64,000 nt of DNA, taken from IMG/VR virus record IMGVR_UViG_3300002835_000041, positions 54,982 through 118,981 of that record. One strand, given 5' to 3'. The translations under genes were made by a program, and so were the position numbers. This stretch comes from a virus. Under the pieces are notes generated by a model. That model searched no databases. It was not told where the DNA came from and worked only from the letters and a program-made list of their open reading frames with translations. Position 1 is the stretch's first letter. The number at the start of each line of letters is the position of its first letter. Of the stretch, positions 1 through 64,000 are shown in pieces.

Positions 1-5
1 ACAAG

Positions 6-266
6 ATGAATGAGCATGCAGATACTACGGGGGATTTTGCAGCAATATACTATATTAACGATGACTATGAAGGAGGAGAAATAAACTTTACAGATCATAA
101 TCTTAAGATTAAGCCAAAGTCTAATAGTCTTATTACATTTCCCAGCAATGAAAACTACTGGCACGAAGTTCTTGAAAATACTGTAAAAGAAAGATACTCC
201 TCTACTCTATGGTTTACAATTGAAGGATCTAGCCGTGTAAGACCCGAAAGTGGACTGGTCAGATGA
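6..266 (+). CDS. 2OG-Fe(II) oxygenase, prolyl 4-hydroxylase-like (probably 5'-truncated by window edge)
   Basis: HAD (HxD) motif, YINDDYEGGEINF, distal H in WHEV, RYS; frame open to window start. Confidence 0.85.
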   Translation: MNEHADTTGDFAAIYYINDDYEGGEINFTDHNLKIKPKSNSLITFPSNENYWHEVLENTVKERYSSTLWFTIEGSSRVRPESGLVR

Positions 267-427
267 TAAAATTCAAGCCATATGAGGATCGTGCATTTGA
301 TGCGTTCTATTCATGCAATGTATCTGAGTGTGAACTTGAAGCAGAAAAAATATACGGAACAGAGACATCGATTGTTGATGTTTGTTTAAATCATTATAAA
401 GAATTATCAGAAAAAGGTTATCGATGA
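263..427 (+). CDS. small hypothetical protein (54 aa, CxxxxC/CxxH)
   Basis: Read from sequence; ATGA overlaps with both neighbours; MIKFKPYEDRAFDAFYSCNVSEC... Confidence 0.6.
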   Translation: MIKFKPYEDRAFDAFYSCNVSECELEAEKIYGTETSIVDVCLNHYKELSEKGYR

Positions 428-582
428 AAGATGTTATCTTGTCAACACTAACAGGTTTTGGATGTGGCGTAGTATTTGCCGCATTCAAATTACCAGTCCC
501 AGCACCACCAGTTTTTGCGGGAGTCGCAGGAATTATTGGTCTATGGATTGGATTCACAGCACTAACAAAAATAATATCCTAG
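424..582 (+). CDS. XapX/DUF1427-like small membrane protein (52 aa)
   Basis: MKDVILSTLTGFGCGVVFAAFKLPVPAPPVFAGVAGIIGLWIG: two hydrophobic helices around the PAPP motif; not in ORF track. Confidence 0.75.
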   Translation: MKDVILSTLTGFGCGVVFAAFKLPVPAPPVFAGVAGIIGLWIGFTALTKIIS

Positions 583-592
583 GAGGAAAATT

Positions 593-862
593 ATGAATGA
601 ACAAATTAAAAGAGCACTAGCGTCATATGGAAGATCAGTTCTTGGAGCAGCAACAGCAATGTATGCCTCTGGAGTGACAGATCCACAGACACTAGCATAC
701 TCACTACTTGGAGCACTTGTCCCCGTAGTATTGAGAGCAGCCAACCCTAATGACTTGGCATTTGGCAAGATGCCAGATGTTAAAGAGGTTGAGGTAGCAC
801 TAAAGACTGCTAAGGTAGTTAAGAAGGCACCAGCAAAGAAAACAGCAGTAAAAAAGAAGTAG
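593..862 (+). CDS. small membrane protein, possibly holin-like, Lys-rich tail
   Basis: GGAGG SD; two weakly hydrophobic segments; KKAPAKK tail. Confidence 0.55.
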   Translation: MNEQIKRALASYGRSVLGAATAMYASGVTDPQTLAYSLLGALVPVVLRAANPNDLAFGKMPDVKEVEVALKTAKVVKKAPAKKTAVKKK

Positions 863-874
863 TATAATAGATAC

Positions 875-990
875 TATTCCGCTATGAGACTTTAAAAGGT
901 TTTACAACGGATGTTCCCTTGATGGGAAAGTTAGCAGGAGTTGAATCTTCGTGGCTAATAGACCTGAGCAGTCGTCTATAAACTGCTCAT
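875..990 (+). ncRNA. candidate multi-hairpin small RNA
   Basis: TATAAT 863-868, no ORF, hairpins 878-911, 914-928, 931-958, 963-989. Confidence 0.4.
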
Positions 991-1010
991 TTCTTATGCT
1001 ATAATATTAA

Positions 1011-1065
1011 TACCTGCCCAAATGGGGGGTAAATTAACTTATTCGCTTGAAAGGGGAATAAAATG
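1011..1065 (+). promoter_or_regulatory. ROSE-like RNA thermometer in hsp20 5' UTR
   Basis: TGCTATAAT promoter; hairpin 1011-1031; hairpin 1039-1061 UUAUUCGCUU-GAAA-GGGGAAUAA pairs UCGCU (bulged G) over the SD. Confidence 0.6.
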
Positions 1066-1467
1066 GTAAAAACAGCATTGGATCTTTTTAATGATCCATT
1101 TTTCAATACCTTCTCAAATCTACAGAAGGTAACAACAACAACAAACTATCCACCTTATAACCAAATCAAACTAAATGATACAGAGTATATTCTTTCATTT
1201 GCTTTGGCTGGATTTTCTAAGGATGATGTCTCAGTATCGCTAGACAATCGCAAACTTACAATCAAGGGCGAAAAGCAGGATGCTGAGTTACCAGAGGGTG
1301 CAGAGTATCTACATAAGGGCATTGCTGCTCGTAAGTTTACTGATATCTTTACCCTTCCTGAGTTTGTTGAGGTGGTTGGGGCTGAGTTTAAGGATGGTAT
1401 CTTAGATATCAAACTTGAGAAGCAGATCCCAGAAGACAAACTACCAAAAACAATCGCAATTAAGTAG
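1063..1467 (+). CDS. small heat shock protein (Hsp20/alpha-crystallin)
   Basis: YPPYN, LAGF, YLHKGIAARKF, A-x-F-x-DGIL motifs. Confidence 0.95.
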   Translation: MVKTALDLFNDPFFNTFSNLQKVTTTTNYPPYNQIKLNDTEYILSFALAGFSKDDVSVSLDNRKLTIKGEKQDAELPEGAEYLHKGIAARKFTDIFTLPEFVEVVGAEFKDGILDIKLEKQIPEDKLPKTIAIK

Positions 1468-1481
1468 TACAATATAAATGT

Positions 1482-1563
1482 CCCCACACAGGACCTTAGT
1501 GATGGATTAGTTACCCATTGGATAGAGACCGTGGCGCAAGTCAGGTGAATTGCCTGTGTGGGG
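1482..1563 (+). ncRNA. candidate three-way-junction RNA
   Basis: 11-bp closing stem 1482-1492/1553-1563, inner hairpins 1501-1519 and 1528-1546 (GCAA tetraloop), TACAAT at 1468-1473. Confidence 0.5.
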
Positions 1564-1591
1564 CTTAATATTTCACGGTATAATATAAGCA

Positions 1592-1864
1592 ATGACTGAC
1601 AAAGAGTTAGACCATTATAACAAGCAAGAGTTTAAGAGGATGCTTGCCAAAATAAAGGAAGATTCTGGCTGTGTAGACTGTGGTGTTGGTAACCATATAA
1701 TTCTAGACTTTGATCATATAAGAGACAAGAAATATAATATATCTAGAATGATCCATGATGGTTTTTCATGGAAGGCTATCAAGAAAGAGATTGAAAAGTG
1801 TGAGGTGGTTTGTGCTAACTGCCACAGGATCAGGACACACAACAGGCTTAACGGTATGATATAA
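1592..1864 (+). CDS. HNH endonuclease
   Basis: CxxC...LDFDH...CEVVCANCHRIRT. Confidence 0.9.
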   Translation: MTDKELDHYNKQEFKRMLAKIKEDSGCVDCGVGNHIILDFDHIRDKKYNISRMIHDGFSWKAIKKEIEKCEVVCANCHRIRTHNRLNGMI

Positions 1865-1871
1865 TTATATA

Positions 1872-2000
1872 ATGCCAAAGAAAAAAGCAACAGCGTTTAA
1901 TCCTATTCAGATTAAAGATGGATGGATTGTTAGACTATACAAAGATGGTCGTATTAAATCTAAGATTGAACCCTACGAACCAAAGCATCCTAAAAAATAA
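1872..2000 (+). CDS. small basic hypothetical protein (42 aa)
   Basis: Read from sequence; MPKKKATAFNPIQIKDGWIVRLYKDGR. Confidence 0.6.
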   Translation: MPKKKATAFNPIQIKDGWIVRLYKDGRIKSKIEPYEPKHPKK

Positions 2001-2002
2001 AT

Positions 2003-2398
2003 TTATTTTGTAAGTTTGTATGAATAACGGAAACCAATTTTTCCTATATACTTTGACAATCCAGGATAGTATCCATCGAAAAACATTATGTATCTTGGGT
2101 GAGTAGAGCATATAAAAGCAAGTTTTTCAGCATTATTTTTATCTATAGTAAAAAACCAATCATAAAAATGTTTTATTAAAGCATCAAAACCATTTTCTGC
2201 AAGTTTACTTTCTACTGGAACATTGTATTTAACTAACTCACCAAGCATTATTGTTAGATCAGTTGCTTCTTTAGCCATTACAGACCAATCATCTTTAGAA
2301 TATGTAGATAGTCTTTCTTTGCATGCCACAACATTCTGACTGTCTGGCTCTCCCACCATCAATTCTTTCCATAGATCCTTGCATGTTATTGTTTCCAT
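2003..2398 (-). CDS. stand-alone TipAS-like antibiotic-recognition domain protein
   Basis: LxxLxxxxxPxxS...HF..WF...L.....PRY..FFD...PGLSKYI pattern; start moved to ATG 2398 because the track ORF runs into a tRNA. Confidence 0.6.
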   Translation of the reverse strand: METITCKDLWKELMVGEPDSQNVVACKERLSTYSKDDWSVMAKEATDLTIMLGELVKYNVPVESKLAENGFDALIKHFYDWFFTIDKNNAEKLAFICSTHPRYIMFFDGYYPGLSKYIGKIGFRYSYKLTK

Positions 2399-2426
2399 GC
2401 AGTAATTATACACCACAAATGATTTG

Positions 2427-2499
2427 TACCCCTGGCAAGAATCGAACTTGCGACGCATGGCTTAGAAGTCCATCGTTCTGTCCACTGAACTACAGAGGT
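2427..2499 (-). tRNA. tRNA-Arg (UCU)
   Basis: Cloverleaf, anticodon loop CTTCTAA, GTTCGATTC T-loop; no encoded CCA. Confidence 0.92.
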
Positions 2500-2503
2500 A
2501 TTG

Positions 2504-2576
2504 TATCTCCAACGGAATTCGAATCCGTGTTGCTGCCGTGAAAGGGCAGAGTCCTAGGCCACTAGACGATGAAGAC
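2504..2576 (-). tRNA. tRNA-Glu (UUC)
   Basis: Cloverleaf, anticodon loop CTTTCAC, TTCGAATTC T-loop. Confidence 0.9.
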
Positions 2577-2580
2577 AGAG

Positions 2581-2654
2581 TACACCAGGTAGGACTTGAA
2601 CCTACGATAACCGAATTATGAGTTCGGGGCCTTAACCAACTTGGCTACTGGTGC
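2581..2654 (-). tRNA. tRNA with CAU anticodon (elongator Met or Ile2)
   Basis: Cloverleaf, CTCATAA loop; lacks initiator GGG/CCC anticodon stem. Confidence 0.88.
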
Positions 2655-3147
2655 TAGACCTTATTTAATTAGTAAGCCAAAAAATGTACCAAGCAAAAAA
2701 CATAGGATTCCGAAAGTCGAATAGTAATATGTTTTCATATGTTGATTAATAATGTAACGCTTTAGTTCTTTTGATATGTTATTTAATTCATCTTGATCTA
2801 CCAATTATATATCTCCTAAATATTTTGAGATGCTTGGAACATAGACTGACCAATAATTTCTGATCTCAGAGCAGCCTGTTGTCTTTCAAATTTAGATAAG
2901 TGTGGCTTGGCCTGAACTCTTTTTTTATTTTTGTTTGCTCTTTTAATCTTATGCTGAGAAACTTTATTGTTTGATTTTTTCATTAGATCACTGGCTTTCT
3001 GCTACTTTGTCACAAGGACAAATTATGGACTCTGGGAGTTCGTGAACCTTGGTTACAATAGTAATCATGGTTTCACACTCAACACACTTATATACTTTCT
3101 TAATTCGTTTGCTCATAAACTAATCATACCATACTGAGGTATGTGTG

Positions 3148-3615
3148 TCAAGATTTGTTTCCATCCCAAGTCCCAATCTTTGTGGTAGGGATTCCGTGCT
3201 CTTCCCAAAGCCTAATAACATTTGGATTGTCATCTACGGCATGAAGAATATTCCAATGTTTCTTAATCTGAGTTAAGATATCTTTTTTTACTTCATAGTC
3301 TGGCCTATTGTCATCATCTTTACGCATGTACAGTGCGTGATGGCCGATGTCGTTTTTAGCAAGCCAGCGAGAGGTTAGTCCACGCCAATTTTCTTTTCTT
3401 GATGTGACAATTATAATGTGTCTTTGATCAAAGAATGCCTCATTAAGCATTTGAACTACTTCAAAGTTTGGCAGGGCATCGATAGAAGCCTCATGAAAGG
3501 CATCGTAATCCCTATTAGGACCACGAACAAGGTGAAGGTATGGATCTACATTGGCTAAGGTGCCATCTACATCAAAGATGACTCCTGGGGTTACAGGACT
3601 AGTTCTGATCAACAT
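3148..3615 (-). CDS. HAD-family phosphatase (polynucleotide kinase/phosphatase 3'-phosphatase-like)
   Basis: VIFDVDGTLA, TSR, LYMR..DD.RPD..VK, VDDNPNV. Confidence 0.88.
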   Translation of the reverse strand: MLIRTSPVTPGVIFDVDGTLANVDPYLHLVRGPNRDYDAFHEASIDALPNFEVVQMLNEAFFDQRHIIIVTSRKENWRGLTSRWLAKNDIGHHALYMRKDDDNRPDYEVKKDILTQIKKHWNILHAVDDNPNVIRLWEEHGIPTTKIGTWDGNKS

Positions 3616-3914
3616 GATATGTCATAACAAAGTAGCATACGGCATAGCCCACTAGGAATGCTGGAATTAAAAAGAAAATGCTAATCATTCAAAGTCCACC
3701 TGTGTTTCAAAAATTTTAGTCATATAGTTATCCTCTCCTCTTGCAATTTTTGCAGCAGCAATACGCATACCTAAAGCATTTGTAACTGAAGAGTCAATTG
3801 GCAACGATTCTATTTCCCTTGCTATCTCTTCTCGTAATGTCATTTCATCTATACTCATACTTCAATTATACCCTACTTGGCAGGGTATGTCAAAACAAGT
3901 GATATAATAATCTT

Positions 3915-4160
3915 ATGACAACACCACCAAACTATCAAGGACTATATAACAATGGAGCACTTTATGCCATTGGAGACACAGTTATTACTGATGGAGATCC
4001 ATACGGTATTGACGGAGCGTACTTCATTCGAATTAGCAACCCTGGTAATCCAGGATATCCACCTGCAGTGGGTGGAGGAAGTAACGATAACTGGGCACCG
4101 TATGGTGTCAAGTCAGTAACTGGATCTGGATCTGTGACAGGATCAGGCGCAATAGCCTAA
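3915..4160 (+). CDS. small protein with chitin-binding (CBM5/12-like) motif
   Basis: YxxGDTV...YF...PG.PP....NW; own extended -10 (TGATATAAT). Confidence 0.45.
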   Translation: MTTPPNYQGLYNNGALYAIGDTVITDGDPYGIDGAYFIRISNPGNPGYPPAVGGGSNDNWAPYGVKSVTGSGSVTGSGAIA

Positions 4161-4525
4161 TCTTTATCCCAGTAGGCTTTACCAAACTCATCAAGGTCAT
4201 CCCAGCCTGAATCAGACATGTCAATCTTCATTTTTTCTAAACTTTTCTTCCACGCATCCATATCAATCATATAGTATGTTCCCCACCATTCGTAGGGTTT
4301 ATTAAGATATTTCCACATAAAAGCATGGTACTTATATCTCCACCCATACTCTTCGTCTTCGTCCATATTCACACACTTAACAATATGGTTACCAGCAAAC
4401 TCTCCACACATATTGCCTATCCATCGTAATGGCAGTATCTTAGTTCTTTGTGTCTTCGTTGAATGATTTATCATCTTTAGGTACCCAGACTTTCTTTCCA
4501 TCTTTCCATACAGGCCAATAGCCAA
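4157..4525 (-). CDS. hypothetical protein (start uncertain)
   Basis: ORF track; codon style fits neighbours. Confidence 0.55.
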   Translation of the reverse strand: MAIGLYGKMERKSGYLKMINHSTKTQRTKILPLRWIGNMCGEFAGNHIVKCVNMDEDEEYGWRYKYHAFMWKYLNKPYEWWGTYYMIDMDAWKKSLEKMKIDMSDSGWDDLDEFGKAYWDKD

Positions 4526-4664
4526 GACTACGCCAGTCCATGGTCATTATCTTAGGATCTTTTGGCATTGACACACCAAATCTTTCCATCACTCATTGTT
4601 TGATGGGCATTCCAGAACCAATCGGATTCTTTGCTTAGGCTACATACTTCACATTGATCAACAT

Positions 4665-5690
4665 TCATATCTTAATTATATCAGTCGGTGTTCTATGTGT
4701 CAAATTATAAAATAGATCTGCAACATGATGTTGAAAATGAATTCCTGGATGAGCATAGCCAGTTGTCTTTTTGCTATCAATGATTGAGTAATCAGATCCA
4801 ACTGACCAACAGAAATTATCCTTAAACTCAGAGTTGTGATCTGACTTACAAATATCTTGCACAAAAGTATTGCAAGGCTTAATTGATTTGGCAGGAAAGA
4901 ATGATGTGAAGTTTTTTAATTTAAAATCTTTAATATTTAAAAGTTCTTCCATAAGCAAGTTAGTATTTATGTCCCAGGTTGTCCAATATAGTTTTATGCC
5001 ACTTGTCAAGCAGAATGATTCTAGTATGTAAATAGAGTTTATAGAATTTAAAATTAGTTGGTGTGGGGAAGTTGCGTCTTCTACATATTTTTTATCTTTT
5101 ACTTCCATCAATAAAGAACTTTTATACTCATCAATTTTTGGATTGCAGTAGGTCAATTCTAAATGATCCCAATCAGGAAAGTTTTTATCATTTTTTGATT
5201 TGTAAAATTCCTTATCAATAACAACTACACTTCTAAAAAAGTCTGGAAACAAACAAAAGATTTCTTTTGGCATTTTGTTATTTAGGGAATACTGAATAAT
5301 ATTATTACAAATACTTTCTACAGATGCTCCAGGACTGCCCAAATTAACAATGCTTTTATTAATCCTATTACCTAAAAAGTTTGTCCATCTAGCAGGTTCT
5401 GGAACTCCAACTCCAAAAGTTATAGAGCAACCAGATGCAATAACATCTGAATTGTCATCAATTTCTCCACGACAACCAAAACGATTAATCTCGTATGTAT
5501 TGTGCTCATCAACTGTTCCAACAAAAGGATCTTTTTGGTTCCACTCTTTAAAGAAAGTATCTTTAGCATATGGTTTAAAGTAGCCAAACTCGCTGGTGTT
5601 GGTGAAGTTTTTTATTAGATAGTCTTTTTCTTTATCACTTTTTTGATCAAACTTATAAAAACTTAAAATGTCTCTTGTCAGAAAAGTCAT
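4665..5690 (-). CDS. SGNH/GDSL-hydrolase-like protein
   Basis: ASGCSITFG (block I Ser), VNLGSPGAS, C-terminal HPG..H; paralogue of 37102-38040. Confidence 0.6.
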   Translation of the reverse strand: MTFLTRDILSFYKFDQKSDKEKDYLIKNFTNTSEFGYFKPYAKDTFFKEWNQKDPFVGTVDEHNTYEINRFGCRGEIDDNSDVIASGCSITFGVGVPEPARWTNFLGNRINKSIVNLGSPGASVESICNNIIQYSLNNKMPKEIFCLFPDFFRSVVVIDKEFYKSKNDKNFPDWDHLELTYCNPKIDEYKSSLLMEVKDKKYVEDATSPHQLILNSINSIYILESFCLTSGIKLYWTTWDINTNLLMEELLNIKDFKLKNFTSFFPAKSIKPCNTFVQDICKSDHNSEFKDNFCWSVGSDYSIIDSKKTTGYAHPGIHFQHHVADLFYNLTHRTPTDIIKI

Positions 5691-5917
5691 TCTTCTCTTC
5701 TCCAGTGTATGTATGACTTTATATATACAAGTCCATACGCTACTGCACTAACAATAAATCCATACTGCTTAGTTACTAGACCATAAACAGTCCATAATGT
5801 TTCATTAAATAATAAAACAAACCAGCCCCAAATTGTTTTTCTTCCAACAAAATAAATTCCAGACACGCCGATAATAGCAAGCACCCAGTGGGCATAGTCG
5901 TTAATCCATTGTTCCAT
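5687..5917 (-). CDS. PnuC-like small membrane protein
   Basis: Three hydrophobic helices, RKTIWGW, LWxxYG pattern. Confidence 0.65.
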   Translation of the reverse strand: MEQWINDYAHWVLAIIGVSGIYFVGRKTIWGWFVLLFNETLWTVYGLVTKQYGFIVSAVAYGLVYIKSYIHWRREE

Positions 5918-5956
5918 ATATACAGTATACCCTAAAGTAATAGTTTAGTCAAATCT

Positions 5957-6532
5957 TTATATTATTATCTTTTTTTCTAAAAGTTTGTTGTAATAATAAT
6001 AGCACAAACCAATATTTAGATCATCTGACAAATCTTTATTGTAGTCTGGCAAATCTTTGCTTGACTCAACAAAAAAGGGATCTGGCTGTCCGTAATCTCC
6101 ATCAAAAAGATGATGCTCATCTTCCTTAATATCTAATAGTTCTATTAACTTTTTAATTGTAGTGTCTGGGTATTTAACAAGATCATTAAAGTCTATAACA
6201 TAGTCTGCATGCTCATATAAAAAACTATAAAGAAGTATGTATTCTGATACAATTTGATTAACTCTTTGCCATGTAACCTCATAAACACCACGATGTTCCG
6301 CTGCAATATATGAGGCAATGCTGTCTCTAGGATCTCTTGCTATGGTAATTATTACCCTTTGCTTATTGTGATCCTTATCAAATGCCCAATTAATTGTATG
6401 AGTTTTTTCAATACGGAATCCTGACTCTTTTTCAAAAAGTCTATCAAAATAGTGGGATCCGCTTCTTGGGTATGTGCTTAAATGCGGTTTGTATTTCACG
6501 ACACTAAGCCCATAGATAGGTGACCAAGGCAC
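5957..6532 (-). CDS. sulfotransferase-fold protein (start probably ~6500)
   Basis: TYPRSGSHY 5'-PSB-like loop, KTH, ARDPRDSIAS 3'-PB-like motif. Confidence 0.65.
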   Translation of the reverse strand: MPWSPIYGLSVVKYKPHLSTYPRSGSHYFDRLFEKESGFRIEKTHTINWAFDKDHNKQRVIITIARDPRDSIASYIAAEHRGVYEVTWQRVNQIVSEYILLYSFLYEHADYVIDFNDLVKYPDTTIKKLIELLDIKEDEHHLFDGDYGQPDPFFVESSKDLPDYNKDLSDDLNIGLCYYYYNKLLEKKIII

Positions 6533-6636
6533 ACATCAGCAACAATATAGTCGGAATGATTAACGACAATATCAAAATGCGTTGCGTCTTTATCACAAAA
6601 AAAACATTTAGACTTCTTCATATAATAATTATACCA

Positions 6637-8064
6637 TTAAACAAAATCAAACCACAGTGGCATAATATATCTTGATCCATTTGCAGGAGCAACATGATAC
6701 CAGTAGTGAATATTTCCAGGGAATAGAACTAAATCGCCAGCCTTGGGCTTAAATGATACACCTTGATGAATAAAAGACAACTCTCCACCATCGTAATCGT
6801 CATTAAGATATACCCATCCTGCTAAATGGTTTGAATCTTTATGTCCTAAGTCGTCTATTGGAATTACTGGACTATTATTATGCACCCATTCAGCAAAACG
6901 AGAGTTTCTTGGCTTTAGTTTAACACCATACTCTTCTTCCACCAAAGATTTTATTTGAGGTATATATCTTTCTGAATAGTCTAGTGAGTCGTAATAAAGT
7001 AAAGACAAGGTAGGCTTTCCAGCGCTATCAGGCTGTAGAGGACGATTATTGCTTGTCTCTGTACCCTTGATTAGTTCTATAATGTTGTTGCACTCTTCTT
7101 TACTTAGATAGTTACTAAAGATTTTTACATTATTAGGATTGTTTCCAATCTTAGTAAAGTTTTCTATAGTAAGTTCAGATATTACCACCTTCTTTTGTTC
7201 TGGGATAACTATGTTATTAAAATCTTTTACTAATTCTAGCAACTTGCTAATGTCTTCTTGATCGGTATGTATCATAAAATCATATATTCCAAATTGTTCA
7301 GACAACTGTCTTATTTGTCTAACAACATCAACCATAGGTCCTTTAACATGGTGATGCTGCTTTCTTACTGGTGCATTTTTATCGTATCTAACATTTTGCT
7401 CTTCGTCGGGATGATTTATAATTAGAGGATCGATAATAACTATTGGCTTTACTCTACTAAGATCAATCTTTTTAAATTGATCTCTAAATAGTAAGTTATC
7501 ATCTACATAAATATACTCACAATGCTTGTTTGCTATTTCAATAGTAGTGTCTGAAGAACCAACAACAGCCATATGTGTCTTATGTTGGTGCGTTTTCATC
7601 AAATCCATAACCTTATCCATCCAGACTGCAGAGATAGCAACTCTTTTTTCAAGAGTATCTATTAGTGATGGATCGTGCATATAGTGTTCTAGAACTATTC
7701 TTTCTGCAGGACCATTTCCTTCATCTCCCCATCTTCCAGCAACAAGGTTTACACCAATTCTTCCAGGAGCAAATCGGTTTAATGTTTCACAAATTTTAGC
7801 AGCATAGTCAGGGCTTGTTCCGTATGCTGGCAAAGCAATTGTCATAATTAGTTGGTTTGTTTTTTGTAGCGCTTCTTGTATAACTAAGGAAAAGTCTATG
7901 CCTCCTGGACCGTAAGGAAGCAAAACAGATTTTACATTAGCATCATCTAGTTCTGTGGCCATCTTAAGGATTCCATTAAGATCTAGGTTTTCAATACTGT
8001 CATTTATCTGCCAGTGCCTTCTCCACATCCAGTGAAATGTTATGGGCTTATTTATATTATCCAT
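6637..8064 (-). CDS. fusion: luciferase-like flavin monooxygenase (SsuD-like) + 2OG-Fe(II) oxygenase domain
   Basis: N-term VLLPYG...T.N.F..GRIGVNLVAG; C-term YLNDDYDGGEL...PKAGDLVLFP. Confidence 0.75.
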   Translation of the reverse strand: MDNINKPITFHWMWRRHWQINDSIENLDLNGILKMATELDDANVKSVLLPYGPGGIDFSLVIQEALQKTNQLIMTIALPAYGTSPDYAAKICETLNRFAPGRIGVNLVAGRWGDEGNGPAERIVLEHYMHDPSLIDTLEKRVAISAVWMDKVMDLMKTHQHKTHMAVVGSSDTTIEIANKHCEYIYVDDNLLFRDQFKKIDLSRVKPIVIIDPLIINHPDEEQNVRYDKNAPVRKQHHHVKGPMVDVVRQIRQLSEQFGIYDFMIHTDQEDISKLLELVKDFNNIVIPEQKKVVISELTIENFTKIGNNPNNVKIFSNYLSKEECNNIIELIKGTETSNNRPLQPDSAGKPTLSLLYYDSLDYSERYIPQIKSLVEEEYGVKLKPRNSRFAEWVHNNSPVIPIDDLGHKDSNHLAGWVYLNDDYDGGELSFIHQGVSFKPKAGDLVLFPGNIHYWYHVAPANGSRYIMPLWFDFV

Positions 8065-8320
8065 TTTTTATTACTCTTCCTTTTGTTTTAAACCAAGACC
8101 CTATCTTGGCCTTTGCTACTTTGCTTCTTAAAAGTTCTCCAAATGTTTCATGTGATATATCTGATCCAAGATACTCCTGACCAGTTTCAAGGTCTATCAG
8201 TTTCCATTTGCCAGGTGCTTTTGTGTGCAAGATCAAATCGATTGGATGATCGTAATCATTTACCTCAGAGCCATCTAAAAGTTTTCTTTTCTTTTGATTT
8301 GGTTCTGAGTTATTTGTCAT
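8057..8320 (-). CDS. hypothetical protein
   Basis: ORF track; TATAAT just upstream (leaderless-type). Confidence 0.65.
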   Translation of the reverse strand: MTNNSEPNQKKRKLLDGSEVNDYDHPIDLILHTKAPGKWKLIDLETGQEYLGSDISHETFGELLRSKVAKAKIGSWFKTKGRVIKNG

Positions 8321-8334
8321 TATTCAATTATACA

Positions 8335-8946
8335 CTATGGGATTGTAAACCAAATTGGCACGGTATATCTTACACCAGACAGGACTTCTTTTACTTCATG
8401 GGCATAGTACATATTTCCAGGGAACATAATGAGGTCACCAATCTTAGGCTTAATAGTAACATCGTGTGTTGCAAAACTTAGTTCCCCACCCTCATAGTCA
8501 TCATTAAGATATATAAGTGTAGGTAGGTGGTTGTCCGTTACCCATCCGAGATCGTCAACATGTAGGGCTAGTTTGGTACCCTTGTCCCATCTTGCAATGT
8601 TAAGATAGTCAAGATCTTTCTTCTTTATATTTTCATGGTTATATGCTTTTTTAACTTCATCTAAAACTCTACCGAATATGTTATATTTATCTATAACGCC
8701 CTGATAGTTGTGAATCCATGCAACAGGATTATCTTTGTCGTCTTTTTGAGAAACAAAACTAATTCTTCTAGTTTCTTGAATATGGCTAAGAAGATAGTCA
8801 ATCTCTTCAGAAGAAAGAAAATTTGGTATAACTTTTATGTTGTCTGCAGAATTGCCGATTTTTTGAAAAAATTCAAGATACGCTGGGGTTCTTTCGATTT
8901 CTCCTGGGTGGTTTCCCACTGCTTGATTGTTAACTATGTATGCCAT
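8335..8946 (-). CDS. 2OG-Fe(II) oxygenase, prolyl 4-hydroxylase-like
   Basis: HVD, YLNDDYEGGEL, HEV, RY; start set at ATG 8946 just below TATAAT. Confidence 0.9.
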   Translation of the reverse strand: MAYIVNNQAVGNHPGEIERTPAYLEFFQKIGNSADNIKVIPNFLSSEEIDYLLSHIQETRRISFVSQKDDKDNPVAWIHNYQGVIDKYNIFGRVLDEVKKAYNHENIKKKDLDYLNIARWDKGTKLALHVDDLGWVTDNHLPTLIYLNDDYEGGELSFATHDVTIKPKIGDLIMFPGNMYYAHEVKEVLSGVRYTVPIWFTIP

Positions 8947-9104
8947 ATAACCATTATACACTACGAAAAAATCTTTAAAGTTCGGCGCAAAATAGAAGTT
9001 ATAAACCTCTATATGCCCTATACGGGCACTATTGGTGAGTAGCCTTCATATGCCGAGCAAGGGAATCATGCCCAAAGATACCCCATCTAAGATCCCATTC
9101 CTTC

Positions 9105-9353
9105 TTACAAATTGGACAGACTATTATCCTCATCACTCTCCCAAATCATTAGACATCTTGTACAGGTAATCCCATGCTCTCTCATATACCAAGTATGGTC
9201 ACACCTAACAACATAATCCTTGCCCATACCCTTACGCTTTAGTTGTTGTCTGAACTTTCCATTAGGATCGTGAATGTGGCAAAAATGATTTGAGCCAGTT
9301 GTATTTGCAAAGCAGGTTTTGCCATTATTCTTTTTGGCATAACACTTTCTCAT
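9105..9353 (-). CDS. Cys/His-rich hypothetical protein
   Basis: C..C..CxxH and CxH..CxxC clusters. Confidence 0.55.
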   Translation of the reverse strand: MRKCYAKKNNGKTCFANTTGSNHFCHIHDPNGKFRQQLKRKGMGKDYVVRCDHTWYMREHGITCTRCLMIWESDEDNSLSNL

Positions 9354-9461
9354 TGGCGATGTCTTTTCTTATTACCATACCTAGCCTTAACCTCAGCCTT
9401 AGCCTGTTCTACAATGGCGTTCGTAATGTCTTCAACAGTAAACTCTTGATCGAAGGTTTCT

Positions 9462-9668
9462 TCAGTATCCACCTAGGCACTCATTTCTTGTATGGTATAG
9501 ACGAATCTTGGTCATAGTTTTTTTGTTCGGGGCACTGAGAGGTTCACCGCATGCAGCACACTCCATGTCCCATTCGCCAGAAAAGAAGTCATATCGTAAT
9601 CCTTTTGTGCGATTATATTTTTCTATACGAAATGCTGTAAATGGGTCAGGTATCTCCATATTGATCAT
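9462..9668 (-). CDS. hypothetical Zn-finger protein
   Basis: CAACG...H....C. Confidence 0.6.
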   Translation of the reverse strand: MINMEIPDPFTAFRIEKYNRTKGLRYDFFSGEWDMECAACGEPLSAPNKKTMTKIRLYHTRNECLGGY

Positions 9669-9699
9669 ATCTTAATTATAGCCTGGTTTGGCTGGTTTG

Positions 9700-10251
9700 T
9701 CAATGTATGGATTTATCTAGCATGGCATTATAAATGTCATATAGTTTGGATAGGTCTGTATCTTCTATATATTTTCTAATCATCTCATACTCTCTAACCT
9801 TCTTGCTAGATATCATATGGCCATGTTCAGCGTAGTCCTTAAGTCGACCAGACTCATAGCCCTCAGTGATGATCTCAACATCCATCTTAATGGCTATGGC
9901 CTTGATCGTTTCAACGGGGAAATTTATTAGTCTATCGTAATCTATTATAATATCAAATTGATCAATCATAGTCATATCATCTGTGCCAGTAAAGTACTTA
10001 GAGTAATCGTTTAGCCAAAGACTCCTTAAATTATTATTAACTAACTTGTCTAAAGTAGTACTTGAGGTATCGTAAAAGTATCTCATAGAAACCTCAGATG
10101 CCAGAAACTCTACTGGATCTCTGGCTATCGTTATCATTTTGTTATTTTGAAGAGTATGAAACCTTTCCACAAACAAACCAGTATGTTGTAGTATCCTGTC
10201 TTGAAGATAGTTTGAGCCAACTCTAGGCAGGGTAACTATCGAATAATCCAT
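9700..10251 (-). CDS. sulfotransferase-fold protein
   Basis: TLPRVGSNY, RFH, ARDPVEFLAS; paralogue of 5957-6532. Confidence 0.6.
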   Translation of the reverse strand: MDYSIVTLPRVGSNYLQDRILQHTGLFVERFHTLQNNKMITIARDPVEFLASEVSMRYFYDTSSTTLDKLVNNNLRSLWLNDYSKYFTGTDDMTMIDQFDIIIDYDRLINFPVETIKAIAIKMDVEIITEGYESGRLKDYAEHGHMISSKKVREYEMIRKYIEDTDLSKLYDIYNAMLDKSIH

Positions 10252-10297
10252 AAAACCATTCTAGCATATTCTGCGGGGGATAAAGTATAATAGACTA

Positions 10298-10612
10298 ATG
10301 ACCCTACTATATATACTCTATAGCCCTGTGTATAAGGCTGTCAAAATAGGGATATCTGATGTCTCAGGTAGAAGGTTTGCAAGCCATAGGACCAAGGGTT
10401 GGATATTGATTAAGTATTGGGCATTTTCCGAACGGGATAAAGCAAGAGCAATAGAATCCCTAGTAGTACAAACCCTTACTTCCAAGTATGGACATTTCCT
10501 GGATAAGGCGGATATGCCACAAGGGGGTTATACGGAGACATTTGATGCGTCGAAGATAACTCGAAAAGGTTTGATCCGTATGGTCAATAGGGCTATAAAG
10601 GATGTATCGTAA
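10298..10612 (+). CDS. GIY-YIG-like (T5orf172/MUG113-type) nuclease domain protein
   Basis: LYILY...VKIGIS...RR..SH...E..V...GYTETF. Confidence 0.7.
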   Translation: MTLLYILYSPVYKAVKIGISDVSGRRFASHRTKGWILIKYWAFSERDKARAIESLVVQTLTSKYGHFLDKADMPQGGYTETFDASKITRKGLIRMVNRAIKDVS

Positions 10613-10818
10613 TCTTTATTTACCCTGGCATTTTGGACACTTGGATGTAGGGTTTGAGGTTCCATAAGGTACTTGGAACATACCCCCACAGTCAAAGCAT
10701 AAGACATCTAACATTATCCAGTCATCCTTATCTGTTGTAGGTAGGCCATATAGTTAAGAAATATGAATAGGCCAAGCATGATGATTAGGAAAGGTTTCAT
10801 ACATAAAGTATATCAGAG

Positions 10819-10991
10819 TTATCCACAGGTTGGACAGTAGTATGGAGCATCAGGCTTATCTGGATCGATAGCCAATAGGTAGTAACATTGAGTGCATTTA
10901 ATGTCACTGAGTTCGTGTTCTGTTGTTGGGTCTGTTGTCATATGTTTAGTATATCATGGTTTTCAACAGAGTTATCCACAAGTTATCCACA
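10819..10991 (+). promoter_or_regulatory. DnaA-box cluster 1
   Basis: TTATCCACA at 10819, 10972, 10983; degenerate TTTTCAACA at 10960. Confidence 0.7.
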
Positions 10992-11312
10992 GATTAATCT
11001 TACTGATAATATTATTAGACACTCTAGAAGTGGAGCATTGTGGAGGATAGTGGAGTAGGGAGCGCTTTTAACGATGCGTTCGTAATCTTTTTTTGGAGAG
11101 AGGGGCCTTATCACAAAACCTTCATATTGTCAAACCTCAAACCTTCCTATCCCGCTGCGGATGATATCACAGATATAATGGTTTGTCAAGTCCTTTCAAA
11201 CCTTAAAACCCCATAAAAAAATCTCCCAAAACCAGGGAGAAATTGTCGATAATCGTAATGTTTTTTTAACAAACCTTTATGTTATTTAAAGAAACCAGGA
11301 GATAATGGTTTG

Positions 11313-11558
11313 TTATTCTATAGGGGTTTGTTCTTGTATGGTTTGCTCTTGATCCCCTGGGATTTCGCCTTCGGCGAAGCGGCCTGTGGCCTGCTCAATT
11401 TCACGGGCCTGCAAAAATTCGGGGGTAAATGTAAAGAATCTATTCAAACCTATAGCATGTGTAACAGTAACAAATGAGTTCCACATGTTATCTGAGAAAG
11501 CCTGATATTGTTTAGGATCTCTTTTGGCATATTCTGCAAAGTGATGTTTAGGGCTCAT
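11313..11558 (-). CDS. hypothetical protein
   Basis: ORF track; start moved to MSPKHH below TATAAT. Confidence 0.5.
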   Translation of the reverse strand: MSPKHHFAEYAKRDPKQYQAFSDNMWNSFVTVTHAIGLNRFFTFTPEFLQAREIEQATGRFAEGEIPGDQEQTIQEQTPIE

Positions 11559-11587
11559 ATATTTATTATAACACCATATAAAAGGGT

Positions 11588-11616
11588 TTGACAAACCTTA
11601 CAAACTATGGTATAAG
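11588..11616 (+). promoter_or_regulatory. sigmaA-type promoter with no downstream ORF
   Basis: TTGACA-17-TATAAG with TG extension; -35 lies within palindrome GGTTTGACAAACC. Confidence 0.55.
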
Positions 11617-11744
11617 TTCAGCAGGGGGAAAGATTTGAAGGTTCGTAATGTCCTGGTTTGGGGATATAAAGGTTTGGATCGTAATAAGGTTTGGTGGTTT
11701 GACAATTTGATAAAAGTATGGCACGTGCCCTTTCGGGTCACTGA

Positions 11745-12005
11745 TTATTCGTCAACAAAAATATCTTCAAGTCGTGCGTAGCCTTCGTCTTGAATTCCCA
11801 AACCTTCAATAAACAAATCCCAAGTTTCGTTGATGTATTGTTCTAGTGTTGGTGTGTGATTAATTATTCCTTCAGCAAAACCAAAAGCAAGTGGCAAACC
11901 TAAATCGTTATACTCCATAAAATCTGACCACTCGTCATCCTTTTTAAAATTAACCCATAGTTGTCCAAGGATTAAAGCCTTGCTATCAAAATCCGTTGTT
12001 GGCAT
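11745..12005 (-). CDS. acidic hypothetical protein
   Basis: ORF track; GGAAGGA SD. Confidence 0.7.
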   Translation of the reverse strand: MPTTDFDSKALILGQLWVNFKKDDEWSDFMEYNDLGLPLAFGFAEGIINHTPTLEQYINETWDLFIEGLGIQDEGYARLEDIFVDE

Positions 12006-12219
12006 AATTTGTTCCTTCCTTAGTTTCTTTGGCTGACTCTGCTATTACCTGTAATCGATTATACACTACATAGGGCTGAGATTTTGCTAAGTATTCCCCG
12101 ACCAATTCCAAATCAACTCTGAGGTCAGCAATAATGTTGCCCATTTTATTGGCAATCTTTTCCTCATCTGTAATTCGTCTGCTTATACGCATAGTTCTCC
12201 CTTGTATCCATTGTATCAA
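11986..12219 (-). CDS. hypothetical protein (start probably 12192)
   Basis: ORF track; GGGAGA SD before MRISRR. Confidence 0.65.
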   Translation of the reverse strand: MIQWIQGRTMRISRRITDEEKIANKMGNIIADLRVDLELVGEYLAKSQPYVVYNRLQVIAESAKETKEGTNYANNGF

Positions 12220-12285
12220 AAAGTGGGGGAAAGAGCAAGCCCCACGCCTGCCCCTTCCACCCGATTAATCTAGGTGACCCAATAC

Positions 12286-12660
12286 CTAGATTTGCTCAAC
12301 TAAATCTGCAACACCACTGCGGGTTGGCCGATAGGCCTCAACAAATTTATCAAAGGGCACAGAGACATTATCAGTAACAGTCTTAGTAACAAAGTCGACT
12401 AGGACCGTTTTCTCACCTAGGTCCAGGCCATCATTGTCAATTGCATATATACCAAATCCGTGCTCATCCAATACTGAACCATTAATAAGATAACTTATGA
12501 TCATCCGTGTTCCATATGCTGAATCAAACCATCTAGGCTTTGAATGCTGCAGCGCCATTGCTAGGTCCCGCTGCCATTCGGTCTCGCCCCAATGACTATA
12601 GAGAACTACCCTAGGGCCCTTCTCACTGTCTTGAAATACATAGTTAATCCGTGCTCCCAT
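12286..12660 (-). CDS. conserved phage hypothetical protein
   Basis: MGAR...LYSHWG...YGTRMII motif. Confidence 0.7.
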   Translation of the reverse strand: MGARINYVFQDSEKGPRVVLYSHWGETEWQRDLAMALQHSKPRWFDSAYGTRMIISYLINGSVLDEHGFGIYAIDNDGLDLGEKTVLVDFVTKTVTDNVSVPFDKFVEAYRPTRSGVADLVEQI

Positions 12661-12998
12661 TAGTCTTGCTCCTCATCTAGGTCGCCCTCAAAGTCAATGA
12701 CAACCTTAGATACACGGCCATCATCATTTAACTGAATATACACAGGGTAGTATCCGTCACCATAGCCCGTATTAAATACAATTGCTTTACCAATGCCTAG
12801 TTCTCCAGCATTATTGGCAAGCGTTGTAGCACTGGCACCCTGATAAGAGTATTCATACATCTTGCCTTCTAGGTCCCATTCCTCGCCTTCGTTAGTATTC
12901 CAGCCGTCAAGGTAGCAAGGGTCTCCCACCATTGCTTGACCGCTGTCCACAGCGAAGGAGCCTACTAATCTTAGTTCATCTATTACTATTTGTGTCAT
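12660..12998 (-). CDS. DUF4241-like protein
   Basis: VDSGQAMVGDPCY...F.TGYGDGYYPVY. Confidence 0.7.
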   Translation of the reverse strand: MTQIVIDELRLVGSFAVDSGQAMVGDPCYLDGWNTNEGEEWDLEGKMYEYSYQGASATTLANNAGELGIGKAIVFNTGYGDGYYPVYIQLNDDGRVSKVVIDFEGDLDEEQD

Positions 12999-13429
12999 TT
13001 TGTTTCCAATCCTACTAGGGTCATTTCTTCAAGTGTAGCACACTGAGGGCATTTTGGCAAGTCTGCCTCATCAAAGGCATCTCTAACAGTATTATCAGGG
13101 TCCTCAAACTCTGCTCCACAGTTCTCACAGTAGAACCAGTTATAACTAACTCTGATTTGAATTGTTGTGTTGGGTGGGCAAGGAACTTCAGTAATGAAGT
13201 ATCCTAGTCTATTTACAAATCCCCAGCCGCTCCAGATATATGAGCCACCATCGTCGCCATCACCATACATCCAGATACGGTCCTCTGGCTGCTCTTTAAC
13301 AAAGGCAACCTCATCGCCATAGGTTTCAAACATCTCACCATTAAAGGAGGCGTTAGTATCTATATGATTTTTGATTGGCTTGTATGTGTCACACCAGTCA
13401 TCAAAGTCCATTTCAATAAAGTTATCCAC
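12995..13429 (-). CDS. hypothetical protein with C-terminal Zn ribbon
   Basis: G.GFVNRLGYFITE; CENC...CPQC. Confidence 0.7.
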   Translation of the reverse strand: MDNFIEMDFDDWCDTYKPIKNHIDTNASFNGEMFETYGDEVAFVKEQPEDRIWMYGDGDDGGSYIWSGWGFVNRLGYFITEVPCPPNTTIQIRVSYNWFYCENCGAEFEDPDNTVRDAFDEADLPKCPQCATLEEMTLVGLETK

Positions 13430-13700
13430 GGCTCTTTATCCTATCTGCAATAGCAAAGGCTAAAGCATATGTTAGATTATATACTTCCACATAAGCGTCA
13501 AGCCTTCCTTCTGCTCGTGTGCGGTCCATAGAAAGCATTGCGTCAGAGTAGCCACCCTCACGCTCTTCCTTTTCAATCTCAAGGTATTCAGTCTCAGCCT
13601 CAAGCATTAGGTTCTTAAGTTCTCCGTGTAGGATATCAGTTCCTGATACTCCCATATTAACTGCTAGTTGTAGTCGTGGGTCTAGTTGTGTGGTTTCCAT
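13422..13700 (-). CDS. hypothetical protein
   Basis: ORF track; tight gene packing. Confidence 0.65.
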   Translation of the reverse strand: METTQLDPRLQLAVNMGVSGTDILHGELKNLMLEAETEYLEIEKEEREGGYSDAMLSMDRTRAEGRLDAYVEVYNLTYALAFAIADRIKSRG

Positions 13701-13702
13701 AG

Positions 13703-13909
13703 TTATATTCTACCCTCTAGCACTGACAAGAAATGGCGGGTAGCAATAAGTTCACCTGTATTATGCATGTCATCAATCTCTAGGTCACGATACTCATCAG
13801 AGTCATAGTCACCCTCAAATGTGTCCATTAGGTTTTGTAGTTTGTCTGCATCCTGCAAAAGGCTAATCTCATGCAGGCGTATATATTCTTTGAATGTATT
13901 TAGGTCCAT
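13703..13909 (-). CDS. hypothetical protein
   Basis: ORF track; tight gene packing. Confidence 0.6.
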   Translation of the reverse strand: MDLNTFKEYIRLHEISLLQDADKLQNLMDTFEGDYDSDEYRDLEIDDMHNTGELIATRHFLSVLEGRI

Positions 13910-13910
13910 A

Positions 13911-14153
13911 CTATAAAGTATACGGGTTTGAGTTGATTTTTACAACTTCACGGGGTGTGACCTTGCTCACATCTGTAATGATCGGAGCATAGGCTTCTTC
14001 ATAACTAATATAGTTTAGCATCCTACCACAAGGGCATTTCATTTCCACTACCCCCAGGGGGAAGCCAAAGTCATCCCTAGCGGTAAATTCAACAAGAGCA
14101 TCACACTCATCAGGATCGCAAACAAATGTATACTTACTCCACATTGTGAACAT
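13911..14153 (-). CDS. hypothetical protein (CxxxxC, CxC)
   Basis: ORF track; SD from AAAGGAG. Confidence 0.6.
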   Translation of the reverse strand: MFTMWSKYTFVCDPDECDALVEFTARDDFGFPLGVVEMKCPCGRMLNYISYEEAYAPIITDVSKVTPREVVKINSNPYTL

Positions 14154-14322
14154 ACTCCTTTGCCCATTCAGGCGCTTCGCCTTCTACCCAATCTAATTTA
14201 ACATCAAAGTCTCCACCGCCACCTTCAGGCCAGCCAGTTGTTACTACTAACTCTGTGCCGTCTTCAAAGAAGATTTGCTCAACAATGGTGCGGTATGTAA
14301 TTTCACGGGATTGAATGTTCAT
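14134..14322 (-). CDS. hypothetical protein
   Basis: ORF track. Confidence 0.55.
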   Translation of the reverse strand: MNIQSREITYRTIVEQIFFEDGTELVVTTGWPEGGGGDFDVKLDWVEGEAPEWAKEYVHNVE

Positions 14323-14528
14323 TAGTCCTCTATATATTCTACTGATACTTGGTGGATTACTTCATCATACTTAACAAGGGTATCAATGTCCTCAACAAAA
14401 CGAGCAATAAGATAATCAACCTTATCCTCAGTGCTCATATCAGGTGGACCATAGAGTTCAAACCCTATATCATTAGACATTGCTTCATCAATATCTACAA
14501 TCTGTTCAATGGCTATTTTAACTTTCAT
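14322..14528 (-). CDS. hypothetical protein
   Basis: ORF track. Confidence 0.55.
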   Translation of the reverse strand: MKVKIAIEQIVDIDEAMSNDIGFELYGPPDMSTEDKVDYLIARFVEDIDTLVKYDEVIHQVSVEYIED

Positions 14529-14723
14529 TTGCTATTTGCTCCAGCCTCGTATGCAACCTTGTAAATCTCTACAAGTCTTAGGTATGTTCCTTTGACTGCA
14601 TCATCCTCATTAGACATAGAGGCCTCAAAGTATACGATTTGGTCTGCTTGGTCTTGCAGTTCTTCTTTATGCTCTTTCGATATCTTGATTTTCATTTGGG
14701 TCCTTTGTTTGGGTTATATATTA

Positions 14724-14746
14724 ATTATAGCGGAGACCACTGACAA
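14724..14746 (-). promoter_or_regulatory. promoter with TTGTCAG box 11 bp upstream of -10
   Basis: TTGTCA-11-TATAAT; same geometry at 16884, 17544, 18105, 22066, 23228, 24518. Confidence 0.6.
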
Positions 14747-15057
14747 ATTAGAAATATCCTTCTGCCATTAGTCCTTCAAGGAAGTCTTTGGTTTTCCACA
14801 GGGTATTGTGTAGCCAAGGATCTTGATCAGGATTAACATTAATCATAAGTGATTGAACACCCAAGATCATATCTAGTGCATCTACTTCTTCATATCCCAC
14901 TAGTGGCATTATCCTACCTCTATCCCAGCATACTTAGCCATAGTATTAAGAGTGATGTGGATGTGACAGTCACAATCCTCTCCCCCCATATTTTCATCAA
15001 ACTCTAGGTGAGAGAAATTGTCCTCATAAATCTCATTGATTAGTTCGTCTATGGTGT

Positions 15058-15300
15058 TCATTTTGTGTGCCACTCCCCTAGTTCAGGTAGGAATACATTT
15101 TCTTCTATATCCCATTGGGCATCGTCCCAACTAAGTTCATCAGACATTACCTTGGCAATCTCGTCTATGAAGGTTTGCATAACGGCTTCTGCGTGGTGTC
15201 TATTCTTAGCCTTGATATTTGTAATAGAGATAGCAAGATCACAAGAATAGTAATCTGCATACATTGTTGGGTCTTCCATTGTTTCTGTTTCTAGGGTCAT
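15058..15300 (-). CDS. acidic hypothetical protein
   Basis: ORF track. Confidence 0.6.
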   Translation of the reverse strand: MTLETETMEDPTMYADYYSCDLAISITNIKAKNRHHAEAVMQTFIDEIAKVMSDELSWDDAQWDIEENVFLPELGEWHTK

Positions 15301-15515
15301 ACATATTCCTTTTCGTAGGCTTGGTGTGAGGTTACTACTAATTCTAGCATTTCGGCAGGGTATCTGTCAAGCACCCAATTAAGGGCCTCTCCAGCAGTCT
15401 TAAAGTCAGAGGCGGTAGTGCTCTCCCCATAACCTTGAATGGTTGCTTCCCAGCAGTCAATACCACCAGGTGAGACGGAGTAGTTCATTTCATATATTGC
15501 CACTTGTTTGGTCAT
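15297..15515 (-). CDS. hypothetical protein
   Basis: ORF track; promoter TTGACA-17-GATAAT at 15522-15550. Confidence 0.65.
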   Translation of the reverse strand: MTKQVAIYEMNYSVSPGGIDCWEATIQGYGESTTASDFKTAGEALNWVLDRYPAEMLELVVTSHQAYEKEYV

Positions 15516-15555
15516 ATATTAATTATCGCATAATCTAGGGAAAATGTCAACTCTA

Positions 15556-15630
15556 TCGTAAAGATTTTTTGGTTTGACATTTTGGGGGATCTTTTATAGT
15601 CTTCGTAAAGATTTTTTAATTTGACATTTT
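15556..15630 (+). repeat. 28-bp direct repeat, two copies
   Basis: TCGTAAAGATTTTTT(GG/AA)TTTGACATTTT at 15556 and 15603. Confidence 0.85.
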
Positions 15631-15698
15631 TATGTCCGATTTGTCTGGTTTGGGGCACGTGCAATTTTTATGCATTGCAGTGCATATTTATTTACTTG

Positions 15699-15772
15699 CG
15701 ATCCGTACGGGACTTGAACCCGTGACCTCTACCGTGACAGGGTAGCGAACTAACCAACTATTCTAACGGACC
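15699..15772 (-). tRNA. tRNA-Asp (GUC)
   Basis: Cloverleaf, CTGTCAC loop, GTTCAAGTC T-loop. Confidence 0.92.
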
Positions 15773-15813
15773 TAATGGTGAGCAGTTTTAATTCTTGCTC
15801 AGGAATTTTTTTG

Positions 15814-16836
15814 TTATGCTAAAGACATAACATTCTGAACTACTTTTAGCAAACGATTTTTTTCTGCGTTGATAGCAGGGTCAAATCCTGATGCTGATGC
15901 GAGAATGGATTCGTTATTGCCACCACGAGCAGAACGATACCAGTCAAGTCGCTCAGTTAGCGCATTGAACGCACCCCAAGCATTACCAGCAATCATACCA
16001 TTAAATTCACCAGTGTAAATATCGTTAATCATATCTACCTTGTTTTCCCATTTCTTGCTTGAACCCTTAGCATCTTTTTCAGGCTTTGGGTAAGCAGCAA
16101 GAATGATTTTGTTAAAGTCAATGGCGCTAACTTCTTTTTCAATCATAGCCTTAGCCATAATATCAAATTCGTCCATATAAGCATTAGCAAGACCAAGAGT
16201 TTCACGAGCAATCTGAACTTTGCCGTTAGCGGTCTGAGTGTGGCGAATCTTGAAAGATTGCTTGATGCCCTTATTCTTCTTACGACCTACGCCACCAAGC
16301 GCAAGGTTAAGAGTGTTAGCGCATACGACACGAACTGGCGTGATGCTTGCTTGAATAGCGATTGAACCATCGTGTGATGTGTTGATGAGCAAATAAGTTT
16401 TTACCTTATCTGATACACCATTAGGGTCAAGAATTGTTTCACGCTCTAGTGCTAAAGCACCGAACACGACACGACCACCCTTGATTGAACCAGCGGTTTC
16501 CCAACGACCACCGCCGTCTAGGATATTATCACCGAATGAAAACAAATCTTCATTTTGTAGTGGGTGATAACGCTCACCAACAATTCCAAGAACATCTGTC
16601 TGAGAGTTATCTGTTGGGTTAGTGCGTAGGACATACTGATATGCCTTATCGCTTGTGAGATGTGTAGGGGTTTCCAAATCTTCTAGGCGAACATTCCACC
16701 CATTTAGATTTGCTGCTTGTAGCATTTCTGCCGTTGTTTTTTCTTCTGTAAAGACTGTTCCCAATCCGTGCCAAGCAGGTTCTCTGAATGATGCGAATGA
16801 GGTTTTGCCATTTTGCGTTTCTAAGTCGTGAGCCAC
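15814..16836 (-). CDS. DUF932 / TIGR03299 phage-plasmid-like protein
   Basis: MAHDLE...REPAWHGLG, GRWETAGSIKGGR, SHDGS, TPVRVVCANTL, IRHT. Confidence 0.9.
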   Translation of the reverse strand: MAHDLETQNGKTSFASFREPAWHGLGTVFTEEKTTAEMLQAANLNGWNVRLEDLETPTHLTSDKAYQYVLRTNPTDNSQTDVLGIVGERYHPLQNEDLFSFGDNILDGGGRWETAGSIKGGRVVFGALALERETILDPNGVSDKVKTYLLINTSHDGSIAIQASITPVRVVCANTLNLALGGVGRKKNKGIKQSFKIRHTQTANGKVQIARETLGLANAYMDEFDIMAKAMIEKEVSAIDFNKIILAAYPKPEKDAKGSSKKWENKVDMINDIYTGEFNGMIAGNAWGAFNALTERLDWYRSARGGNNESILASASGFDPAINAEKNRLLKVVQNVMSLA

Positions 16837-16937
16837 GATTTCCTTCTTTCTGTTGTTGATAATCTAATCATACACCCACCCACCGACAAAAGTCAAATCG
16901 TATAAGTAATCAGGGGACAAATGGGGCATTTCGTAAC

Positions 16938-17041
16938 TGTGTCGTAATTCACAATGTGATCTTCGCCATGTGGATAACCTGTGGATAAACCCCACGTGCA
17001 AAATTTTATAAAAAAGAGAGCAGTTTTAAAACTTGCTCAGG
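16938..17041. promoter_or_regulatory. regulatory cassette: CRP-like box, DnaA-box pair, CCACGTGC, conserved hairpin
   Basis: TGTGT-N6-TCACA 16938; TGTGGATAA 16969 and 16980; CCACGTGC 16992; hairpin 17018-17041. Confidence 0.7.
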
Positions 17042-17061
17042 TTTTTATTAGTAGCCCCCTA

Positions 17062-17493
17062 CTAAATATCTATTCTATCAATTGAGGATGATAGATAAGA
17101 AATGTTGTCTGAGTTATAATCGACGGTATCGAAATCAATATCGTGAATTGCATTCTGTGCATCCTCTTCAGTGCGAGCATTAACAGTAACAGAATACATA
17201 ACTGTAACTTCAACTTCGAATTCTTTTGTTAATTCAAAGCCCATAATTTCTGCAATTGATTCTGCTTGAGACTCAGAGATATCTTCACTCTCTAATTCAC
17301 TAAGGGTCCACTCTTGCATTGATTCAACCATACGGTTGCGTTCTGCAGAGTCTGCATATGAGCGCTGAGTTACTTTTTGAATGTGCTCCTCTAATTGAGT
17401 TACACGCAATGTTGCCTTGGCTAAAGAATCACGAAGAAACTCTTCTGTTGCATTGACTGTGCTTGCTAGTGTTGATATATCTTGCTGGTCCAT
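17062..17493 (-). CDS. hypothetical protein, N-terminal coiled coil
   Basis: ORF track; AAAGAGG SD. Confidence 0.7.
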   Translation of the reverse strand: MDQQDISTLASTVNATEEFLRDSLAKATLRVTQLEEHIQKVTQRSYADSAERNRMVESMQEWTLSELESEDISESQAESIAEIMGFELTKEFEVEVTVMYSVTVNARTEEDAQNAIHDIDFDTVDYNSDNISYLSSSIDRIDI

Positions 17494-17556
17494 TGGGGGC
17501 CTCTTTCTGTTTGTTGGTTTATATTAATTATACTGTAAGGCACTGACAATTGTCAA

Positions 17557-18054
17557 CTACCAAGATGAGCAATAAGAAAATGAAAGTCGATCAATTTCTG
17601 GTAGCGCAAATATACGCTCTAATTGATTAATAGTATTAGTAAGGTCCTTCCAATACCATTCATCAATATCTGTGCTCCCAAAGAAAAATCCTTCTTGTGG
17701 TGGGAACAGGCTAGGGTCTTTTGTTTCTAATGCGTGTTTACATAAAGCAAGCAACTCTATTAGTTTATCTTGTGAAACATAGTAACTACCACAGTCATCA
17801 ATACCGTTCTGAATATTCTTTACGAACCAAGCGTGTATCTGATTAGCCTTGCGCCAATAAGCACAAGTAACTTCTACGCTTGCTCCATAGATATCTGTAG
17901 CGACATCTGTTAGTTGAGTTATTTCCATTAAGTCATTGAACTTAGGGTATACGGCTTCGGGTGAGTCATAAGATAGTTCATCATTTGACTGTAGTGCTTT
18001 CCAGTTAATTTTTTCTAAATGCTTTTTAGCACTAAGATACATATCTAGTCCCAT
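17557..18054 (-). CDS. conserved phage hypothetical protein (MGLDMY/YWRKAN family)
   Basis: MGLDMYL, YWRKANQIHAWF, GFFFGS. Confidence 0.8.
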   Translation of the reverse strand: MGLDMYLSAKKHLEKINWKALQSNDELSYDSPEAVYPKFNDLMEITQLTDVATDIYGASVEVTCAYWRKANQIHAWFVKNIQNGIDDCGSYYVSQDKLIELLALCKHALETKDPSLFPPQEGFFFGSTDIDEWYWKDLTNTINQLERIFALPEIDRLSFSYCSSW

Positions 18055-18109
18055 TGGGGGCTTCCTTCTTTCTGTTTGTTTCTTTTAATTATACTATAGG
18101 GGTCTGACA

Positions 18110-18238
18110 AATTGGGTGATAGGGGTAGGCACGGCCGTTAGTCTGGAACCCACCCCTATCAGATCCCCAGGGGACGCTTGCTATAAATAGCGTGGAACGC
18201 AGGGGATAATGAGTGGGGCTTTTACACCCCACCCAATT
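18110..18238. ncRNA. candidate GC-rich structured RNA
   Basis: Hairpins 18118-18160, 18163-18207, 18213-18232 plus outer 9-bp complementarity 18110-18118/18230-18238. Confidence 0.4.
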
Positions 18239-18244
18239 ATCTAA

Positions 18245-18667
18245 TTAGAGATAACGAGCAACCGCATTGTATGTGGAAGTATTTACAACTTCCTCATCTG
18301 TCATCTTTAAGATGCGAATTGCGTTTGTGATTTCCTCTTTCATTTCCTTATAGGTATGAGTGTGAATAACCTCAAAATCCTTTTCAGGTTCAGCAGGGAA
18401 AGTTCCCTCTTTTGTGATGATGTCAAAATCAACATTGAGAGTGTTGTTCCAAGAACGATAGTTAGTGCGTAGGTTTTCAGCCTTTGAGAAGTTGGCAATA
18501 GCCCACTCACCAATTTGCTTTTTCCAAGCCTCATAAGCAACTGTGTGCTTGCGTTCGTTTTCTCCTTGTGTTGCGTAGTCCATCTCTAGTTTTGCTAGTG
18601 ATGCCTCTAGTCCTGCGATTACTCGCTGAGTAGGGATTTTTACTGAGATTGCTTTTCCTCTAGCCAT
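18245..18667 (-). CDS. hypothetical protein
   Basis: ORF track; AGAGA SD. Confidence 0.75.
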   Translation of the reverse strand: MARGKAISVKIPTQRVIAGLEASLAKLEMDYATQGENERKHTVAYEAWKKQIGEWAIANFSKAENLRTNYRSWNNTLNVDFDIITKEGTFPAEPEKDFEVIHTHTYKEMKEEITNAIRILKMTDEEVVNTSTYNAVARYL

Positions 18668-18759
18668 TTGTTTTCTCTTTTCTTTTGTGGGGTATTAGTT
18701 GGGGGTGTGTGAGCCTTTTTGTATCTTGCTCAGGATAGTTTTTAGCGTTATTGCTAAAC

Positions 18760-18924
18760 TTACTTTGCCGTCCAAGTTGTATAACGGGTTGCGCCATTTA
18801 CATCTAACTTTACACGAACATTTCCATTAGCCTGTGGTGTAATTTCTGTAATTACTCCGCTGACCTTTGACTTCTGTGTTGTGAAAGTGTCGCCGACCTT
18901 GTATGTTGCTGTTGCTACTGCCAT
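18760..18924 (-). CDS. small beta-barrel (SH3/KOW-like) protein, paralogue A
   Basis: MAVATATYKVGDTFTTQKSKVSGVI...; read from sequence. Confidence 0.7.
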   Translation of the reverse strand: MAVATATYKVGDTFTTQKSKVSGVITEITPQANGNVRVKLDVNGATRYTTWTAK

Positions 18925-19029
18925 TTTTTTCTCTTTTCTGTTTAGGGGTTGTTATTTGGTTATACCTAAGTATAACATTTTGCGGATAAAAATGTCAAAT
19001 CTAAACCTGACATTTCTCACATTGTGAGA

Positions 19030-19200
19030 TTACTTAGAGGTCTTGACCATAGCAAGGCGTTGTGCGCCATTTGCCAAAATCAGACTAACTCTGGTAACCT
19101 TATTAGACATTGGTGTAAAACCTGCGATACGACCTGTAACGCCTGTCTTGCTGGTTGTGAATAAATCACCAATTTGGTAAGTGTATCCGTGAAGTGTCAT
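19030..19200 (-). CDS. small beta-barrel (SH3/KOW-like) protein, paralogue B
   Basis: MTLHGYTYQIGDLFTTSKTGVTGRI...; GAAAGG SD. Confidence 0.7.
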   Translation of the reverse strand: MTLHGYTYQIGDLFTTSKTGVTGRIAGFTPMSNKVTRVSLILANGAQRLAMVKTSK

Positions 19201-19439
19201 TTGGGTCTTGCCTTTCGTTGTGGGGGTTAATTGCTTATAGTATAATTTTAGCAAAAAAATGTCAGAAATACAAATCCTGGGGGGGGTTCTGGGGTGTGTT
19301 CTTAAACACATCTTAAAGGCGTGTCGCAACTTGACAAATCAAGTTTTGCGGACGTGGATCCCATGCAATTTTTATTGGTAAAAAAATAAAAGTACTATGC
19401 ACCAAATTAAAAATATTATTTGCAGGGAATTCATTTATC

Positions 19440-20174
19440 TCATTTCTTACTCGCAGAAAAAATTATGTCACTCTTAGAGTATACACAAAGTGAGCAAGAA
19501 ACGCAAGCGCTACCTTGTTGAGATATAAGTTTAATTTGTTTATTATTCTCAGGACACTTAGCAGCGGGGCGACCAATCATTTCTTTTACATCGGCCTGGC
19601 CAATTGCAAAATTCTTAGCAAGATATGCCATTCTAACACCGCTATTAATTTTTAGATCAACGGCAGTTTTTACATTCTCGCTATCTGCAGAAAAATACAA
19701 TGATAAATTAGATACATCCTTAAGAATAAGTGCAGCAGCCTTTACTCTAGTGTATACCCAGAATTGAATGTCGGGGTGCTTATCAATAACTACTTTCCAG
19801 GCATAGGTATAGGTATCGTTAAAGAAATCGCCGTCCCAGTGAATACGGAATAACTTAGGAGCGTCTTTCTTTTCACAATCAGATACAAAATCAACAATCA
19901 TCTCATCAAGCAGGCGCACCATAGTTTCTCCGTCTGCGTCTTTCAGCAGGGACCAATTGTGCAATAGGTTAACCTTTACGGTTGGGAAGACTTTTTCAAG
20001 TTTTCCTGCGTAGCAAACGCTTTCACAAACACTAGTGGCACCAGGGCACGAGAAAGCCTTTCCAGCAGGTAGGCCAAAGGTATTTGCGATACTTGCTTGT
20101 TTTCCATTAGGGGTGACGGCATTAGCGACCTTTCTATCTTTAGATCTTTTTAGTTTAAGTGTATTAGTAGTCAA
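19440..20174 (-). CDS. Gp88-family protein (mycobacteriophage gene product 88-like, radical-SAM-related)
   Basis: FGLPAG...SCPGATSVC...CYA, FRIHWDGDF, FWVYTR, C-terminal CPE...CxxCxxC. Confidence 0.8.
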   Translation of the reverse strand: MTTNTLKLKRSKDRKVANAVTPNGKQASIANTFGLPAGKAFSCPGATSVCESVCYAGKLEKVFPTVKVNLLHNWSLLKDADGETMVRLLDEMIVDFVSDCEKKDAPKLFRIHWDGDFFNDTYTYAWKVVIDKHPDIQFWVYTRVKAAALILKDVSNLSLYFSADSENVKTAVDLKINSGVRMAYLAKNFAIGQADVKEMIGRPAAKCPENNKQIKLISQQGSACVSCSLCVYSKSDIIFSASKK

Positions 20175-20340
20175 GGCCTAGACTCATTTCTAGAGCAATG
20201 TCTTCGTTATAGTGAGCGGACATTTCTTCTAGTAAGCAATGAGTGCACTTTTCTTCATATTCATCAACCGCATTTTCACGGCAAGAAGGGCAGGTGGTTG
20301 CGTAGTATTCATCATAGAATTCATCAGCGATATTTCCCAT
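20164..20340 (-). CDS. small Zn-finger protein
   Basis: CPSC...CTHC; start moved to MGNIADEF with AGGAGA SD. Confidence 0.65.
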   Translation of the reverse strand: MGNIADEFYDEYYATTCPSCRENAVDEYEEKCTHCLLEEMSAHYNEDIALEMSLGLDY

Positions 20341-20345
20341 AGGGG

Positions 20346-20492
20346 CTATTCTCCTTTTTGTTGTTTTTTTAATTGTAGCAGTTCGGACTGACATTTTTTA
20401 CGGTTGTATTTCTTTTTATTAGGCACCGCAGAGGCAGCATTAGAACGGCGAAGTTCCATAAGTCTGCGTAATTCCTCTGAGTTTTTTTTCAT
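20346..20492 (-). CDS. small basic hypothetical protein
   Basis: ELRRSNAASAVPNKKKYNRK; leaderless-type start. Confidence 0.65.
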   Translation of the reverse strand: MKKNSEELRRLMELRRSNAASAVPNKKKYNRKKCQSELLQLKKQQKGE

Positions 20493-20536
20493 ACTTAATC
20501 TTAGCATACAGGGGCAAAAAATGTCAAATCTTAAAA

Positions 20537-20574
20537 TGTGATAAATCTCACAGGGCGGGACGTGGACCACGTGC
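20537..20574. promoter_or_regulatory. perfect CRP/GlxR-type box plus two SSACGTSS elements
   Basis: TGTGA-TAAATC-TCACA 20537-20552; GGACGTGG 20558; CCACGTGC 20567. Confidence 0.7.
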
Positions 20575-20610
20575 ATTTTTGTGCGGGGAAGCACACAAAA
20601 ATACTTTTAA

Positions 20611-20853
20611 CTATTCTTCTTGTTCAATAAAAACATACAACGGAATTAAATCAGTATAACTATACTGTGTAAATTCTGTTTCACCAAATTCATTTTCGGT
20701 TTGTATGTCGTAGTTATCTCCTGTTGAATCACATTCAATAAAATTAACTTCAACGATGTCATCACCAATTTTAATTAAATCACCAAGCATTAATTGGTCG
20801 GGTGTTAAGTTATCTGCGTGGATCAATTCCATAGTTTCCATTGTATCAGACAT
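20611..20853 (-). CDS. acidic hypothetical protein
   Basis: ORF track. Confidence 0.65.
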   Translation of the reverse strand: MSDTMETMELIHADNLTPDQLMLGDLIKIGDDIVEVNFIECDSTGDNYDIQTENEFGETEFTQYSYTDLIPLYVFIEQEE

Positions 20854-20854
20854 T

Positions 20855-21139
20855 CTATTCCTCCCAATCAGGTAGCCAAAATTCCAAGTGGTGTTGGCTT
20901 ATGATAGCCCTCGCAGGTGCGTGAGTCATTCCCTTATAGAGAATCTGAAAGTCGCCAACCATAGGCATATCAATCATTCGGTCATAGTCCTCATCATAGT
21001 ATGCGTCAATAGCCTCGATACAAGGTTTTACCATTTCTGCGGGGACGGGTGGATAGTGATTACCTTTAAGGTGATAAAGTAATTGTGTTTCTAAGTCTAA
21101 GACTTCATCTTTAATTCCAAGTGCGGTTATGCTTCCCAT
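20855..21139 (-). CDS. hypothetical protein
   Basis: HLKGNHYPPVP motif; GGAGA SD. Confidence 0.7.
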   Translation of the reverse strand: MGSITALGIKDEVLDLETQLLYHLKGNHYPPVPAEMVKPCIEAIDAYYDEDYDRMIDMPMVGDFQILYKGMTHAPARAIISQHHLEFWLPDWEE

Positions 21140-21281
21140 TATATTTTCTCCTCTATGTCTGCGACATAAACATCGCTTCGTCTAATCATTCCATATTTTA
21201 AGTTACTATCGAACATATCAACGGCATCTTCTTCATTGTCTGCCTCGACATTTATAAAACAAGTAAATTCATATAGTGCCA

Positions 21282-21500
21282 TTACGCTCTTACCTGAACC
21301 CTTCCATCTCGGTAGAATACTTTAGTGTAACACTTTCCTGTCGGTGTGTAAATATTCACTGTTGAGTATTCGTTAGCCATTCCCCAGTCGGTAAATCGGA
21401 AAAAACTTTCCCAAGCACCAAATTCGTTTTCATAGCGTTGTTCCCAGTGAGGTTTTGCCTCTGAGTCATACTGACAAGTTACTAGGTATTCATATTCCAT
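21282..21500 (-). CDS. hypothetical protein
   Basis: ORF track; GAAAGAGG SD. Confidence 0.65.
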   Translation of the reverse strand: MEYEYLVTCQYDSEAKPHWEQRYENEFGAWESFFRFTDWGMANEYSTVNIYTPTGKCYTKVFYRDGRVQVRA

Positions 21501-21809
21501 TATTCTGCCTCTTTCGTTGTAAATAGTGCGCCTTCATTAAGTAAGCCGACTTCCAAATTAAATAACTCATCTGAGTTTGCTTGCGACAAGTCTATCCAAC
21601 CTGCGCCTTCATTGTCAATTCTAAATATTTCTATGTATCCCATTAGTTTTCACACTCACAATCTTTTGAGTAATCAAATTCGCAAAAATAGCAACCCATT
21701 AACTCGCTATGGGTTTTACACTGATAACGGAATTGGACTTCATCACAACACAAGAAAGATAAATCCCAAATCCAATAGAATTCGTTTTGGTCAATAACAC
21801 TAGCCATAA

Positions 21810-22016
21810 TTACTCACCAACCTTTACTGCGATAGTCGCAAATTTATTTCGCAAGCCTTTAGCATTGACCTCAATTAGATAGGCTTCGGTATTTTCTCCA
21901 TACCAAATTCCTTCTCGCTTTTGAGCCGATACAATTTCGCCCTCAAAGTGGCGGTTGCGTGAGCGATAGTTTTTCCCTACAAGTAGGCTTTCTATTGTGT
22001 ATAGTTTGGTAGCCAT
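21810..22016 (-). CDS. hypothetical protein
   Basis: ORF track; GAAAGAGG SD. Confidence 0.7.
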   Translation of the reverse strand: MATKLYTIESLLVGKNYRSRNRHFEGEIVSAQKREGIWYGENTEAYLIEVNAKGLRNKFATIAVKVGE

Positions 22017-22200
22017 TGGCAGACCTCTTTCTTTTTGTTGATAATTCTATCCTAGCATAGCCCACTGACATTTTTAGTTAGGCTCGCCGTATCGGATAGA
22101 CTTTCTTTATTTATTTTTTCTTACTATGTAAGTCTATATGATTAAACTAAAAATATCAACTTACTAGCCAGTAAATCCAAATAGTGAGACGCTCAAGCCG

Positions 22201-22320
22201 TGTGATTAATCTCACAAAATTTCGGGCGTGTCGTAAACAACTTCTTAAACACCTGTGGATAAGCCTGTGGATAACTTTTTGCCACGTCCAAAATTTGAGC
22301 AGTTTTCAATCTTGCTCAGG
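22201..22320. promoter_or_regulatory. complete regulatory cassette
   Basis: CRP box 22201-22216; GGCGTGTCG 22225; TGTGGATAA 22254 and 22266; CCACGTCC 22282; hairpin 22296-22320. Confidence 0.75.
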
Positions 22321-22621
22321 ATCACAATTTACTTTCGCAAATCGTTTTTGATTTCTTGCCAATCTTCTTTTAGCATTGGCAACATCATTTTAAATAAAAT
22401 AAAAACGCTACCCGCTAAAAATAGTTGAACCATTGTTGTTAGTAGTCTGCTCATTTTTCACAAGCCTTTCTAAAAGTTTCAAAATCAAATCGTGGATTAT
22501 CTGCTTCGAACATTGAGCCAAAATCATTTACCAAATCGTGAAAAGTAAATTCATCTCCGATTAACTCTTTGAAAGATGAAAGAATTTCAGCAGTTGCGAC
22601 ATAGTCTTTACGAGTCATCAT

Positions 22622-22828
22622 TTATTCGGCCACCTTTAGAATTGCGTAAGTGCCACGAGCATTAATTTCATCAAGTATTGGACCAAGCGCAGGCGCTACC
22701 AAATCCTTTAGCATTCCTTCAAGCATTGCGATTAAATCTGAGTGAGGAATAGCGAGTGCTTGTTGTGCTATTGGGTGAGTTTCATCGAACTCGGTTACGA
22801 ACTTTAGTGTGTGTTCTACTTTAGTCAT
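22622..22828 (-). CDS. hypothetical protein
   Basis: ORF track; AGGAA SD. Confidence 0.65.
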   Translation of the reverse strand: MTKVEHTLKFVTEFDETHPIAQQALAIPHSDLIAMLEGMLKDLVAPALGPILDEINARGTYAILKVAE

Positions 22829-22991
22829 TTATTTTATTTCCTATTCTTTTAGTTGTTAAATTGGTTTAGGTCTTGCTCAATACCAAAATCGCATTCGCAA
22901 GTTTCTACATCATAGTCAAAATCATTTCCAAAAAAGATTAGACCTGTTGAATTACATTCCTCGCAGGGAATTGTTAAGACGGAGTTTATCA

Positions 22992-23177
22992 TTAGAGAAC
23001 CGCCTTTCCTCTAAGTGTTCCTGATACGCCTAAAGCGTCGCAAGATACTTTAACCGCAACACCAACGGGAAGTTGTGTTGGATAAGTTGAGATGAATTGA
23101 GCAACCGCACCACGAGAAGGGAGAGCGATTTTTTTAGTAGAACCATTGAAGGTTTCTAGTGTTATAGTGTAAGTCAT
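22992..23177 (-). CDS. hypothetical protein, paralogue of 25258-25443
   Basis: TITLETFNGSTKK..V..FI..Y...L..G..V. Confidence 0.7.
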   Translation of the reverse strand: MTYTITLETFNGSTKKIALPSRGAVAQFISTYPTQLPVGVAVKVSCDALGVSGTLRGKAVL

Positions 23178-23260
23178 TTATAGACTTCCTTTCTTTAAGT
23201 TGATAAGACTATCTTATCATTAGCCACCGACAAATTGGGCACTTATTTGCTTAGGCTCAC

Positions 23261-23462
23261 TGTGATACTGGTCACATTTATTTGCTAAGGCTCATTGCTT
23301 ATTTATCTTTATTTAATTGTTATAGTAGCAATACTAGCAGATAAAAGTCAAAAAGTCAAGTCCAAACACGGCGTGTCGTATGTGATTAATCTCACATTAT
23401 TTATACACAGCCTGTGGATAACTTTTTGGCACGTCCAAAAATTGTAGAGTTTTATTTCTACA
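23261..23462. promoter_or_regulatory. regulatory cassette
   Basis: CRP boxes 23261 and 23381; promoter TTGACT-17-TAGTAT (23359-23331, minus); GGCGTGTCG 23370; DnaA boxes 23401 (TTATACACA) and 23413; GCACGTCC 23429; terminator-like hairpin. Confidence 0.75.
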
Positions 23463-24500
23463 ACTTTTGTTTTTATTTATTTTATTTTATCTAAAATCTT
23501 TTCTAACTCTTTTAGTTGTTCTAAGTTTAGATGATCCAAATTAATTGCGTTAGAAAATCCAAATAAATCTTTTTCCATTTTAGTTTTCCTCAATTTCATC
23601 TAGTAGTTCCCAAAGGATTGGCTCTAACGCTTTTGCGCTTTCATCTAACTTTTCTTGTAGTGTTTTCATTGAGTTACCTCCTCAACCATAAACGGGTCAA
23701 ACTTAGCAATTTCATTTTCGCTAAGTGGGTAGAGTGTTTTATTTAGAGCGAATACCGCTCTCATTTCATCTTCTGCCTCTACGACATAAGAAATTAGCAC
23801 ATTGTATTTAGTCATTAATTTACTCCTTCTAAGAATAGTTCATACATTGGTGAACAGGTTAAACAGATTGGATACTCAAAACGAAAATCAAAGAAATCAT
23901 CTTCCATATTTATTTGGCAATTCTCGCAATAGGTTAAATCACTCATTATTTGACTCCCTTGTATAGAAAGTCCCAAGCCTTACGGCACATTAAAATTGAC
24001 TCACAGTTATCGCAACAGATAGAGCCGTGAGGGTTAAGGTTTATGTCGTAGACATCAACAAATGTATGTGTCTTTCCACATACGGAATCAAGGCGTAGCA
24101 TAGTGCTCATTTATTTTCTCCTTCGAATAGTTCTTTACACTTATTAGGATTTTCCCAATAAGGTTGCCCTTCGTGATAAAGGGCGGGGGCTAATACAACC
24201 TGACCGCAAGGGCATAGGTTCATTAAGCCTTTAGGGTAATCGCTTACAGTAGCGAATTTAGTCCAAATACTCATTTAGTATTCTCCTTATCTATACAGTT
24301 GATACAGTAGCAAGCCTTGCTAGAGATTAAAAATCTTAGCAATTCTTTTCTAGTGTAAGCGTCTAAACCATAAGAGGATTTTACTCCGCCGTTATGGTAT
24401 TCGTGAACTATTGTAGAAAATAGTGTTTCATTTAGTGTAGTCATTTTTGACCACCTTTCTTAGTGGATTTCTTTACCACTTAACTTTCTTTATACTATTA

Positions 24501-24744
24501 AGTATAGCAGGGGGGTCAGACATTTTGAGGGGTATAAATGGGGTAAATCGGACATTGTGAGGTAGGTCACATATGATGTAGGTCACATTTTTTGGGGGAA
24601 TTATAACAATTCCGTAACAATGTTATTTTTATCGGCGTGTCGATTTGACAAGATCGGGACGTGCCAATGTGGTGTAAATCACATTAAAAATGTCCGATTT
24701 GTCCGTGTCTAAACTTGACTTTTTGAGATTTCTATGCTATACTT
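24501..24744. promoter_or_regulatory. divergent promoter region
   Basis: Minus promoter near 24501-24523; CRP boxes 24556 (perfect), 24572, 24668; GGCGTGTCG 24634; GGACGTGC 24657; plus promoter beginning TTGACT near 24715 with TATACT -10. Confidence 0.65.
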
Positions 24745-24901
24745 CTAGTATAAGAAAAATTAAATAAGGGTAGAAAAAGTAAATAGGCGAAATCCCTGCC
24801 AGTAGAAAATCCTAGTGAGCCTTATCAAATAAGATAAGCAAATAACCTAGGTCAAGGAAAAAGGTTAGAAAGTCTAACCGAATAAAAGAAAGGAAGTCAA
24901 A

Positions 24902-25135
24902 ATGACTTCACTAAATAACTACTACTCAGAGATTCGCTCTGATATTGCAAAAGACTTCGGTCTATCATCTGCGGGTTATGCCCCTACATCTAAGCGTATG
25001 CCAGTGCGTATCGCTCAGCGTATCACTAACGCTTACCCTAGTGATTTCTCACAAGGTAGATTTAACTCTACCCTAAATCCTCAAGCGGTTAGAATTGCTA
25101 AGCGCTATATGTCTAGAGTTATGGGAGTTAAATAA
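24902..25135 (+). CDS. hypothetical protein
   Basis: ORF track; GAAAGGAAG SD. Confidence 0.7.
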   Translation: MTSLNNYYSEIRSDIAKDFGLSSAGYAPTSKRMPVRIAQRITNAYPSDFSQGRFNSTLNPQAVRIAKRYMSRVMGVK

Positions 25136-25257
25136 ATATGAATCCTTTTACATACGCAATTGATTGGCTAGATGAGAATGCTGATTACGCTCCAATAGGA
25201 GCATTCATTGGGGTAGTCATAGCAATAGCGCTATGCTTTATATTTGGGGGTAACTAA

Positions 25258-25443
25258 ATGAAAGTAACATTAACAAGCACATCAGGTGCTACAAAAGAAA
25301 TGCATTTTGATACTAAGGATAGAGTATTAGAATTTATTGAGTTATACAAGGCTACACTACATCAGGGTCAGGCAGTGTGTATAGATGCTCCACTGATAGG
25401 CATCCATAGTGGCTGGATACAGGGTAGCGCACCCAAAATGTAG
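25258..25443 (+). CDS. hypothetical protein, paralogue of 22992-23177
   Basis: KVTLTSTSGATKE..V..FI..Y...L..G..V. Confidence 0.65.
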   Translation: MKVTLTSTSGATKEMHFDTKDRVLEFIELYKATLHQGQAVCIDAPLIGIHSGWIQGSAPKM

Positions 25444-25591
25444 TGCAAGATCGATAGTGTGTCTATTATGGGCTCACTATTTTTTTGTGTTTATTTTTTT
25501 TATAGTATGTATCATACATCTGGACAAAATATTCAGATTTTAGGCTATTTGGTTTTTATAATTTTTCAGATCCGTGGTGTATACTAAAGTT

Positions 25592-26758
25592 ATGTTGCCT
25601 CCAGACGCTCCTGAACTATTTATGCTTTTAAAGAAAGCAACAAAAGGAAACCCATCTGTCAGCATAAATTCAGAAAGCATATTTTTTGCATTTACCAATA
25701 AGGCAGTGGAAGATGTTGCTCTAAACAAATACAACAGTTTTGAAAAAAGCGGTAGACTAAAAGCATTAGACTATGTCCTGGGTGAAGGTCTTATAACCAG
25801 TGAAGAACCTAAGCATATGCACAACAAGAAAGAAATATCTCCAACATTCCACAACGATCATATGGTCGAATATGAAAATAGAATATCTACAATCATAGAC
25901 TCTTTACTTTCTAACTGGTCTGACGAAGTAGATGTTAGAAGGGAAATGGGGTTTTTCGTTTTCAAAAGTATCCTAGAAATATTTTTTTCAGAAAGCATGG
26001 ACGAGTATTTCACGGAAGCAAGAGAAAACGTATCTACAGCATCATATAAAATTGCTAACAGTGTGTACGATGACGAACTGCTTAAGTCAAGAGATGAGTT
26101 AAGAGAGTTTTCTAAAAAAATAGTAGACAAAAGATTAGAGTCTAAAGAAATAAAAAATGATTTTTTAGATATCATCATCAATTCGTACAATAATAAAAAA
26201 ATAGATCTTGACGATCTGTACGACGAAGCAATAACTATGCTATTGGTTGGATATGAAACAACTGCATTTGCATTGGAGTGGGCAGTCTACTATTTGTCGA
26301 TAAATAAAAATTGGCAAGAAAAAATTTCTAGAGAAGAAAATGTTGATGCTTTTATTAATGAGGTTTTGAGAATGTCTCCTCCTATTTGGAATGAATCCAG
26401 GGTAGCGATGGAAGATGTAGAAATAGACGGAGTAATCATACCTACTGGCACACATGTAATGCTAAGTTCTTTGGCCGTACATAGAAACAAAGATGTTTTT
26501 GAAGATCCAGACACCTTTAAACCAGAAAGATGGTTTGGTAATCTAGATTTGTCAAAAGGAGAATATTTTCCATTTTTGTTTGGCAAAAGACAGTGCATCG
26601 GCAAAGAGTTTGCTTTAATGGAAATGAGAATAATGTTAACCAAAATTGCTAAAAAATTCACGGTAGATTTAGCAAGCAATCACACAGGACATACTGCAAC
26701 AATATCCTATAGGCCTAAAGATCCTATTATCATACGTGTCAAAGCAATTGGTGTATAA
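25592..26758 (+). CDS. cytochrome P450
   Basis: I-helix LVGYETT, ExxR (EVLR), PERW, heme motif FLFGKRQCIG; start set at ATG 6 nt after TATACT. Confidence 0.95.
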   Translation: MLPPDAPELFMLLKKATKGNPSVSINSESIFFAFTNKAVEDVALNKYNSFEKSGRLKALDYVLGEGLITSEEPKHMHNKKEISPTFHNDHMVEYENRISTIIDSLLSNWSDEVDVRREMGFFVFKSILEIFFSESMDEYFTEARENVSTASYKIANSVYDDELLKSRDELREFSKKIVDKRLESKEIKNDFLDIIINSYNNKKIDLDDLYDEAITMLLVGYETTAFALEWAVYYLSINKNWQEKISREENVDAFINEVLRMSPPIWNESRVAMEDVEIDGVIIPTGTHVMLSSLAVHRNKDVFEDPDTFKPERWFGNLDLSKGEYFPFLFGKRQCIGKEFALMEMRIMLTKIAKKFTVDLASNHTGHTATISYRPKDPIIIRVKAIGV

Positions 26759-26766
26759 TAGATAGC

Positions 26767-26949
26767 ATGGGAATATTAGACAATTTTGAAAACGCTTTAA
26801 ACGACAACTTTGAGTTTGAATCAAAACCTATGGCCGAAACAGATGCTATGGGCAGAGAGATTTTTTGGGAAGACTTAGGTCGACCAGAAGATACAAACCT
26901 ACTTGCTCAAAACGGTTGCTCTTGTTCTGGCTGTAGTTGTGGCAAATAA
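26767..26949 (+). CDS. small acidic protein with Cys-rich tail
   Basis: ends GCSCSGCSCGK; own TATAAT. Confidence 0.65.
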   Translation: MGILDNFENALNDNFEFESKPMAETDAMGREIFWEDLGRPEDTNLLAQNGCSCSGCSCGK

Positions 26950-26951
26950 TC

Positions 26952-27143
26952 TTAACTAAGAATGCCTCTATTAATAAAGGTTTGATAGATCAAACCAAAC
27001 ATATGCTCTAGCGCTGGACGCTGTTGAATAAGGTTTCTTTCAATTTCTTCATCAGGCATTCCAGTTCCTGCTAGTAATTCAATATTATAAACATTTACTA
27101 CATCGATCATAGTTTCAATAACTTCTTCTCTTGTCATGCCCAT
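26952..27143 (-). CDS. hypothetical protein
   Basis: ORF track; GAGAAAAGG SD. Confidence 0.65.
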   Translation of the reverse strand: MGMTREEVIETMIDVVNVYNIELLAGTGMPDEEIERNLIQQRPALEHMFGLIYQTFINRGILS

Positions 27144-27177
27144 TCCTTTTCTCTTGTATGTTATATTATAGCACTAA

Positions 27178-28146
27178 CTAAAGCCAAGGGCCAACTATAT
27201 GATCGTGTTGGTCACTTAGTGAAATTTCAGATTCTTTTTGAAATTTTTCGTATAGTTCATATGAACCTATTCCGTAGACACCCAGAGATGTATCCCCAGA
27301 TAATATTTTTGCAGCCCTAAAGTAGGAATCTTTATTCATATCTCCCCACTCGGAGTGATCTTGCCAATGAAGAACCCTTTTGTCGCTATCATAGTTTTCA
27401 TTATAAGCATGCCACATATAGTGAAACGATGGATTAATTAGTTTAACTCCCCTGGTGTAAAACCTCAAGGCCAGAGTTGGCTCTTCGCCAATAAAATACA
27501 GTTCTTTATCGTACGGTATTTCTTTTATAATCTTTGACTCACAAAACAAAGAGTTAGCACATAAAAAATATGCTTCATATCCATATTTAAAATAATCGCA
27601 CTCGTACCAAAATGGCTGAGGCATGGTGTCTTCATCTTTCCACCCCATAGCCCCTCTCATTGGCACTTTTTCAAAATCGTAGAACTCTTCTATTCCAGTT
27701 TCGTGATCTCTTCTAAATCCTTCTGGGTGCATAGTAAACGCAATCTCAGATTGCCAGTAATCTTTACAGGCGACATAGTTTTCTGTTACTACTTTATCCC
27801 AATCATCAATAAATCTAGAATGGGAGTCTATCTGTAAAAAATAATCAGTATGTATATCCCTAGAGACAATCTCCCTAGCCCAGCATGCGCCTCTACTTTC
27901 AGAAAAATGGTATTTCACATATCTGATTTGAGACTCTGGTATAAAAGACAAATCAGGATGTTCAGATTCATCGGCTTGAGAAACAATTGAAAAAAATAGT
28001 CTATCTCTATACTTTGCATTATAGTATGCGCTAGTTACTGTATTTACAAGATCAGGATCTCTATAACTTGCAATTGAAATAAAAATTGTTTTTGATTTTG
28101 ATGGAACAAAGCGACTAGCAATTAAAGGTACGTTAATCAATTCCAA
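27178..28146 (-). CDS. GT60/Gnt1-like polypeptide (hydroxyproline) GlcNAc-transferase
   Basis: TIFISIASYRDP, SRGACWAR, FLQIDSHSRF..DWD, EE..L.LR.YT.G. Confidence 0.85.
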   Translation of the reverse strand: MELINVPLIASRFVPSKSKTIFISIASYRDPDLVNTVTSAYYNAKYRDRLFFSIVSQADESEHPDLSFIPESQIRYVKYHFSESRGACWAREIVSRDIHTDYFLQIDSHSRFIDDWDKVVTENYVACKDYWQSEIAFTMHPEGFRRDHETGIEEFYDFEKVPMRGAMGWKDEDTMPQPFWYECDYFKYGYEAYFLCANSLFCESKIIKEIPYDKELYFIGEEPTLALRFYTRGVKLINPSFHYMWHAYNENYDSDKRVLHWQDHSEWGDMNKDSYFRAAKILSGDTSLGVYGIGSYELYEKFQKESEISLSDQHDHIVGPWL

Positions 28147-28907
28147 TCAACCACTTCGTCATAGGTAACGCTATACTCTCCTGTGAATATTTCTGCATAA
28201 GATATGATGTCTTTATTGTACCTTGTAAGGGTGTTTTTACCGACTTTGTCACATAGATACTTTGTACCATTAGTTAGTACCTCAAAAGCCATCTCTTGCC
28301 CTTGTAAGGCGTTATTGAGGGTATCTATGTACCTTGCCTTACCATAACGCTTTGATGTAAAAGATTGATCAACATAATCAAACCTTGCTTGTGCATCATT
28401 TCTTTTTGCAATGTCCGAATTGTCTATTATGTACTTTGTTGCAGGATGTTCCATCCGTGTTGACCAGTTTCGCATGTTATCGCTGTATCTCTCCATGTTC
28501 TTGAGAGTTGAATCAGCGAAAGCCATGCGTATAAGGTCTTGTTCGGATAGGTCAGCCTCTATTGCGAACGAAATCAAAAAAGCGGTTGCGAAAGGAAACT
28601 TGTCGCTATATGTCGAAACGCCGAAGTGAACATTCGGATTAAATGACTCGACTGACATATTGTCTTCTAATAGTCGCATATGATTTCCGAGAGATACATA
28701 CTCTTGTCGATTCATATCGCAGTCGACGAACAAGCATTCTTCTGGATTGATCCCGTCGGCGAGACATAAAATATTTTTGTCGTACGAACCCACTATTTTC
28801 GAACCGTTAAAACGCTCTAGTAATTTTGCGGACATAAAACCATCCATGTCGGGGGATATAATTAAATTCCTAGAATACTCCAGTGTATCCAGTATGTCTG
28901 TTTTCAT
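28137..28907 (-). CDS. possible DHH-like phosphoesterase
   Basis: ISPDMDGFMSA (DxDG), LFVDCD, GNH; canonical DHH not seen. Confidence 0.45.
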   Translation of the reverse strand: MKTDILDTLEYSRNLIISPDMDGFMSAKLLERFNGSKIVGSYDKNILCLADGINPEECLFVDCDMNRQEYVSLGNHMRLLEDNMSVESFNPNVHFGVSTYSDKFPFATAFLISFAIEADLSEQDLIRMAFADSTLKNMERYSDNMRNWSTRMEHPATKYIIDNSDIAKRNDAQARFDYVDQSFTSKRYGKARYIDTLNNALQGQEMAFEVLTNGTKYLCDKVGKNTLTRYNKDIISYAEIFTGEYSVTYDEVVDWN

Positions 28908-28939
28908 TTTTTAAATATACCCCTTATAATAATTTTATT

Positions 28940-29191
28940 ATGACAGTACAAGACTGGGCTTCTCTTATAGTAGCCATACTTACAATTGTATCATCAATCG
29001 CCTTCGCAATCAAGTGGATGGTAAAACATTATCTCAGCGAACTTAAGCCCAATTCTGGATCATCGATAAAAGATCAAGTTTCAAGATTAGAGAATCGTCT
29101 AAACGAAGCAGACAAAACACGTAAAGATATGGATCGCAAATTAGATCACATGTATGATATTCTTATTGAGTATATTGCAAAATCTAAGTAA
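28940..29191 (+). CDS. single-TM membrane protein with coiled-coil tail (holin-like)
   Basis: N-terminal TM helix, ELKPNSGSS, heptad tail; start at MTVQDW. Confidence 0.6.
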   Translation: MTVQDWASLIVAILTIVSSIAFAIKWMVKHYLSELKPNSGSSIKDQVSRLENRLNEADKTRKDMDRKLDHMYDILIEYIAKSK

Positions 29192-29464
29192 CTATATATA
29201 CTATATATAAGATATCTTTTAAAACTATAAAGATAGTTCTTTTTTCTTATATATTTAAAGTATACACTATCCCTAATCTGGCTAAAATAGACTTATGGTA
29301 ACAAATCGGACATTGTCTATTATAACAATTGTATAACAATTATAAAACCTTTACTTTAATGTCCATTTTGTCTATTATGGTATAATTTATTACTGGCTAA
29401 TACCTTGGTTTGTCCTATACCCACCAATCAAGGTATTAGTCTTTTTTATGGTATAATCATTATT

Positions 29465-29845
29465 ATGGCTACACATGGACCAGAAGTATTTGGAGCAGAC
29501 CCTGCTCGTATAAAATGGCAAATAGTTAGGGGAGACACCTCTCCGCTTCGTGTGGAATTTTTGCAAGATGATGAAGCAACATATTTTGATACATCTGATT
29601 GGACCTTTGAGGCTACTTCTTATGATCCTCAGTCTGATGCTCTTGATTCCCTGGAAGTTTCACGTGGAACAGGATATGTAGATATAATGGCTCCATCTTC
29701 AGTTACAGCACTATGGGGAACTGGCTACAAAGCAATAGTAACAGAATTAACTTTTGATCTACAAGTTACAATTGACTCAGATACAGTTTGGACTCCTTTG
29801 ATTGGAACTATTTCAGTCATTGGTGATGTTACAGGTAGTTTGTAA
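29465..29845 (+). CDS. BppU-N/Ig-like minor virion protein
   Basis: W.IVRGDT motif; paralogue of 40420-40836. Confidence 0.55.
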   Translation: MATHGPEVFGADPARIKWQIVRGDTSPLRVEFLQDDEATYFDTSDWTFEATSYDPQSDALDSLEVSRGTGYVDIMAPSSVTALWGTGYKAIVTELTFDLQVTIDSDTVWTPLIGTISVIGDVTGSL

Positions 29846-29931
29846 TGGCAGTAGTTAAAGTTTCAACTCCAAGGCCAGAGTTGCCTCCAGTAATTAGAAT
29901 TAAAAATAAAACATTTAAAGTAAATAAATAA
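29845..29931 (+). CDS. 28-aa peptide
   Basis: TAATG overlap; MAVVKVSTPRPELPPVIRIKNKTFKVNK. Confidence 0.55.
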   Translation: MAVVKVSTPRPELPPVIRIKNKTFKVNK

Positions 29932-29949
29932 TCATGAGATAATGTCTTT

Positions 29950-30681
29950 ATGGCTGCTTCTAAATCAATGGACTTTCCTAGTGCAAAAAAATCTAGTTAT
30001 GCTGCACAAGTAGAACAAAGCCAAACATCTAACTATCAAGAAAATACATTGTCTTTTCTTCCAGTTCCTGGACCACAAGGACCGCAAGGACCAGCAGGTA
30101 AAGATGGAAAAGATGGCTTGCCTGGCCCAGCAGGTCCAGAAGGACAAAGGGGACCAAAAGGAGAAAAAGGACAATCTGGACAAAACGGACTAAGTTCTTT
30201 ATCGTCTTCAGGACAGCAGGCTGGTTGGGCATCTTACACAAACAGCATTAATAAACCAATAAAACTTGGAATATCCCAGGGTGACGATGGATGGGTTACA
30301 TTGTTGCTAGATACAAAAGATAAAACTCAAAATGAAGTCTACATTCCAAAAGGATGTACTAGTCTTTGGAACAGTCATCAGAGAGCCCTAAACTTCCACG
30401 GCATCAAAGAAGGATCCCAAGTGTTCGTAACATATAACTTTGAACTAACCACATATACTTCTAATACTGAGGTTTGGCTAAGGACATATTTTGCAAGCAA
30501 GGGGCAAGAGTTTGTTAACTTTGTTGGTTCCCTTAAATATCAAAACACATACAACCTTTCAGTTACTCAAAATATATTTATTGAGAATCAGTCTATGTGG
30601 GGCAATGGGGCAGTTCCTCAAATACGAACAGACTTTGATGCATCGGTAATACTCAATTCTGTATATGTCAGCGTGGTATAA
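29950..30681 (+). CDS. collagen-like (Gly-X-Y) virion protein
   Basis: GPQGPQGPAGKDGKDGLPGPAGPEGQRGPKGEKG. Confidence 0.85.
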   Translation: MAASKSMDFPSAKKSSYAAQVEQSQTSNYQENTLSFLPVPGPQGPQGPAGKDGKDGLPGPAGPEGQRGPKGEKGQSGQNGLSSLSSSGQQAGWASYTNSINKPIKLGISQGDDGWVTLLLDTKDKTQNEVYIPKGCTSLWNSHQRALNFHGIKEGSQVFVTYNFELTTYTSNTEVWLRTYFASKGQEFVNFVGSLKYQNTYNLSVTQNIFIENQSMWGNGAVPQIRTDFDASVILNSVYVSVV

Positions 30682-30688
30682 TAAAACC

Positions 30689-31471
30689 ATGGCATTTCCA
30701 GCGACCTATGACTTTAATTACTATAAGGGTGATACCTTTGAGTTTCGTATCTACCCAAAAAAGAACGATGGAACAGCACACCTTTTAAGTGCTTTTAATG
30801 TGCCAACAAACTTTGCCAACAACCCAGACTATGTTTTAGACACATCAGCGCCATACGATAGCGCACAGTTTTCAATTGCCTCAGCCCGTGGTGCAACTCA
30901 AATTATAAATGGAGTTTCTACACCAGTAGTTCCAATTAGATGCTTTGCTAGAATATCCGACGACGGAACATTTGTTCAGTGTGCAATTAGACCATCCGAC
31001 TCAGTTGCCCTAAACGCTGGAACAGAATATGTTTATGATGTTGAAGTAAGAGCAGCAGAAGGAAATTACGACAATCCATTTTATGAAAAAGTATACACTC
31101 TAATGACAGGTAAAATAACAGTAACAGATCAGATTACTGGAGCAAGAGAAAATACTAGTGCCACTTTGTCAAACTATAATATTAGAGGAGTTACTAAGCC
31201 AGTTAAGGGAGCAACCCCAGTAACATCTGTTTTTGAAACAGCAGAACATTCAGGAACTGTTGCTTGGTTTGAGTCAGATGCAACTACACCACTGGTTGGA
31301 AACTTTGTTGCTTCCACTTCTTATGTTGCAAAGATTACGCTAACTGTAAAACCTCCATACTATATTACTGGAACCCCAGCAAACAGATTTACAGTAGAGC
31401 ATGCAACAGTTGTTACAAACGCAATTAACTCAGGAATAGTTACTGCAGTATTCCCTGCAACAGGGGCTTAG
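30689..31471 (+). CDS. BppU-N-like plus Ig-like minor virion protein
   Basis: YYKGDTFEF, YVYDVEV; C-terminal P..G.TP Ig-like repeat. Confidence 0.6.
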   Translation: MAFPATYDFNYYKGDTFEFRIYPKKNDGTAHLLSAFNVPTNFANNPDYVLDTSAPYDSAQFSIASARGATQIINGVSTPVVPIRCFARISDDGTFVQCAIRPSDSVALNAGTEYVYDVEVRAAEGNYDNPFYEKVYTLMTGKITVTDQITGARENTSATLSNYNIRGVTKPVKGATPVTSVFETAEHSGTVAWFESDATTPLVGNFVASTSYVAKITLTVKPPYYITGTPANRFTVEHATVVTNAINSGIVTAVFPATGA

Positions 31472-31473
31472 TC

Positions 31474-32070
31474 GTGGCAGATATACTTTTATCTAATGAT
31501 GACCTAACAGTTTTTGGTGGACCAGAAACAATTAGCCTTGATTTAGATTTTGGACCAACTGGTGATCGTGGAAGTATCATTATTGGAGTCCAGGGAGATC
31601 CAAGGCAAAAGTTTGTTAATGATTCAATTTCTCAAGACATCCAGGCATTAGATATTGCAATAGACTATAGCCCATCTTCTCCAACATACAAAACAGTATT
31701 TCAAAGAATCTCAGGTCCTACTGAAACACAATGGATTCCTCTAGTTAGTTTAAAGTCAAACTTTTATTCAGAAACCAAAGGGCCCTTAACACCAGTAGGT
31801 GGCAAAATAACTATTGCACCCATAAACCTTGCAGACATTTATGATCTATCAGAAGGAACAGTCACTTCTTCAAGATTTAGCGTACAGTACTCTATATCTT
31901 CACCAGAAAGTGCTGGACCTCTAGCAACAAACCTAATTATAAAAGAACTAAACACTACTCAAGGATTTATCGCTTTGCCACTTGAAATAGAAGGAATAGA
32001 ATATCTAGATGGAGAATGGGTACCTATGGCTGGCCCAAAGTATGTTCATCTTTTTATTACGGTGGTATAA
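31474..32070 (+). CDS. hypothetical virion protein
   Basis: GTG start; GPTGDRGS. Confidence 0.7.
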   Translation: MADILLSNDDLTVFGGPETISLDLDFGPTGDRGSIIIGVQGDPRQKFVNDSISQDIQALDIAIDYSPSSPTYKTVFQRISGPTETQWIPLVSLKSNFYSETKGPLTPVGGKITIAPINLADIYDLSEGTVTSSRFSVQYSISSPESAGPLATNLIIKELNTTQGFIALPLEIEGIEYLDGEWVPMAGPKYVHLFITVV

Positions 32071-32089
32071 TGAAAAAGGGTGATCTATA

Positions 32090-34753
32090 ATGGCAGCAGA
32101 GAATATTGATGGTACTATCAATGGTACTGGCCTGTTCCCTGCAAAAATACCTGGTCTTTCAGATGCAGCCGATATTCAGGCAGCGCTAAGACTTTATCAC
32201 TACGGATCATATACCTATGACGGTGCTAACACAAATGAAGCAACCTTGCTTGCAAACCCATCTGTTGCAGCACATCTACAAACTCTTAAAAATGCTGATG
32301 CAGCAGAAGTAACAAACAGAAATGCTGCAATTGCTGTAGAAACAACAAATAGAAATACTGCAATTACAACACACAATGCAGCAACAACAAATGTTCACGG
32401 AATAGCAAATACAGCAAACCTTGCAACACAGCAATTTGTAGCAACTGCAGTTACAACTGCAATAAGCGGTGCTACTGGAGGATATCCTGCTCTTGCAGGA
32501 GATGCTATTGATTGGAACTCTGTTGACGCAAGATTTGATGTTGTTCCACAACTTGCAAATGTTGGAACAGTTATAACAAAAACAGAAAACTTTATCTTAT
32601 CACCCGATGATGTTGGAAAGACTGCTATTTTGTATTCTTCTAACCCAATAGTTGTGACTCTTCCAGCAAACGCTTTAGTAGAAATTCCAGTGGGATATTC
32701 AATTGATATAATTCAAACAGGCACTGGTTCAGTAACTGTATCTGAAGGCAGTGACGCTGTTTCAATTAATAGCAAGGCTGGAATAAAATCTCTAGATGGA
32801 CAATATTCAAAAGGTACTCTGGTTAAAATAGACACCAATACATGGTTTTTTTTTGGAAACTTACTTAACGTAGTAGTTCCAACACCTGTTCCAACACCTG
32901 TAGCACCAGTTCCAGTTCCAACACCTGCAGTAGTTCCTGTTGCACCAACACCAATAGTTTCTCCAGTTGCCCCTGTTGTTCAGCCAACTGCTCCAACACC
33001 AATAGTTTCTCCAGTTGTTCAACCTACAACTCCAGTTGCTCAAACACCTACTCTTGCAACCCCATCACTTTCTGTAAGTATGGGACCAGACGGATTTAAT
33101 GGTGCAGTTTATGCAAATGTTACAGTAACAAATCATAGTAATGATAATACATACACATCAAATCTTGGAACACAAAACCCTGAGTTCCCAGAAGAATTTA
33201 ATATTTCTGGATTAACTAGTGGTCAATCTTACACAGTTTATATAACTGCATCTCGTTCTGGATATACAAGTGCTCAAGGATCTATAACCTTTACCGCAAA
33301 TGCAGTGGCTCCAACACCTGTAGCAACTCCAACAAGTCCAGTTGCTCCTGTTCCTGCAGTTGCTCCTGTTACTCCAACTGCTCAACCTAACTACTATGTT
33401 TTCACATATTATGACGGAAAATGTAACTACATAGTGTATGATTTCCTTGATAATGAAATAGGAACATACTCAACAAATCTTTGTACAAATTCTGGAACAG
33501 ATGCTTCTGGGGCAACTCTTCCAAGTTGTAGTAATTCAGGTTGTGTTTCTACTACACCAGTTGCTCCTGTACCAGCACCAACACCAGCACCAACTCCTAC
33601 GGTAATTGTTGCACCAGGAACAGTTTATTTATCATATTGTGATCCTCAAGGTGGGCCACAAGTTGAATCATATGCAATTAATGCAGACAACATTCTTTCT
33701 ACAAATATTAATACTGCATGTGCAACATACTATGATGTCTTAAGTTACGCAGGAGCAACAAATATTCAGTGCTCTACTGCTTCATCGCCTGGAGCCCCAT
33801 CATGTGGAACCGCCCCAGCACCGACACCAGTTGCTGCTCCAGTTGCTCCTGTAGCACCAGTTCCAGTACCAGTTGCGCCTACACCAGTTCCAGCAGTACA
33901 GACTTCTACAATTTATCACGCAGTATGCTTTAGTGATGGCGGTACAAGCAATGACTCAAGCACAGTTCCAAATATGCTTTATTCCGATTGTACAACTTAC
34001 CGAGCATTTGTACTAAGTATTGATCCAGGAGCATCTATAAATTGTTCTGCTTCAGGGCCAGTTTCTTTACCAGGATGTGTTGCACCTACACCAGCACCAA
34101 CACCTGTAGTACCTGTAGCGCCAGTTCCAGCACCAGTTGCTCCTGTAGCGCCAGTTCCAGCACCAACAGCACTAACATGTCCAAACAATGACACCTATGG
34201 AGTTACAAGTGGAGGAGTCTACAGTGGTTCTTGCCCTGATGGTTCATGTCCAGGATGTAGCAATTACCAAGAGAAGTGGTACAAGTGCTCTGATGGAAGT
34301 TCAGGAACTAAGTTCTATGTAGGTCTTGGATGTAGCACACCTGTAGCACCTGCACCTGTTGCACCTGCACCTGTTGCACCTGCACCTGTTGCACCTAGCC
34401 CTGCTCCTACTGCAGCACTAGACTGTACAGCGTGTACTGGATATAGCGGACTTGCAGGAACAGAAGTACAAGACTGTTCTGATGGATGCGGAACTAGAAC
34501 ATTGTGTAGAACGCCTCTAGGATGTGCCAACTACTACTTAAATGAATGTCCAGGTTGTGCTGCTCCTACACCAGTTGCTCCTACACCTGCTGCTGCGACA
34601 CCTACAGCGTCTTCACCAACAGCATGCGTTGCAAACTGCGTATTTGATGGTTATACCTGTAATGGATGGGCAGCAACATATACTTATATTAACTATGGAT
34701 GTGGAGGAGCAAGTGCTTGCCCTCCTTATACCGATAATTTTGGTTGTGCATAA
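32090..34753 (+). CDS. Pro/Ala/Val/Thr-rich, Cys-rich fibre protein (887 aa)
   Basis: N-terminal fibre anchor shared with 45678; many PVAP/PAPTP linkers; FN3-like and Cys-rich modules. Confidence 0.85.
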   Translation: MAAENIDGTINGTGLFPAKIPGLSDAADIQAALRLYHYGSYTYDGANTNEATLLANPSVAAHLQTLKNADAAEVTNRNAAIAVETTNRNTAITTHNAATTNVHGIANTANLATQQFVATAVTTAISGATGGYPALAGDAIDWNSVDARFDVVPQLANVGTVITKTENFILSPDDVGKTAILYSSNPIVVTLPANALVEIPVGYSIDIIQTGTGSVTVSEGSDAVSINSKAGIKSLDGQYSKGTLVKIDTNTWFFFGNLLNVVVPTPVPTPVAPVPVPTPAVVPVAPTPIVSPVAPVVQPTAPTPIVSPVVQPTTPVAQTPTLATPSLSVSMGPDGFNGAVYANVTVTNHSNDNTYTSNLGTQNPEFPEEFNISGLTSGQSYTVYITASRSGYTSAQGSITFTANAVAPTPVATPTSPVAPVPAVAPVTPTAQPNYYVFTYYDGKCNYIVYDFLDNEIGTYSTNLCTNSGTDASGATLPSCSNSGCVSTTPVAPVPAPTPAPTPTVIVAPGTVYLSYCDPQGGPQVESYAINADNILSTNINTACATYYDVLSYAGATNIQCSTASSPGAPSCGTAPAPTPVAAPVAPVAPVPVPVAPTPVPAVQTSTIYHAVCFSDGGTSNDSSTVPNMLYSDCTTYRAFVLSIDPGASINCSASGPVSLPGCVAPTPAPTPVVPVAPVPAPVAPVAPVPAPTALTCPNNDTYGVTSGGVYSGSCPDGSCPGCSNYQEKWYKCSDGSSGTKFYVGLGCSTPVAPAPVAPAPVAPAPVAPSPAPTAALDCTACTGYSGLAGTEVQDCSDGCGTRTLCRTPLGCANYYLNECPGCAAPTPVAPTPAAATPTASSPTACVANCVFDGYTCNGWAATYTYINYGCGGASACPPYTDNFGCA
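34340..34396 (+). repeat. 15-nt tandem repeat encoding PVAPA
   Basis: CCTGT(A/T)GCACCTGCA x ~4. Confidence 0.85.
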
Positions 34754-34790
34754 AAATGCAATATGATATACTATATTAAAAGGAGAAAAA

Positions 34791-35168
34791 ATGCAATTTA
34801 AATTAAATGCTGAAGACGAAGTCATTGATTTTATTTATATAGAGACAGACACTGAGACAGGTTTGCCAGTAAGAGATACAGATGTTTTGGTATTTAATTC
34901 ACTATCTTCTAGTCCATCTGTTGTAGAAATAACTGATTTAGAATATAATCCAGAGCAGGGCTCTATTTGGAACGGTAAAGATTTTATAGATCCAGAAAAT
35001 AGAGAACCAAGACCTCTTGCTAAAAAAGATGATGGTTTTAGAAAGTTTGCATTTATTGTAGACAACGAATATAAGTTTTTCTATGGTGTTGCAGATACAC
35101 CAGAAAACGGAATGAAGATTGCAATTCTTTCTAGCAATCCACAAGTTACAATTGGAGAGGAAATATAA
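34791..35168 (+). CDS. hypothetical protein
   Basis: AGGAG SD; A(I/L)LSS.P motif. Confidence 0.75.
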   Translation: MQFKLNAEDEVIDFIYIETDTETGLPVRDTDVLVFNSLSSSPSVVEITDLEYNPEQGSIWNGKDFIDPENREPRPLAKKDDGFRKFAFIVDNEYKFFYGVADTPENGMKIAILSSNPQVTIGEEI

Positions 35169-35407
35169 TGGAAGAGAATCTATCGCCACTGCAAAAATAC
35201 AAGCAGATGCTTGGAGATACAAGACCTTGGGATGTTGTAAATCCAAATACTGAGTGGGCAGATGAAGAAGTAGCAAAAGAAAGATTTTCCATCTGTAAAG
35301 GATGTCCAGAATTAATTAAACTAACTAGTCAATGTAAAAAGTGTGGCTGCCTTATGAAAGTAAAAACAAAATTAGAAAAAGCGGTTTGCCCACTAGGAAA
35401 GTGGTAA
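35168..35407 (+). CDS. small Cys-rich metal-binding protein
   Basis: R..IC..CP...CKKCGC.M..K....A.CP.GKW. Confidence 0.8.
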   Translation: MEENLSPLQKYKQMLGDTRPWDVVNPNTEWADEEVAKERFSICKGCPELIKLTSQCKKCGCLMKVKTKLEKAVCPLGKW

Positions 35408-35408
35408 A

Positions 35409-35999
35409 ATGAAACCAGCATACCTGTTAAAGACAGTTTTTCCACCAGAAGAGCATTTGGCTTTACAAAATCTTGCAATGAATCTTTGGTCAACAGACAA
35501 AAGCACGTATGATAGAGGTTTTGGAAGACATCAATGGACAATTTGGGATAATACTCACGGTCCTGCAATTGAGCCATTAAGAAGATTTCACGAAATGCTT
35601 TTACCATTAGCAAGAGAAGAGTTTGAATCAGAAACTCTTGTGCCATCTTGGTGCCTATTAAGTATTTATGAGGGAAAAGAAGCAAAATTATGGAAGCATG
35701 TAGATGATAACGCTTGCACATACCATATAAACTATACAATTTTTCATAAAACACCTTGGGACTTTTATGTAGAAGGTGAAAAATTTCAGGCAGAAGAAAA
35801 TGATGCAGTTATTTCTTATGGTAATGATCAGTTACATTGGAGGGAAGAATTTCCAGATCCAGAACACAATCTAGTTGCTAATGCATTCTTTTTTTATACA
35901 GAGCCAGATCATTGGTTCTTTAAGCATGGTCCACAATATCTATATACTGATATTCGTAAACCAGTTGAAGGCAAAGAAACAATAAAAGAAACTATGTAA
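35409..35999 (+). CDS. 2OG-Fe(II) oxygenase
   Basis: LWKHVDDNAC (HxD), HWRE (distal H and R). Confidence 0.8.
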   Translation: MKPAYLLKTVFPPEEHLALQNLAMNLWSTDKSTYDRGFGRHQWTIWDNTHGPAIEPLRRFHEMLLPLAREEFESETLVPSWCLLSIYEGKEAKLWKHVDDNACTYHINYTIFHKTPWDFYVEGEKFQAEENDAVISYGNDQLHWREEFPDPEHNLVANAFFFYTEPDHWFFKHGPQYLYTDIRKPVEGKETIKETM

Positions 36000-37031
36000 A
36001 TGAATAAATTATTCTTTCAGTTATATAATCCTACAGGTTTAATAAATCAGGTAATGAGCCTTGAGTTGGCAGCAGGGTTATCTCATGAACTAAATGTTCC
36101 AGTCATTATGCACTATGGAAGATATACAGCAGACCCAAAACTTTATTTTACTGATACAATTCCAATTTTTAGTCCAAGCAGGTTTTATAATGAACAAAGA
36201 AAAGGTTTTACAAACGATAACCAATTTCCTCACTTGCTAGACCTTATGGATTTTGATCAAAACATAATTATAATTGATGAAAAAATAGATCACTTTGAAC
36301 AAGAAGAACTAGTTATTGATGATATTATGAATAATTTTTATTATAGTAATCAACCAGAAATAACTGGAGATGAGTTTCTTTTTGCAGAAGGAAGAAAAAG
36401 ACTTCCACTAGATAAAACACTTCATTTAAAATTGACTCTCGGCTGGTACTCAAGATTTTTTTATAAAAGAAGTGATAGCCTAAACAAAGCAATATCTTCA
36501 GTCAGATTTAAAAAAGAGTATGTAGATTTAGCAAACAAAATATATCACTCTATCGGAGAATTTCAAGGAATGCACTTAAGATTATCGGATCACATAAAGA
36601 TGTTTGAAACAAAACAAGAAATGTTTGAGTCATGGCTAGATAAATTTGCACAGAATAATCTTCCTGTAGTTTTATCAACTTGTGAGCCAGGACATAAAAT
36701 GGTACAAGATAATAAGCATAGGTTTATACTGTTAGATGAATATATTGTGCATAATTTTAGAGATGAATTTATGGCTTTGCCATTTCAGGATGAAGTAGTT
36801 TTTGGACTTATATGTAACTTGGTAATGCATAATGCTACAAACTTTGTTGGAACATCTGGAAGCACATATACTGCCTATATTCATAGAAATAGAAATCAAA
36901 AAGGAATTGAGACTTGGGACTTTTTTGACAACCCACCAAAGACAACATCAACTCGTTACTCTTGGAATGGATCTTCTTTAGAGAATGGCAGAAAAATGTG
37001 GTGGAGAGAATGGCCAGAATCAAAATGTTAA
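36000..37031 (+). CDS. GDP-fucose protein O-fucosyltransferase-like (POFUT fold)
   Basis: GLINQ, GMHLRLSD, FVGTSGSTYT..I.R.R. Confidence 0.75.
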   Translation: MNKLFFQLYNPTGLINQVMSLELAAGLSHELNVPVIMHYGRYTADPKLYFTDTIPIFSPSRFYNEQRKGFTNDNQFPHLLDLMDFDQNIIIIDEKIDHFEQEELVIDDIMNNFYYSNQPEITGDEFLFAEGRKRLPLDKTLHLKLTLGWYSRFFYKRSDSLNKAISSVRFKKEYVDLANKIYHSIGEFQGMHLRLSDHIKMFETKQEMFESWLDKFAQNNLPVVLSTCEPGHKMVQDNKHRFILLDEYIVHNFRDEFMALPFQDEVVFGLICNLVMHNATNFVGTSGSTYTAYIHRNRNQKGIETWDFFDNPPKTTSTRYSWNGSSLENGRKMWWREWPESKC

Positions 37032-37101
37032 AAAGAATTTTTTATAAGTTTAAAATGTGGCGTAAGTATAAAAAAATAAAAAAGGGTAAGTTTATTTACT
37101 A

Positions 37102-38040
37102 ATGCTTTTTGATATGTTTAATCCTAGAGTTATTCCTCATATGGGTATTGATAAAACACAACCAAAAAAGGATTATTCTCATACTACTGAAATATTGGCA
37201 GGGCATTCAGAAGTACCAAGACCAGAATACAATTATAAATGGAATAGCGATAACCTAAGATCCATAGAGTTTGCGACAAAGCCACCAATAGTAGCCCTAG
37301 GTTGCTCTATAACGCTTGGCCAAGGACTTCCAGAACATCTTAGGTGGACCGACCTTCTATCTAATCGTATTGGGGTCCCTATAGGAAATATATCTTATTC
37401 TGGAGCATCTGCAAACAAGTTGGTTTCTAGTTTTTTAGGAATGATTCATCAATATCAATATAAGCCAGAGATTGTTATTGCTCATTTTGCAAACTTTGAA
37501 AGATTTTATTTTGTTAGCCCAGACGGGGAAAGAATGCAGGAGTGGTTTATTAATCATAGTGCAAAAAAAACAAAAGCATCAGCACCTTGGAACTATGAAG
37601 AGATTTTGCCATATGAGTGGGTTTATTATCAAAATCTAGATCATATTAAAATGCTAGAAGCATTCTGTGAGGCAAGCGGAATTAAACTGTACTGGTCTTC
37701 TTGGTCACACGGAATGACAGATGAACAAGAACAATTCTTAAAAGACAACTTTAGGCATTATGTTTCAGACACAACAAAGAAAGAGTTTCCAGCAGACTTT
37801 GAACTTGGTTTTGTTGCAAACAGTGTGCCTGAACTTACCAAGCATTTTGAGATGATAAATTGGCAAGGGTGCCATCATGGATGGAAAGACATGTACCCAG
37901 AAATATTTGACTATGGCTATGACTACCACAAAATTGCATATGACTATGGAAGACTAAAGGGGCCTGGAGCGCACTGGCCACACCCTGGGCTACATAAGCA
38001 GTTGCATATTTCTGAGTTTTGGGAAAAACTAATATCCTAA
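37102..38040 (+). CDS. SGNH/GDSL-hydrolase-like protein
   Basis: ALGCSITLG, NISYSGAS, HPGLH. Confidence 0.6.
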   Translation: MLFDMFNPRVIPHMGIDKTQPKKDYSHTTEILAGHSEVPRPEYNYKWNSDNLRSIEFATKPPIVALGCSITLGQGLPEHLRWTDLLSNRIGVPIGNISYSGASANKLVSSFLGMIHQYQYKPEIVIAHFANFERFYFVSPDGERMQEWFINHSAKKTKASAPWNYEEILPYEWVYYQNLDHIKMLEAFCEASGIKLYWSSWSHGMTDEQEQFLKDNFRHYVSDTTKKEFPADFELGFVANSVPELTKHFEMINWQGCHHGWKDMYPEIFDYGYDYHKIAYDYGRLKGPGAHWPHPGLHKQLHISEFWEKLIS

Positions 38041-38090
38041 ATATTTTAAAATAGGGATATATACTTTAAGTGAGAGAATTGTGAGATAGT

Positions 38091-39122
38091 ATGAAAACAG
38101 CATTAGTCCTTGGAGCAGGTGGCTTTATCGGTAGCCACATGGTTAATAGACTTAAGTCAGAAGGATACTGGGTTAGAGGTGTTGATCTAAAGCATCCTGA
38201 TTTTTCTAACACACAGGCAGACGAGTTCATTGAAAGAGATCTGTCCGTTTATGAAAATGTTGAAAAGGCAATTCAGTTTAAAGGATATCAAGGAAACTTT
38301 TATAGCGAAATACCATATAAGTTAATTACTAGTTTTGATGAGATTTATCAATTTGCTGCAGATATGGGTGGCGCTGGATATATATTTACTGGAGAACACG
38401 ATTCCCAGATTATGGAAAACTCTGCACTTATAAACCTTAACTTGCTTAGGGCACAATCAAGACTAAACGCAAAATATGATATTAATAAAACCAAAATATT
38501 TTATTCAAGTTCTGCCTGTATGTATCCTGACTATAAGCAGTTGGATGTTAATAATCCTGGATTAAAAGAGTCTGACGCATACCCTGCCGATCCTGACAGC
38601 GAGTATGGCTGGGAAAAATTGTTTAGTGAAAGAATGTTCTTAGCCTTTAATAAAAACAACAGAATTCCCGTAGCGATTGCCAGATATCACAACATCTATG
38701 GACCAGAAGGAACTTGGGATGGTGGAAAAGAAAAGGCTCCTGCAGCAATGTGTCGAAAAGTTATACAGTCAGATGGCTTTATAGAAATTTGGGGGGATGG
38801 AGAACAAACCCGTTCATTCCTATATATAGATGAATGCATAGAAGCAACAAGAAGACTTATGAAATCAGACTTTACTGGTCCTGTTAATATTGGATCTGAA
38901 GAAATGGTTACTATCAACCAGTTGGTAGATATTGCTTGCAGTATTGAGGGCAAGGTTTTGAGCAAGATGCATATCCCTGGACCTTTGGGAGTTAGAGGAA
39001 GAAATTCTAATAATGACTTGGTAAGAGAAAAACTAGGCTGGGATTACTCAATGTCTCTTAAAGACGGAATTGAAAAAACCTACAACTGGATACTTCAGGA
39101 AACAAAAAAGAACCCCTCCTAA
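38091..39122 (+). CDS. GDP-mannose 3,5-epimerase-like NAD-dependent epimerase
   Basis: GAGGFIG, AADMGGAGYI, SSACMYP, YGWEKLFSE, GKEKAPAAMCRK, WGDGEQTRSF. Confidence 0.9.
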   Translation: MKTALVLGAGGFIGSHMVNRLKSEGYWVRGVDLKHPDFSNTQADEFIERDLSVYENVEKAIQFKGYQGNFYSEIPYKLITSFDEIYQFAADMGGAGYIFTGEHDSQIMENSALINLNLLRAQSRLNAKYDINKTKIFYSSSACMYPDYKQLDVNNPGLKESDAYPADPDSEYGWEKLFSERMFLAFNKNNRIPVAIARYHNIYGPEGTWDGGKEKAPAAMCRKVIQSDGFIEIWGDGEQTRSFLYIDECIEATRRLMKSDFTGPVNIGSEEMVTINQLVDIACSIEGKVLSKMHIPGPLGVRGRNSNNDLVREKLGWDYSMSLKDGIEKTYNWILQETKKNPS

Positions 39123-39129
39123 GAGGGGT
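39112..39129. terminator. hairpin between convergent genes
   Basis: ACCCCTC-CTAA-GAGGGGT. Confidence 0.6.
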
Positions 39130-39143
39130 CCTAATTTGAGATA

Positions 39144-39707
39144 TTACTTAGGAAATTTAGCCATCCAGTATTTGGTTCTTGGAGTGATGCCCTTCCATGA
39201 GGACCAATCATCTCCACCATTTGTCATATAGTATGCAATCTCTGCATTCTTGACGGGATTGAATAGTTCAGCATTTGACTCAAGATCAAACTTAGTTCTA
39301 CGGTCAGGACCAAGGTTGTCTATCATGTTAATTTGGAACATACCATAAGATGAGTCACCAGTCTTGTGGTTTCCGTTAAATGCTAATGGTCGCCCATTAG
39401 ATTCTTTCTTTGCTACCGCCCAGGCAACAACAAGGTCTTTGCCCTTGAAGCCAACCAGAGACAACAGTTCCTTTAGTTCCAAATCAGTCAGAGAAACCTT
39501 ATTCTCAAAACTCTCTAACTTTTTAGCCTTAGAAACCAAAAAAACCTCTTTCGAGGCGGGTTCTACTGTCTGAGCCTGTTCTATGCTCAAGTTGTTTTTA
39601 GTATCAAGACCTGAATCAGCATTGGCTCCGTTCGACAAAACAGTTACTAATGCTACGATACTGAGTGTGCTAATGATCTCTTTGTTTCTTTCGATAAATT
39701 TAATCAT
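39144..39707 (-). CDS. secreted lysozyme-like/lytic transglycosylase
   Basis: N-terminal signal/TM; AKKESNG (catalytic Glu), GMFQINM, LFNP..NA..A, W.SW; AAGGAGG SD. Confidence 0.85.
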   Translation of the reverse strand: MIKFIERNKEIISTLSIVALVTVLSNGANADSGLDTKNNLSIEQAQTVEPASKEVFLVSKAKKLESFENKVSLTDLELKELLSLVGFKGKDLVVAWAVAKKESNGRPLAFNGNHKTGDSSYGMFQINMIDNLGPDRRTKFDLESNAELFNPVKNAEIAYYMTNGGDDWSSWKGITPRTKYWMAKFPK

Positions 39708-39810
39708 AGTTTCCTCCTTAGAAAACAATAACACCTTGGTAGGTGTTACTACCTAGTATAACACAAAATTTTACCAAAAGTCAACTTCAGAGGGTGGTAT
39801 AATAAAGATT

Positions 39811-40401
39811 ATGGCTACAGGACAATCACTTAACTATCCTAATATGAAGTACCCGCTTGCTTCAGATCCCGTTAATGTACACGGGGATATTAAAACATTG
39901 GTTGATGCTTTAAATGATATTCTTCCACCTTTGGGAATGACAGGTGTTACATCACTTGTAAGAAATGCAAGTTCTACTGTTCCTATTTTAGCAGGAACCC
40001 CAGTTTTTATTTCAGGAAGCATTTCTTATCAAGGAAAGCCAGTCCCAACTGTATTAAGATATAATCCAGCAAGCCCTACTCATAATCCAGATGTTCCAAT
40101 ACTAGGTTTAATGCAGTCAGATACATTACCTTCTTCTGGTCTCGTAACATCTCCTACTGATGGAAATGGAATTGTAGTCGTATCTGGAATTATACAAATG
40201 AACACAAGCCAACTAGGTGTTGCTGGAACAAAAATTTATGTAAATGATGTCGGAGCCCTTGTTTCAGTTCGTCCATCTTCAGGCCCAGCAAGATATATTG
40301 GAGTAGTTGGAGTTTCTGGGTTAAAGGCAAACGGTGGAATGATAATTGTTCAAACAAAAGGCAACGGAACATGGGGGGCACTCAAAGACGGACTGTCTTA
40401 A
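39811..40401 (+). CDS. minor virion protein
   Basis: YP..SDPVNVHGDIK.L anchor-like N-terminus. Confidence 0.7.
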   Translation: MATGQSLNYPNMKYPLASDPVNVHGDIKTLVDALNDILPPLGMTGVTSLVRNASSTVPILAGTPVFISGSISYQGKPVPTVLRYNPASPTHNPDVPILGLMQSDTLPSSGLVTSPTDGNGIVVVSGIIQMNTSQLGVAGTKIYVNDVGALVSVRPSSGPARYIGVVGVSGLKANGGMIIVQTKGNGTWGALKDGLS

Positions 40402-40419
40402 GAGTGGTATAATTTAACA

Positions 40420-40836
40420 ATGGCAACTTTAAGAGGATCTCAATCACTGTACAACATTGGCAACCCGCCACCTACAGTTATTTGGACTGTCGTGCGTGGA
40501 GATACTTCTGGATTTAAAGTTTATGTAACTGATGATGCAAAAGAGCCTTTGATTTTAAAGGGTGCTGGATCTGAATGGGATATTGCTATGAAGATTAAAA
40601 GACCAACTCTTGCAAAAGACAAAGGAATTATTACAGACAATGCAACATTAGTTTTAAATTTATATCCAGTTGCAGACGAAGATGACCTAGTTGGAGAGTT
40701 TACGGTTTGGCTTACAGCAGCACAGTCAGCACAACTTCAAACAGGAGACATCTTTGACATTCAAGTGTCAGACCCTACAAGAGTTTGGACGGTTGCCCAG
40801 GGTAGCCTAAAGATTCTTGAAGATGTAACAGATTAA
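40420..40836 (+). CDS. BppU-N/Ig-like minor virion protein
   Basis: WTVVRGDT; paralogue of 29465. Confidence 0.6.
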   Translation: MATLRGSQSLYNIGNPPPTVIWTVVRGDTSGFKVYVTDDAKEPLILKGAGSEWDIAMKIKRPTLAKDKGIITDNATLVLNLYPVADEDDLVGEFTVWLTAAQSAQLQTGDIFDIQVSDPTRVWTVAQGSLKILEDVTD

Positions 40837-41060
40837 TGGCAACAGCACTAATACTTGATGAACTTAATGGAAAAACAAAACTAATTTTTCCTATTGACTA
40901 CCCATTAATTCAGGTAGAAGATTTTACAAAAAACACACTGATCACAGAAGTTCTTCCTTTTAGAGTTAAGTTTTCAGCAATTCAGATACAGGCTATTGGT
41001 TTGGGTAACACTCCAGCAATTCCACTTCAAGTTATTGGCTATAGCAACTACATTCTCTAA
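40836..41060 (+). CDS. hypothetical protein
   Basis: TAATG overlap. Confidence 0.7.
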   Translation: MATALILDELNGKTKLIFPIDYPLIQVEDFTKNTLITEVLPFRVKFSAIQIQAIGLGNTPAIPLQVIGYSNYIL

Positions 41061-41093
41061 TAGTCTTATTAAAAGGGATGATATAATCTCTAC

Positions 41094-41540
41094 ATGGCTA
41101 AAATATCAATTCCAGCAGTTAAGGGCCTATTCCAAACAGGAGATAGACCTACTCAAGAAAATTATGTAGATTTAATCGACACCCTGTCTTCTCAGTCAAC
41201 AGACTTGGGTTCATCAGGAAATAATGAAAATACAATCAACGGAATTGAGAACGTAACTGTTATTGATAACTTTGATGCTACAGTTTGGCGTATGGTGAAG
41301 TATATTATTTCAATATCAAAGACTTCAGCAGGTGACAACAAGTTCTACGCAACTGAAATGACAATTCTTGTTGACGGTACAAATGTATCAGTCAGCGAGT
41401 ATGGAACAATCGACAATGATGGGAATATTGGCACCATTAATGTCTCTCGCACTGGAAATACCGTGGCTATTACAGTCACTCCAGACCCTGCGATCAAGCC
41501 AGTCACTGTGCGATTTGCTCGTATGGGACTTAAGGCATAA
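41094..41540 (+). CDS. minor virion protein
   Basis: FQTGDRPT..NY.DLIDT; C-terminus resembles that of 41559 (SEYG). Confidence 0.7.
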   Translation: MAKISIPAVKGLFQTGDRPTQENYVDLIDTLSSQSTDLGSSGNNENTINGIENVTVIDNFDATVWRMVKYIISISKTSAGDNKFYATEMTILVDGTNVSVSEYGTIDNDGNIGTINVSRTGNTVAITVTPDPAIKPVTVRFARMGLKA

Positions 41541-41558
41541 TAAAAGGAGATATAAAAA

Positions 41559-43709
41559 ATGGCAACAGTAAATAAAGATTTTAAAATTAAGAGTGGTTTA
41601 ATCGTTGAAGGTACAACAGCGACAGTTAACGGACAAGACATTCTTACAAAGAAGCAAGCAGACCAAGACTACATCGTCGGTCTTATTGGTGGAACAGCAA
41701 CATCTGCTAACGAACCAAACAAGGTCGTAAAGCGTGATGCTAATGGAAACTTTGCTGCGAATCAGGTTACAGCAGATTTAGTTGGAGATGTAACTGGTGA
41801 TGTAACAGGTAACGTAACTGGTAACCTAACAGGAAATGTAACAGGAAATGTAACTGGTGATGTAACTGGTAACTTAACAGGTAGTGTAATTGGAACAGTT
41901 TCAAGCCTTGCAAACCTAAGCACTGAAAATCTTTCAGAAAGAACAAACCTTTACTTCACAGACCAAAGAGCACTTGATGCAACTGCATCAGCAATCGCAA
42001 CTGCTGCAGGCGATGTAGCATCAGATCTTACAGATCACGAAAATGCTACAGAAGCACACGGTGCAACTGGTGCGGTAGTTGGAACAACAAACACACAAAC
42101 ATTAACAAATAAGACTATTGGAGATACACTTAACTTCACTGGCGCAGGTGCAATGACAATCAACTCTGATTCTCATATCGTTCTTACTCCAGCAGCAGGT
42201 TCTTCTGTTAAGTGGGGAGCAGATGTTCTTGCAACTCAGGCTTATGCAGATCAGGCAGAAGCAGATGCAGTCTCAACAGCATCAGCAGATGCAACCACAA
42301 AGGCTAACAACGCAAAATCAGGTGCAGAAGCAACAGCAGCAGCAGCACTTTCAACTGCAATCGGTACAGAAGTTGCAGATCGTAACTCAGCAATAACTTC
42401 AGCAATTGGAACAGAAGTTACAGACCGTAACTCTGCTATTGCAACTGCTAAAGCACAGGCTATTGCAGATGCTAACTCTTACACAGATGCAGAAGTTGCA
42501 GCCCTTGTAGATACAGCACCAGCACTTCTTGATACACTTAACGAATTGGCTGCAGCAATTGCAGATAATCCAAACTACGCTTCAGATGCAGCAGCAGCCG
42601 TTGCTGGTAGAGTAGCAAAGTCTGGCGACACAATGACTGGGGACCTAACACTTCCAGGTGCACCAACATTAAACCTACATGCAGCAACTAAGGGTTATGT
42701 TGATCAAGCAGAAACAGATGCAGTAACATCAGCAAACTCTTACACAGACGGCAGAGAGACAGCGATTACTACTGCTTACCAGAACTATGCTAACACAGCA
42801 GAATCTGATGCAGTAACAACTGCTAACTCTTACACAGATGGAGAAATTACAACAGCACTTTCAACTGCTCAGGGCTACGCAGACACTGCAGAAGCAGATG
42901 CTAACTCTTACACAGATGGTGAAATCACAGATGCTCTTGTAATTGCTCAAGGTTATGCAAGCACTGCACAGAACAATGCACAAACACATACAACAAATGC
43001 AATCAATGCTATTGACACAGATGACATTGAAGAGGGACCAACAAACCTTTACTTCACAAATGCACGAGCAATCGCTGCAGTTGGTGGAACAATTGCAGAC
43101 CAGATTAATCTTATTGACACAGATGACATTGAAGAAGGTACTGCAAACCAGTACTTCACAGATTCTCGTGCCAAGGCTTCAGCATTAGATCTTTTGGTTA
43201 ATGCAACAAAAACTAACATTACAATTGATGCACAGCCTGGTGGAGGAATTGTTATCACCGCAGAAAACGGTGTAGCAGATTCTGATACTGATGACCTTGT
43301 AGAAGGTACAACAAACAAGTACTTTACAGATGTTCGTGCAGTAGACGCTCTTGAAGCAGTTGTTCCAAACTTCACAGCAGTTGAGTTAAACTCAGTTGCT
43401 AAGCAGGTTGCAGCAACTCTTTCAGCACCAACTGCAGGAATTCAGTTTGCCCATCAATTTCTTAAGGACGAGTACCGCTCAGCAGAATATCTTGTAAAGG
43501 TTGCCTATGGAGATCACACAGAAATCTCAAAGGTACTTTTAACACTTGATGCCAACGATAACGTTGCAATCACAGAGTATGGAGTTGTTGGAACCAACGG
43601 TTCAGCATCGACAATCTCTGCAGCCGTACAGGGTCTCTTTGTAAAACTTACAGTAACAACCGCTAACAATAACTCAACAGTTACTGTTATGGGAACATTG
43701 CTTAAGTAA
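41559..43709 (+). CDS. tail fibre-like protein
   Basis: GNVT repeats, Ala-rich coiled coil, repeated TDDIEEG..NLYFT. Confidence 0.8.
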   Translation: MATVNKDFKIKSGLIVEGTTATVNGQDILTKKQADQDYIVGLIGGTATSANEPNKVVKRDANGNFAANQVTADLVGDVTGDVTGNVTGNLTGNVTGNVTGDVTGNLTGSVIGTVSSLANLSTENLSERTNLYFTDQRALDATASAIATAAGDVASDLTDHENATEAHGATGAVVGTTNTQTLTNKTIGDTLNFTGAGAMTINSDSHIVLTPAAGSSVKWGADVLATQAYADQAEADAVSTASADATTKANNAKSGAEATAAAALSTAIGTEVADRNSAITSAIGTEVTDRNSAIATAKAQAIADANSYTDAEVAALVDTAPALLDTLNELAAAIADNPNYASDAAAAVAGRVAKSGDTMTGDLTLPGAPTLNLHAATKGYVDQAETDAVTSANSYTDGRETAITTAYQNYANTAESDAVTTANSYTDGEITTALSTAQGYADTAEADANSYTDGEITDALVIAQGYASTAQNNAQTHTTNAINAIDTDDIEEGPTNLYFTNARAIAAVGGTIADQINLIDTDDIEEGTANQYFTDSRAKASALDLLVNATKTNITIDAQPGGGIVITAENGVADSDTDDLVEGTTNKYFTDVRAVDALEAVVPNFTAVELNSVAKQVAATLSAPTAGIQFAHQFLKDEYRSAEYLVKVAYGDHTEISKVLLTLDANDNVAITEYGVVGTNGSASTISAAVQGLFVKLTVTTANNNSTVTVMGTLLK

Positions 43710-43744
43710 TAAAAAATAAAAATAGTTGGAAGAGGGAGTAGTAA

Positions 43745-44194
43745 ATGACAACAGTCGACAAAGACTTCAAGGTCAAGAATGGATTAGTCGTAGCAAACGG
43801 CGGTACATTCGGAGATGCAGTAACAGTAGGGGCTCCAACCCTTAATGCCCATGCAGCAACTAAGGAGTATGTCGATAGCCGTTCAATGGCTGTTGGCTCT
43901 ACTGCTCCTTCTTCACCAACCAACGGAACACAGTGGTTAGACACTTTAACAAATAGAGTTAACTTTTACTACAATGGAGCCTGGTACACCCAAGCAACTA
44001 TAGAAGACACAAATAGTATTCCAGATCACATTCACGACACAGCAATTGATGGCACTGGCTTTATTGTGAGTATGTTCGTAGACTCTGGATTTTTTGATAG
44101 CCCAATGACTTCTGTTTCAGATTCTGGAAATGCATCAGACACAGAGTTTACCTCTACCAGAGATGGCGGAATAGCAATAGATAACTTCAATTAA
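43745..44194 (+). CDS. fibre-associated protein
   Basis: DFKVKNGL N-terminus shared with 41559; HAATKEYVD. Confidence 0.7.
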   Translation: MTTVDKDFKVKNGLVVANGGTFGDAVTVGAPTLNAHAATKEYVDSRSMAVGSTAPSSPTNGTQWLDTLTNRVNFYYNGAWYTQATIEDTNSIPDHIHDTAIDGTGFIVSMFVDSGFFDSPMTSVSDSGNASDTEFTSTRDGGIAIDNFN

Positions 44195-44249
44195 AAATTG
44201 GATGTTATAATAAGATAATAATGGGCAGCCCCCATAAGGAGAAAAATAC

Positions 44250-45608
44250 ATGGCAGTTAGACAACAGCAAAGAAGAGGCACTGCAGCGCAGTGGACATCT
44301 GCAAATCCAATTTTGTCACCAGGTGAAATCGGTTTTGAAATTGATACAAATAAATTTAAGATTGGTGATGGAACAACTCGTTGGGCCTCCCTAATATACT
44401 TTACTGCCGACGCAGCAGCAGCACTTGAAGGCCTAATTGATGGTGCTCCAGGTCTGCTAAACACTCTTAATGAACTTGCAGCAGCCGTAGGCGACGATGC
44501 AAACTTTTTCTCTACAGTAACAACAAATATTGCAACTGCTAAGTCAGAGGCTATTTCTGCAGCCTCAGCAGATGCTACTTCAAAGGCTAACGCAGCAAAG
44601 ACTGCTGCAGAAACAACAGCCTCAGCAGACGCTACGGCCAAGGCTAACGCAGCAAAGATTGCTGCAGAAGAAACAGCAGCAGCAGATGCTACTGCAAAGG
44701 TAGCAGCAGAAACAACTGCTCGTAATACAGCACTTGATCTAAAGGCACCAAAGGCTTCACCAACATTTACTGGTACAGTAGTCCTTCCAGCAGTTACTGC
44801 AGGCGGAGATATTATTCCAGCAACAGATAACACATATAGCCTAGGCTCACCAGAAAAGATGTTCAAGGACGTATATGTTGGTCCAGGATCTCTTTATGTT
44901 AATGGTCAGAAAGTTCTTCAGGATGAGTCAGGAGCAATCGTTGTATCAGCAGATATTGACGAAAATCTAGGACTACGAACAAGCGGAAGCGGTAACATTG
45001 AACTTGACCCAACAGGAACAGGATCAATCAATGTAAAAGGTCCAGTAGTTGTTGAAATAGGAGCAAACTTCTCAAGCGCCGACGGCAATGGAATTATGTT
45101 CAGCAATGGCGTTAGATCAGATAGCGTTACAAGCAAGACAACAAATACAGACCTATCCTTGTCAGGAAATGGCATCGGAAAAGTTTATATTAATGATAAT
45201 GCAGAAGTTAGCGGAAATTTCTCAGTTATTGGAAACCTTTCAGTTGGCGGAACAGTCACAACAATAAACAGCGAAACAATATCTTTGGCTGATAACATTA
45301 TCGACCTAAATAGCAATTTTACAAGTGGCACTCCAAGCGAAAACTCTGGAATAAGAGTTGTTCGTGGAGATGAATCAAATGTTCAAGTTCGCTGGAATGA
45401 GTCGCAAGATAAGTGGCAATTCACAAACGATGGTTCTGTTTTCTTCGATATTGCCCCAGCACAGTCACCAACATTCACAGGAACACCTGTAGCACCAACT
45501 GCTACAGTTGGAACTGATACAACACAGGTTGCAACAACAGCCTTTGTTAAAGCAGCAATACAGGATATCTCAAGTCTAAACCTTGTCCTTGATGGCGGGG
45601 GAGTTTAA
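44250..45608 (+). CDS. tail fibre with Mtd/hyaluronidase-type N-terminal domain
   Basis: QQRRGTAAQW...L..GEIGFE.DT.KFKIGDG; APGLLNTLNELAAA. Confidence 0.8.
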   Translation: MAVRQQQRRGTAAQWTSANPILSPGEIGFEIDTNKFKIGDGTTRWASLIYFTADAAAALEGLIDGAPGLLNTLNELAAAVGDDANFFSTVTTNIATAKSEAISAASADATSKANAAKTAAETTASADATAKANAAKIAAEETAAADATAKVAAETTARNTALDLKAPKASPTFTGTVVLPAVTAGGDIIPATDNTYSLGSPEKMFKDVYVGPGSLYVNGQKVLQDESGAIVVSADIDENLGLRTSGSGNIELDPTGTGSINVKGPVVVEIGANFSSADGNGIMFSNGVRSDSVTSKTTNTDLSLSGNGIGKVYINDNAEVSGNFSVIGNLSVGGTVTTINSETISLADNIIDLNSNFTSGTPSENSGIRVVRGDESNVQVRWNESQDKWQFTNDGSVFFDIAPAQSPTFTGTPVAPTATVGTDTTQVATTAFVKAAIQDISSLNLVLDGGGV

Positions 45609-45677
45609 GATAATGCAAATACTAAGTGGTATAATTACAAAGAATACGTACGCAGCCCGTACTAAGGAGAACTAAAC

Positions 45678-47480
45678 ATGGCAACAAGAATGCAACAGCG
45701 TAGAGGATTAGCATCCCAATGGGCATCTGTAAACCCAGTACTAGCAGCAGGTGAAATCGGTTTTGAAACTGACACCAGCAAATTTAAGATGGGTAATGGA
45801 ACATCTACATGGTCCCAGTTGGTATATTTTGCTAACGCAACAGAACTTCAGGCTGCAATTGACGCAGTTGTGGGTCTTCCACCAGCAACTCTAGACTCCT
45901 TGGCAGAGATTGCAGACGCTTTGGGCGACGATCCCAACTTCTTGTCAGCATTAGCAACAAACGCAAGAGTTGACAACGTGGTTCTTGGTGGAGCAGCACA
46001 AGCCCAAGCAGCAGCAAACGCTGCAGCAGCAGCGCTTACAGCCCACAACGCAGCCACAACAGATGTTCATGGAATTGCTGACACAGCACTTCTAGCAACT
46101 ACAGCAAATGTAGCAACTGCTAAAACAGAAGCACTTGCAGCAACAGATTCAAAGATTTCAACTGCAGTAGCAGCACTTACAAAGTCTTCAGTAGGTCTTG
46201 CAAATGTTGATAACACTCTGGATCTAGATAAGCCAGTTTCAAATGCAACATTAACTGCAATTGATACTGCAAAGACTGAAGCAATTTCTGCTTCGTCAAC
46301 AGTTTCAGAGTCTAATGTGTCAACGCACAATTCTCTTACGACAAATGTTCATGGAATTGCTGACACAGCACTTCTTGCAACAAAAGCGTATGCTGATGGA
46401 TCAGAAACAGATGCAATCACTGCAGCAGGTCTTGCAGCAGATGCAAAGATTTTGTCACATAATAATGAAACAACAAATGTTCATGGAATTTTAGACACAG
46501 CAGAGTTAGTTACTAGCGCAGATCTTATAATTGCTCTTAGTGGCGCAGCAGAAGGATATCCATCTCTTGCAGGCGAAGGTCTTGAATGGGACTCAGTTAA
46601 TGAGCAGTTTGATATTGATGAAACATTAATAGCAACTAGAGTTTACGCAGAAAACACAGCAGATACAAAGATTGCTACAGCAGTTGCAGCACTTACAAAG
46701 TCTTCAGTAGGACTTACAAGTGTTGATAACACATCAGACTTAAGTAAGCCAGTATCTACAGTACAGGCTACAGCAATAGAAACTGCAAAGACTGAGGCTA
46801 TTACAGCAGCAGGAACAGCAGCAGATACAAAGATTTCTACACACAATACAGATACATCAGATGTACACGGAATTGCAGATACTTCACTTCTAGCACTTAA
46901 GTCAGAAGTTGCAGCAGTAACAAAGGCATCACTTGGTCTTGGAAATGTTGATAATACAGCAGATACAGCAAAGCCAGTATCTACAGCACAGTCACAAGCA
47001 ATTGCAACTGCAAAGGCAGAGGCAATCGCAGATGCAACATCACAGGTAAACGCACTTCTAACTGGCGCACCAGAAGCACTCAATACACTTGATGAACTTG
47101 CTGCAGCACTTGGAGATGACGCAAACTTTGCGGCATCAGTAACAACTAGCCTTGGATTAAAGGTAGACTCTTTAACACCAATTACTCAAAAGACAGAGTC
47201 ATATACACTTTCATCATTAACTGAAAGAGATGATCTAATTGAAATGGGATCTGCATCAGCAATAACACTTACAGTTCCACCATCATCATCAGTTAATTTT
47301 CCAATCGGAACATCCATAGATGTTCTTCAAACAGGCACAGGACAGGTTACAATTGCTGCAGGTGCAGGAGTAACTGTTAATGCAACACCAGGTTTAAAGT
47401 TGCGTACACAATGGTCTGGAGTTACTCTTTTCAAGAGAGCAGCAGATACTTGGGTAGTTTACGGCGACCTAACAGCATAA
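45678..47480 (+). CDS. tail fibre with Mtd/hyaluronidase-type N-terminal domain
   Basis: Same N-terminus; repeats HNxxTTNVHGIADT and LTKSSVGL.NVDNT.D. Confidence 0.8.
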   Translation: MATRMQQRRGLASQWASVNPVLAAGEIGFETDTSKFKMGNGTSTWSQLVYFANATELQAAIDAVVGLPPATLDSLAEIADALGDDPNFLSALATNARVDNVVLGGAAQAQAAANAAAAALTAHNAATTDVHGIADTALLATTANVATAKTEALAATDSKISTAVAALTKSSVGLANVDNTLDLDKPVSNATLTAIDTAKTEAISASSTVSESNVSTHNSLTTNVHGIADTALLATKAYADGSETDAITAAGLAADAKILSHNNETTNVHGILDTAELVTSADLIIALSGAAEGYPSLAGEGLEWDSVNEQFDIDETLIATRVYAENTADTKIATAVAALTKSSVGLTSVDNTSDLSKPVSTVQATAIETAKTEAITAAGTAADTKISTHNTDTSDVHGIADTSLLALKSEVAAVTKASLGLGNVDNTADTAKPVSTAQSQAIATAKAEAIADATSQVNALLTGAPEALNTLDELAAALGDDANFAASVTTSLGLKVDSLTPITQKTESYTLSSLTERDDLIEMGSASAITLTVPPSSSVNFPIGTSIDVLQTGTGQVTIAAGAGVTVNATPGLKLRTQWSGVTLFKRAADTWVVYGDLTA

Positions 47481-47510
47481 AAATTTAAATAGGAAAAAGG
47501 AGATACAGAG

Positions 47511-49289
47511 ATGGCAGTTAATAAGAATATAGGTGGAAGATCACAGGCAGCAAATGACTTCTTGGCACCACTTGCACCAATAGATGTTGTTCTAACAGAT
47601 GTTGGAACAAACAGACCATATAATAATGGTGCCGTATCAGTTGCATTTGCACTGCCAGCAAACTCTCCTCAAGCAACATCATACACAGTAACACTCAGTA
47701 GCGGACAAAGCAATACTGGGTCTTCTTCTCCTATAACCGTTACAGGAATTAATTCGTCAGCATCAGTTACTGCAACAGTAACCGCAACAAATGAAATTGG
47801 AACATCTCCATCATCTTCTGTATCTTCAGCAGTAACAGTAACTACAGTTCCAGCAACACCAGGAGCACCATCAGCATCATCTTCTTCAGCAGGAACAGAC
47901 TATGTTTCATGGACAGCACCAGATAATGGTGGAAAAGCAATTACTAACTATCGTTGGACATCTGATGATGGCAAAGCAGGAGATACTTCTTCAACTGCAG
48001 TGAATGTTGGTCAAGAGCAAGGATCGGCACAGACATACAATGTTTATGCCACTAATGCCAATGGAAACTCAGGAACATCTTCTGCATCAGGATCTGTTAC
48101 TACAGCATTTTCTTTCGCACCATTTGGTGCTTTTGGTTTCGTACCAGCACCTACACCAACGCCAGTTGTAAACTGTAATCAGTGTCTTAGTTATGAACCA
48201 TCCGATGGTTCTTATGGATTAACACAAAGTAATGGATCATGTACTTCAGGTACAATAACTTACAGAATGTGTCGTACTCCAGGTGGCTGTCCAGATGTAC
48301 CTCAGTTTGGTCCTTGCGTTCCACCAGCACCAACACCAGCACCTACACCAGTTCCAACACCAGCACTTGACTGTGTAACATGCGTAGGCGGTACATATAA
48401 TCAAGATTGTCCAAGTGGACAAGTAGGAACAATAACTTATTGCAGAACTGCAGCAGCATGTCCTGACTATATACAAAGCAATACTTGTGCAGCAGCACCT
48501 ACACCAGCACCTGTACTAAACTGTACAAGTTGTGTTTACGGTGAAACAGAACCTGCTTGTCCATCTGGCCAAGTTGGTTACCGTCGTCGCTGTATTACAG
48601 CATCAGGATGCCCTGATTATGACATTGTTAACACATGTACAACACCATTCGGAGCCTTCGGTGCTTTCGGAGCCTTTGGAGCCTTCGGAGCCTTTGGAGC
48701 CTTCGGAGCCTTCGGTGCTTTCGGAGCCTTCGGTGCTTTCGGAGCCTTCGGTGCTTTCGGAGCATTCGGTGCTTTCGGAGCATTCGGTGCCTATACTTTC
48801 GGTAAGTCTGTAAGCGTACACACATTAGTGTTAACCACAAATGGATACGTTGAAGCAGGAAATCTTCAAGTAGGAGATGTCCTAGTTTCTACAGAAATTC
48901 CTGGTCTAGGAATGAACTTTACAAAGGAAGATGTTAAAAACTGGTCAGGAAACCCAGCAGATCTTGCTATGGTTCCTGACAAGGAAACAACAATTATGCA
49001 TATAGGAACAACTACAGCAGAAGACTCTGTATCTATCAATGGTGAATTTTATTCAGGATCTCACTATATGCTAGTAAAAAGAGATGGAGTTTCAAAGATG
49101 ATTGCATCTATTGATCTTCTAGATACAGATGAGTTGTGGTCTACAGATACAAATACTTGGACTGCAATAACTGAGTTGACTATCTCACATATTCCTCATC
49201 AGGTAGTTTCTATAAACTGTGAGCCTTATGACTTGTTCTATACAGATCACTTCTTGGTTTACGATGGATACCAAACAGCAGAAAACTAA
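47511..49289 (+). CDS. fibre/surface protein: FN3-like domains, 3x six-Cys modules, (FGA)16, C-terminal Hint domain
   Basis: DNGGKAITNY FN3; SVSVHTLVLTTNGYVEAGNLQVGD Hint block; VVSINCEPYDLFYTDHFLVYD. Confidence 0.85.
   Translation: MAVNKNIGGRSQAANDFLAPLAPIDVVLTDVGTNRPYNNGAVSVAFALPANSPQATSYTVTLSSGQSNTGSSSPITVTGINSSASVTATVTATNEIGTSPSSSVSSAVTVTTVPATPGAPSASSSSAGTDYVSWTAPDNGGKAITNYRWTSDDGKAGDTSSTAVNVGQEQGSAQTYNVYATNANGNSGTSSASGSVTTAFSFAPFGAFGFVPAPTPTPVVNCNQCLSYEPSDGSYGLTQSNGSCTSGTITYRMCRTPGGCPDVPQFGPCVPPAPTPAPTPVPTPALDCVTCVGGTYNQDCPSGQVGTITYCRTAAACPDYIQSNTCAAAPTPAPVLNCTSCVYGETEPACPSGQVGYRRRCITASGCPDYDIVNTCTTPFGAFGAFGAFGAFGAFGAFGAFGAFGAFGAFGAFGAFGAFGAFGAFGAYTFGKSVSVHTLVLTTNGYVEAGNLQVGDVLVSTEIPGLGMNFTKEDVKNWSGNPADLAMVPDKETTIMHIGTTTAEDSVSINGEFYSGSHYMLVKRDGVSKMIASIDLLDTDELWSTDTNTWTAITELTISHIPHQVVSINCEPYDLFYTDHFLVYDGYQTAEN
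48648..48791 (+). repeat. 9-nt tandem repeat, 16 units, encoding Phe-Gly-Ala
   Basis: TT(C/T)GG(A/T)GC(C/T/A) x16; variation only at third codon positions. Confidence 0.95.
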
Positions 49290-49294
49290 AAACA

Positions 49295-49816
49295 GTGATC
49301 AGGGTTATTGATACTTCAAATTTTTTAAAATTTGATTATCCAGAACAACTGAACGGTGCATGGTTTTACTATGTGTTTTTTGAAAATCATCCAAATAAAA
49401 ATATAGACGGAATATGTTCTATATACTTTAATGACAAATACCCAAGTGGTTCGGTATGCGTTGGAGACTACATATTAAATGATTATCCAGATGCATATTC
49501 CTCATGGACAAAACCAGATAAAGATGGAAATGTTAAGTCAGCCAGAGTGCTAGTTTCTCCTATTTTAAGAGGAAAGGGTATTGCTAAAGCAGGAGGAGCA
49601 TATGGAATGACAATGCTAAGAGATGTTTTTGGTAAAACTGTTGTACATGACTCTGGAAATGAACTTTCGTATAAAGCCTATGCAGGAGCCGCTAAAATTG
49701 CAAATCTTCCTATTTTTAAAAATACAAAGATAGAAGAAGGATTTCACATGGGTAAAGAGTTTTTTGACCAACCAATCTATCCATATGTTTTCTTTGGCAG
49801 AAGGGTCTCTGAATAA
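49295..49816 (+). CDS. GNAT-like acetyltransferase
   Basis: VLVSPILRGKGIA (motif A), N..S...Y. Confidence 0.6.
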   Translation: MIRVIDTSNFLKFDYPEQLNGAWFYYVFFENHPNKNIDGICSIYFNDKYPSGSVCVGDYILNDYPDAYSSWTKPDKDGNVKSARVLVSPILRGKGIAKAGGAYGMTMLRDVFGKTVVHDSGNELSYKAYAGAAKIANLPIFKNTKIEEGFHMGKEFFDQPIYPYVFFGRRVSE

Positions 49817-50229
49817 TGAAATATATTGTTTTTAATCAAGAGACTGATACTATTAGTTCAATAAGTACAGCAGTAAGAGCAATGTGTAAAGAAAACAAAA
49901 TAAATTGTGAAAGACAAGAGTATAAGGTTTTAGTTTCTAAAGAAACACTGTTTGTTAAAAATAACAATGTAAGATTTACATCGGGATCAAAAAAATATTT
50001 ATGTTTTTATGGAAGATCTTATTTAAACAAAAATGGAAAAATTACTGAAACTATTTATTTAAAAGATAATTTAGTTACTTTAAATCCAGATTCTAACGAA
50101 TTATTGCTTATATCTGGCGGGATAGATAACTCAACAGTAGTAGATGATGATGAAACCCTATTGCACTTTTATGTTGCACCAAGTAGTCTTTTAGGACTAC
50201 AAGATCCAGCCTTATGGCAAAACCTTTAA
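49816..50229 (+). CDS. hypothetical protein (possible cupin-like)
   Basis: TAATG overlap; beta-rich pattern. Confidence 0.65.
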   Translation: MKYIVFNQETDTISSISTAVRAMCKENKINCERQEYKVLVSKETLFVKNNNVRFTSGSKKYLCFYGRSYLNKNGKITETIYLKDNLVTLNPDSNELLLISGGIDNSTVVDDDETLLHFYVAPSSLLGLQDPALWQNL

Positions 50230-50260
50230 TATGATATAATTAAAGTAACGAAAGGCTTAT

Positions 50261-50977
50261 ATGAATACCATTAGATTCCTTCAGATGTATCCAGCACTTA
50301 CTAACATTGTTCCAGAGCCAGAACCAGGAACAAAAAATGTTCCTTCTTGGTATAAAGAGCAACCAGCAATTGCAGGTGGCAGCGATATCCCTGATAGAGG
50401 AGTAATGCGTCTTACTGTAAAAAAATGCCAGGCCTTTTTTGATGCTATGTCAATGGGATATATACTAAAAGTTCCATGCGATATATACATAGACACAACT
50501 GATGGAAATGTTAATATTCAATTACCTATTCATATGAACAAATACTATACTGCATTAATAAGTGAGCACAATCCAGAACAAGTCTCCCATCTTCCAATAG
50601 ATCAAGACATATACTGCAATAGAATATTAAGAATCCATCCTACTTGGATGGTTCAAACCGATGAGGGCTATAGTACGTTTTTTACAAACCCAATGCACCA
50701 GAGCCCATCACCACTAAAAGCCATTGATGCAGTTGTTGATACTGATAATTATTTTACTGACGGCCATCTTTCCTTTTTAGTAAAAAAGAATTTTAAAGGA
50801 ACTATAAAGCAAGGAACCCCAATGTTTCAAGTTTTTCCATTTAAGAGAGAAGACTGGACAATGGAATTAGATAAAAACTTCTCACAAGCAAAAGTAGAAG
50901 AGCAAAGAGGAAGAGTTAGATCTAGTTTTCAAAACGGTTACAGACTTAAGTTTTGGCGAAAGAAAACATTTAAGTAA
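50261..50977 (+). CDS. conserved phage hypothetical protein
   Basis: P.WYK...TVKKC..FFDAMS.GYI...W...T..GYS..F..P...GTP..Q..PFKR..W. Confidence 0.75.
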   Translation: MNTIRFLQMYPALTNIVPEPEPGTKNVPSWYKEQPAIAGGSDIPDRGVMRLTVKKCQAFFDAMSMGYILKVPCDIYIDTTDGNVNIQLPIHMNKYYTALISEHNPEQVSHLPIDQDIYCNRILRIHPTWMVQTDEGYSTFFTNPMHQSPSPLKAIDAVVDTDNYFTDGHLSFLVKKNFKGTIKQGTPMFQVFPFKREDWTMELDKNFSQAKVEEQRGRVRSSFQNGYRLKFWRKKTFK

Positions 50978-51070
50978 AACTCTCAACAATAGATTTAGGT
51001 AGAGTTTTGCTTTTTATAAAACTCTGGTATACTTAAGTCTTAATCCGTTTTTGAAAGGACGATACATATT

Positions 51071-53104
51071 ATGTCAGATTTTTTTAGTTTTAAACTTCCA
51101 GAGGACTTCGTAGAAAAGTACAAGAGCCAAGAAAGCCCATTTGGGTTTAAGGATGCAGCAGAAAATTCACTTGGAGAAATTACTTTTATTCGTACATATT
51201 CTCGTATGAAGGAAGATGGAACTAAGGAAAGATGGCATGAGGTTTGCCGTCGTGTAATCGAGGGTATGTATTCAGTACAGAAGAATCATGCTAAAGAAAA
51301 CCGTTTGCCATGGAATGACTATAAGGCTCAGAAGTCTGCACAAGAAGCATTCCAAAGAATGTTTGAATTAAAGTGGACACCACCAGGTCGAGGTATGTGG
51401 GCATTTGGAACTCCTATGACTATGGAGAAGAAAAATTCTGCAGCACTACAAAACTGTGCAATGGTTTCAACAAAGGATCTTGACAAGAATGATCCAGGAG
51501 CACTATTTGCTTGGGTGATGGATGCACTGATGCTTGGCATTGGTGTAGGTTTTGATACAGTGGGACAGGATAAGAATTTCTCAATCTATACCCCAACAGA
51601 ACCAGAACAGGTGTTCGAAATTCCAGACACTCGTGAAGGTTGGGTAGAGTCTGTAAGACTTCTAATCAACTCCTATCTCAGAGCCAACCAGAGTATTCAA
51701 AAATTTAACTATGACTTAATCAGACCACTTGGAGCACCCATCAAGGGCTTTGGAGGCGTTGCATCAGGACCTGCACCTCTTATCAAGTTGCATGACCAGA
51801 TAGACCGTGTAATCGGCTCCAGAGGCGGAGAAACACTAGATTCTCGTGCCATTGTAGACCTTGTAAACCTCATTGGTACTTGCGTTGTATCAGGCAATGT
51901 TCGTAGGTCAGCAACACTTGCTTTAGGAAATGAAGGGGATGAAACATTCATGAATCTAAAAAATTCAGAACTATTCCCAGAGCGCAACTCATTTGATCCA
52001 GAGAATCCAGGTTGGGCTTGGATGTCTAACAATTCTATTTCAGCAGAAGTAGGAACAAAGTACGAAGACTATGTAGATTTAATTACAGAAAACGGAGAAC
52101 CAGGCTTTATCTGGCTTGATGTTGCTCGTAATTATGGACGACTAAAGGATGCGCCAGACGGTAAGGATTATCGTGTGATGGGATTTAACCCATGTGCGGA
52201 GCAGCCATTAGAATCATACGAACTATGTACACTTGTAGAAGTGCACTTAAATCGTCATGAATCTAAGGAGGACTTCCTGCGTACCCTGAAGTTTGCATAC
52301 CTATATGGAAAGACTGTAACACTTGTTCCAACACACTGGCCACAAACAAACGGTATTATGCAACGCAACCGTCGCATTGGTACATCACTAACAGGTATTG
52401 CATCTTTTGCAGATCAAAAGGGTTTGCCAATTGTTCGTGAGTGGATGGATGAAGGATACAACAAGATTCGTCACTATGATCATCAGTATTCGGAATGGCT
52501 ATGTGTTCGTGAATCAATTCGTGTAACAACAGTTAAGCCATCAGGATCTGTTTCAATTCTTTCTGGTGCAACTCCTGGAGTCCACTGGGGACCTGGAGGA
52601 AACTTCTTCCTTCGTGCAGTTCGATTTGGAAACACAGACCCAATGATGCACTTGTTCAAAGCAGCGGGGTACACAATTGAAGACGATGTAGTGTCATCAA
52701 ATACATCAGTAGTTTACTTCCCAATTAAGTCAGGTCATCCACGATCTGAAAAAGATGTTACATTATTTGAAAAGATTGCACTTGCTGCCACTGCTCAGAA
52801 GTATTGGTCTGACAATGGTGTTTCTGTAACACTGTCATTTGATAAGGAAACAGAGTCAAAGCATGTTGTTCCAGCACTTCATATGTACGAGGGACAACTA
52901 AAGGCAGTTTCATTCCTTCCAATGGGAAATACTGTTTATCCTCAGCAGCCATATACTCAGATCACGGAAGAAGAGTATGAGTCCTATATCGGCAAGTTGA
53001 AGCACATTGATTTTTCTGCCATCTATGATGGAGCAGAAAATCTTGAGGCTCAAGGTGAAATGTACTGCACAACAGATTACTGTGAAATTAAAATAAACAA
53101 GTAG
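51071..53104 (+). CDS. nrdJ: class II (adenosylcobalamin-dependent) ribonucleotide reductase
   Basis: TPPGRG, LQNCA, GNVRRSA, NPCAEQPL, ELCTLVE, TTVKPSGSVS, C-terminal CxxxxC. Confidence 0.95.
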   Translation: MSDFFSFKLPEDFVEKYKSQESPFGFKDAAENSLGEITFIRTYSRMKEDGTKERWHEVCRRVIEGMYSVQKNHAKENRLPWNDYKAQKSAQEAFQRMFELKWTPPGRGMWAFGTPMTMEKKNSAALQNCAMVSTKDLDKNDPGALFAWVMDALMLGIGVGFDTVGQDKNFSIYTPTEPEQVFEIPDTREGWVESVRLLINSYLRANQSIQKFNYDLIRPLGAPIKGFGGVASGPAPLIKLHDQIDRVIGSRGGETLDSRAIVDLVNLIGTCVVSGNVRRSATLALGNEGDETFMNLKNSELFPERNSFDPENPGWAWMSNNSISAEVGTKYEDYVDLITENGEPGFIWLDVARNYGRLKDAPDGKDYRVMGFNPCAEQPLESYELCTLVEVHLNRHESKEDFLRTLKFAYLYGKTVTLVPTHWPQTNGIMQRNRRIGTSLTGIASFADQKGLPIVREWMDEGYNKIRHYDHQYSEWLCVRESIRVTTVKPSGSVSILSGATPGVHWGPGGNFFLRAVRFGNTDPMMHLFKAAGYTIEDDVVSSNTSVVYFPIKSGHPRSEKDVTLFEKIALAATAQKYWSDNGVSVTLSFDKETESKHVVPALHMYEGQLKAVSFLPMGNTVYPQQPYTQITEEEYESYIGKLKHIDFSAIYDGAENLEAQGEMYCTTDYCEIKINK

Positions 53105-53129
53105 TCTTCTGTGGTAAAATAGACCTATA

Positions 53130-56100
53130 ATGTCTACTTCATCAAACCTATATGCAGAAAAAGTCTTTGCTGAGCACCCTATTGGTCTCTGGGCACTTGA
53201 TGATAATGCAGACTATATTTCTTTAATTTCTAACGAGCAAAGAGTATTATCCTCTATTCCAAGGTGGGAGATCTTCGGTGGTACAGTTGCTGCGTATCCA
53301 GAGTCTGTGGGAGAGCCATTTCCTGGAAGTTATGTGGGAAGGATCATAGCAGATCCAACACCCGATAGGAAAAATGCCTCAGTAACGCTAAGAAGCAAAG
53401 ACACTTTTAGTTCTTCTATTTTAAATAAATATCTAAGAACTTTCTCTCTTGGCACATATATCTATTCAGAAAGTTCGTATGTCTCTGGTTTTGAAATTGG
53501 GTATCAGTATACAGATACGACAAGCGGTCAAGAGATAAGCCATTTAAAGAATTTTGACACAGTAATAAATAATAGTTGGATTTTTATATCAGAAACGTTT
53601 GACATTCCTGAAGATGCCCTTGAAATTAAACTTGTTATTAAGATTAATTTTGTAGGAAACGTAGAAAAAGAAAATGCATTTAAAATAAACGGAATAACTT
53701 TTGGCCAGTGGTCAGAAGAGTTTGCATCAACATCCCTGGGAACTATTCCAGAAAATATTCCATCAAACATATCTATTGCTCCACAAAAGGGAATAGTTGC
53801 AAAATGTTACGGACTTCAGGAGTTAAATGCATACTACCTTGCTTCTGACAATATGTTAAAAGCAAAAAATTCTGGAATACCCCTAGTATATGGAACTTCT
53901 GGACATACAACCTTGTATGAAAATATTGGTCTTCCATCTTTGATTGTTCCTGGACTTGGAATGTTAAATAAGGATGGACAGTACAAGCAGTACACTCTAG
54001 AAATGTGGCTAAGGATAAATTCTTATTCCAATGAAACCAAAAGAATCATTGGACCCATAGCATCTTCTGACGGAATATATGTAGATGGTCCAGCAATAGG
54101 TTTAAAAATTGGAAATGAATATAAGACTAACTATATTGGTGAGTGGACAAGGCCAATGCTTGTTCATTTAAAAGTTGGAAAAGACAGCGCCTCCCTTTTG
54201 ATTAATGGAGAAGAGGTAATATCTATTCCTTACTCTCAATCACTGGCAAACCTTCCATCAAAACTTAACAATACAAAAGATCAAGACTGGATTGGTTTTT
54301 ATGCTTACGAAGATATTTCTCCTATAGATCTAGACTGCGTTGGAATTTACCCGTACCTAGTTCCCAACCAAGTCGCAAAAAGAAGGTATGTATTTGGTCA
54401 AGGTGTCGAGATTCCAGAAAACATTAATTCGTCATATAGTGGAACATCTGTTACGATTGATTATTCGTTTGCAGACTATACAGCAAACTACTCTTATCCA
54501 AAAACAGGTTCTTGGAATCAGGGATTTAGCGACAACATAGACGCATCAAACAGATCACTTTCTGTAATGTCTCATCCACTTCCACAGGTTGTACTTTCAT
54601 CTAAAACAAAGTCAGAACTATTTGAAGACAATAAGGTCTCTAATCGTATAGAAGATACAGCAAGTTTCTTTTATGACACAAAAGATTATTTTTCTTTTAA
54701 GCCAAACAACTCTTGGGACTCTGTCTCTGGCTACCTTTTCTTTGAAAACTTTGATGTTTTAAAGACACCAATATCAGCATTCTATGGGTGCTTCCAGTTA
54801 AAGGGTAATGCAACAACTCCACAAATACTTTTTAAAATTGAAAAAGAAAACACATCTAATTATTTTAAAATACAGGTAGAAAACAATACATTAAAATATA
54901 TTATTAGTTCAAATGGTAAAACTGAAACTCTGTATTCTTCTGAAGTACTAAATCAAAATGAATTTTTTGAAGTAGGCGTAAATATTCCTAGGTTTATAGA
55001 AGTTTTTGGAAATCCTGTTTCAGGGTTTTTTGGATCATTGGGAGACCTGAGAATGTATGTTGGTGGAGATAAAACTAATACAGCAACATTTAATGGCAAG
55101 ATCTATAATATTGGGTTTGCAACAAAGTATAATTTTCAAAAAATTAAAAGTTTGTTTAATGAAATAGGAGTTCCAAAACTAAATGAAGATTTGTTCTTTG
55201 CTTATCAAAATAATCAACTGATAGATATTGATGCTGGCATTGACACCACTTCTTTGCCACCCTATGGAGGTTTAACCGATGTCTCTCCAGGAGCAATATC
55301 TGGAGGAGGGGTAATACTTTTAGAGGAAGATTTTTTGATTGAACATACAGCAAGTTATACCCTGGTCCCAGACATTTTGTTTGACAAGTACACTCTTGCT
55401 ATTGCAGCAAATGCCTACTGGGAAGACAATCTTCCTTTAACATATTTTGCAGAATCTGTTTTTGATAAAAGAGGAGATAAGTATTTTGACCTTGATTTTA
55501 TTCAGTTTAATGTTAACTACCCAATTCCAACAAAAACAATTGCTATAGAGACTGATCCAGTAGAATGGACATACCAAGAACTTAATGATCAGTATGGTTC
55601 TCCAGTACAAAGAACATATGAGTCACTAGATAATTATTTGTTTACTGGGTATAACGATTATGAAGATTTAAAAAACAAAATCTCAAAAGATTATAAATAT
55701 AATACTGACGGCTCACTTGTGAAAACGTACATAACCTTTCAATATACTGAACTAGGAGCCAACGCAGTTTCAGAATATTTTACTAAATTAGAAAGGCCTG
55801 CAAGAAATGGTGTTTTAATTCCAGGTGTAGATTGGATGACAACAAAGTACGAGGTTGTAGACAACATGATTATCTATCCTCCTTCTGGAGTTGATTTTAA
55901 TGACTTGTCAATCGTAACACATATAGACATAAATATAAAAAATTCTGAAGTAAACAATGTAAGTATTAAAAATGTTTCCTATGCATCACAAGCACTAAAC
56001 GACTCCAACGCCAGCCCAATTGGTACAAGATTTGGAACTTCTATATACCCTTATACAAAAACTGGAATTTATTATAATTTTAAGAAAAATAATCCATTTT

Positions 56101-56879
56101 CTATATACAATGCCTCATCTCCATATCTTTATTTAACAAAGACAAGCGGTATTCAGTTAAAAGGAACCTATGACCCTTTAGTAAATAGAGGGCTCATGAT
56201 TCCAATCAACTCAAGCAGAGCAGATGGATTTAAAGTCATCGCAGCACAACTTGCAATTAGATTTGACGGAGATTATTTTCCCTATGCGCCAACACAGGTT
56301 TTTGAGATAGAAGGCAAAAGCATGCATATTAAATTCTATCTTGTTGCCTGCGATCCAAGCGGTAGACGAGCAAAAATATACGCAATTGATGAAAAGACTG
56401 GGCTAGTTCAAGATGGCATAGGGTTTTACTGGAATGGCAAACTTGTAAAAGAGCCAGTTGTCACTTTGCAAGACTGGGGATTCCTTGGTATTAGTTTTGC
56501 AGACAGCCTAGACTTCTCATCTTTCGAGGGGGCAATCAGACTGACTGGACCATTACTATTTAACAACATATCCTTCTATCAATCAACGAACCTACAAGAA
56601 GTACAAAATATTTCCGAAAGACCTTGGTTTAGAGTCAGGGTCCTTAATTCTAGAGAGTTAGACTGGAAATTTTGGAATGTTGGCTCTTTTAACTGGAATA
56701 AGGTTCTTGTTCTTTCAGAAACAAGTTATTATGGAGTAAACCCATCTGAAGTTTATAAGAGTTATACGGGTACAAATAAGATCATCGTAGACGATGAAAA
56801 GGTTTTAAGGTTTGGAAACTACAAATATACTGCCTATTCTGAAGTAAACTGGAGCCAAGTCGTAGTAGATCCAGTTTGA
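53130..56879 (+). CDS. large minor tail protein, LamG/ConA-like domains
   Basis: HPIGLWALDD N-terminus, YTLEMWLR; 1249 aa. Confidence 0.65.
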   Translation: MSTSSNLYAEKVFAEHPIGLWALDDNADYISLISNEQRVLSSIPRWEIFGGTVAAYPESVGEPFPGSYVGRIIADPTPDRKNASVTLRSKDTFSSSILNKYLRTFSLGTYIYSESSYVSGFEIGYQYTDTTSGQEISHLKNFDTVINNSWIFISETFDIPEDALEIKLVIKINFVGNVEKENAFKINGITFGQWSEEFASTSLGTIPENIPSNISIAPQKGIVAKCYGLQELNAYYLASDNMLKAKNSGIPLVYGTSGHTTLYENIGLPSLIVPGLGMLNKDGQYKQYTLEMWLRINSYSNETKRIIGPIASSDGIYVDGPAIGLKIGNEYKTNYIGEWTRPMLVHLKVGKDSASLLINGEEVISIPYSQSLANLPSKLNNTKDQDWIGFYAYEDISPIDLDCVGIYPYLVPNQVAKRRYVFGQGVEIPENINSSYSGTSVTIDYSFADYTANYSYPKTGSWNQGFSDNIDASNRSLSVMSHPLPQVVLSSKTKSELFEDNKVSNRIEDTASFFYDTKDYFSFKPNNSWDSVSGYLFFENFDVLKTPISAFYGCFQLKGNATTPQILFKIEKENTSNYFKIQVENNTLKYIISSNGKTETLYSSEVLNQNEFFEVGVNIPRFIEVFGNPVSGFFGSLGDLRMYVGGDKTNTATFNGKIYNIGFATKYNFQKIKSLFNEIGVPKLNEDLFFAYQNNQLIDIDAGIDTTSLPPYGGLTDVSPGAISGGGVILLEEDFLIEHTASYTLVPDILFDKYTLAIAANAYWEDNLPLTYFAESVFDKRGDKYFDLDFIQFNVNYPIPTKTIAIETDPVEWTYQELNDQYGSPVQRTYESLDNYLFTGYNDYEDLKNKISKDYKYNTDGSLVKTYITFQYTELGANAVSEYFTKLERPARNGVLIPGVDWMTTKYEVVDNMIIYPPSGVDFNDLSIVTHIDINIKNSEVNNVSIKNVSYASQALNDSNASPIGTRFGTSIYPYTKTGIYYNFKKNNPFSIYNASSPYLYLTKTSGIQLKGTYDPLVNRGLMIPINSSRADGFKVIAAQLAIRFDGDYFPYAPTQVFEIEGKSMHIKFYLVACDPSGRRAKIYAIDEKTGLVQDGIGFYWNGKLVKEPVVTLQDWGFLGISFADSLDFSSFEGAIRLTGPLLFNNISFYQSTNLQEVQNISERPWFRVRVLNSRELDWKFWNVGSFNWNKVLVLSETSYYGVNPSEVYKSYTGTNKIIVDDEKVLRFGNYKYTAYSEVNWSQVVVDPV

Positions 56880-56891
56880 TATGGTATACTT

Positions 56892-57284
56892 ATGGTTATG
56901 GATTCCTTAATCAACCCAAAAACTGGTGAGCCGATTGTAAAGAATGTAAGACGACAAGTCATTGAAAAGAACTATGACTGGGGCCTTTATGTGTACAAAA
57001 AAGCAAATGGCAAGTGGTTTACAGATGGAAACGGTTCTGTACTCAACATACCTTCAGACAAGAACGATATTTCTAGGATGGCAGAATTAAAAAAGACTGC
57101 AATGCACTATGGTGATCCAGGAGATGGTACATGTGTATTTGTTCCAGGACTAACAAGAGTAAGTGAAGAAGAATACTCAGAACAAGTTGATAGATTAAAT
57201 GCTGGACTTATCCCTTCTCTAAACGACCTTGGTGCAGTTCAGGCAGCAAAAGATACAATTGCTAAGTATGGTGACGAGGAGTAA
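56892..57284 (+). CDS. hypothetical protein
   Basis: ORF track; leaderless-type start. Confidence 0.75.
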   Translation: MVMDSLINPKTGEPIVKNVRRQVIEKNYDWGLYVYKKANGKWFTDGNGSVLNIPSDKNDISRMAELKKTAMHYGDPGDGTCVFVPGLTRVSEEEYSEQVDRLNAGLIPSLNDLGAVQAAKDTIAKYGDEE

Positions 57285-57286
57285 TT

Positions 57287-58879
57287 ATGCAAGACAACGA
57301 ATATGAAATTGGTGCAAGAATTGACGAAGCAGTAAAAAAAGATGATACTTTTGCAAAGTCAGATCCGTTTAGTGGCAACTGGGAAACATTAAAAACTTTA
57401 GATGGTTTGGATGCAAACTTTAAAAGAAGAACAAGCAGAATGTCATCTAAGATGGTTGAGCCAACAACTCAATATACAACTGCAGCACTTGCTGGAAAAA
57501 GCGGTATTGACGGAGCACAATCAAAAGAAATTAACCCAGGTCTAGTATATGTAAACGGCTATGGAATGTTTGATGTTATTACACCTCCATGGAACCTATA
57601 TGAATTAGCAAACTATTACGACACATCATTTGCAAACCACGCAGCAATTGATGCAAAGGTCGAAAACATTGTTGGCCTTGGTTATGAGTTTAAGGTTTCT
57701 CCAAGAACAATGATGAGACTTGAAGCATCAGAAGATAATAGCGCAACACAAAAGGCACGAAAGAGAATTGAACGAGCAAAGATTGAAATGCGTGATTGGC
57801 TAGAGTCACTTAATGATGATGACTCATTTACAGCAACAATGGAAAAAGTTTATACAGATCTTCAGTCTACTGGCAATGGTTATTTAGAAATTGGAAGAAC
57901 AACTCGTGGAGAAATTGGATACGTTGGACATATACCAGCAACAACAATGCGAGTACGAAGAATCAAAGACGGATATGTACAGATCATTGGAAACAAGATT
58001 GTCTACTTCCGCAACTTTGGAGCAAAGAACCAAAACCCACTAACAACAGATGCTAGACCAAATGAAATTATTCACTTTAAGCAGTACTCACCTCTAAACA
58101 CATTTTATGGAGTGCCAGACATTATGTCGGCTATAAACTCACTACATGGAGACTCTCTTGCTTCACAATACAATATTGATTATTTTGCAAACAAAGCAGT
58201 CCCAAGATATGTTGTAACATTAAAGGGTGCGAAACTTTCTGGTGATGCAGAAGACAAGATGTTTAGATTCTTACAAACAAGTCTCAGAGGGCAGTCTCAC
58301 AGAACGCTATATATTCCACTTCCAGGTGATAGCGAAAATAATAAAGTTGAATTTAAAATGGAGCCCATCGAAGACGGTATACAGGACGGCTCATTTAAAG
58401 AGTATCGTAAGCAAAACCGTGATGACATCCTAGTAGCACATCAAGTGCCACTGTCTAAACTTGGAGGTGGCGATTCTGGATCTATTGCAGCAGCACTTGC
58501 ACAGGATCGCACCTTTAAGGAGCAGGTTGCAAGACCAGCACAGAGGCAACTTGAAAAAATGATCAATAAGATCATTCGTGAAAAGACAGATATTATTGAG
58601 TTTGTGTTTAACGAGTTGACACTAACAGATGAAATTGCACAGTCTCAGATTCTTGAAAGATATGTAAAGAATCAAATCATTACTCCTAATGAGGCTAGAG
58701 TTGTTCTGGATATGCCACAGAGAGATGGTGGAGATGAGGTCTTAGACCTTAAGCCAACAACCGCAGCAGAAGCAAATACAACAAGAGCAAGAGACTCTGA
58801 AAGAACAAATAACAATTCTGACAGCACTTCTACAGTTGCTGGAAGGAATCCAAAGGGAGAGGGCCGAAGCACCTCTTAG
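57287..58879 (+). CDS. portal protein
   Basis: GNGYLEI.R, HIPA..MR, EIIHFK, YGVPDI, YF.N.AVP, H.VP..KLG, TPNEAR. Confidence 0.92.
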   Translation: MQDNEYEIGARIDEAVKKDDTFAKSDPFSGNWETLKTLDGLDANFKRRTSRMSSKMVEPTTQYTTAALAGKSGIDGAQSKEINPGLVYVNGYGMFDVITPPWNLYELANYYDTSFANHAAIDAKVENIVGLGYEFKVSPRTMMRLEASEDNSATQKARKRIERAKIEMRDWLESLNDDDSFTATMEKVYTDLQSTGNGYLEIGRTTRGEIGYVGHIPATTMRVRRIKDGYVQIIGNKIVYFRNFGAKNQNPLTTDARPNEIIHFKQYSPLNTFYGVPDIMSAINSLHGDSLASQYNIDYFANKAVPRYVVTLKGAKLSGDAEDKMFRFLQTSLRGQSHRTLYIPLPGDSENNKVEFKMEPIEDGIQDGSFKEYRKQNRDDILVAHQVPLSKLGGGDSGSIAAALAQDRTFKEQVARPAQRQLEKMINKIIREKTDIIEFVFNELTLTDEIAQSQILERYVKNQIITPNEARVVLDMPQRDGGDEVLDLKPTTAAEANTTRARDSERTNNNSDSTSTVAGRNPKGEGRSTS

Positions 58880-58931
58880 TGTCCAATATGTCCACATTGT
58901 GATATATGTATAAAAGGGGGTTTATAATATA

Positions 58932-60269
58932 ATGGTGAGCAATATATCTAAAGCCCATTGGAATTCTGATGGGAATAATCTACGTCTTTCAATGCCTTTT
59001 AGTAAGGTAGACAAAGAGCGACGAATCGTTTCTGGATTTGCATCTTTGGACAATATCGATAAGCAAGATGACATTGTAACAGCCGAAGCATCAATGGAAG
59101 CATTTGCAAAATTCCGAGGTAATATTAGAGAAATGCACCAGCCACTAGCAGTAGGCAAGATGGTAAACTTTAAAGCAGAAAAGTATTTTGATCCAGAATC
59201 AAAGAAGTTTTATAATGGAGTATTTGTATCAGCATATGTTTCAAAGGGTGCACAAGATACTTGGGAAAAGGTTCTAGATGGAACCCTTGCTGGTTTCTCT
59301 ATTGGTGGAAGAATGAACAAGTGGGATGATGGGTTTGATGAAAAGTCAGATAAAGCAATTAGAATTATTAAGCAATACGATTTGGTTGAGTTGAGTCTTG
59401 TAGATTCCCCAGCAAATCAGTTTGCAAATATTGTATCTGTTGAAAAAGTTGACGGAGTAGATATTATTAAGGCTGACGAAACAGTTTTAGAAAATGTTTT
59501 TTATGATAAAGAATCAGGAATTGTAATGGTTTCAGAAAATGAATCAGAGTTAAGTCCAACTACTGGTGAGCAAATGGCAAATATAGGTTTCGTTGAAAAA
59601 ACGGATAATGAAAAGATAGACATGATAAAATTCTTAGTTGATAGTGCTAAAGGCATTAATACTTCTAAGATTAACAAGGAGGTACAACCTATGACAAAAT
59701 CAAAAACACAAGTTGAAAAGACAGATGTAGTTGAAGATGTTGTGGTCGCTCCAGAGGCAGATGCCGTGGTTGAAGAAGTTACCGAAGAAGTTGCAAAGGC
59801 AGAAGAGACAGAAACAGCAGATGTTGTTAAGTCAGACTCAGTACCAGCAACAGAGACTGAAGATGCACCAGTTGCAGAAACAGTTGAAGAAGTAGCAGGC
59901 TCAGACGCAGACGTATCTAAGTCAGATAATGTAGTTGTAGAAGCAATTGCAGAAATCAAGAATAATCTAACATCAGCCTTTAGCGATCTATTGTCAACAG
60001 TAAAGTCTTTGCAAGCAGAAGTAGAACTTCTTAAGTCTTCAAAGGTCGATGTCGACACAGTAAAGGATTCATTTGCAGCAGTTGCAAAAGATATTGCAGC
60101 AGTGTCAAGTGAATTTAATGAATTTGGAAAACGAGTAGACGCTGTGGAAGCAGACACCGCATTCCGAAAGTCTGGAGATATCGGCGATATCTTCCAGTCT
60201 CAACCTGAAATGGTTGAAAAATCCCTATGGGGCGGTAGTTTCCTCAAAACAGCCGATCTATTCAAATGA
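58932..60269 (+). CDS. HK97-type prohead protease fused to acidic scaffold region
   Basis: REMH, GFSIGG, ELSLVDSPAN; acidic C-terminal half. Confidence 0.9.
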   Translation: MVSNISKAHWNSDGNNLRLSMPFSKVDKERRIVSGFASLDNIDKQDDIVTAEASMEAFAKFRGNIREMHQPLAVGKMVNFKAEKYFDPESKKFYNGVFVSAYVSKGAQDTWEKVLDGTLAGFSIGGRMNKWDDGFDEKSDKAIRIIKQYDLVELSLVDSPANQFANIVSVEKVDGVDIIKADETVLENVFYDKESGIVMVSENESELSPTTGEQMANIGFVEKTDNEKIDMIKFLVDSAKGINTSKINKEVQPMTKSKTQVEKTDVVEDVVVAPEADAVVEEVTEEVAKAEETETADVVKSDSVPATETEDAPVAETVEEVAGSDADVSKSDNVVVEAIAEIKNNLTSAFSDLLSTVKSLQAEVELLKSSKVDVDTVKDSFAAVAKDIAAVSSEFNEFGKRVDAVEADTAFRKSGDIGDIFQSQPEMVEKSLWGGSFLKTADLFK

Positions 60270-60292
60270 ACAAATCACTAGGAGGTGACAAT

Positions 60293-61426
60293 ATGTCAGA
60301 AGAAATAATCAAAAACCAGCCAGGCGCTGCGGGAGATCTAGGTGGAACAACACCAGGTCTTTACCAGGGTCAAGGTGCTTTCGCATCAGGTGGAATTGGT
60401 GGAGTAAGTAACCCAGGTGCAGATACACTTGGTAACATTCCAACAGCAACTCTTGGATCTACAAGCGGAGCAAACGCTGTTAACCCTAGTGGTTCAGCGG
60501 CTTCTGGAATTTTGCGCCCTGAGCAGGCACGTCGTTTTATCGACTATGTTTGGGATGCAACAGTATTAGCAAAGGATGGCCGTCGTGTAACAATGAAGGC
60601 TAATTCTATGGAACTTGAGAAGGTAAACGTCGGTGAGCGTGTAATTCGTGCAGCAGCGCAAGCAGTTGGTAACTACACAAACACAGGTGCAACATTCTCT
60701 AAGGTCGAACTTACTACCAAGAAGATTCGTCTTGATTGGGAAGTAACAGCAGAATCATTGGAAGATGGTGTAGAAGGTGACGCTCTAGAAGATCACTTGG
60801 TACGCTTGATGACCAACGCATTCGCAAACGATATCGAAGATCTCGCTATCAATGGTGATGGTGCAACAGGAGCATTCTTGTCAATCATGCCAGGCTTTAT
60901 CAACAAGGTAAAGACAAACGGAGATGCACATGAGTCAGTAGTAACCGTAGCAGATAATGCTTGGACACCTGATGTAATGCAGGGCATCATCAATGCAATG
61001 CCACGTAAGTACCGTGCACTTAAGAACAATCTTAAGTTCTACGCAGGTACAGACGCATTCGGTGGAATCGTTAAGAACAACGGTACACTTGCTGATGCAG
61101 TTGCAGAAGCATTTGCTGGCCAGATGCCAGGTAGCACTCAGGCTAACCGCCAGAGCTACCTAGATGGTGTTGGACAGACATTTGGTGGTGCACGTACCAC
61201 CCGTGTTCTTGGCATTGATGTACAGGAAGTTCCATACTACCCAGGCGGCTATGTTGATCTAACATTCCCAGCTAACCGTGTATGGGGATTCCAGAGAGAC
61301 ATCACTGTTAACCGTGAGTACAAGCCAAAGAAGGACACCGTTGAGTACACCGTATTCGTACGTTTTGGTATTCAGTGGGAAGAGGAAGATGCAGTAGCTT
61401 TCGCTGATGCACTTGCTGACAGCTAA
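60293..61426 (+). CDS. major capsid protein (HK97 fold)
   Basis: GILRPEQARRFID, FANDIEDLAINGDG; GGAGGTGA SD before ATG 60293. Confidence 0.92.
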   Translation: MSEEIIKNQPGAAGDLGGTTPGLYQGQGAFASGGIGGVSNPGADTLGNIPTATLGSTSGANAVNPSGSAASGILRPEQARRFIDYVWDATVLAKDGRRVTMKANSMELEKVNVGERVIRAAAQAVGNYTNTGATFSKVELTTKKIRLDWEVTAESLEDGVEGDALEDHLVRLMTNAFANDIEDLAINGDGATGAFLSIMPGFINKVKTNGDAHESVVTVADNAWTPDVMQGIINAMPRKYRALKNNLKFYAGTDAFGGIVKNNGTLADAVAEAFAGQMPGSTQANRQSYLDGVGQTFGGARTTRVLGIDVQEVPYYPGGYVDLTFPANRVWGFQRDITVNREYKPKKDTVEYTVFVRFGIQWEEEDAVAFADALADS

Positions 61427-61446
61427 TATTTGGCTATCCATTAATT

Positions 61447-61476
61447 GGGGCAGAGGCTAAAACCTCTGCCCCTTTT
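61447..61476 (+). terminator. intrinsic terminator
   Basis: GGGGCAGAGG-CTAAAA-CCTCTGCCCC-TTTT. Confidence 0.9.
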
Positions 61477-61509
61477 ATTATCTGATATAATTAATTTAGG
61501 AGGAATATC

Positions 61510-61962
61510 ATGGCAACAGAACTATCTAATCCAGATGCTTTGGACGAAAACAATAAGGTAGCATCACCAAGTGATGTGGCTGCAAAAGCACCAGCCGAAG
61601 ACATTGTAGAAATCGTCAAGGAAGAAATCAAGGAAGAAACAAAGCCAGTAGTTGAAGACGTAAAGCCAGCAGATCCTGTTATCAAGGCAAATGAGCCAGT
61701 TAAGACAGAGCCATCTTTAAAAAAGGTTGATGCAGATGTTATTGGTGTAACTACTACTGAAGAAAAGCCAAAAGAAAAGAAAGCAGAAGTCCAGAAAGAC
61801 AAGGTAGCACTATTTTCAGAAAAGAATGTTTTCTGGGAAGGTGTTGGCCGTGTTGGTAAAGGCTACAATATTGTAGACGGAGAATCTGCTAAGAAGTGGC
61901 TTAAAAGAAACTTTATCCGTTTGGCTACGCCAGAAGAGATTAAGCAGGAATTTGGTAAGTAA
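61510..61962 (+). CDS. hypothetical protein (head-associated)
   Basis: GGAGG SD; low-complexity N-terminus, GYNIV...W...R.ATPEE. Confidence 0.8.
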   Translation: MATELSNPDALDENNKVASPSDVAAKAPAEDIVEIVKEEIKEETKPVVEDVKPADPVIKANEPVKTEPSLKKVDADVIGVTTTEEKPKEKKAEVQKDKVALFSEKNVFWEGVGRVGKGYNIVDGESAKKWLKRNFIRLATPEEIKQEFGK

Positions 61963-61964
61963 AA

Positions 61965-62843
61965 ATGGAAATTTTGAGGGTTCCGCCCTATGACCTTACT
62001 GTAAATATTCAAGTAGACGAACCATCTACAGACTATCCAGTAATTATTCGTGATATGGCGGATCTCTCTATTTCAACAATAACTGCAACCTCTGACGAAA
62101 ATTCCATAATTAATGTGGACCTGCCATCAAAATATGATGGTCAGTATGAGGTCCAGGTCTATGAAAATGAATACTACTATGATGTAGTAAGACCATATGT
62201 AGACCCAAACACAAAAGGCACCACGGCAACAGAAATTGCTGAATATACAAAAAATGAGCAGACAGCAAGAGCAATCATTGATTCTGTAATTCGTCAAGGA
62301 TTTTACTATAAAAAAGAAGTTATCGAAACTGCTGGGCTTGGTGCAGACTATCTGCCACTATGGATTGATGCCAAAAAGGTACTGAAAGTTTATGAAAACA
62401 ACGTCCTTGTTTATGATGCCGCAAATCCAGATGATTATGAAAGAGCATTTGAAATAACGGCAGATGGCACAGCTATCCAGCAATACTATTCTGGAACTAT
62501 TAATCGTAATCAGGGTGCATCACTAATTTTGCCACTGGCTGCAGCTGACACAGACATTATTGAATATTACTATAGAGGCTTTCCAAGAACATTTGATTAT
62601 ACAATTGTGGTAGAGTCTGGATATAAAGTTATCCCATCGGACATAGTAAAGGCAACAGAGCTACTGGTAGAAGATTTGGCATGTGGAAAGCTTGAGTACT
62701 ACAAGCGTATGACGGCAAGCTACAGCACAGATCAGTTTAGAATTCAGTTTGACCGCTCAATGTTTGAGGGAACTGGAAACATTATAGTTGATAAGATTCT
62801 ATCCAAGTATGCGAAGTCAATTCAAACACTTGGAGTCTTATAA
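61965..62843 (+). CDS. head-tail adaptor protein
   Basis: Synteny; GY..IPSDIVKAT, Y.TDQF.IQFD. Confidence 0.65.
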   Translation: MEILRVPPYDLTVNIQVDEPSTDYPVIIRDMADLSISTITATSDENSIINVDLPSKYDGQYEVQVYENEYYYDVVRPYVDPNTKGTTATEIAEYTKNEQTARAIIDSVIRQGFYYKKEVIETAGLGADYLPLWIDAKKVLKVYENNVLVYDAANPDDYERAFEITADGTAIQQYYSGTINRNQGASLILPLAAADTDIIEYYYRGFPRTFDYTIVVESGYKVIPSDIVKATELLVEDLACGKLEYYKRMTASYSTDQFRIQFDRSMFEGTGNIIVDKILSKYAKSIQTLGVL

Positions 62844-63298
62844 TGACTACTGTATATTGCGAAAAAACAGATTTTGTTTACCCACTATTGGTGGATGTTT
62901 ATTATCCAATTGTTGAGCAATCCGCATATGGAAATGTAAAAAAACAATGGATTTTAGACAAAACTTTGGCATGTAATTTTTCTGGTGCTGGAACAGCTTG
63001 GAAAGAAGAGGTTCAGCCAAATGTTAATATTACTAAAGATATGGTTTTAATTGGCAGGGTGCGTTCAGATATTCGTGTATCAAAGCTAAATGCAGATAAC
63101 GCAATCACAAACGTAATACTTACAAATATTAGAGATTCTCACAATAACCCAATTTATGTTGAGACATCTGGGGTTAGATCTGGAAAGTCTACTATATTTG
63201 AAATAGCATCACAAGATCCAATTGTTGGACCATTTGGTTCTATAGAATACTTTAAGTTAATTATTAGACGCTCAGAGAACCAGGCGGCAGATGTATAA
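62843..63298 (+). CDS. head-tail joining/closure protein
   Basis: Synteny; size. Confidence 0.55.
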   Translation: MTTVYCEKTDFVYPLLVDVYYPIVEQSAYGNVKKQWILDKTLACNFSGAGTAWKEEVQPNVNITKDMVLIGRVRSDIRVSKLNADNAITNVILTNIRDSHNNPIYVETSGVRSGKSTIFEIASQDPIVGPFGSIEYFKLIIRRSENQAADV

Positions 63299-63972
63299 TG
63301 AAGCTTGAGTATGATACAAAACAGTTTATGAAAGATATGAATAATGTTATTAATTATTCAGTAGGATTTTTAGAGGGTGTAAAAACTGGCAAGCGAGCAA
63401 TGCTTGAAAATTTAGGAAGCCTAACAATTGAAGCGATGAAGCAGTTCATAGATACTATGGCTAGAGTTGATAATGCTGTTTTGCATCACGTATATGAGTG
63501 GAATCAAACTGGAAGCCCAGATGCAAGACTGTATGATCTAACCTATACAGTTAGTAATTTAGGTCTATCCATTAAATCATCTTTTAGACAATCAACATCT
63601 ATTCAAAATGGATCAAGTGTGCCATTCTATGACAAGGCTAGAATTATGGAAAATGGCATACCAGTAACAATACGTCCAGTACGGGCAAATGCTCTCGTAT
63701 TTGATGACAATGGCGAAAAGGTTTTTACAAAGGGGCCAGTAACAATAGACAATCCAGGAGGCACAAGAGCAGAGCGTGGATTTGAAAAAGCATTTGATAC
63801 CTTTATGACTCAATACTTTACGCAGGCATTCTTGAATTCAAGTGGTATACTTAGATATATTCAAAATCCAGTAGCCTATAAAAAGAATTTGCCAGCTGGC
63901 AAAAGGCTTGGAAAGTCAGTTGGTTATTCTACAGGATATCGCTGGATAGCAAATGCAGGAGTTACTATATAA
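63298..63972 (+). CDS. neck/tail-completion protein
   Basis: Synteny; LHHVYEW..G.P.ARL, ME.G.PVTI.P. Confidence 0.55.
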   Translation: MKLEYDTKQFMKDMNNVINYSVGFLEGVKTGKRAMLENLGSLTIEAMKQFIDTMARVDNAVLHHVYEWNQTGSPDARLYDLTYTVSNLGLSIKSSFRQSTSIQNGSSVPFYDKARIMENGIPVTIRPVRANALVFDDNGEKVFTKGPVTIDNPGGTRAERGFEKAFDTFMTQYFTQAFLNSSGILRYIQNPVAYKKNLPAGKRLGKSVGYSTGYRWIANAGVTI

Positions 63973-64000
63973 TGGCAATATACTATCCACCAGTTTTTAT

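Follow-up and report, generated by a model that had tools for sequence, protein, structure and literature searches.

What the gaps between the operons of this gene array are for, and which proteins read them, were the questions raised by this locus. The window (the whole stretch of DNA analysed, 64,000 nucleotides) belongs to the 118,981-bp (~119 kb) genome of an uncultured lake phage. The original prediction, drawn by analogy with T4-type phages, was that the gaps carried repeated cassettes acting as a scaffold for gene shuffling and as a sponge or sensor for the host regulators DnaA, Crp and WhiA. The phage is not of T4 type but a siphovirus, a distant relative of the Streptomyces Stanwilliamsviridae: GenBank phages gave no megablast match to the region, and Streptomyces BK/BE phages were the only relatives there, at the protein level only. 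More than 590 relatives were present in IMG/VR. The interval from 11.7 to 24.9 kb is probably the early-gene arm, transcribed leftward, of a freshwater phage of actinobacteria (a grade that holds jointly for the whole explanation favoured below), with operons of 1-8 small genes each and composite control regions between them. This arm was highly mosaic.

The recurrence of the motif parts was confirmed by counts in the window and in the whole genome. Between 10.8 and 24.7 kb of the window lay 8 of the genome's 9 perfect DnaA boxes (TTATCCACA), all 6 TGTGA-N6-TCACA palindromes, all 4 copies of CGACACGCC and 9 of the 10 SSACGTSS words (the latter at 11.7-24.7 kb), almost all in gaps separating leftward operons. 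Window counts were far above expectation for DnaA boxes (8 vs. 0.84), palindromes (6 vs. 0.14, all within 13.9-24.6 kb) and the main promoter motif TGTCRG-N10-TAnnnT (10 vs. 1.03). The gaps originally listed (15.5, 16.9, 19.3, 20.5, 22.2, 23.3 and 24.6 kb) bore these motifs, together with one at 11.7 kb, and the sole CRP-type site outside them, at 13956, stood ahead of an internal promoter. The gaps were repeated composite terminator/promoter control regions with consensus DnaA boxes and CRP-type sites, and comprised, along transcription, a gene-end hairpin with an A/T tract, a GC-rich word, often a DnaA pair, CGACACGCC, the palindrome, and one or more promoters of housekeeping -35/-10 type, PafBC type (TGTCRG-N10-TAnnnT), or both. 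The shared order that had been proposed was roughly kept, but most gaps held only a subset of the parts, and CGACACGCC and the palindrome were swapped at 23.4 kb.

All control regions of the arm were on the minus strand. The divergent region at its head (24445..24901) contained a word (24657-24664), CGACACGCC (24634-24642), a CRP-type site (24556-24571) with two one-mismatch copies, and a PafBC-like promoter of the TGTCTG variant (24501-24522). Region 23178..23476 carried a word (23429-23436), a DnaA box (23413-23421), a CRP-type site (23381-23396), CGACACGCC (23370-23378), a -35/-10 promoter (23331-23359), a second CRP-type site (23261-23276) and a PafBC-type promoter (23211-23232). The cassette at 22201-22320 was indeed complete, with a hairpin (22297-22319), a word (22282-22289), a DnaA pair (22254-22274), CGACACGCC (22225-22233) and a CRP-type site (22201-22216), within a region (22017..22328) that includes a PafBC-type promoter (22049-22070). 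Region 20372..20610 held a terminator hairpin (20575-20602, z -4.2), two words (20558-20574), a CRP-type site (20537-20552), the promoter TTGACA-N18-TAAGAT (20498-20527) with a leaderless ATG near 20491, and a PafBC-type promoter (20372-20393). Region 19310..19357 was limited to a word (19350-19357) and a promoter (19310-19337) whose spacer contains CGACACGCC, and region 17527..18109 to two PafBC-type promoters (17527-17548 and 18088-18109) without upstream boxes.

Further along the arm, region 16837..17061 contained a hairpin (17018-17040), a word (16992-16999), a DnaA pair (16969-16988), a one-mismatch CRP-type site (16938-16953) and a promoter (16867-16896). Region 15516..15813 contained a hairpin (15780-15802), a tRNA-Asp (15698-15772; a tRNA was the sole match in the Rfam scan), a word (15655-15662), repeated AAAATGTCAAA boxes and a promoter. 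Internal promoters within the gene array (13707..14745) included PafBC-type copies at 14724-14745 and 13707-13728, and here the CRP-type site 13956-13971 preceded a leaderless gene. The last control region (11560..11745) had a word (11721-11728) and a promoter (11565-11594) followed by a leaderless ATG (11558).

That the layout would extend to relatives was borne out: it was kept in more than 80 from IMG/VR. The same motifs were found in 80 of 80 fetched relatives and in 20 larger genomes, always in the early arm only, and cassette order was collinear across all relatives. Alignment of orthologous cassettes left a footprint of terminator, word, GGCGTGTCG, palindrome, promoter and leaderless ATG.

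The original prediction overlooked the nature of the main promoters, which are putatively PafBC-type: TGTCRG-N10-TAnnnT equals the published actinobacterial motif tGTCgg(N10)tA(N3)T of PafBC, a factor of sigma adaptation (PMC8635444). The tGTCgg box stood exactly 10 nt before tAnnnT, without a -35 element. TGTCAG-N10-TAnnAT occurred 690 times in forward orientation vs. 59 in reverse, and other spacings were almost absent. Reading the TGTCAG box as a MotA-like, phage-specific element was dropped once the published PafBC motif matched.

The 16-bp TGTGA-N6-TCACA palindrome, with its A/T-rich centre, had the form of a CRP/FNR-family operator; among 269 unique sites of relatives, position 6 favoured T and position 11 favoured A. 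The CRP-type sites lay on one helix face relative to the promoter, at 41/42, 52, 62/63 or 72/73 nt from the -10, with 10-bp steps even inside one orthologous cassette; one cassette family was off phase (57/58 nt). These 10-bp-stepped distances suggest that the CRP-type site is a promoter input. If transcription starts 7 nt past the -10 hexamer, the palindromes are centred at about -54.5, -64.5, -74.5 and -84.5, a displacement of approximately 3 bp from the class I positions of E. coli. CGACACGCC, with four exact copies in the genome (19318, 22225, 23370 and 24634), had its centre 30 or 38 nt ahead of the first -10 hexamer base, which puts it at about -42 or -50 relative to the start site; the original assignment of this conserved 9-mer to WhiA appears to have no specific basis beyond the GACAC core that it contains.

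No DnaA_C, Crp HTH, WYL or sigma domains were found in the phage genome, which makes host factors the likely readers, and the CRP-type sites are likely read by a Crp-family host protein. The phage encodes a WhiB and also has leaderless genes; WhiB, used as a host-finding query, matched only phage contigs that had been mis-binned into unrelated MAGs. What the DNA itself establishes is the presence, enrichment, conservation and geometry of the sites and their match to published consensus motifs; from these we infer, with somewhat better than even confidence as to proteins and effects, that host RNA polymerase with SigA would transcribe the early genes, assisted and tuned by host Crp, PafBC (switched on by single-stranded DNA) and DnaA. 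Early genes would thereby be tied to the cAMP, DNA-damage and replication state of the host.

Three alternatives to control by these host factors seem improbable to a similar degree. One is that phage proteins read the palindrome, CGACACGCC and the TGTCRG box, that the resemblance to Crp and PafBC sites is a matter of convergence or mimicry, and that host factors are not involved. No function is known for most of the ~150 phage proteins, the phage has a conserved small HTH protein, and T4 offers a precedent in its own MotA/AsiA acting at a -30 box; nevertheless, three independent host consensus motifs were matched exactly, N10 spacing included, the genome lacks homologues of Crp, DnaA, WYL and sigma, and no phage protein is yet present when early promoters have to fire, so we regard this reading as unlikely. 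The HTH protein, encoded at 34586-34780 of the genome, could read one conserved site in place of a host factor.

The second alternative concerns the DnaA boxes. These were found as tandem pairs (16969/16980 and 22254/22266), as a single box (23413), and as three copies at 10819-10991, just beyond the array. They were consensus 9-mers in phased tandem (spacings of 11-12, 21 and 33-34 nt) with conserved flanks giving the extended consensus AGTTATCCACAGGT, and they had no fixed distance to the promoters, which suggests that they may have a role other than in transcription. The three outlying boxes (10819, 10972 and 10983) were in the adjacent non-coding stretch (10600..11720, plus strand), a candidate origin with about eight iteron-like CAAACCTT/AAGGTTTG repeats; DnaA-trio trinucleotide repeats, part of the bacterial origin core, were not seen beside the boxes on inspection by eye. 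The pairs could serve DNA entry, by a T5-like injection stop, or DnaA-dependent origins, and not transcription. In T5-like iss, boxes paired 3 bp apart have been suggested to retain entering DNA at membrane-bound DnaA, and the present pairs are 2-3 bp apart (bioRxiv 10.1101/866236). The phage has DnaB, DnaE and RecA and no recognised replication initiator was found in it; the DnaA cluster beside these repeats, at 10.6-11.7 kb, was kept in relatives and even in Streptomyces phage BillNye, which has only one CRP-type palindrome; and a DUF932 homologue matched twice per record, at 1.2-2.4 kb, in Streptomyces BE phages, read as a terminal repeat. A role in entry or replication is nonetheless rather improbable, given that such pairs are found in several control regions, in every case with the word on one side and the promoter-proximal sites on the other, and that the T5 model is itself a hypothesis.

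The third takes up the scaffold idea put forward originally: the cassettes would chiefly be PeSL-like recombination scaffolds for swapping small early genes among related phages. Homology breakpoints against 79 relatives fell in cassettes twice as often as expected by length (42.8% vs. 21.4%), successor-gene diversity was somewhat higher past cassette junctions, the arm's mosaicism fits, and PeSLs offer a precedent in the literature (PMC2839356, PMC4122927). However, many breakpoints were at tight gene junctions, the collinear cassette order speaks against shuffling, the longest inter-cassette repeats were only 45-60 nt at 70-89% identity, and HSP ends are inflated in intergenic DNA, which diverges faster anyway; the enrichment therefore points only weakly to a scaffold, which is an improbable main function. 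Least probable is that replicating phage DNA acts mainly as a decoy or sponge titrating DnaA, Crp and other host regulators, so shutting host replication and gene control: its case is one of site number (each phage genome copy adds eight perfect DnaA boxes and six CRP-type sites), with DnaA boxes free of fixed promoter distances, but the sites are few compared with those of the host and confined to control regions and not genome-wide, and the fixed, helically phased distances of CRP-type and CGACACGCC sites, which a sponge does not need, indicate promoter control instead, so that we do not favour it.

The GC-rich word is a separate matter. SSACGTSS had been taken for a host master-regulator site, but relatives carry other words at the same spots (GACGTC, CCTAGG, GCCGGC, GGCGCC, CCCGGG, TTCGAA and others), and SSACGTSS is the present lineage's version of a boundary word. 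Words were 6-10 bp, mostly palindromic and restriction-site-like, and occurred solely where control regions begin, the rest of the genome being purged of them; they swapped between near-identical phages (at least 26 changes on a tree of 60 sequences), at least 11 types were seen, and asymmetric words were sense-oriented (8:1, 24:1 and 8:3). Gene conversion among cassettes was rejected as the source of word uniformity because word flanks differed between cassettes of one genome. No gene co-varied with the word by presence/absence and Fisher tests of ORF families at 80 loci, no family partitioned by word in 20 genomes, and nearest-neighbour and column-wise association gave no clean match. The best candidate readers, at 11745-12219 of the window, tracked clades only (CCGGC-type phages had the CACGTG-type allele), a 231-aa unique protein belonged to a multi-copy paralogue family and was not type-specific, and the larger lineage-unique ORFs (30 scanned by Pfam, from three genomes) were tailoring enzymes. 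Searches for C5 and N4/N6 methyltransferase domains yielded none, nor did Pfam reveal any in those 30 ORFs, and no phage methyltransferase or nuclease matched the words as restriction-modification targets.

The reader could be a fast-switching phage factor, like those of stoperators, or a strain-specific host factor. Tentatively, the word may be the target of a recognition that switches specificity fast, e.g., phage-vs-phage immunity or exclusion at every early control region, or a host-methylation switch; one possibility for the latter is that strain-specific methylation distinguishes parental from newly replicated DNA and shuts early genes. If so, the words could reveal a new phage-phage or phage-host recognition and might help to link phages to host strains.

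To our knowledge, almost nothing is known of gene timing in phages of the dominant freshwater actinobacteria, as few of the hosts are in culture or easily grown. If the explanation by host factors is true, a very abundant phage group runs its early genes via host cAMP, DNA-damage and replication regulators, and PafBC-type promoters, so far described for the bacterial DNA-damage response, would extend to phage early use.

Host global-regulator sites, some of the CRP family, also stand ahead of phage genes in the NtcA and PhoB boxes of cyanophages and the DnaA boxes near lambda pR, whereas here one ordered, repeated module combines sites for several regulators. Stoperators of Cluster A mycobacteriophages are likewise dispersed intergenic sites oriented with transcription, with a consensus varying among related phages, but are 13-bp and asymmetric, occur in temperate phages and have a known co-varying repressor (PMC6550527); the words share the lineage-specific, sense-oriented dispersal, at 6-10 bp and mostly palindromic, with no co-varying repressor or other gene found. 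T5 iss resembles the present DnaA pairs in consensus boxes 2-3 bp apart in the non-coding, first-expressed region of a large siphovirus, and differs in being one eight-box block within inverted repeats of the terminal repeat, whereas the pairs here are spread over several promoter regions (bioRxiv 10.1101/866236). PeSL/PmSL units of T4-type phages are repeated, indel-associated intergenic stem-loops with early promoters between small variable early genes, some with an activator-dependent box at about -30 (PMC2839356, PMC4122927); the hairpins at 15780-15802, 17018-17040, 20575-20602 and 22297-22319 similarly stood ahead of sigma-70-type promoters. Unlike the T4-type units, the present cassettes, in a different type of phage with hosts of another phylum, also hold DnaA boxes, CRP-type sites, CGACACGCC and the lineage-specific word; their CTGAGCA...TGCTC hairpins were weak (-6.6 to -9.7 kcal/mol), identity between copies is low, and order is conserved instead of shuffled. 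The main promoters are identical in motif to PafBC-dependent (RecA-NDp) actinobacterial promoters, read by sigma adaptation, in which TGTC(A/G)G precedes TAnnnT by exactly 10 nt without a -35 element (PMC8635444, PMC11804915); here they occur on a lytic-looking phage, in 8-10 copies per early arm and often behind a CRP-type site, with PafBC dependence predicted.

The source record was a single 118,981-bp IMG/VR virus, rated complete, with a GC content of ~38%; the window covers its positions 54982-118981. Its DnaE-type polymerase shared ~54% identity with the enzymes of Streptomyces BK/BE phages, among them BillNye (Stanwilliamsviridae), and DnaB, RecA and a carbamoyltransferase were also encoded. 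The presence of a WhiB-like protein, together with several genes that looked leaderless (beginning 6-8 nt after the -10 element), pointed to an actinobacterial host. At window positions 20491 and 11558 (minus strand), the ATG lay 6-8 nt past the -10 hexamer with no Shine-Dalgarno sequence, and these genes are probably transcribed as leaderless mRNAs; strong AGAAAGGAGG-type sites preceded other genes of the early arm. Contigs of this phage group (L098-L104) had ended up in MAGs with various labels (Acidimicrobiaceae, Polynucleobacter, Methylococcus, Saccharibacteria and others), which looks like mis-binned phage DNA carrying no host signal.

Other features of the genome were a full-length cytochrome P450 gene (25574-26758, plus strand; Pfam E 7.7e-57) immediately right of the divergent promoter region, and a TipAS antibiotic-recognition domain in a 151-aa protein (2003-2458, minus strand); each was missing from two close relatives. 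An exact repeat of 488 nt (positions 1-488 and 115546-116033 of the genome contig, G000:C1) was located inside two diverged, paralogous ~3.4-kb modules, one at each contig end, and represents either a tandem duplication of tail-region genes or the assembly of two strain variants.

The minus strand was densely occupied by small genes from 11.7 to 24.5 kb (the early arm), with a divergence of transcription at 24.45-24.9 kb. The repeated motifs originally described in the intergenic control regions (cassettes) of this arm were borne out: exact DnaA boxes, the CRP-type palindrome TGTGA-N6-TCACA, CGACACGCC and the boundary word SSACGTSS each far exceeded shuffle expectation, and a whole-genome scan placed almost all their copies at 10.8-24.7 kb. 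Along the minus strand, the control region at 22.3 kb comprised a hairpin, word, two DnaA boxes, CGACACGCC and palindrome; that at 23.4 kb, a word, DnaA box, palindrome, CGACACGCC, promoter, second palindrome and second promoter; that at 20.5 kb, a hairpin, two words, palindrome and promoter; and that at 17.0 kb, a hairpin, word, two DnaA boxes, degenerate palindrome and promoter. Only subsets of these parts were found at 24.6, 19.3, 15.7 and 11.7 kb (minus strand). The 22-kb leader also contained a small stem-loop (22150-22180, minus strand), in which two-sided changes among relatives (L011, L041) preserved pairing (TTACT..AGTAA vs. CTACT..AGTAG).

The GP88-family protein (19440-20174), used as a query, retrieved over 590 relatives from IMG/VR; DnaA boxes, palindrome, CGACACGCC and hairpin were kept in all 80 loci that were fetched. 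When the orthologous 20.5-kb control regions of 29 distinct loci were aligned, they shared a clear footprint: the terminator hairpin, then a variable word, GGCGTGTCG (optional), TGTGAGATTnATCACA and, 9 nt further on, TTGACA-N18-TAAGAT (extended -10) followed by a leaderless ATG. BillNye had a single CRP-type palindrome, so the stacked cassette design seems specific to the freshwater group.

TGTCAG was found exactly 10 nt ahead of TAnnAT in 690 forward vs. 59 reverse cases across the loci, other spacings being almost absent. In the window, TGTCRG-N10-TAnnnT had 10 matches (1.03 expected), eight of them on the minus strand at 13.7-23.2 kb. A MotA-like box had been considered for TGTCAG and was replaced, since the published PafBC motif, tGTCgg(N10)tA(N3)T, which lacks a -35 element and is read by "sigma adaptation", matches it (PMC8635444). 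Judged by its motif, the main promoter of the early arm is thus of the PafBC type. WYL-domain proteins, sigma factors, the Crp HTH and DnaA domain IV were all missing from the phage in domain searches; the putative readers of the cassette sites are therefore likely to be host proteins. A small sigma-region-4-like HTH protein was encoded in the replication module (G000:C1:34586-34780, plus strand); its HTH was nearly identical across three genomes with different boundary words, and it is a candidate reader of one conserved site.

In -35/-10 promoters the palindrome centre was separated from the -10 by 41/42 nt; in a second promoter class the distance was 52, 62/63 or 72/73 nt. Ahead of one orthologous gene family it was 52, 62 and 72/73 nt in different relatives, steps indicating that indels keep the helical face; one family, with the palindrome at 57/58 nt, was an exception. 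The centre of CGACACGCC, which adjoined the -35 position, lay 38 nt from the -10 when in sense orientation and 30 nt when in antisense. The geometry of both sites points to promoter control. DnaA boxes, which were flanked by conserved sequence (AGTTATCCACAGGT) and spaced 11-12, 21 or 33-34 nt apart in tandem, were farther upstream, at no fixed distance from the promoter. They may instead serve DNA entry or replication, above all those clustered at 10.8-11.0 kb, beside CAAACCTT repeats. Three DnaA boxes on one strand and about eight CAAACCTT/AAGGTTTG repeats give the surrounding non-coding region (10600-11720) the look of a replication origin; its DnaA cluster was kept in relatives and in BillNye (119.4-119.7 kb).

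Overall, a sensor, with the putative regulator sites as inputs, is the reading of the cassettes that seems to fit the data best. Their proposed use as a recombination scaffold for gene shuffling was weakly suggested by the homology ends against 79 relatives, 42.8% of which fell in cassettes vs. 21.4% by length, a test confounded by the faster divergence of intergenic DNA; on the other side, cassette order was collinear, inter-cassette repeats were short and imperfect, and successor-gene diversity after cassettes was only modestly higher. A sponge titrating host regulators was favored by nothing beyond the number of sites, and their fixed geometry argues for control inputs.

SSACGTSS did not hold as a conserved element: it was a lineage-specific word, numbering 5-10 per locus among some relatives but 0-1 among others. 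In other lineages GACGTC, CCTAGG, CCTAGC, GCCGGC, GGCGCC, CCCGGG, CCCGAG/CCTCGG, GACCGCCC, CGACCCG or TTCGAA followed the gene-end hairpin and A/T tract in its place, and asymmetric words pointed along transcription. Across 20 larger genomes, the word of each lineage was almost restricted to the early arm (all 9 copies in G014, 8 of 8 in G002 and G017, 6 of 6 in G018 and G023), and for four of nine word types a lineage's own word was depleted 2-3-fold outside the arm compared with that word in other lineages. Word type changed at least 26 times on the GP88 tree (60 sequences) and differed even between genomes with 97-98% identical DnaE. Word flanks were unlike between cassettes of one genome, which ruled out gene conversion as the source of word uniformity and suggests selection by a reader.

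In the phage genome, SACGTS had 12 copies (~60 expected), nine of them in cassettes. Six-base palindromes containing AGCT, CCGG or CGCG were absent except AAGCTT (two), CAGCTG (two) and CGGCCG (one), and 17 six-base palindromes had zero copies, including TAGCTA (39 expected), GACGTC, GGCGCC, GCCGGC and CCCGGG. Such extreme avoidance suggests that unmodified DNA is under heavy restriction pressure.

Domain searches for a word reader, which included Pfam scans of 30 of the larger lineage-unique ORFs of three genomes, turned up no methyltransferase or nuclease domain. One relative (G020, the record of L062) carried nine copies of a ~200-aa protein family related to G000:C1:31889-32584. No ORF family co-varied with the word in the 80 loci or 20 genomes, and in this the words differ from their closest published analogy, the stoperators of Cluster A mycobacteriophages, which have a known co-varying repressor (PMC6550527).

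Follow-up and report, generated by a model that had tools for sequence, protein, structure and literature searches.

A candidate fibre-decoration cassette of oxygenase, glycosyltransferase and sugar-tailoring genes in freshwater tailed phages

One question raised by this locus is whether a phage that encodes proline-rich fibres beside 2OG/Fe(II) oxygenases and glycosyltransferases may use these enzymes to hydroxylate and glycosylate its own fibres. The window (the whole 64,000-nt stretch of DNA that was analysed) comes from an uncultured phage of a very abundant, cassette-bearing lineage of freshwater phages with genomes of ~105-119 kb; the phage encodes WhiB and is therefore probably an actinophage. 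The comparison set comprised ~145 related viral contigs. Conservation was counted in 66 cassette loci, and the association between linkers and oxygenases was assessed in 52 slots, located through a neighbouring gene and freed of redundancy. A literature search found no paper on a fibre hydroxylation and glycosylation cassette in bacterial viruses. The explanation that we favour, at slightly better than even chances for the explanation as a whole, is that the region represents one of the exchangeable forms of a fibre-decoration cassette, in which the oxygenase would hydroxylate the fibre linkers and the cassette would then glycosylate them.

Genes of the fibre operon and the adjoining slot

The features of the window that bear on the question are the following.

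1-266, plus strand: 3' part of a P4H-like PF13640 oxygenase gene (PF13640 E 2e-13)
8335-8961, minus strand: P4H-like PF13640 oxygenase (PF13640 E 2.3e-12)
27178-28146, minus strand: GT60-family (PF11397) GT-A glycosyltransferase (PF11397 E 1.2e-31)
29405-32070, plus strand: proximal fibre operon genes 29405, 29950 (collagen-like), 30665 and 31474, in lineage-wide synteny
32090-34753, plus strand: hypervariable distal fibre protein of 887 aa, the proposed substrate (PHROG tail-fibre match, E 3.7e-5)
34791-35168, plus strand: small ORF found in a minority of relatives (8/66 loci)
35168-35407, plus strand: DUF6171 small Cys-rich (CxxC) Zn-ribbon protein (PF19668 E 1.4e-6)
35409-35999, plus strand: 2OG/Fe(II) oxygenase, the proposed linker hydroxylase (predicted fold and invariant triad)
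36000-37031, plus strand: O-FucT-superfamily (POFUT-like) GT-B glycosyltransferase (family profile and motifs)
37102-38040, plus strand: SGNH-fold esterase/acyltransferase-like enzyme, proposed to tailor sugar O-acyl groups (Foldseek and motif)
38091-39122, plus strand: GDP-mannose 3,5-epimerase (GME), maker of GDP-L-galactose and GDP-L-gulose (similarity and motifs)
39109-39132, no strand: GC-rich hairpin with T-runs, where the cassette and the lysozyme gene converge
47511-49289, plus strand: second fibre protein, with one long Pro-rich linker, Cys modules and an (FGA)n repeat

From 29405 to 39122 the genes are tightly packed in the same orientation, and no strong plus-strand terminator was seen between 29405 and 39109. 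The collagen-like protein 29950 gave PHROG tail-fibre matches. In the distal fibre protein, a conserved N-terminal region of 253 aa is followed by six Pro/Val/Ala/Thr linkers alternating with small Cys-rich modules, with one copy of the motif CSNSGC. By the same measure as the fibre linkers, only 4 of the 172 ORFs of the genome are Pro-rich, and the presence of Pro-rich fibres at 32090 and 47511, noted in the first-pass annotation, was borne out. Most linkers contain 18-40% Ser/Thr. Some have repeat units (PVPIPVPAAP-type) almost devoid of these residues (5-9% over whole Pro-rich segments), so that an O-glycan would there be possible on hydroxylated Pro only. Elsewhere in the genome, other islands likewise gather oxygenases and transferases, and sulfation genes are also found.

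The oxygenase at 35409 had been described as lying directly after the Pro-rich fibre operon. The enzyme assignment held, and the position needs a small correction: two small ORFs separate it from the fibre gene, that at 34791, for which family searches gave no match, and the DUF6171 gene, which opens the cassette almost without exception (59/66 loci) and in relative L097 forms a fusion with GT60. No Pfam match was obtained for ORF 35409. Its AlphaFold model (pLDDT 88.9) has the double-stranded beta-helix of a 2OG/Fe(II) oxygenase and matches 6n1f (VIA Z 17.2, rmsd 2.1, 163 residues), and the HxD...H triad (H97, D99, H143) is invariant. The family is shared with uncharacterised cyanophage proteins. 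PHD-type structures matched at Z ~15, tied with halogenase/hydroxylase and sugar-tailoring oxygenases at Z 14-16; the sugar-tailoring AviO1, EvdO and HygX (Z ~14) were nearly as good as the prolyl hydroxylases. The modelled fold alone is insufficient to assign this oxygenase to proline.

Both P4H-like genes reported at the left end of the window and at 8335 were confirmed by their PF13640 matches. The former corresponds to genome positions 54696-55247, starts 285 nt before the window and has a paralogue in tandem just upstream. ORF 8335 has H134-V-D136, the distal His (AHEV) and the Arg (VRY), and used as a query alone it retrieved P3H1, B. anthracis P4H and PiuC at E 0.0015-0.009. The genome holds five P4H-like paralogues outside the slot, and these canonical P4H-like genes lie 19-35 kb away from the fibre. 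When a profile was built from the P4H-type genes in relatives' slots, B. anthracis P4H was the closest (E 7e-10), with PBCV-1 P4H (E 3e-5) and Mimivirus L230 (6ax6) among the matches.

The remaining identities put forward for the cassette, a POFUT-like transferase, an SGNH enzyme and an epimerase, also found support at the positions given. ORF 36000 itself falls short of the PF10250 threshold (E 0.025; 14.6 bits, cut-off 31.5), and matches at E <= 0.01 were obtained with 9 of its 21 orthologues (best 1.4e-5). The top PDB match of the family profile was POFUT2 (E 0.02), and the invariant H192-L-R-L-S-D197 and G284-TSGST align with GVHLRRKD and GTSVSTFS of POFUT2; the motifs of the C-terminal domain predict a GDP-sugar donor. 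For ORF 37102 (model pLDDT 67) all top Foldseek matches were SGNH enzymes (best E 8e-6, TM ~0.3-0.58). Its GCSxTxGQG motif, with GCS in place of GDS, is invariant, as are S69, G101, N131 and H294/H298, candidates for the Ser, Gly, Asn and His of SGNH blocks I, II, III and V, and the classic DxxH is lacking. ORF 38091 matched Arabidopsis GME at E 1e-91, against 2e-23 for the next SDR family, and carries the motifs GAGGFIG, SSAC, YGWEK and GGKEKAPAA, whose Cys and Lys we take to be the GME catalytic residues. No membrane segments were predicted in any cassette protein, all of which appear soluble.

Slot contents and linker type among relatives

The slot lies between the hypervariable linker-rich fibre gene and the lysozyme gene, and its contents are exchangeable. 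Its near-constant members are DUF6171 and one or two oxygenases; turnover affects the sugar-tailoring genes and the transferase, which can be GT60, GT61 or an O-FucT-like enzyme accompanied by the epimerase. Protein O-glycosyltransferases occur in all three of the GT60, GT61 and O-FucT families. Directly 3' of the Pro-rich repeat protein, the block DUF6171/35409-type oxygenase/O-FucT/SGNH/GME is kept in 51-65 of the 66 loci.

The expected co-occurrence of the enzyme genes with Pro-rich fibres across phages was found. Of the 48 slots with Pro-rich linkers, 45 had an oxygenase; of the four lacking such linkers, none did (Fisher p 1.3e-4, with a negative class drawn from about two independent lineages and loci that are phylogenetically related). 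The three Pro-rich slots without an oxygenase are L088, L097 and L126. In the four oxygenase-free non-Pro slots the linkers are of the poly-Thr/Ala or FTP/FSF type, and a transferase is nonetheless retained, either GT60 or O-FucT with GME. The 35409-type oxygenase was found in 22/24 slots with O-FucT, compared with 8/28 slots without it. The cassette and the Pro-rich protein are also jointly present in unrelated phage backgrounds. In view of these comparisons as a whole, the predicted decoration of the fibre by hydroxylation and glycosylation is well supported by genomics.

The GT60 assignment at 27178 was confirmed by PF11397 (111 bits against a cut-off of 21), with D107-S-H109, presumably the metal-binding DxH/DxD motif of GT60/GT27, within the Pfam-matched part. 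This gene sits between the 26952 and 28137 genes, whose homologues abut in relatives, and among the 66 loci the insertion was found elsewhere only in L005, a 97%-identical twin. It is thus a sporadic accessory insertion, on the opposite strand, upstream of the fibre operon and unlinked to any P4H gene. In four relatives (L098, L117, L134 and L138) the fibre gene is succeeded immediately by a P4H-type gene and, directly behind that, GT60. No slot contains both GT60 and the O-FucT-like gene (0/52 architectures), so the two look like alternatives, not successive steps. The first-pass annotation had proposed a Skp1-like chain leading from P4H through GT60 to a Gal/Fuc transferase as the route to a glycosylated, HRGP-like fibre coat. 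The predicted coat is in keeping with one conserved unit of fibre, oxygenase and glycosylation genes; the chain, with a lone twin-only GT60, distant P4H genes and transferases that look like alternatives, finds no support in this phage.

Proposed mechanism and competing explanations

What the genes are, how they are arranged and how they co-vary with linker type was observed; the substrate, target residue, sugars and sequence of steps in the following scheme are inferred. Late in infection, in the cytoplasm, 2OG/Fe(II) oxygenases would hydroxylate linker residues, most likely prolines, of the distal fibre protein (32090-34753); the enzyme would be that at 35409, possibly aided by the five paralogues outside the slot. 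The epimerase would convert host GDP-mannose into GDP-L-galactose or GDP-L-gulose, and the O-FucT-like transferase would move the L-sugar to the new hydroxyls, or to Thr/Ser. L-galactose is 6-hydroxy-L-fucose. The SGNH enzyme would edit O-acyl groups on the sugar, and GT60, as a second, separately acquired transferase, may attach a sugar of the HexNAc type, either to this fibre or to a different one. The most likely outcome, judged from sequence, would be a plant-like sugar coat on the fibre. A wider proposal, advanced tentatively and at somewhat less than even chances, is that freshwater tailed phages make Hyp-rich glycoprotein fibres, with phage prolyl hydroxylases and then exchangeable transferase cassettes producing lineage-specific glycans; here these would involve GDP-L-galactose, the O-FucT-like enzyme, O-acyl editing and the extra GT60. 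If true, the fibre surface would be varied by exchange of cassettes as well as by the hypervariable fibre gene, and the orphan 2OG oxygenases that are so common in aquatic phages would acquire a function.

The transferases might instead act directly on Ser/Thr, whether of the linkers, as in mucins, or of the Cys-rich modules, while the oxygenases tailor sugars or hydroxylate Asp/Asn/Lys. POFUT and EOGT glycosylate EGF/TSR domains, and Cys-knot domains are targets of O-FucT and GT61 relatives, which, together with the CSNSGC motif of the fibre, speaks for this explanation. So do the Ser/Thr content of most linkers, the poly-Thr or FTP slots that keep a transferase with no oxygenase, the resemblance of the 35409 model to AviO1/EvdO/HygX and the pairing of 35409-type genes with O-FucT. 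Nevertheless, oxygenases track Pro-rich linkers and not the transferase type, the slot P4H-type genes are nearest to peptidyl prolyl hydroxylases, and some repeat units offer almost no Ser/Thr; we consider direct Ser/Thr modification unlikely. In a further alternative, which appears improbable, the cassette alters a host surface or secreted glycan (superinfection exclusion, receptor masking) and its proximity to the fibre is incidental. Host-surface modification is the usual reading of freshwater actinophage glycosyltransferases (PMC10202952), and a lysozyme-like gene adjoins the cassette. Against it, no membrane-anchored transferase, flippase or lipid-carrier enzyme was seen and all proteins are predicted to be soluble, the position of the cassette in the fibre operon is fixed, and the cassette co-varies with the linker type and moves together with the Pro-rich protein.

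Just as improbable, if not a shade more so, is that unrelated accessory genes with no common substrate have pooled behind the fibre gene, at a hot spot of recombination. The high variability of the slot, the similar gene content of the other islands and the recent insertion of GT60 and a P450 would fit such pooling, whereas the theme of oxygenase, transferase, nucleotide-sugar and sugar-tailoring genes is constant in 52/52 architectures, one of which has the DUF6171-GT60 fusion. Finally, oxygenase and transferase might hypermodify phage DNA by TET/JBP-like hydroxylation followed by base glycosylation. Phage systems of TET plus transferase exist, and the slot P4H-type genes gave sub-threshold Tet_JBP matches (E 0.004-0.008, <=16.8 bits against a cut-off of 34.9). 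Their best matches are peptidyl prolyl hydroxylases, however, no methyltransferase partner was seen in the slot, and GDP-L-galactose, SGNH and carbamoyl tailoring and the fibre-operon location are misfits, so that we give DNA modification hardly any credence.

Comparison with known systems

In the Skp1 pathway of Dictyostelium and Toxoplasma, the prolyl 4-hydroxylase PhyA and Gnt1 (CAZy GT60) are followed by PgtA/AgtA or Glt1/Gat1. Fibre decoration by the cassette would resemble it in its soluble cytoplasmic enzymes (predicted here), in further sugars from GDP/UDP donors and in the pair of PHD/P4H-type 2OG oxygenase and GT60, adjacent after the fibre gene in relatives. It differs in that the proposed target is a proline-rich linker in a virion fibre, offering many prolines instead of the one of Skp1, no Skp1-like target being involved in the cassette of this phage, and in that the phage GT60 is unlinked to a P4H gene, the O-FucT-like gene and GME being an alternative to GT60 and not an extension. 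Except for weak GT2, the Skp1 extension families GT2/GT74/GT77/GT32/GT8 were absent among the scanned slot family matches, several genes being family-less.

Plant and green-algal HRGPs (extensins, AGPs, Chlamydomonas mastigoneme) are made by P4H with HPAT GT95, GALT GT31 and SGT1 GT96. They share with the phage long Pro-rich repeats (PT, PAPxP, PVP) as rod-like linkers, here near P4H-type oxygenases and transferases, as well as sugar-tailoring genes in the slot and sulfation genes elsewhere. By contrast, the phage transferases belong to other families (GT60, GT61, O-FucT-like), the site of the reaction would be the cytoplasm and not ER/Golgi, and the sugar is probably L-galactose, not arabinose or D-galactose. 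GT95/GT31/GT96 were absent from the Pfam matches of the window genes and of 30 slot genes from relatives (several slot genes being family-less), where GT60, GT61, O-FucT and weak GT2 were the only transferases.

In mycobacteriophages, glycosylation reportedly falls on proteins of the capsid and tail tube and involves no hydroxylase. The predicted targets here are fibre linkers, and 2OG oxygenases are near-constant. What is shared is that actinophage glycosyltransferases decorate their own virion proteins (predicted here), the mycobacteriophage virion O-glycosylation being that of Freeman et al. 2023, as cited in PMC12582341. Among viral hydroxylases, chlorovirus PBCV-1 encodes an active P4H, yet Hyp was not found in its virions (PMC7019647), by analogy a discouraging precedent for virion Hyp. 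This enzyme, A085R (5c5t), is a small viral P4H active in vitro on viral Pro-rich repeats; unlike the slot P4H-types, it belongs to a eukaryotic virus and has no known linked transferase cassette. Mimivirus L230 (6ax6) differs in acting on lysine in collagen repeats, as one fused enzyme of a giant virus of amoebae, but it is likewise a viral 2OG hydroxylase tied to the glycosylation of a viral fibre protein.

Cassette genes, oxygenase types and the phage

The gene calls of the first-pass annotation (GT60, 2OG oxygenase, O-FucT-like transferase, SGNH enzyme, GDP-mannose 3,5-epimerase or GME, PF13640 genes and Pro-rich linkers) were all confirmed by family, profile and fold matches. The features are listed in window positions unless "genome" (the whole record) is stated.

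Ending at 266, and 8335-8961: P4H-like genes with PF13640 matches
5957-6532 (-), 9700-10251 (-), genome 38621-39409 and genome 50392-51153: sulfotransferase-like/APS-kinase genes
6637-8064 (-): 475-aa fusion protein in which a luciferase-like part (similar to alkanesulfonate monooxygenase, E 3e-7) is joined to a C-terminal PF13640 domain
25574-26758 (+): cytochrome P450 (PF00067, E 7.7e-57)
27178-28146 (-): GT60 (PF11397, E 1.2e-31; DSH motif)
35409-35999: 2OG/Fe(II) oxygenase (predicted fold pLDDT 88.9; Foldseek E 3e-7; VIA Z 17.2; H97, D99 and H143 invariant)
36000-37031: O-FucT-like transferase (PF10250 marginal for the protein itself, E 0.025)
37102-38040: SGNH-fold enzyme (best structure matches all SGNH enzymes, on a weaker model, pLDDT 67; GCSxTxGQG invariant)
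38091-39122: GME (E 1e-91 to the Arabidopsis enzyme versus 2e-23 for the next SDR family)

PF10250 was matched by 9 of 21 orthologues of ORF 36000 (best E 1.4e-5), and human POFUT2 was the best solved relative of the family profile, in an alignment that covers the GDP-fucose-binding motifs. ORF 35409-35999 had no match in the Pfam scan, and the only NCBIfam matches among the cassette genes were generic SDR ones for GME. Only noise was obtained from PDB, either in single-sequence searches with 35409, 36000 and GT60 or with the A1 profile. Against phages, tblastn of the O-FucT-like protein returned zero matches, and the GT60 search matched only four Xanthomonas/Stenotrophomonas jumbo phages. Five P4H-like genes of the PF13640 type were counted in the phage genome with an HMM built from relatives; the PF13640 domain of the 475-aa fusion has P-I-D-D at the usual HxD position. 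Membrane-like segments were absent from the predictions for all seven enzymes and small proteins. The genes spanning 29405-39122 share one orientation, with intergenic gaps of 0-105 nt; the sole strong hairpin followed by a T-run is that at 39109-39132, at the junction of the cassette and a convergent lysozyme-like gene.

The profile of the P4H-type oxygenase found in related loci was closest to the B. anthracis P4H (E 7e-10) and then to the PBCV-1 P4H (3e-5), followed by PKHD hydroxylases, Phytophthora P4H, PHD2 and mimivirus L230. For the 35409-type model, PHD-type structures (Z ~15) tied with other hydroxylases and sugar-tailoring oxygenases (Z ~14). This family reaches into cyanophages, whose uncharacterised proteins are its nearest viral relatives, one of them labelled "ferrochelatase". 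The same label is carried by phrog_2954 (matched by ORF 35409-35999, E 1.8e-12) and by the BFVD cyanophage relative; since the fold is that of a 2OG oxygenase, the label looks like a propagated misannotation.

The source IMG/VR record (118,981 bp, rated complete; the window is bases 54982-118981) has a G+C content of ~38% and encodes a WhiB protein (PF02467, E 2e-11) and a capsid protease ~40% identical to Streptomyces and Rhodococcus phage counterparts. Megablast of the 27-40 kb region against GenBank phages gave zero matches. Relatives number hundreds among viral contigs from metagenomes (at least 596 lineage contigs matched), and the MAG holding one relative's contig bears a lake-style sample code. 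Together, WhiB, the capsid protease similarity, the metagenomic relatives and the sample code make a low-G+C freshwater actinobacterial host probable. A gene for a B12-dependent (class II) ribonucleotide reductase (51071-53104, +) is located between the fibre genes and the portal/capsid genes.

Conservation and exchange of the unit among relatives

Among 66 viral contigs encoding an O-FucT-like protein (set 1), DUF6171 (at 35168 in the window) was present in 59, the 35409-type oxygenase in 61, O-FucT in 65, SGNH in 51 and GME in 62. Many variants carry a canonical PF13640 gene (E 1e-15 to 1e-18) between DUF6171 and the 35409-type gene, and others a carbamoyltransferase ahead of the epimerase. 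GT60 and the neighbouring P450 were found in only one of these loci, L005, the 97%-identical twin of the window phage, and the genes that flank GT60 here abut each other in other relatives. Judged from these arrangements, GT60 is a recent insertion outside the conserved unit. ORF 28137, upstream of GT60, was rejected as its partner; it is kept in relatives without GT60 and gave no family or Atlas lead.

The whole unit (Pro-rich protein, DUF6171, P4H-type gene, 35409-type oxygenase, O-FucT, tailoring genes and GME) was also located behind the tail genes of L053, L036, L040 and L065, phages that otherwise have hardly any protein in common with the window genome; the P4H-type gene is present in three of these four backgrounds, L036 having the 35409-type only. 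A survey of 185,579 prokaryote genomes found the O-FucT-like family on one contig only, itself a fragment of the same phage lineage. This is L151 (JBIPLL010000680.1), an 8-kb sequence assigned to a Beijerinckiaceae MAG, probably by mis-binning; the order of its GME, O-FucT, SGNH, lysozyme and fibre-region genes matches that of the lineage.

Set 2 comprised 80 contigs retrieved without reference to the cassette, by means of its conserved neighbour 41094-41540. In this set the interval from the hypervariable fibre gene (32090-34753) to the lysozyme gene is an exchangeable slot, near-constant in DUF6171 plus a P4H-type and/or 35409-type oxygenase. The variable part may be O-FucT-like with GME, GT60 right behind the oxygenase (L098, L106, L117, L134 and L138), or GT61 with or without a cupin domain (L081, L087 and L115); cupins alone, a nucleotidyltransferase, other SDR epimerases, SGNH, DUF6065 and a radical SAM/SPASM enzyme also occur. 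In the 402-aa ORF L097:7397-8605 a GT60 domain (PF11397, E 2.6e-39) is fused to an N-terminal part resembling DUF6171 (62% identity with that of the window), which ties the small Zn-ribbon protein DUF6171 functionally to the transferase. Across 52 non-redundant architectures, GT60 and O-FucT were never together in the slot, and the 35409-type oxygenase was present in 22 of 24 slots with O-FucT versus 8 of 28 without it. The identities of the cassette genes, their synteny and their co-variation are shown by these comparisons.

Further modification genes lie elsewhere in these genomes. Genome 45998-48982 (L071:2499-5483), outside the window, forms a second unit of hydroxylase and transferase. 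Its divergent GT60-like GT-A, with an Atlas score of 0.95 to PF11397 clusters and a BLASTP E of 0.006 to the window GT60, overlaps with a P4H-like oxygenase (26.6 bits to PF13640), and a NodU/CmcH carbamoyltransferase comes next; the two preceding ORFs had no match in the Pfam scan. A possible phage sulfation system is suggested by sulfotransferase-like genes (PF00685, E 1e-5 and 0.003; PF03567, E 0.0016) in combination with a fusion of APS kinase and nucleotidyltransferase (PF01583, E 1.5e-15), and a slot gene of L117 is 30% identical to the genome 38621 protein. In the complete 105.9-kb relative L152 (G003:C1:6000-18000), GT60 (around 5574-6494) sits between the counterparts of genome genes 53451 and 53687; the place at which the window phage has two P4H-like genes in tandem is a few hundred bases further downstream. 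Modification genes thus appear to have a second hot spot here.

Pro-rich fibres, slot oxygenases and rival readings

Pro-rich linkers were found in 4 of the 172 genome ORFs: fibres 32090 and 47511, the tape measure and a PA14/PT-repeat protein. Fibre protein 32090 has a conserved N-terminal part of 253 residues, then six Pro/Val/Ala/Thr linkers alternating with small Cys-rich modules. In nearly all set-1 loci with enough upstream sequence the upstream gene likewise encodes Pro-rich repeats, in (TP)n, (PAPxPV)n or (TPIIA)n form, and its product has Cys-rich modules at the end. In fibre 47511-49289 (+) the Cys/Pro modules are followed by a tandem array of ~20 Phe-Gly-Ala repeats, and no P4H gene was found near this fibre within the window. 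Several relatives encode Phe-Pro-rich repeat proteins ~4-5 kb past the 41094 anchor, in some (e.g. L087) with P4H-like genes just downstream.

The first-pass annotation had named co-occurrence of modification genes with Pro-rich fibres as a check of its reading. In stop-to-stop counts on the 52 architectures, Pro-rich linkers and a slot oxygenase were found together in 45, Pro-rich linkers without a slot oxygenase in three, neither in four, and an oxygenase without Pro-rich linkers in none (Fisher p 1.3e-4, for loci that are related, with negatives from about two lineages, and with oxygenases that can sit elsewhere in the genome, as in the window phage). A slot oxygenase hence accompanies 45 of 48 Pro-rich fibres and none of the four others. 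L137 has poly-Thr/Ala linkers and retains GT60; L085, L104 and L132 have FTP/FSF linkers, and their O-FucT and GME are located past the lysozyme gene. In these arrangements, the transferase is kept and the oxygenase missing exactly where ready-made hydroxyls stand in for proline. The L137 slot, whose fibre has many Cys residues, also contains a radical SAM/SPASM enzyme (L137:5326-6330) and an SDR epimerase.

The main rival explanation places the sugars on Ser/Thr of the same fibre target and gives the oxygenases another role. It would suit the Thr-bearing linkers of the negative loci; Ser and Thr are nearly absent from the repeats of several upstream proteins (5-9% over whole Pro-rich segments), and the oxygenases co-vary with Pro-rich linkers. 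Transferases of freshwater actinophages have been read as DNA protection or surface modification (PMC10202952); at this locus, DNA modification and host-surface modification both fit poorly, and so does the idea that the slot genes have no common function. Collagen stabilisation by the P4H was judged unlikely: the collagen-like ORF 29950 has one Y-position Pro only, and its homologue occurs in at least one relative with an oxygenase-free slot (L088).

Proposed mechanism and comparison with known systems

Decoration of the fibre through hydroxylation and glycosylation is likely, on synteny and oxygenase-linker co-variation, and this part of the first-pass interpretation is supported. The Skp1-like linear pathway, from P4H through GT60 to Gal/Fuc transferases, is not supported for this phage. 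In the mechanism that we infer, as regards fibre substrate, modified residue, sugar and step order, linker prolines would be hydroxylated by the oxygenase(s), GDP-L-galactose or GDP-L-gulose would be formed from host GDP-mannose via GME, the sugar would be transferred by the O-FucT-like enzyme, and acyl groups would be edited by the SGNH enzyme; GT60 would be an independently acquired second transferase. The synthetic peptide PTPVAPVPVPTP, in Pro or Hyp form, is a candidate acceptor for ORF 36000.

If this is true, hydroxyproline O-glycosylation, so far eukaryotic, would extend to bacterial viruses, fibre glycans would form a new variable layer in phage-host recognition and virion stability, and the locus would be a source of compact soluble enzymes for Hyp- and L-galactose-modified peptides. 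Non-Pro-rich linkers go with loss of the oxygenase, and this makes the slot a natural experiment.

In full-text searches of the literature, neither hydroxyproline glycosylation nor a P4H/transferase/fibre unit was found to have been described for phages. Virion glycosylation is known in mycobacteriophages, according to reference 80 as cited in PMC12582341, and PBCV-1 has an active P4H, yet Hyp was undetected in its virions (PMC7019647). Orphan 2OG/Fe(II) oxygenases of prolyl-hydroxylase-like fold are very numerous in aquatic phages (PMC12774648); the Pro-rich linkers of the adjoining fibre are a concrete candidate substrate for such enzymes. To these systems the locus adds a putative O-FucT-like/GDP-L-galactose version, a fixed slot with swapped transferases, a DUF6171-GT60 fusion and an apparent oxygenase loss where linkers are not Pro-rich. 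The predicted chemistry would be of a known kind, and the phage a new host for it.
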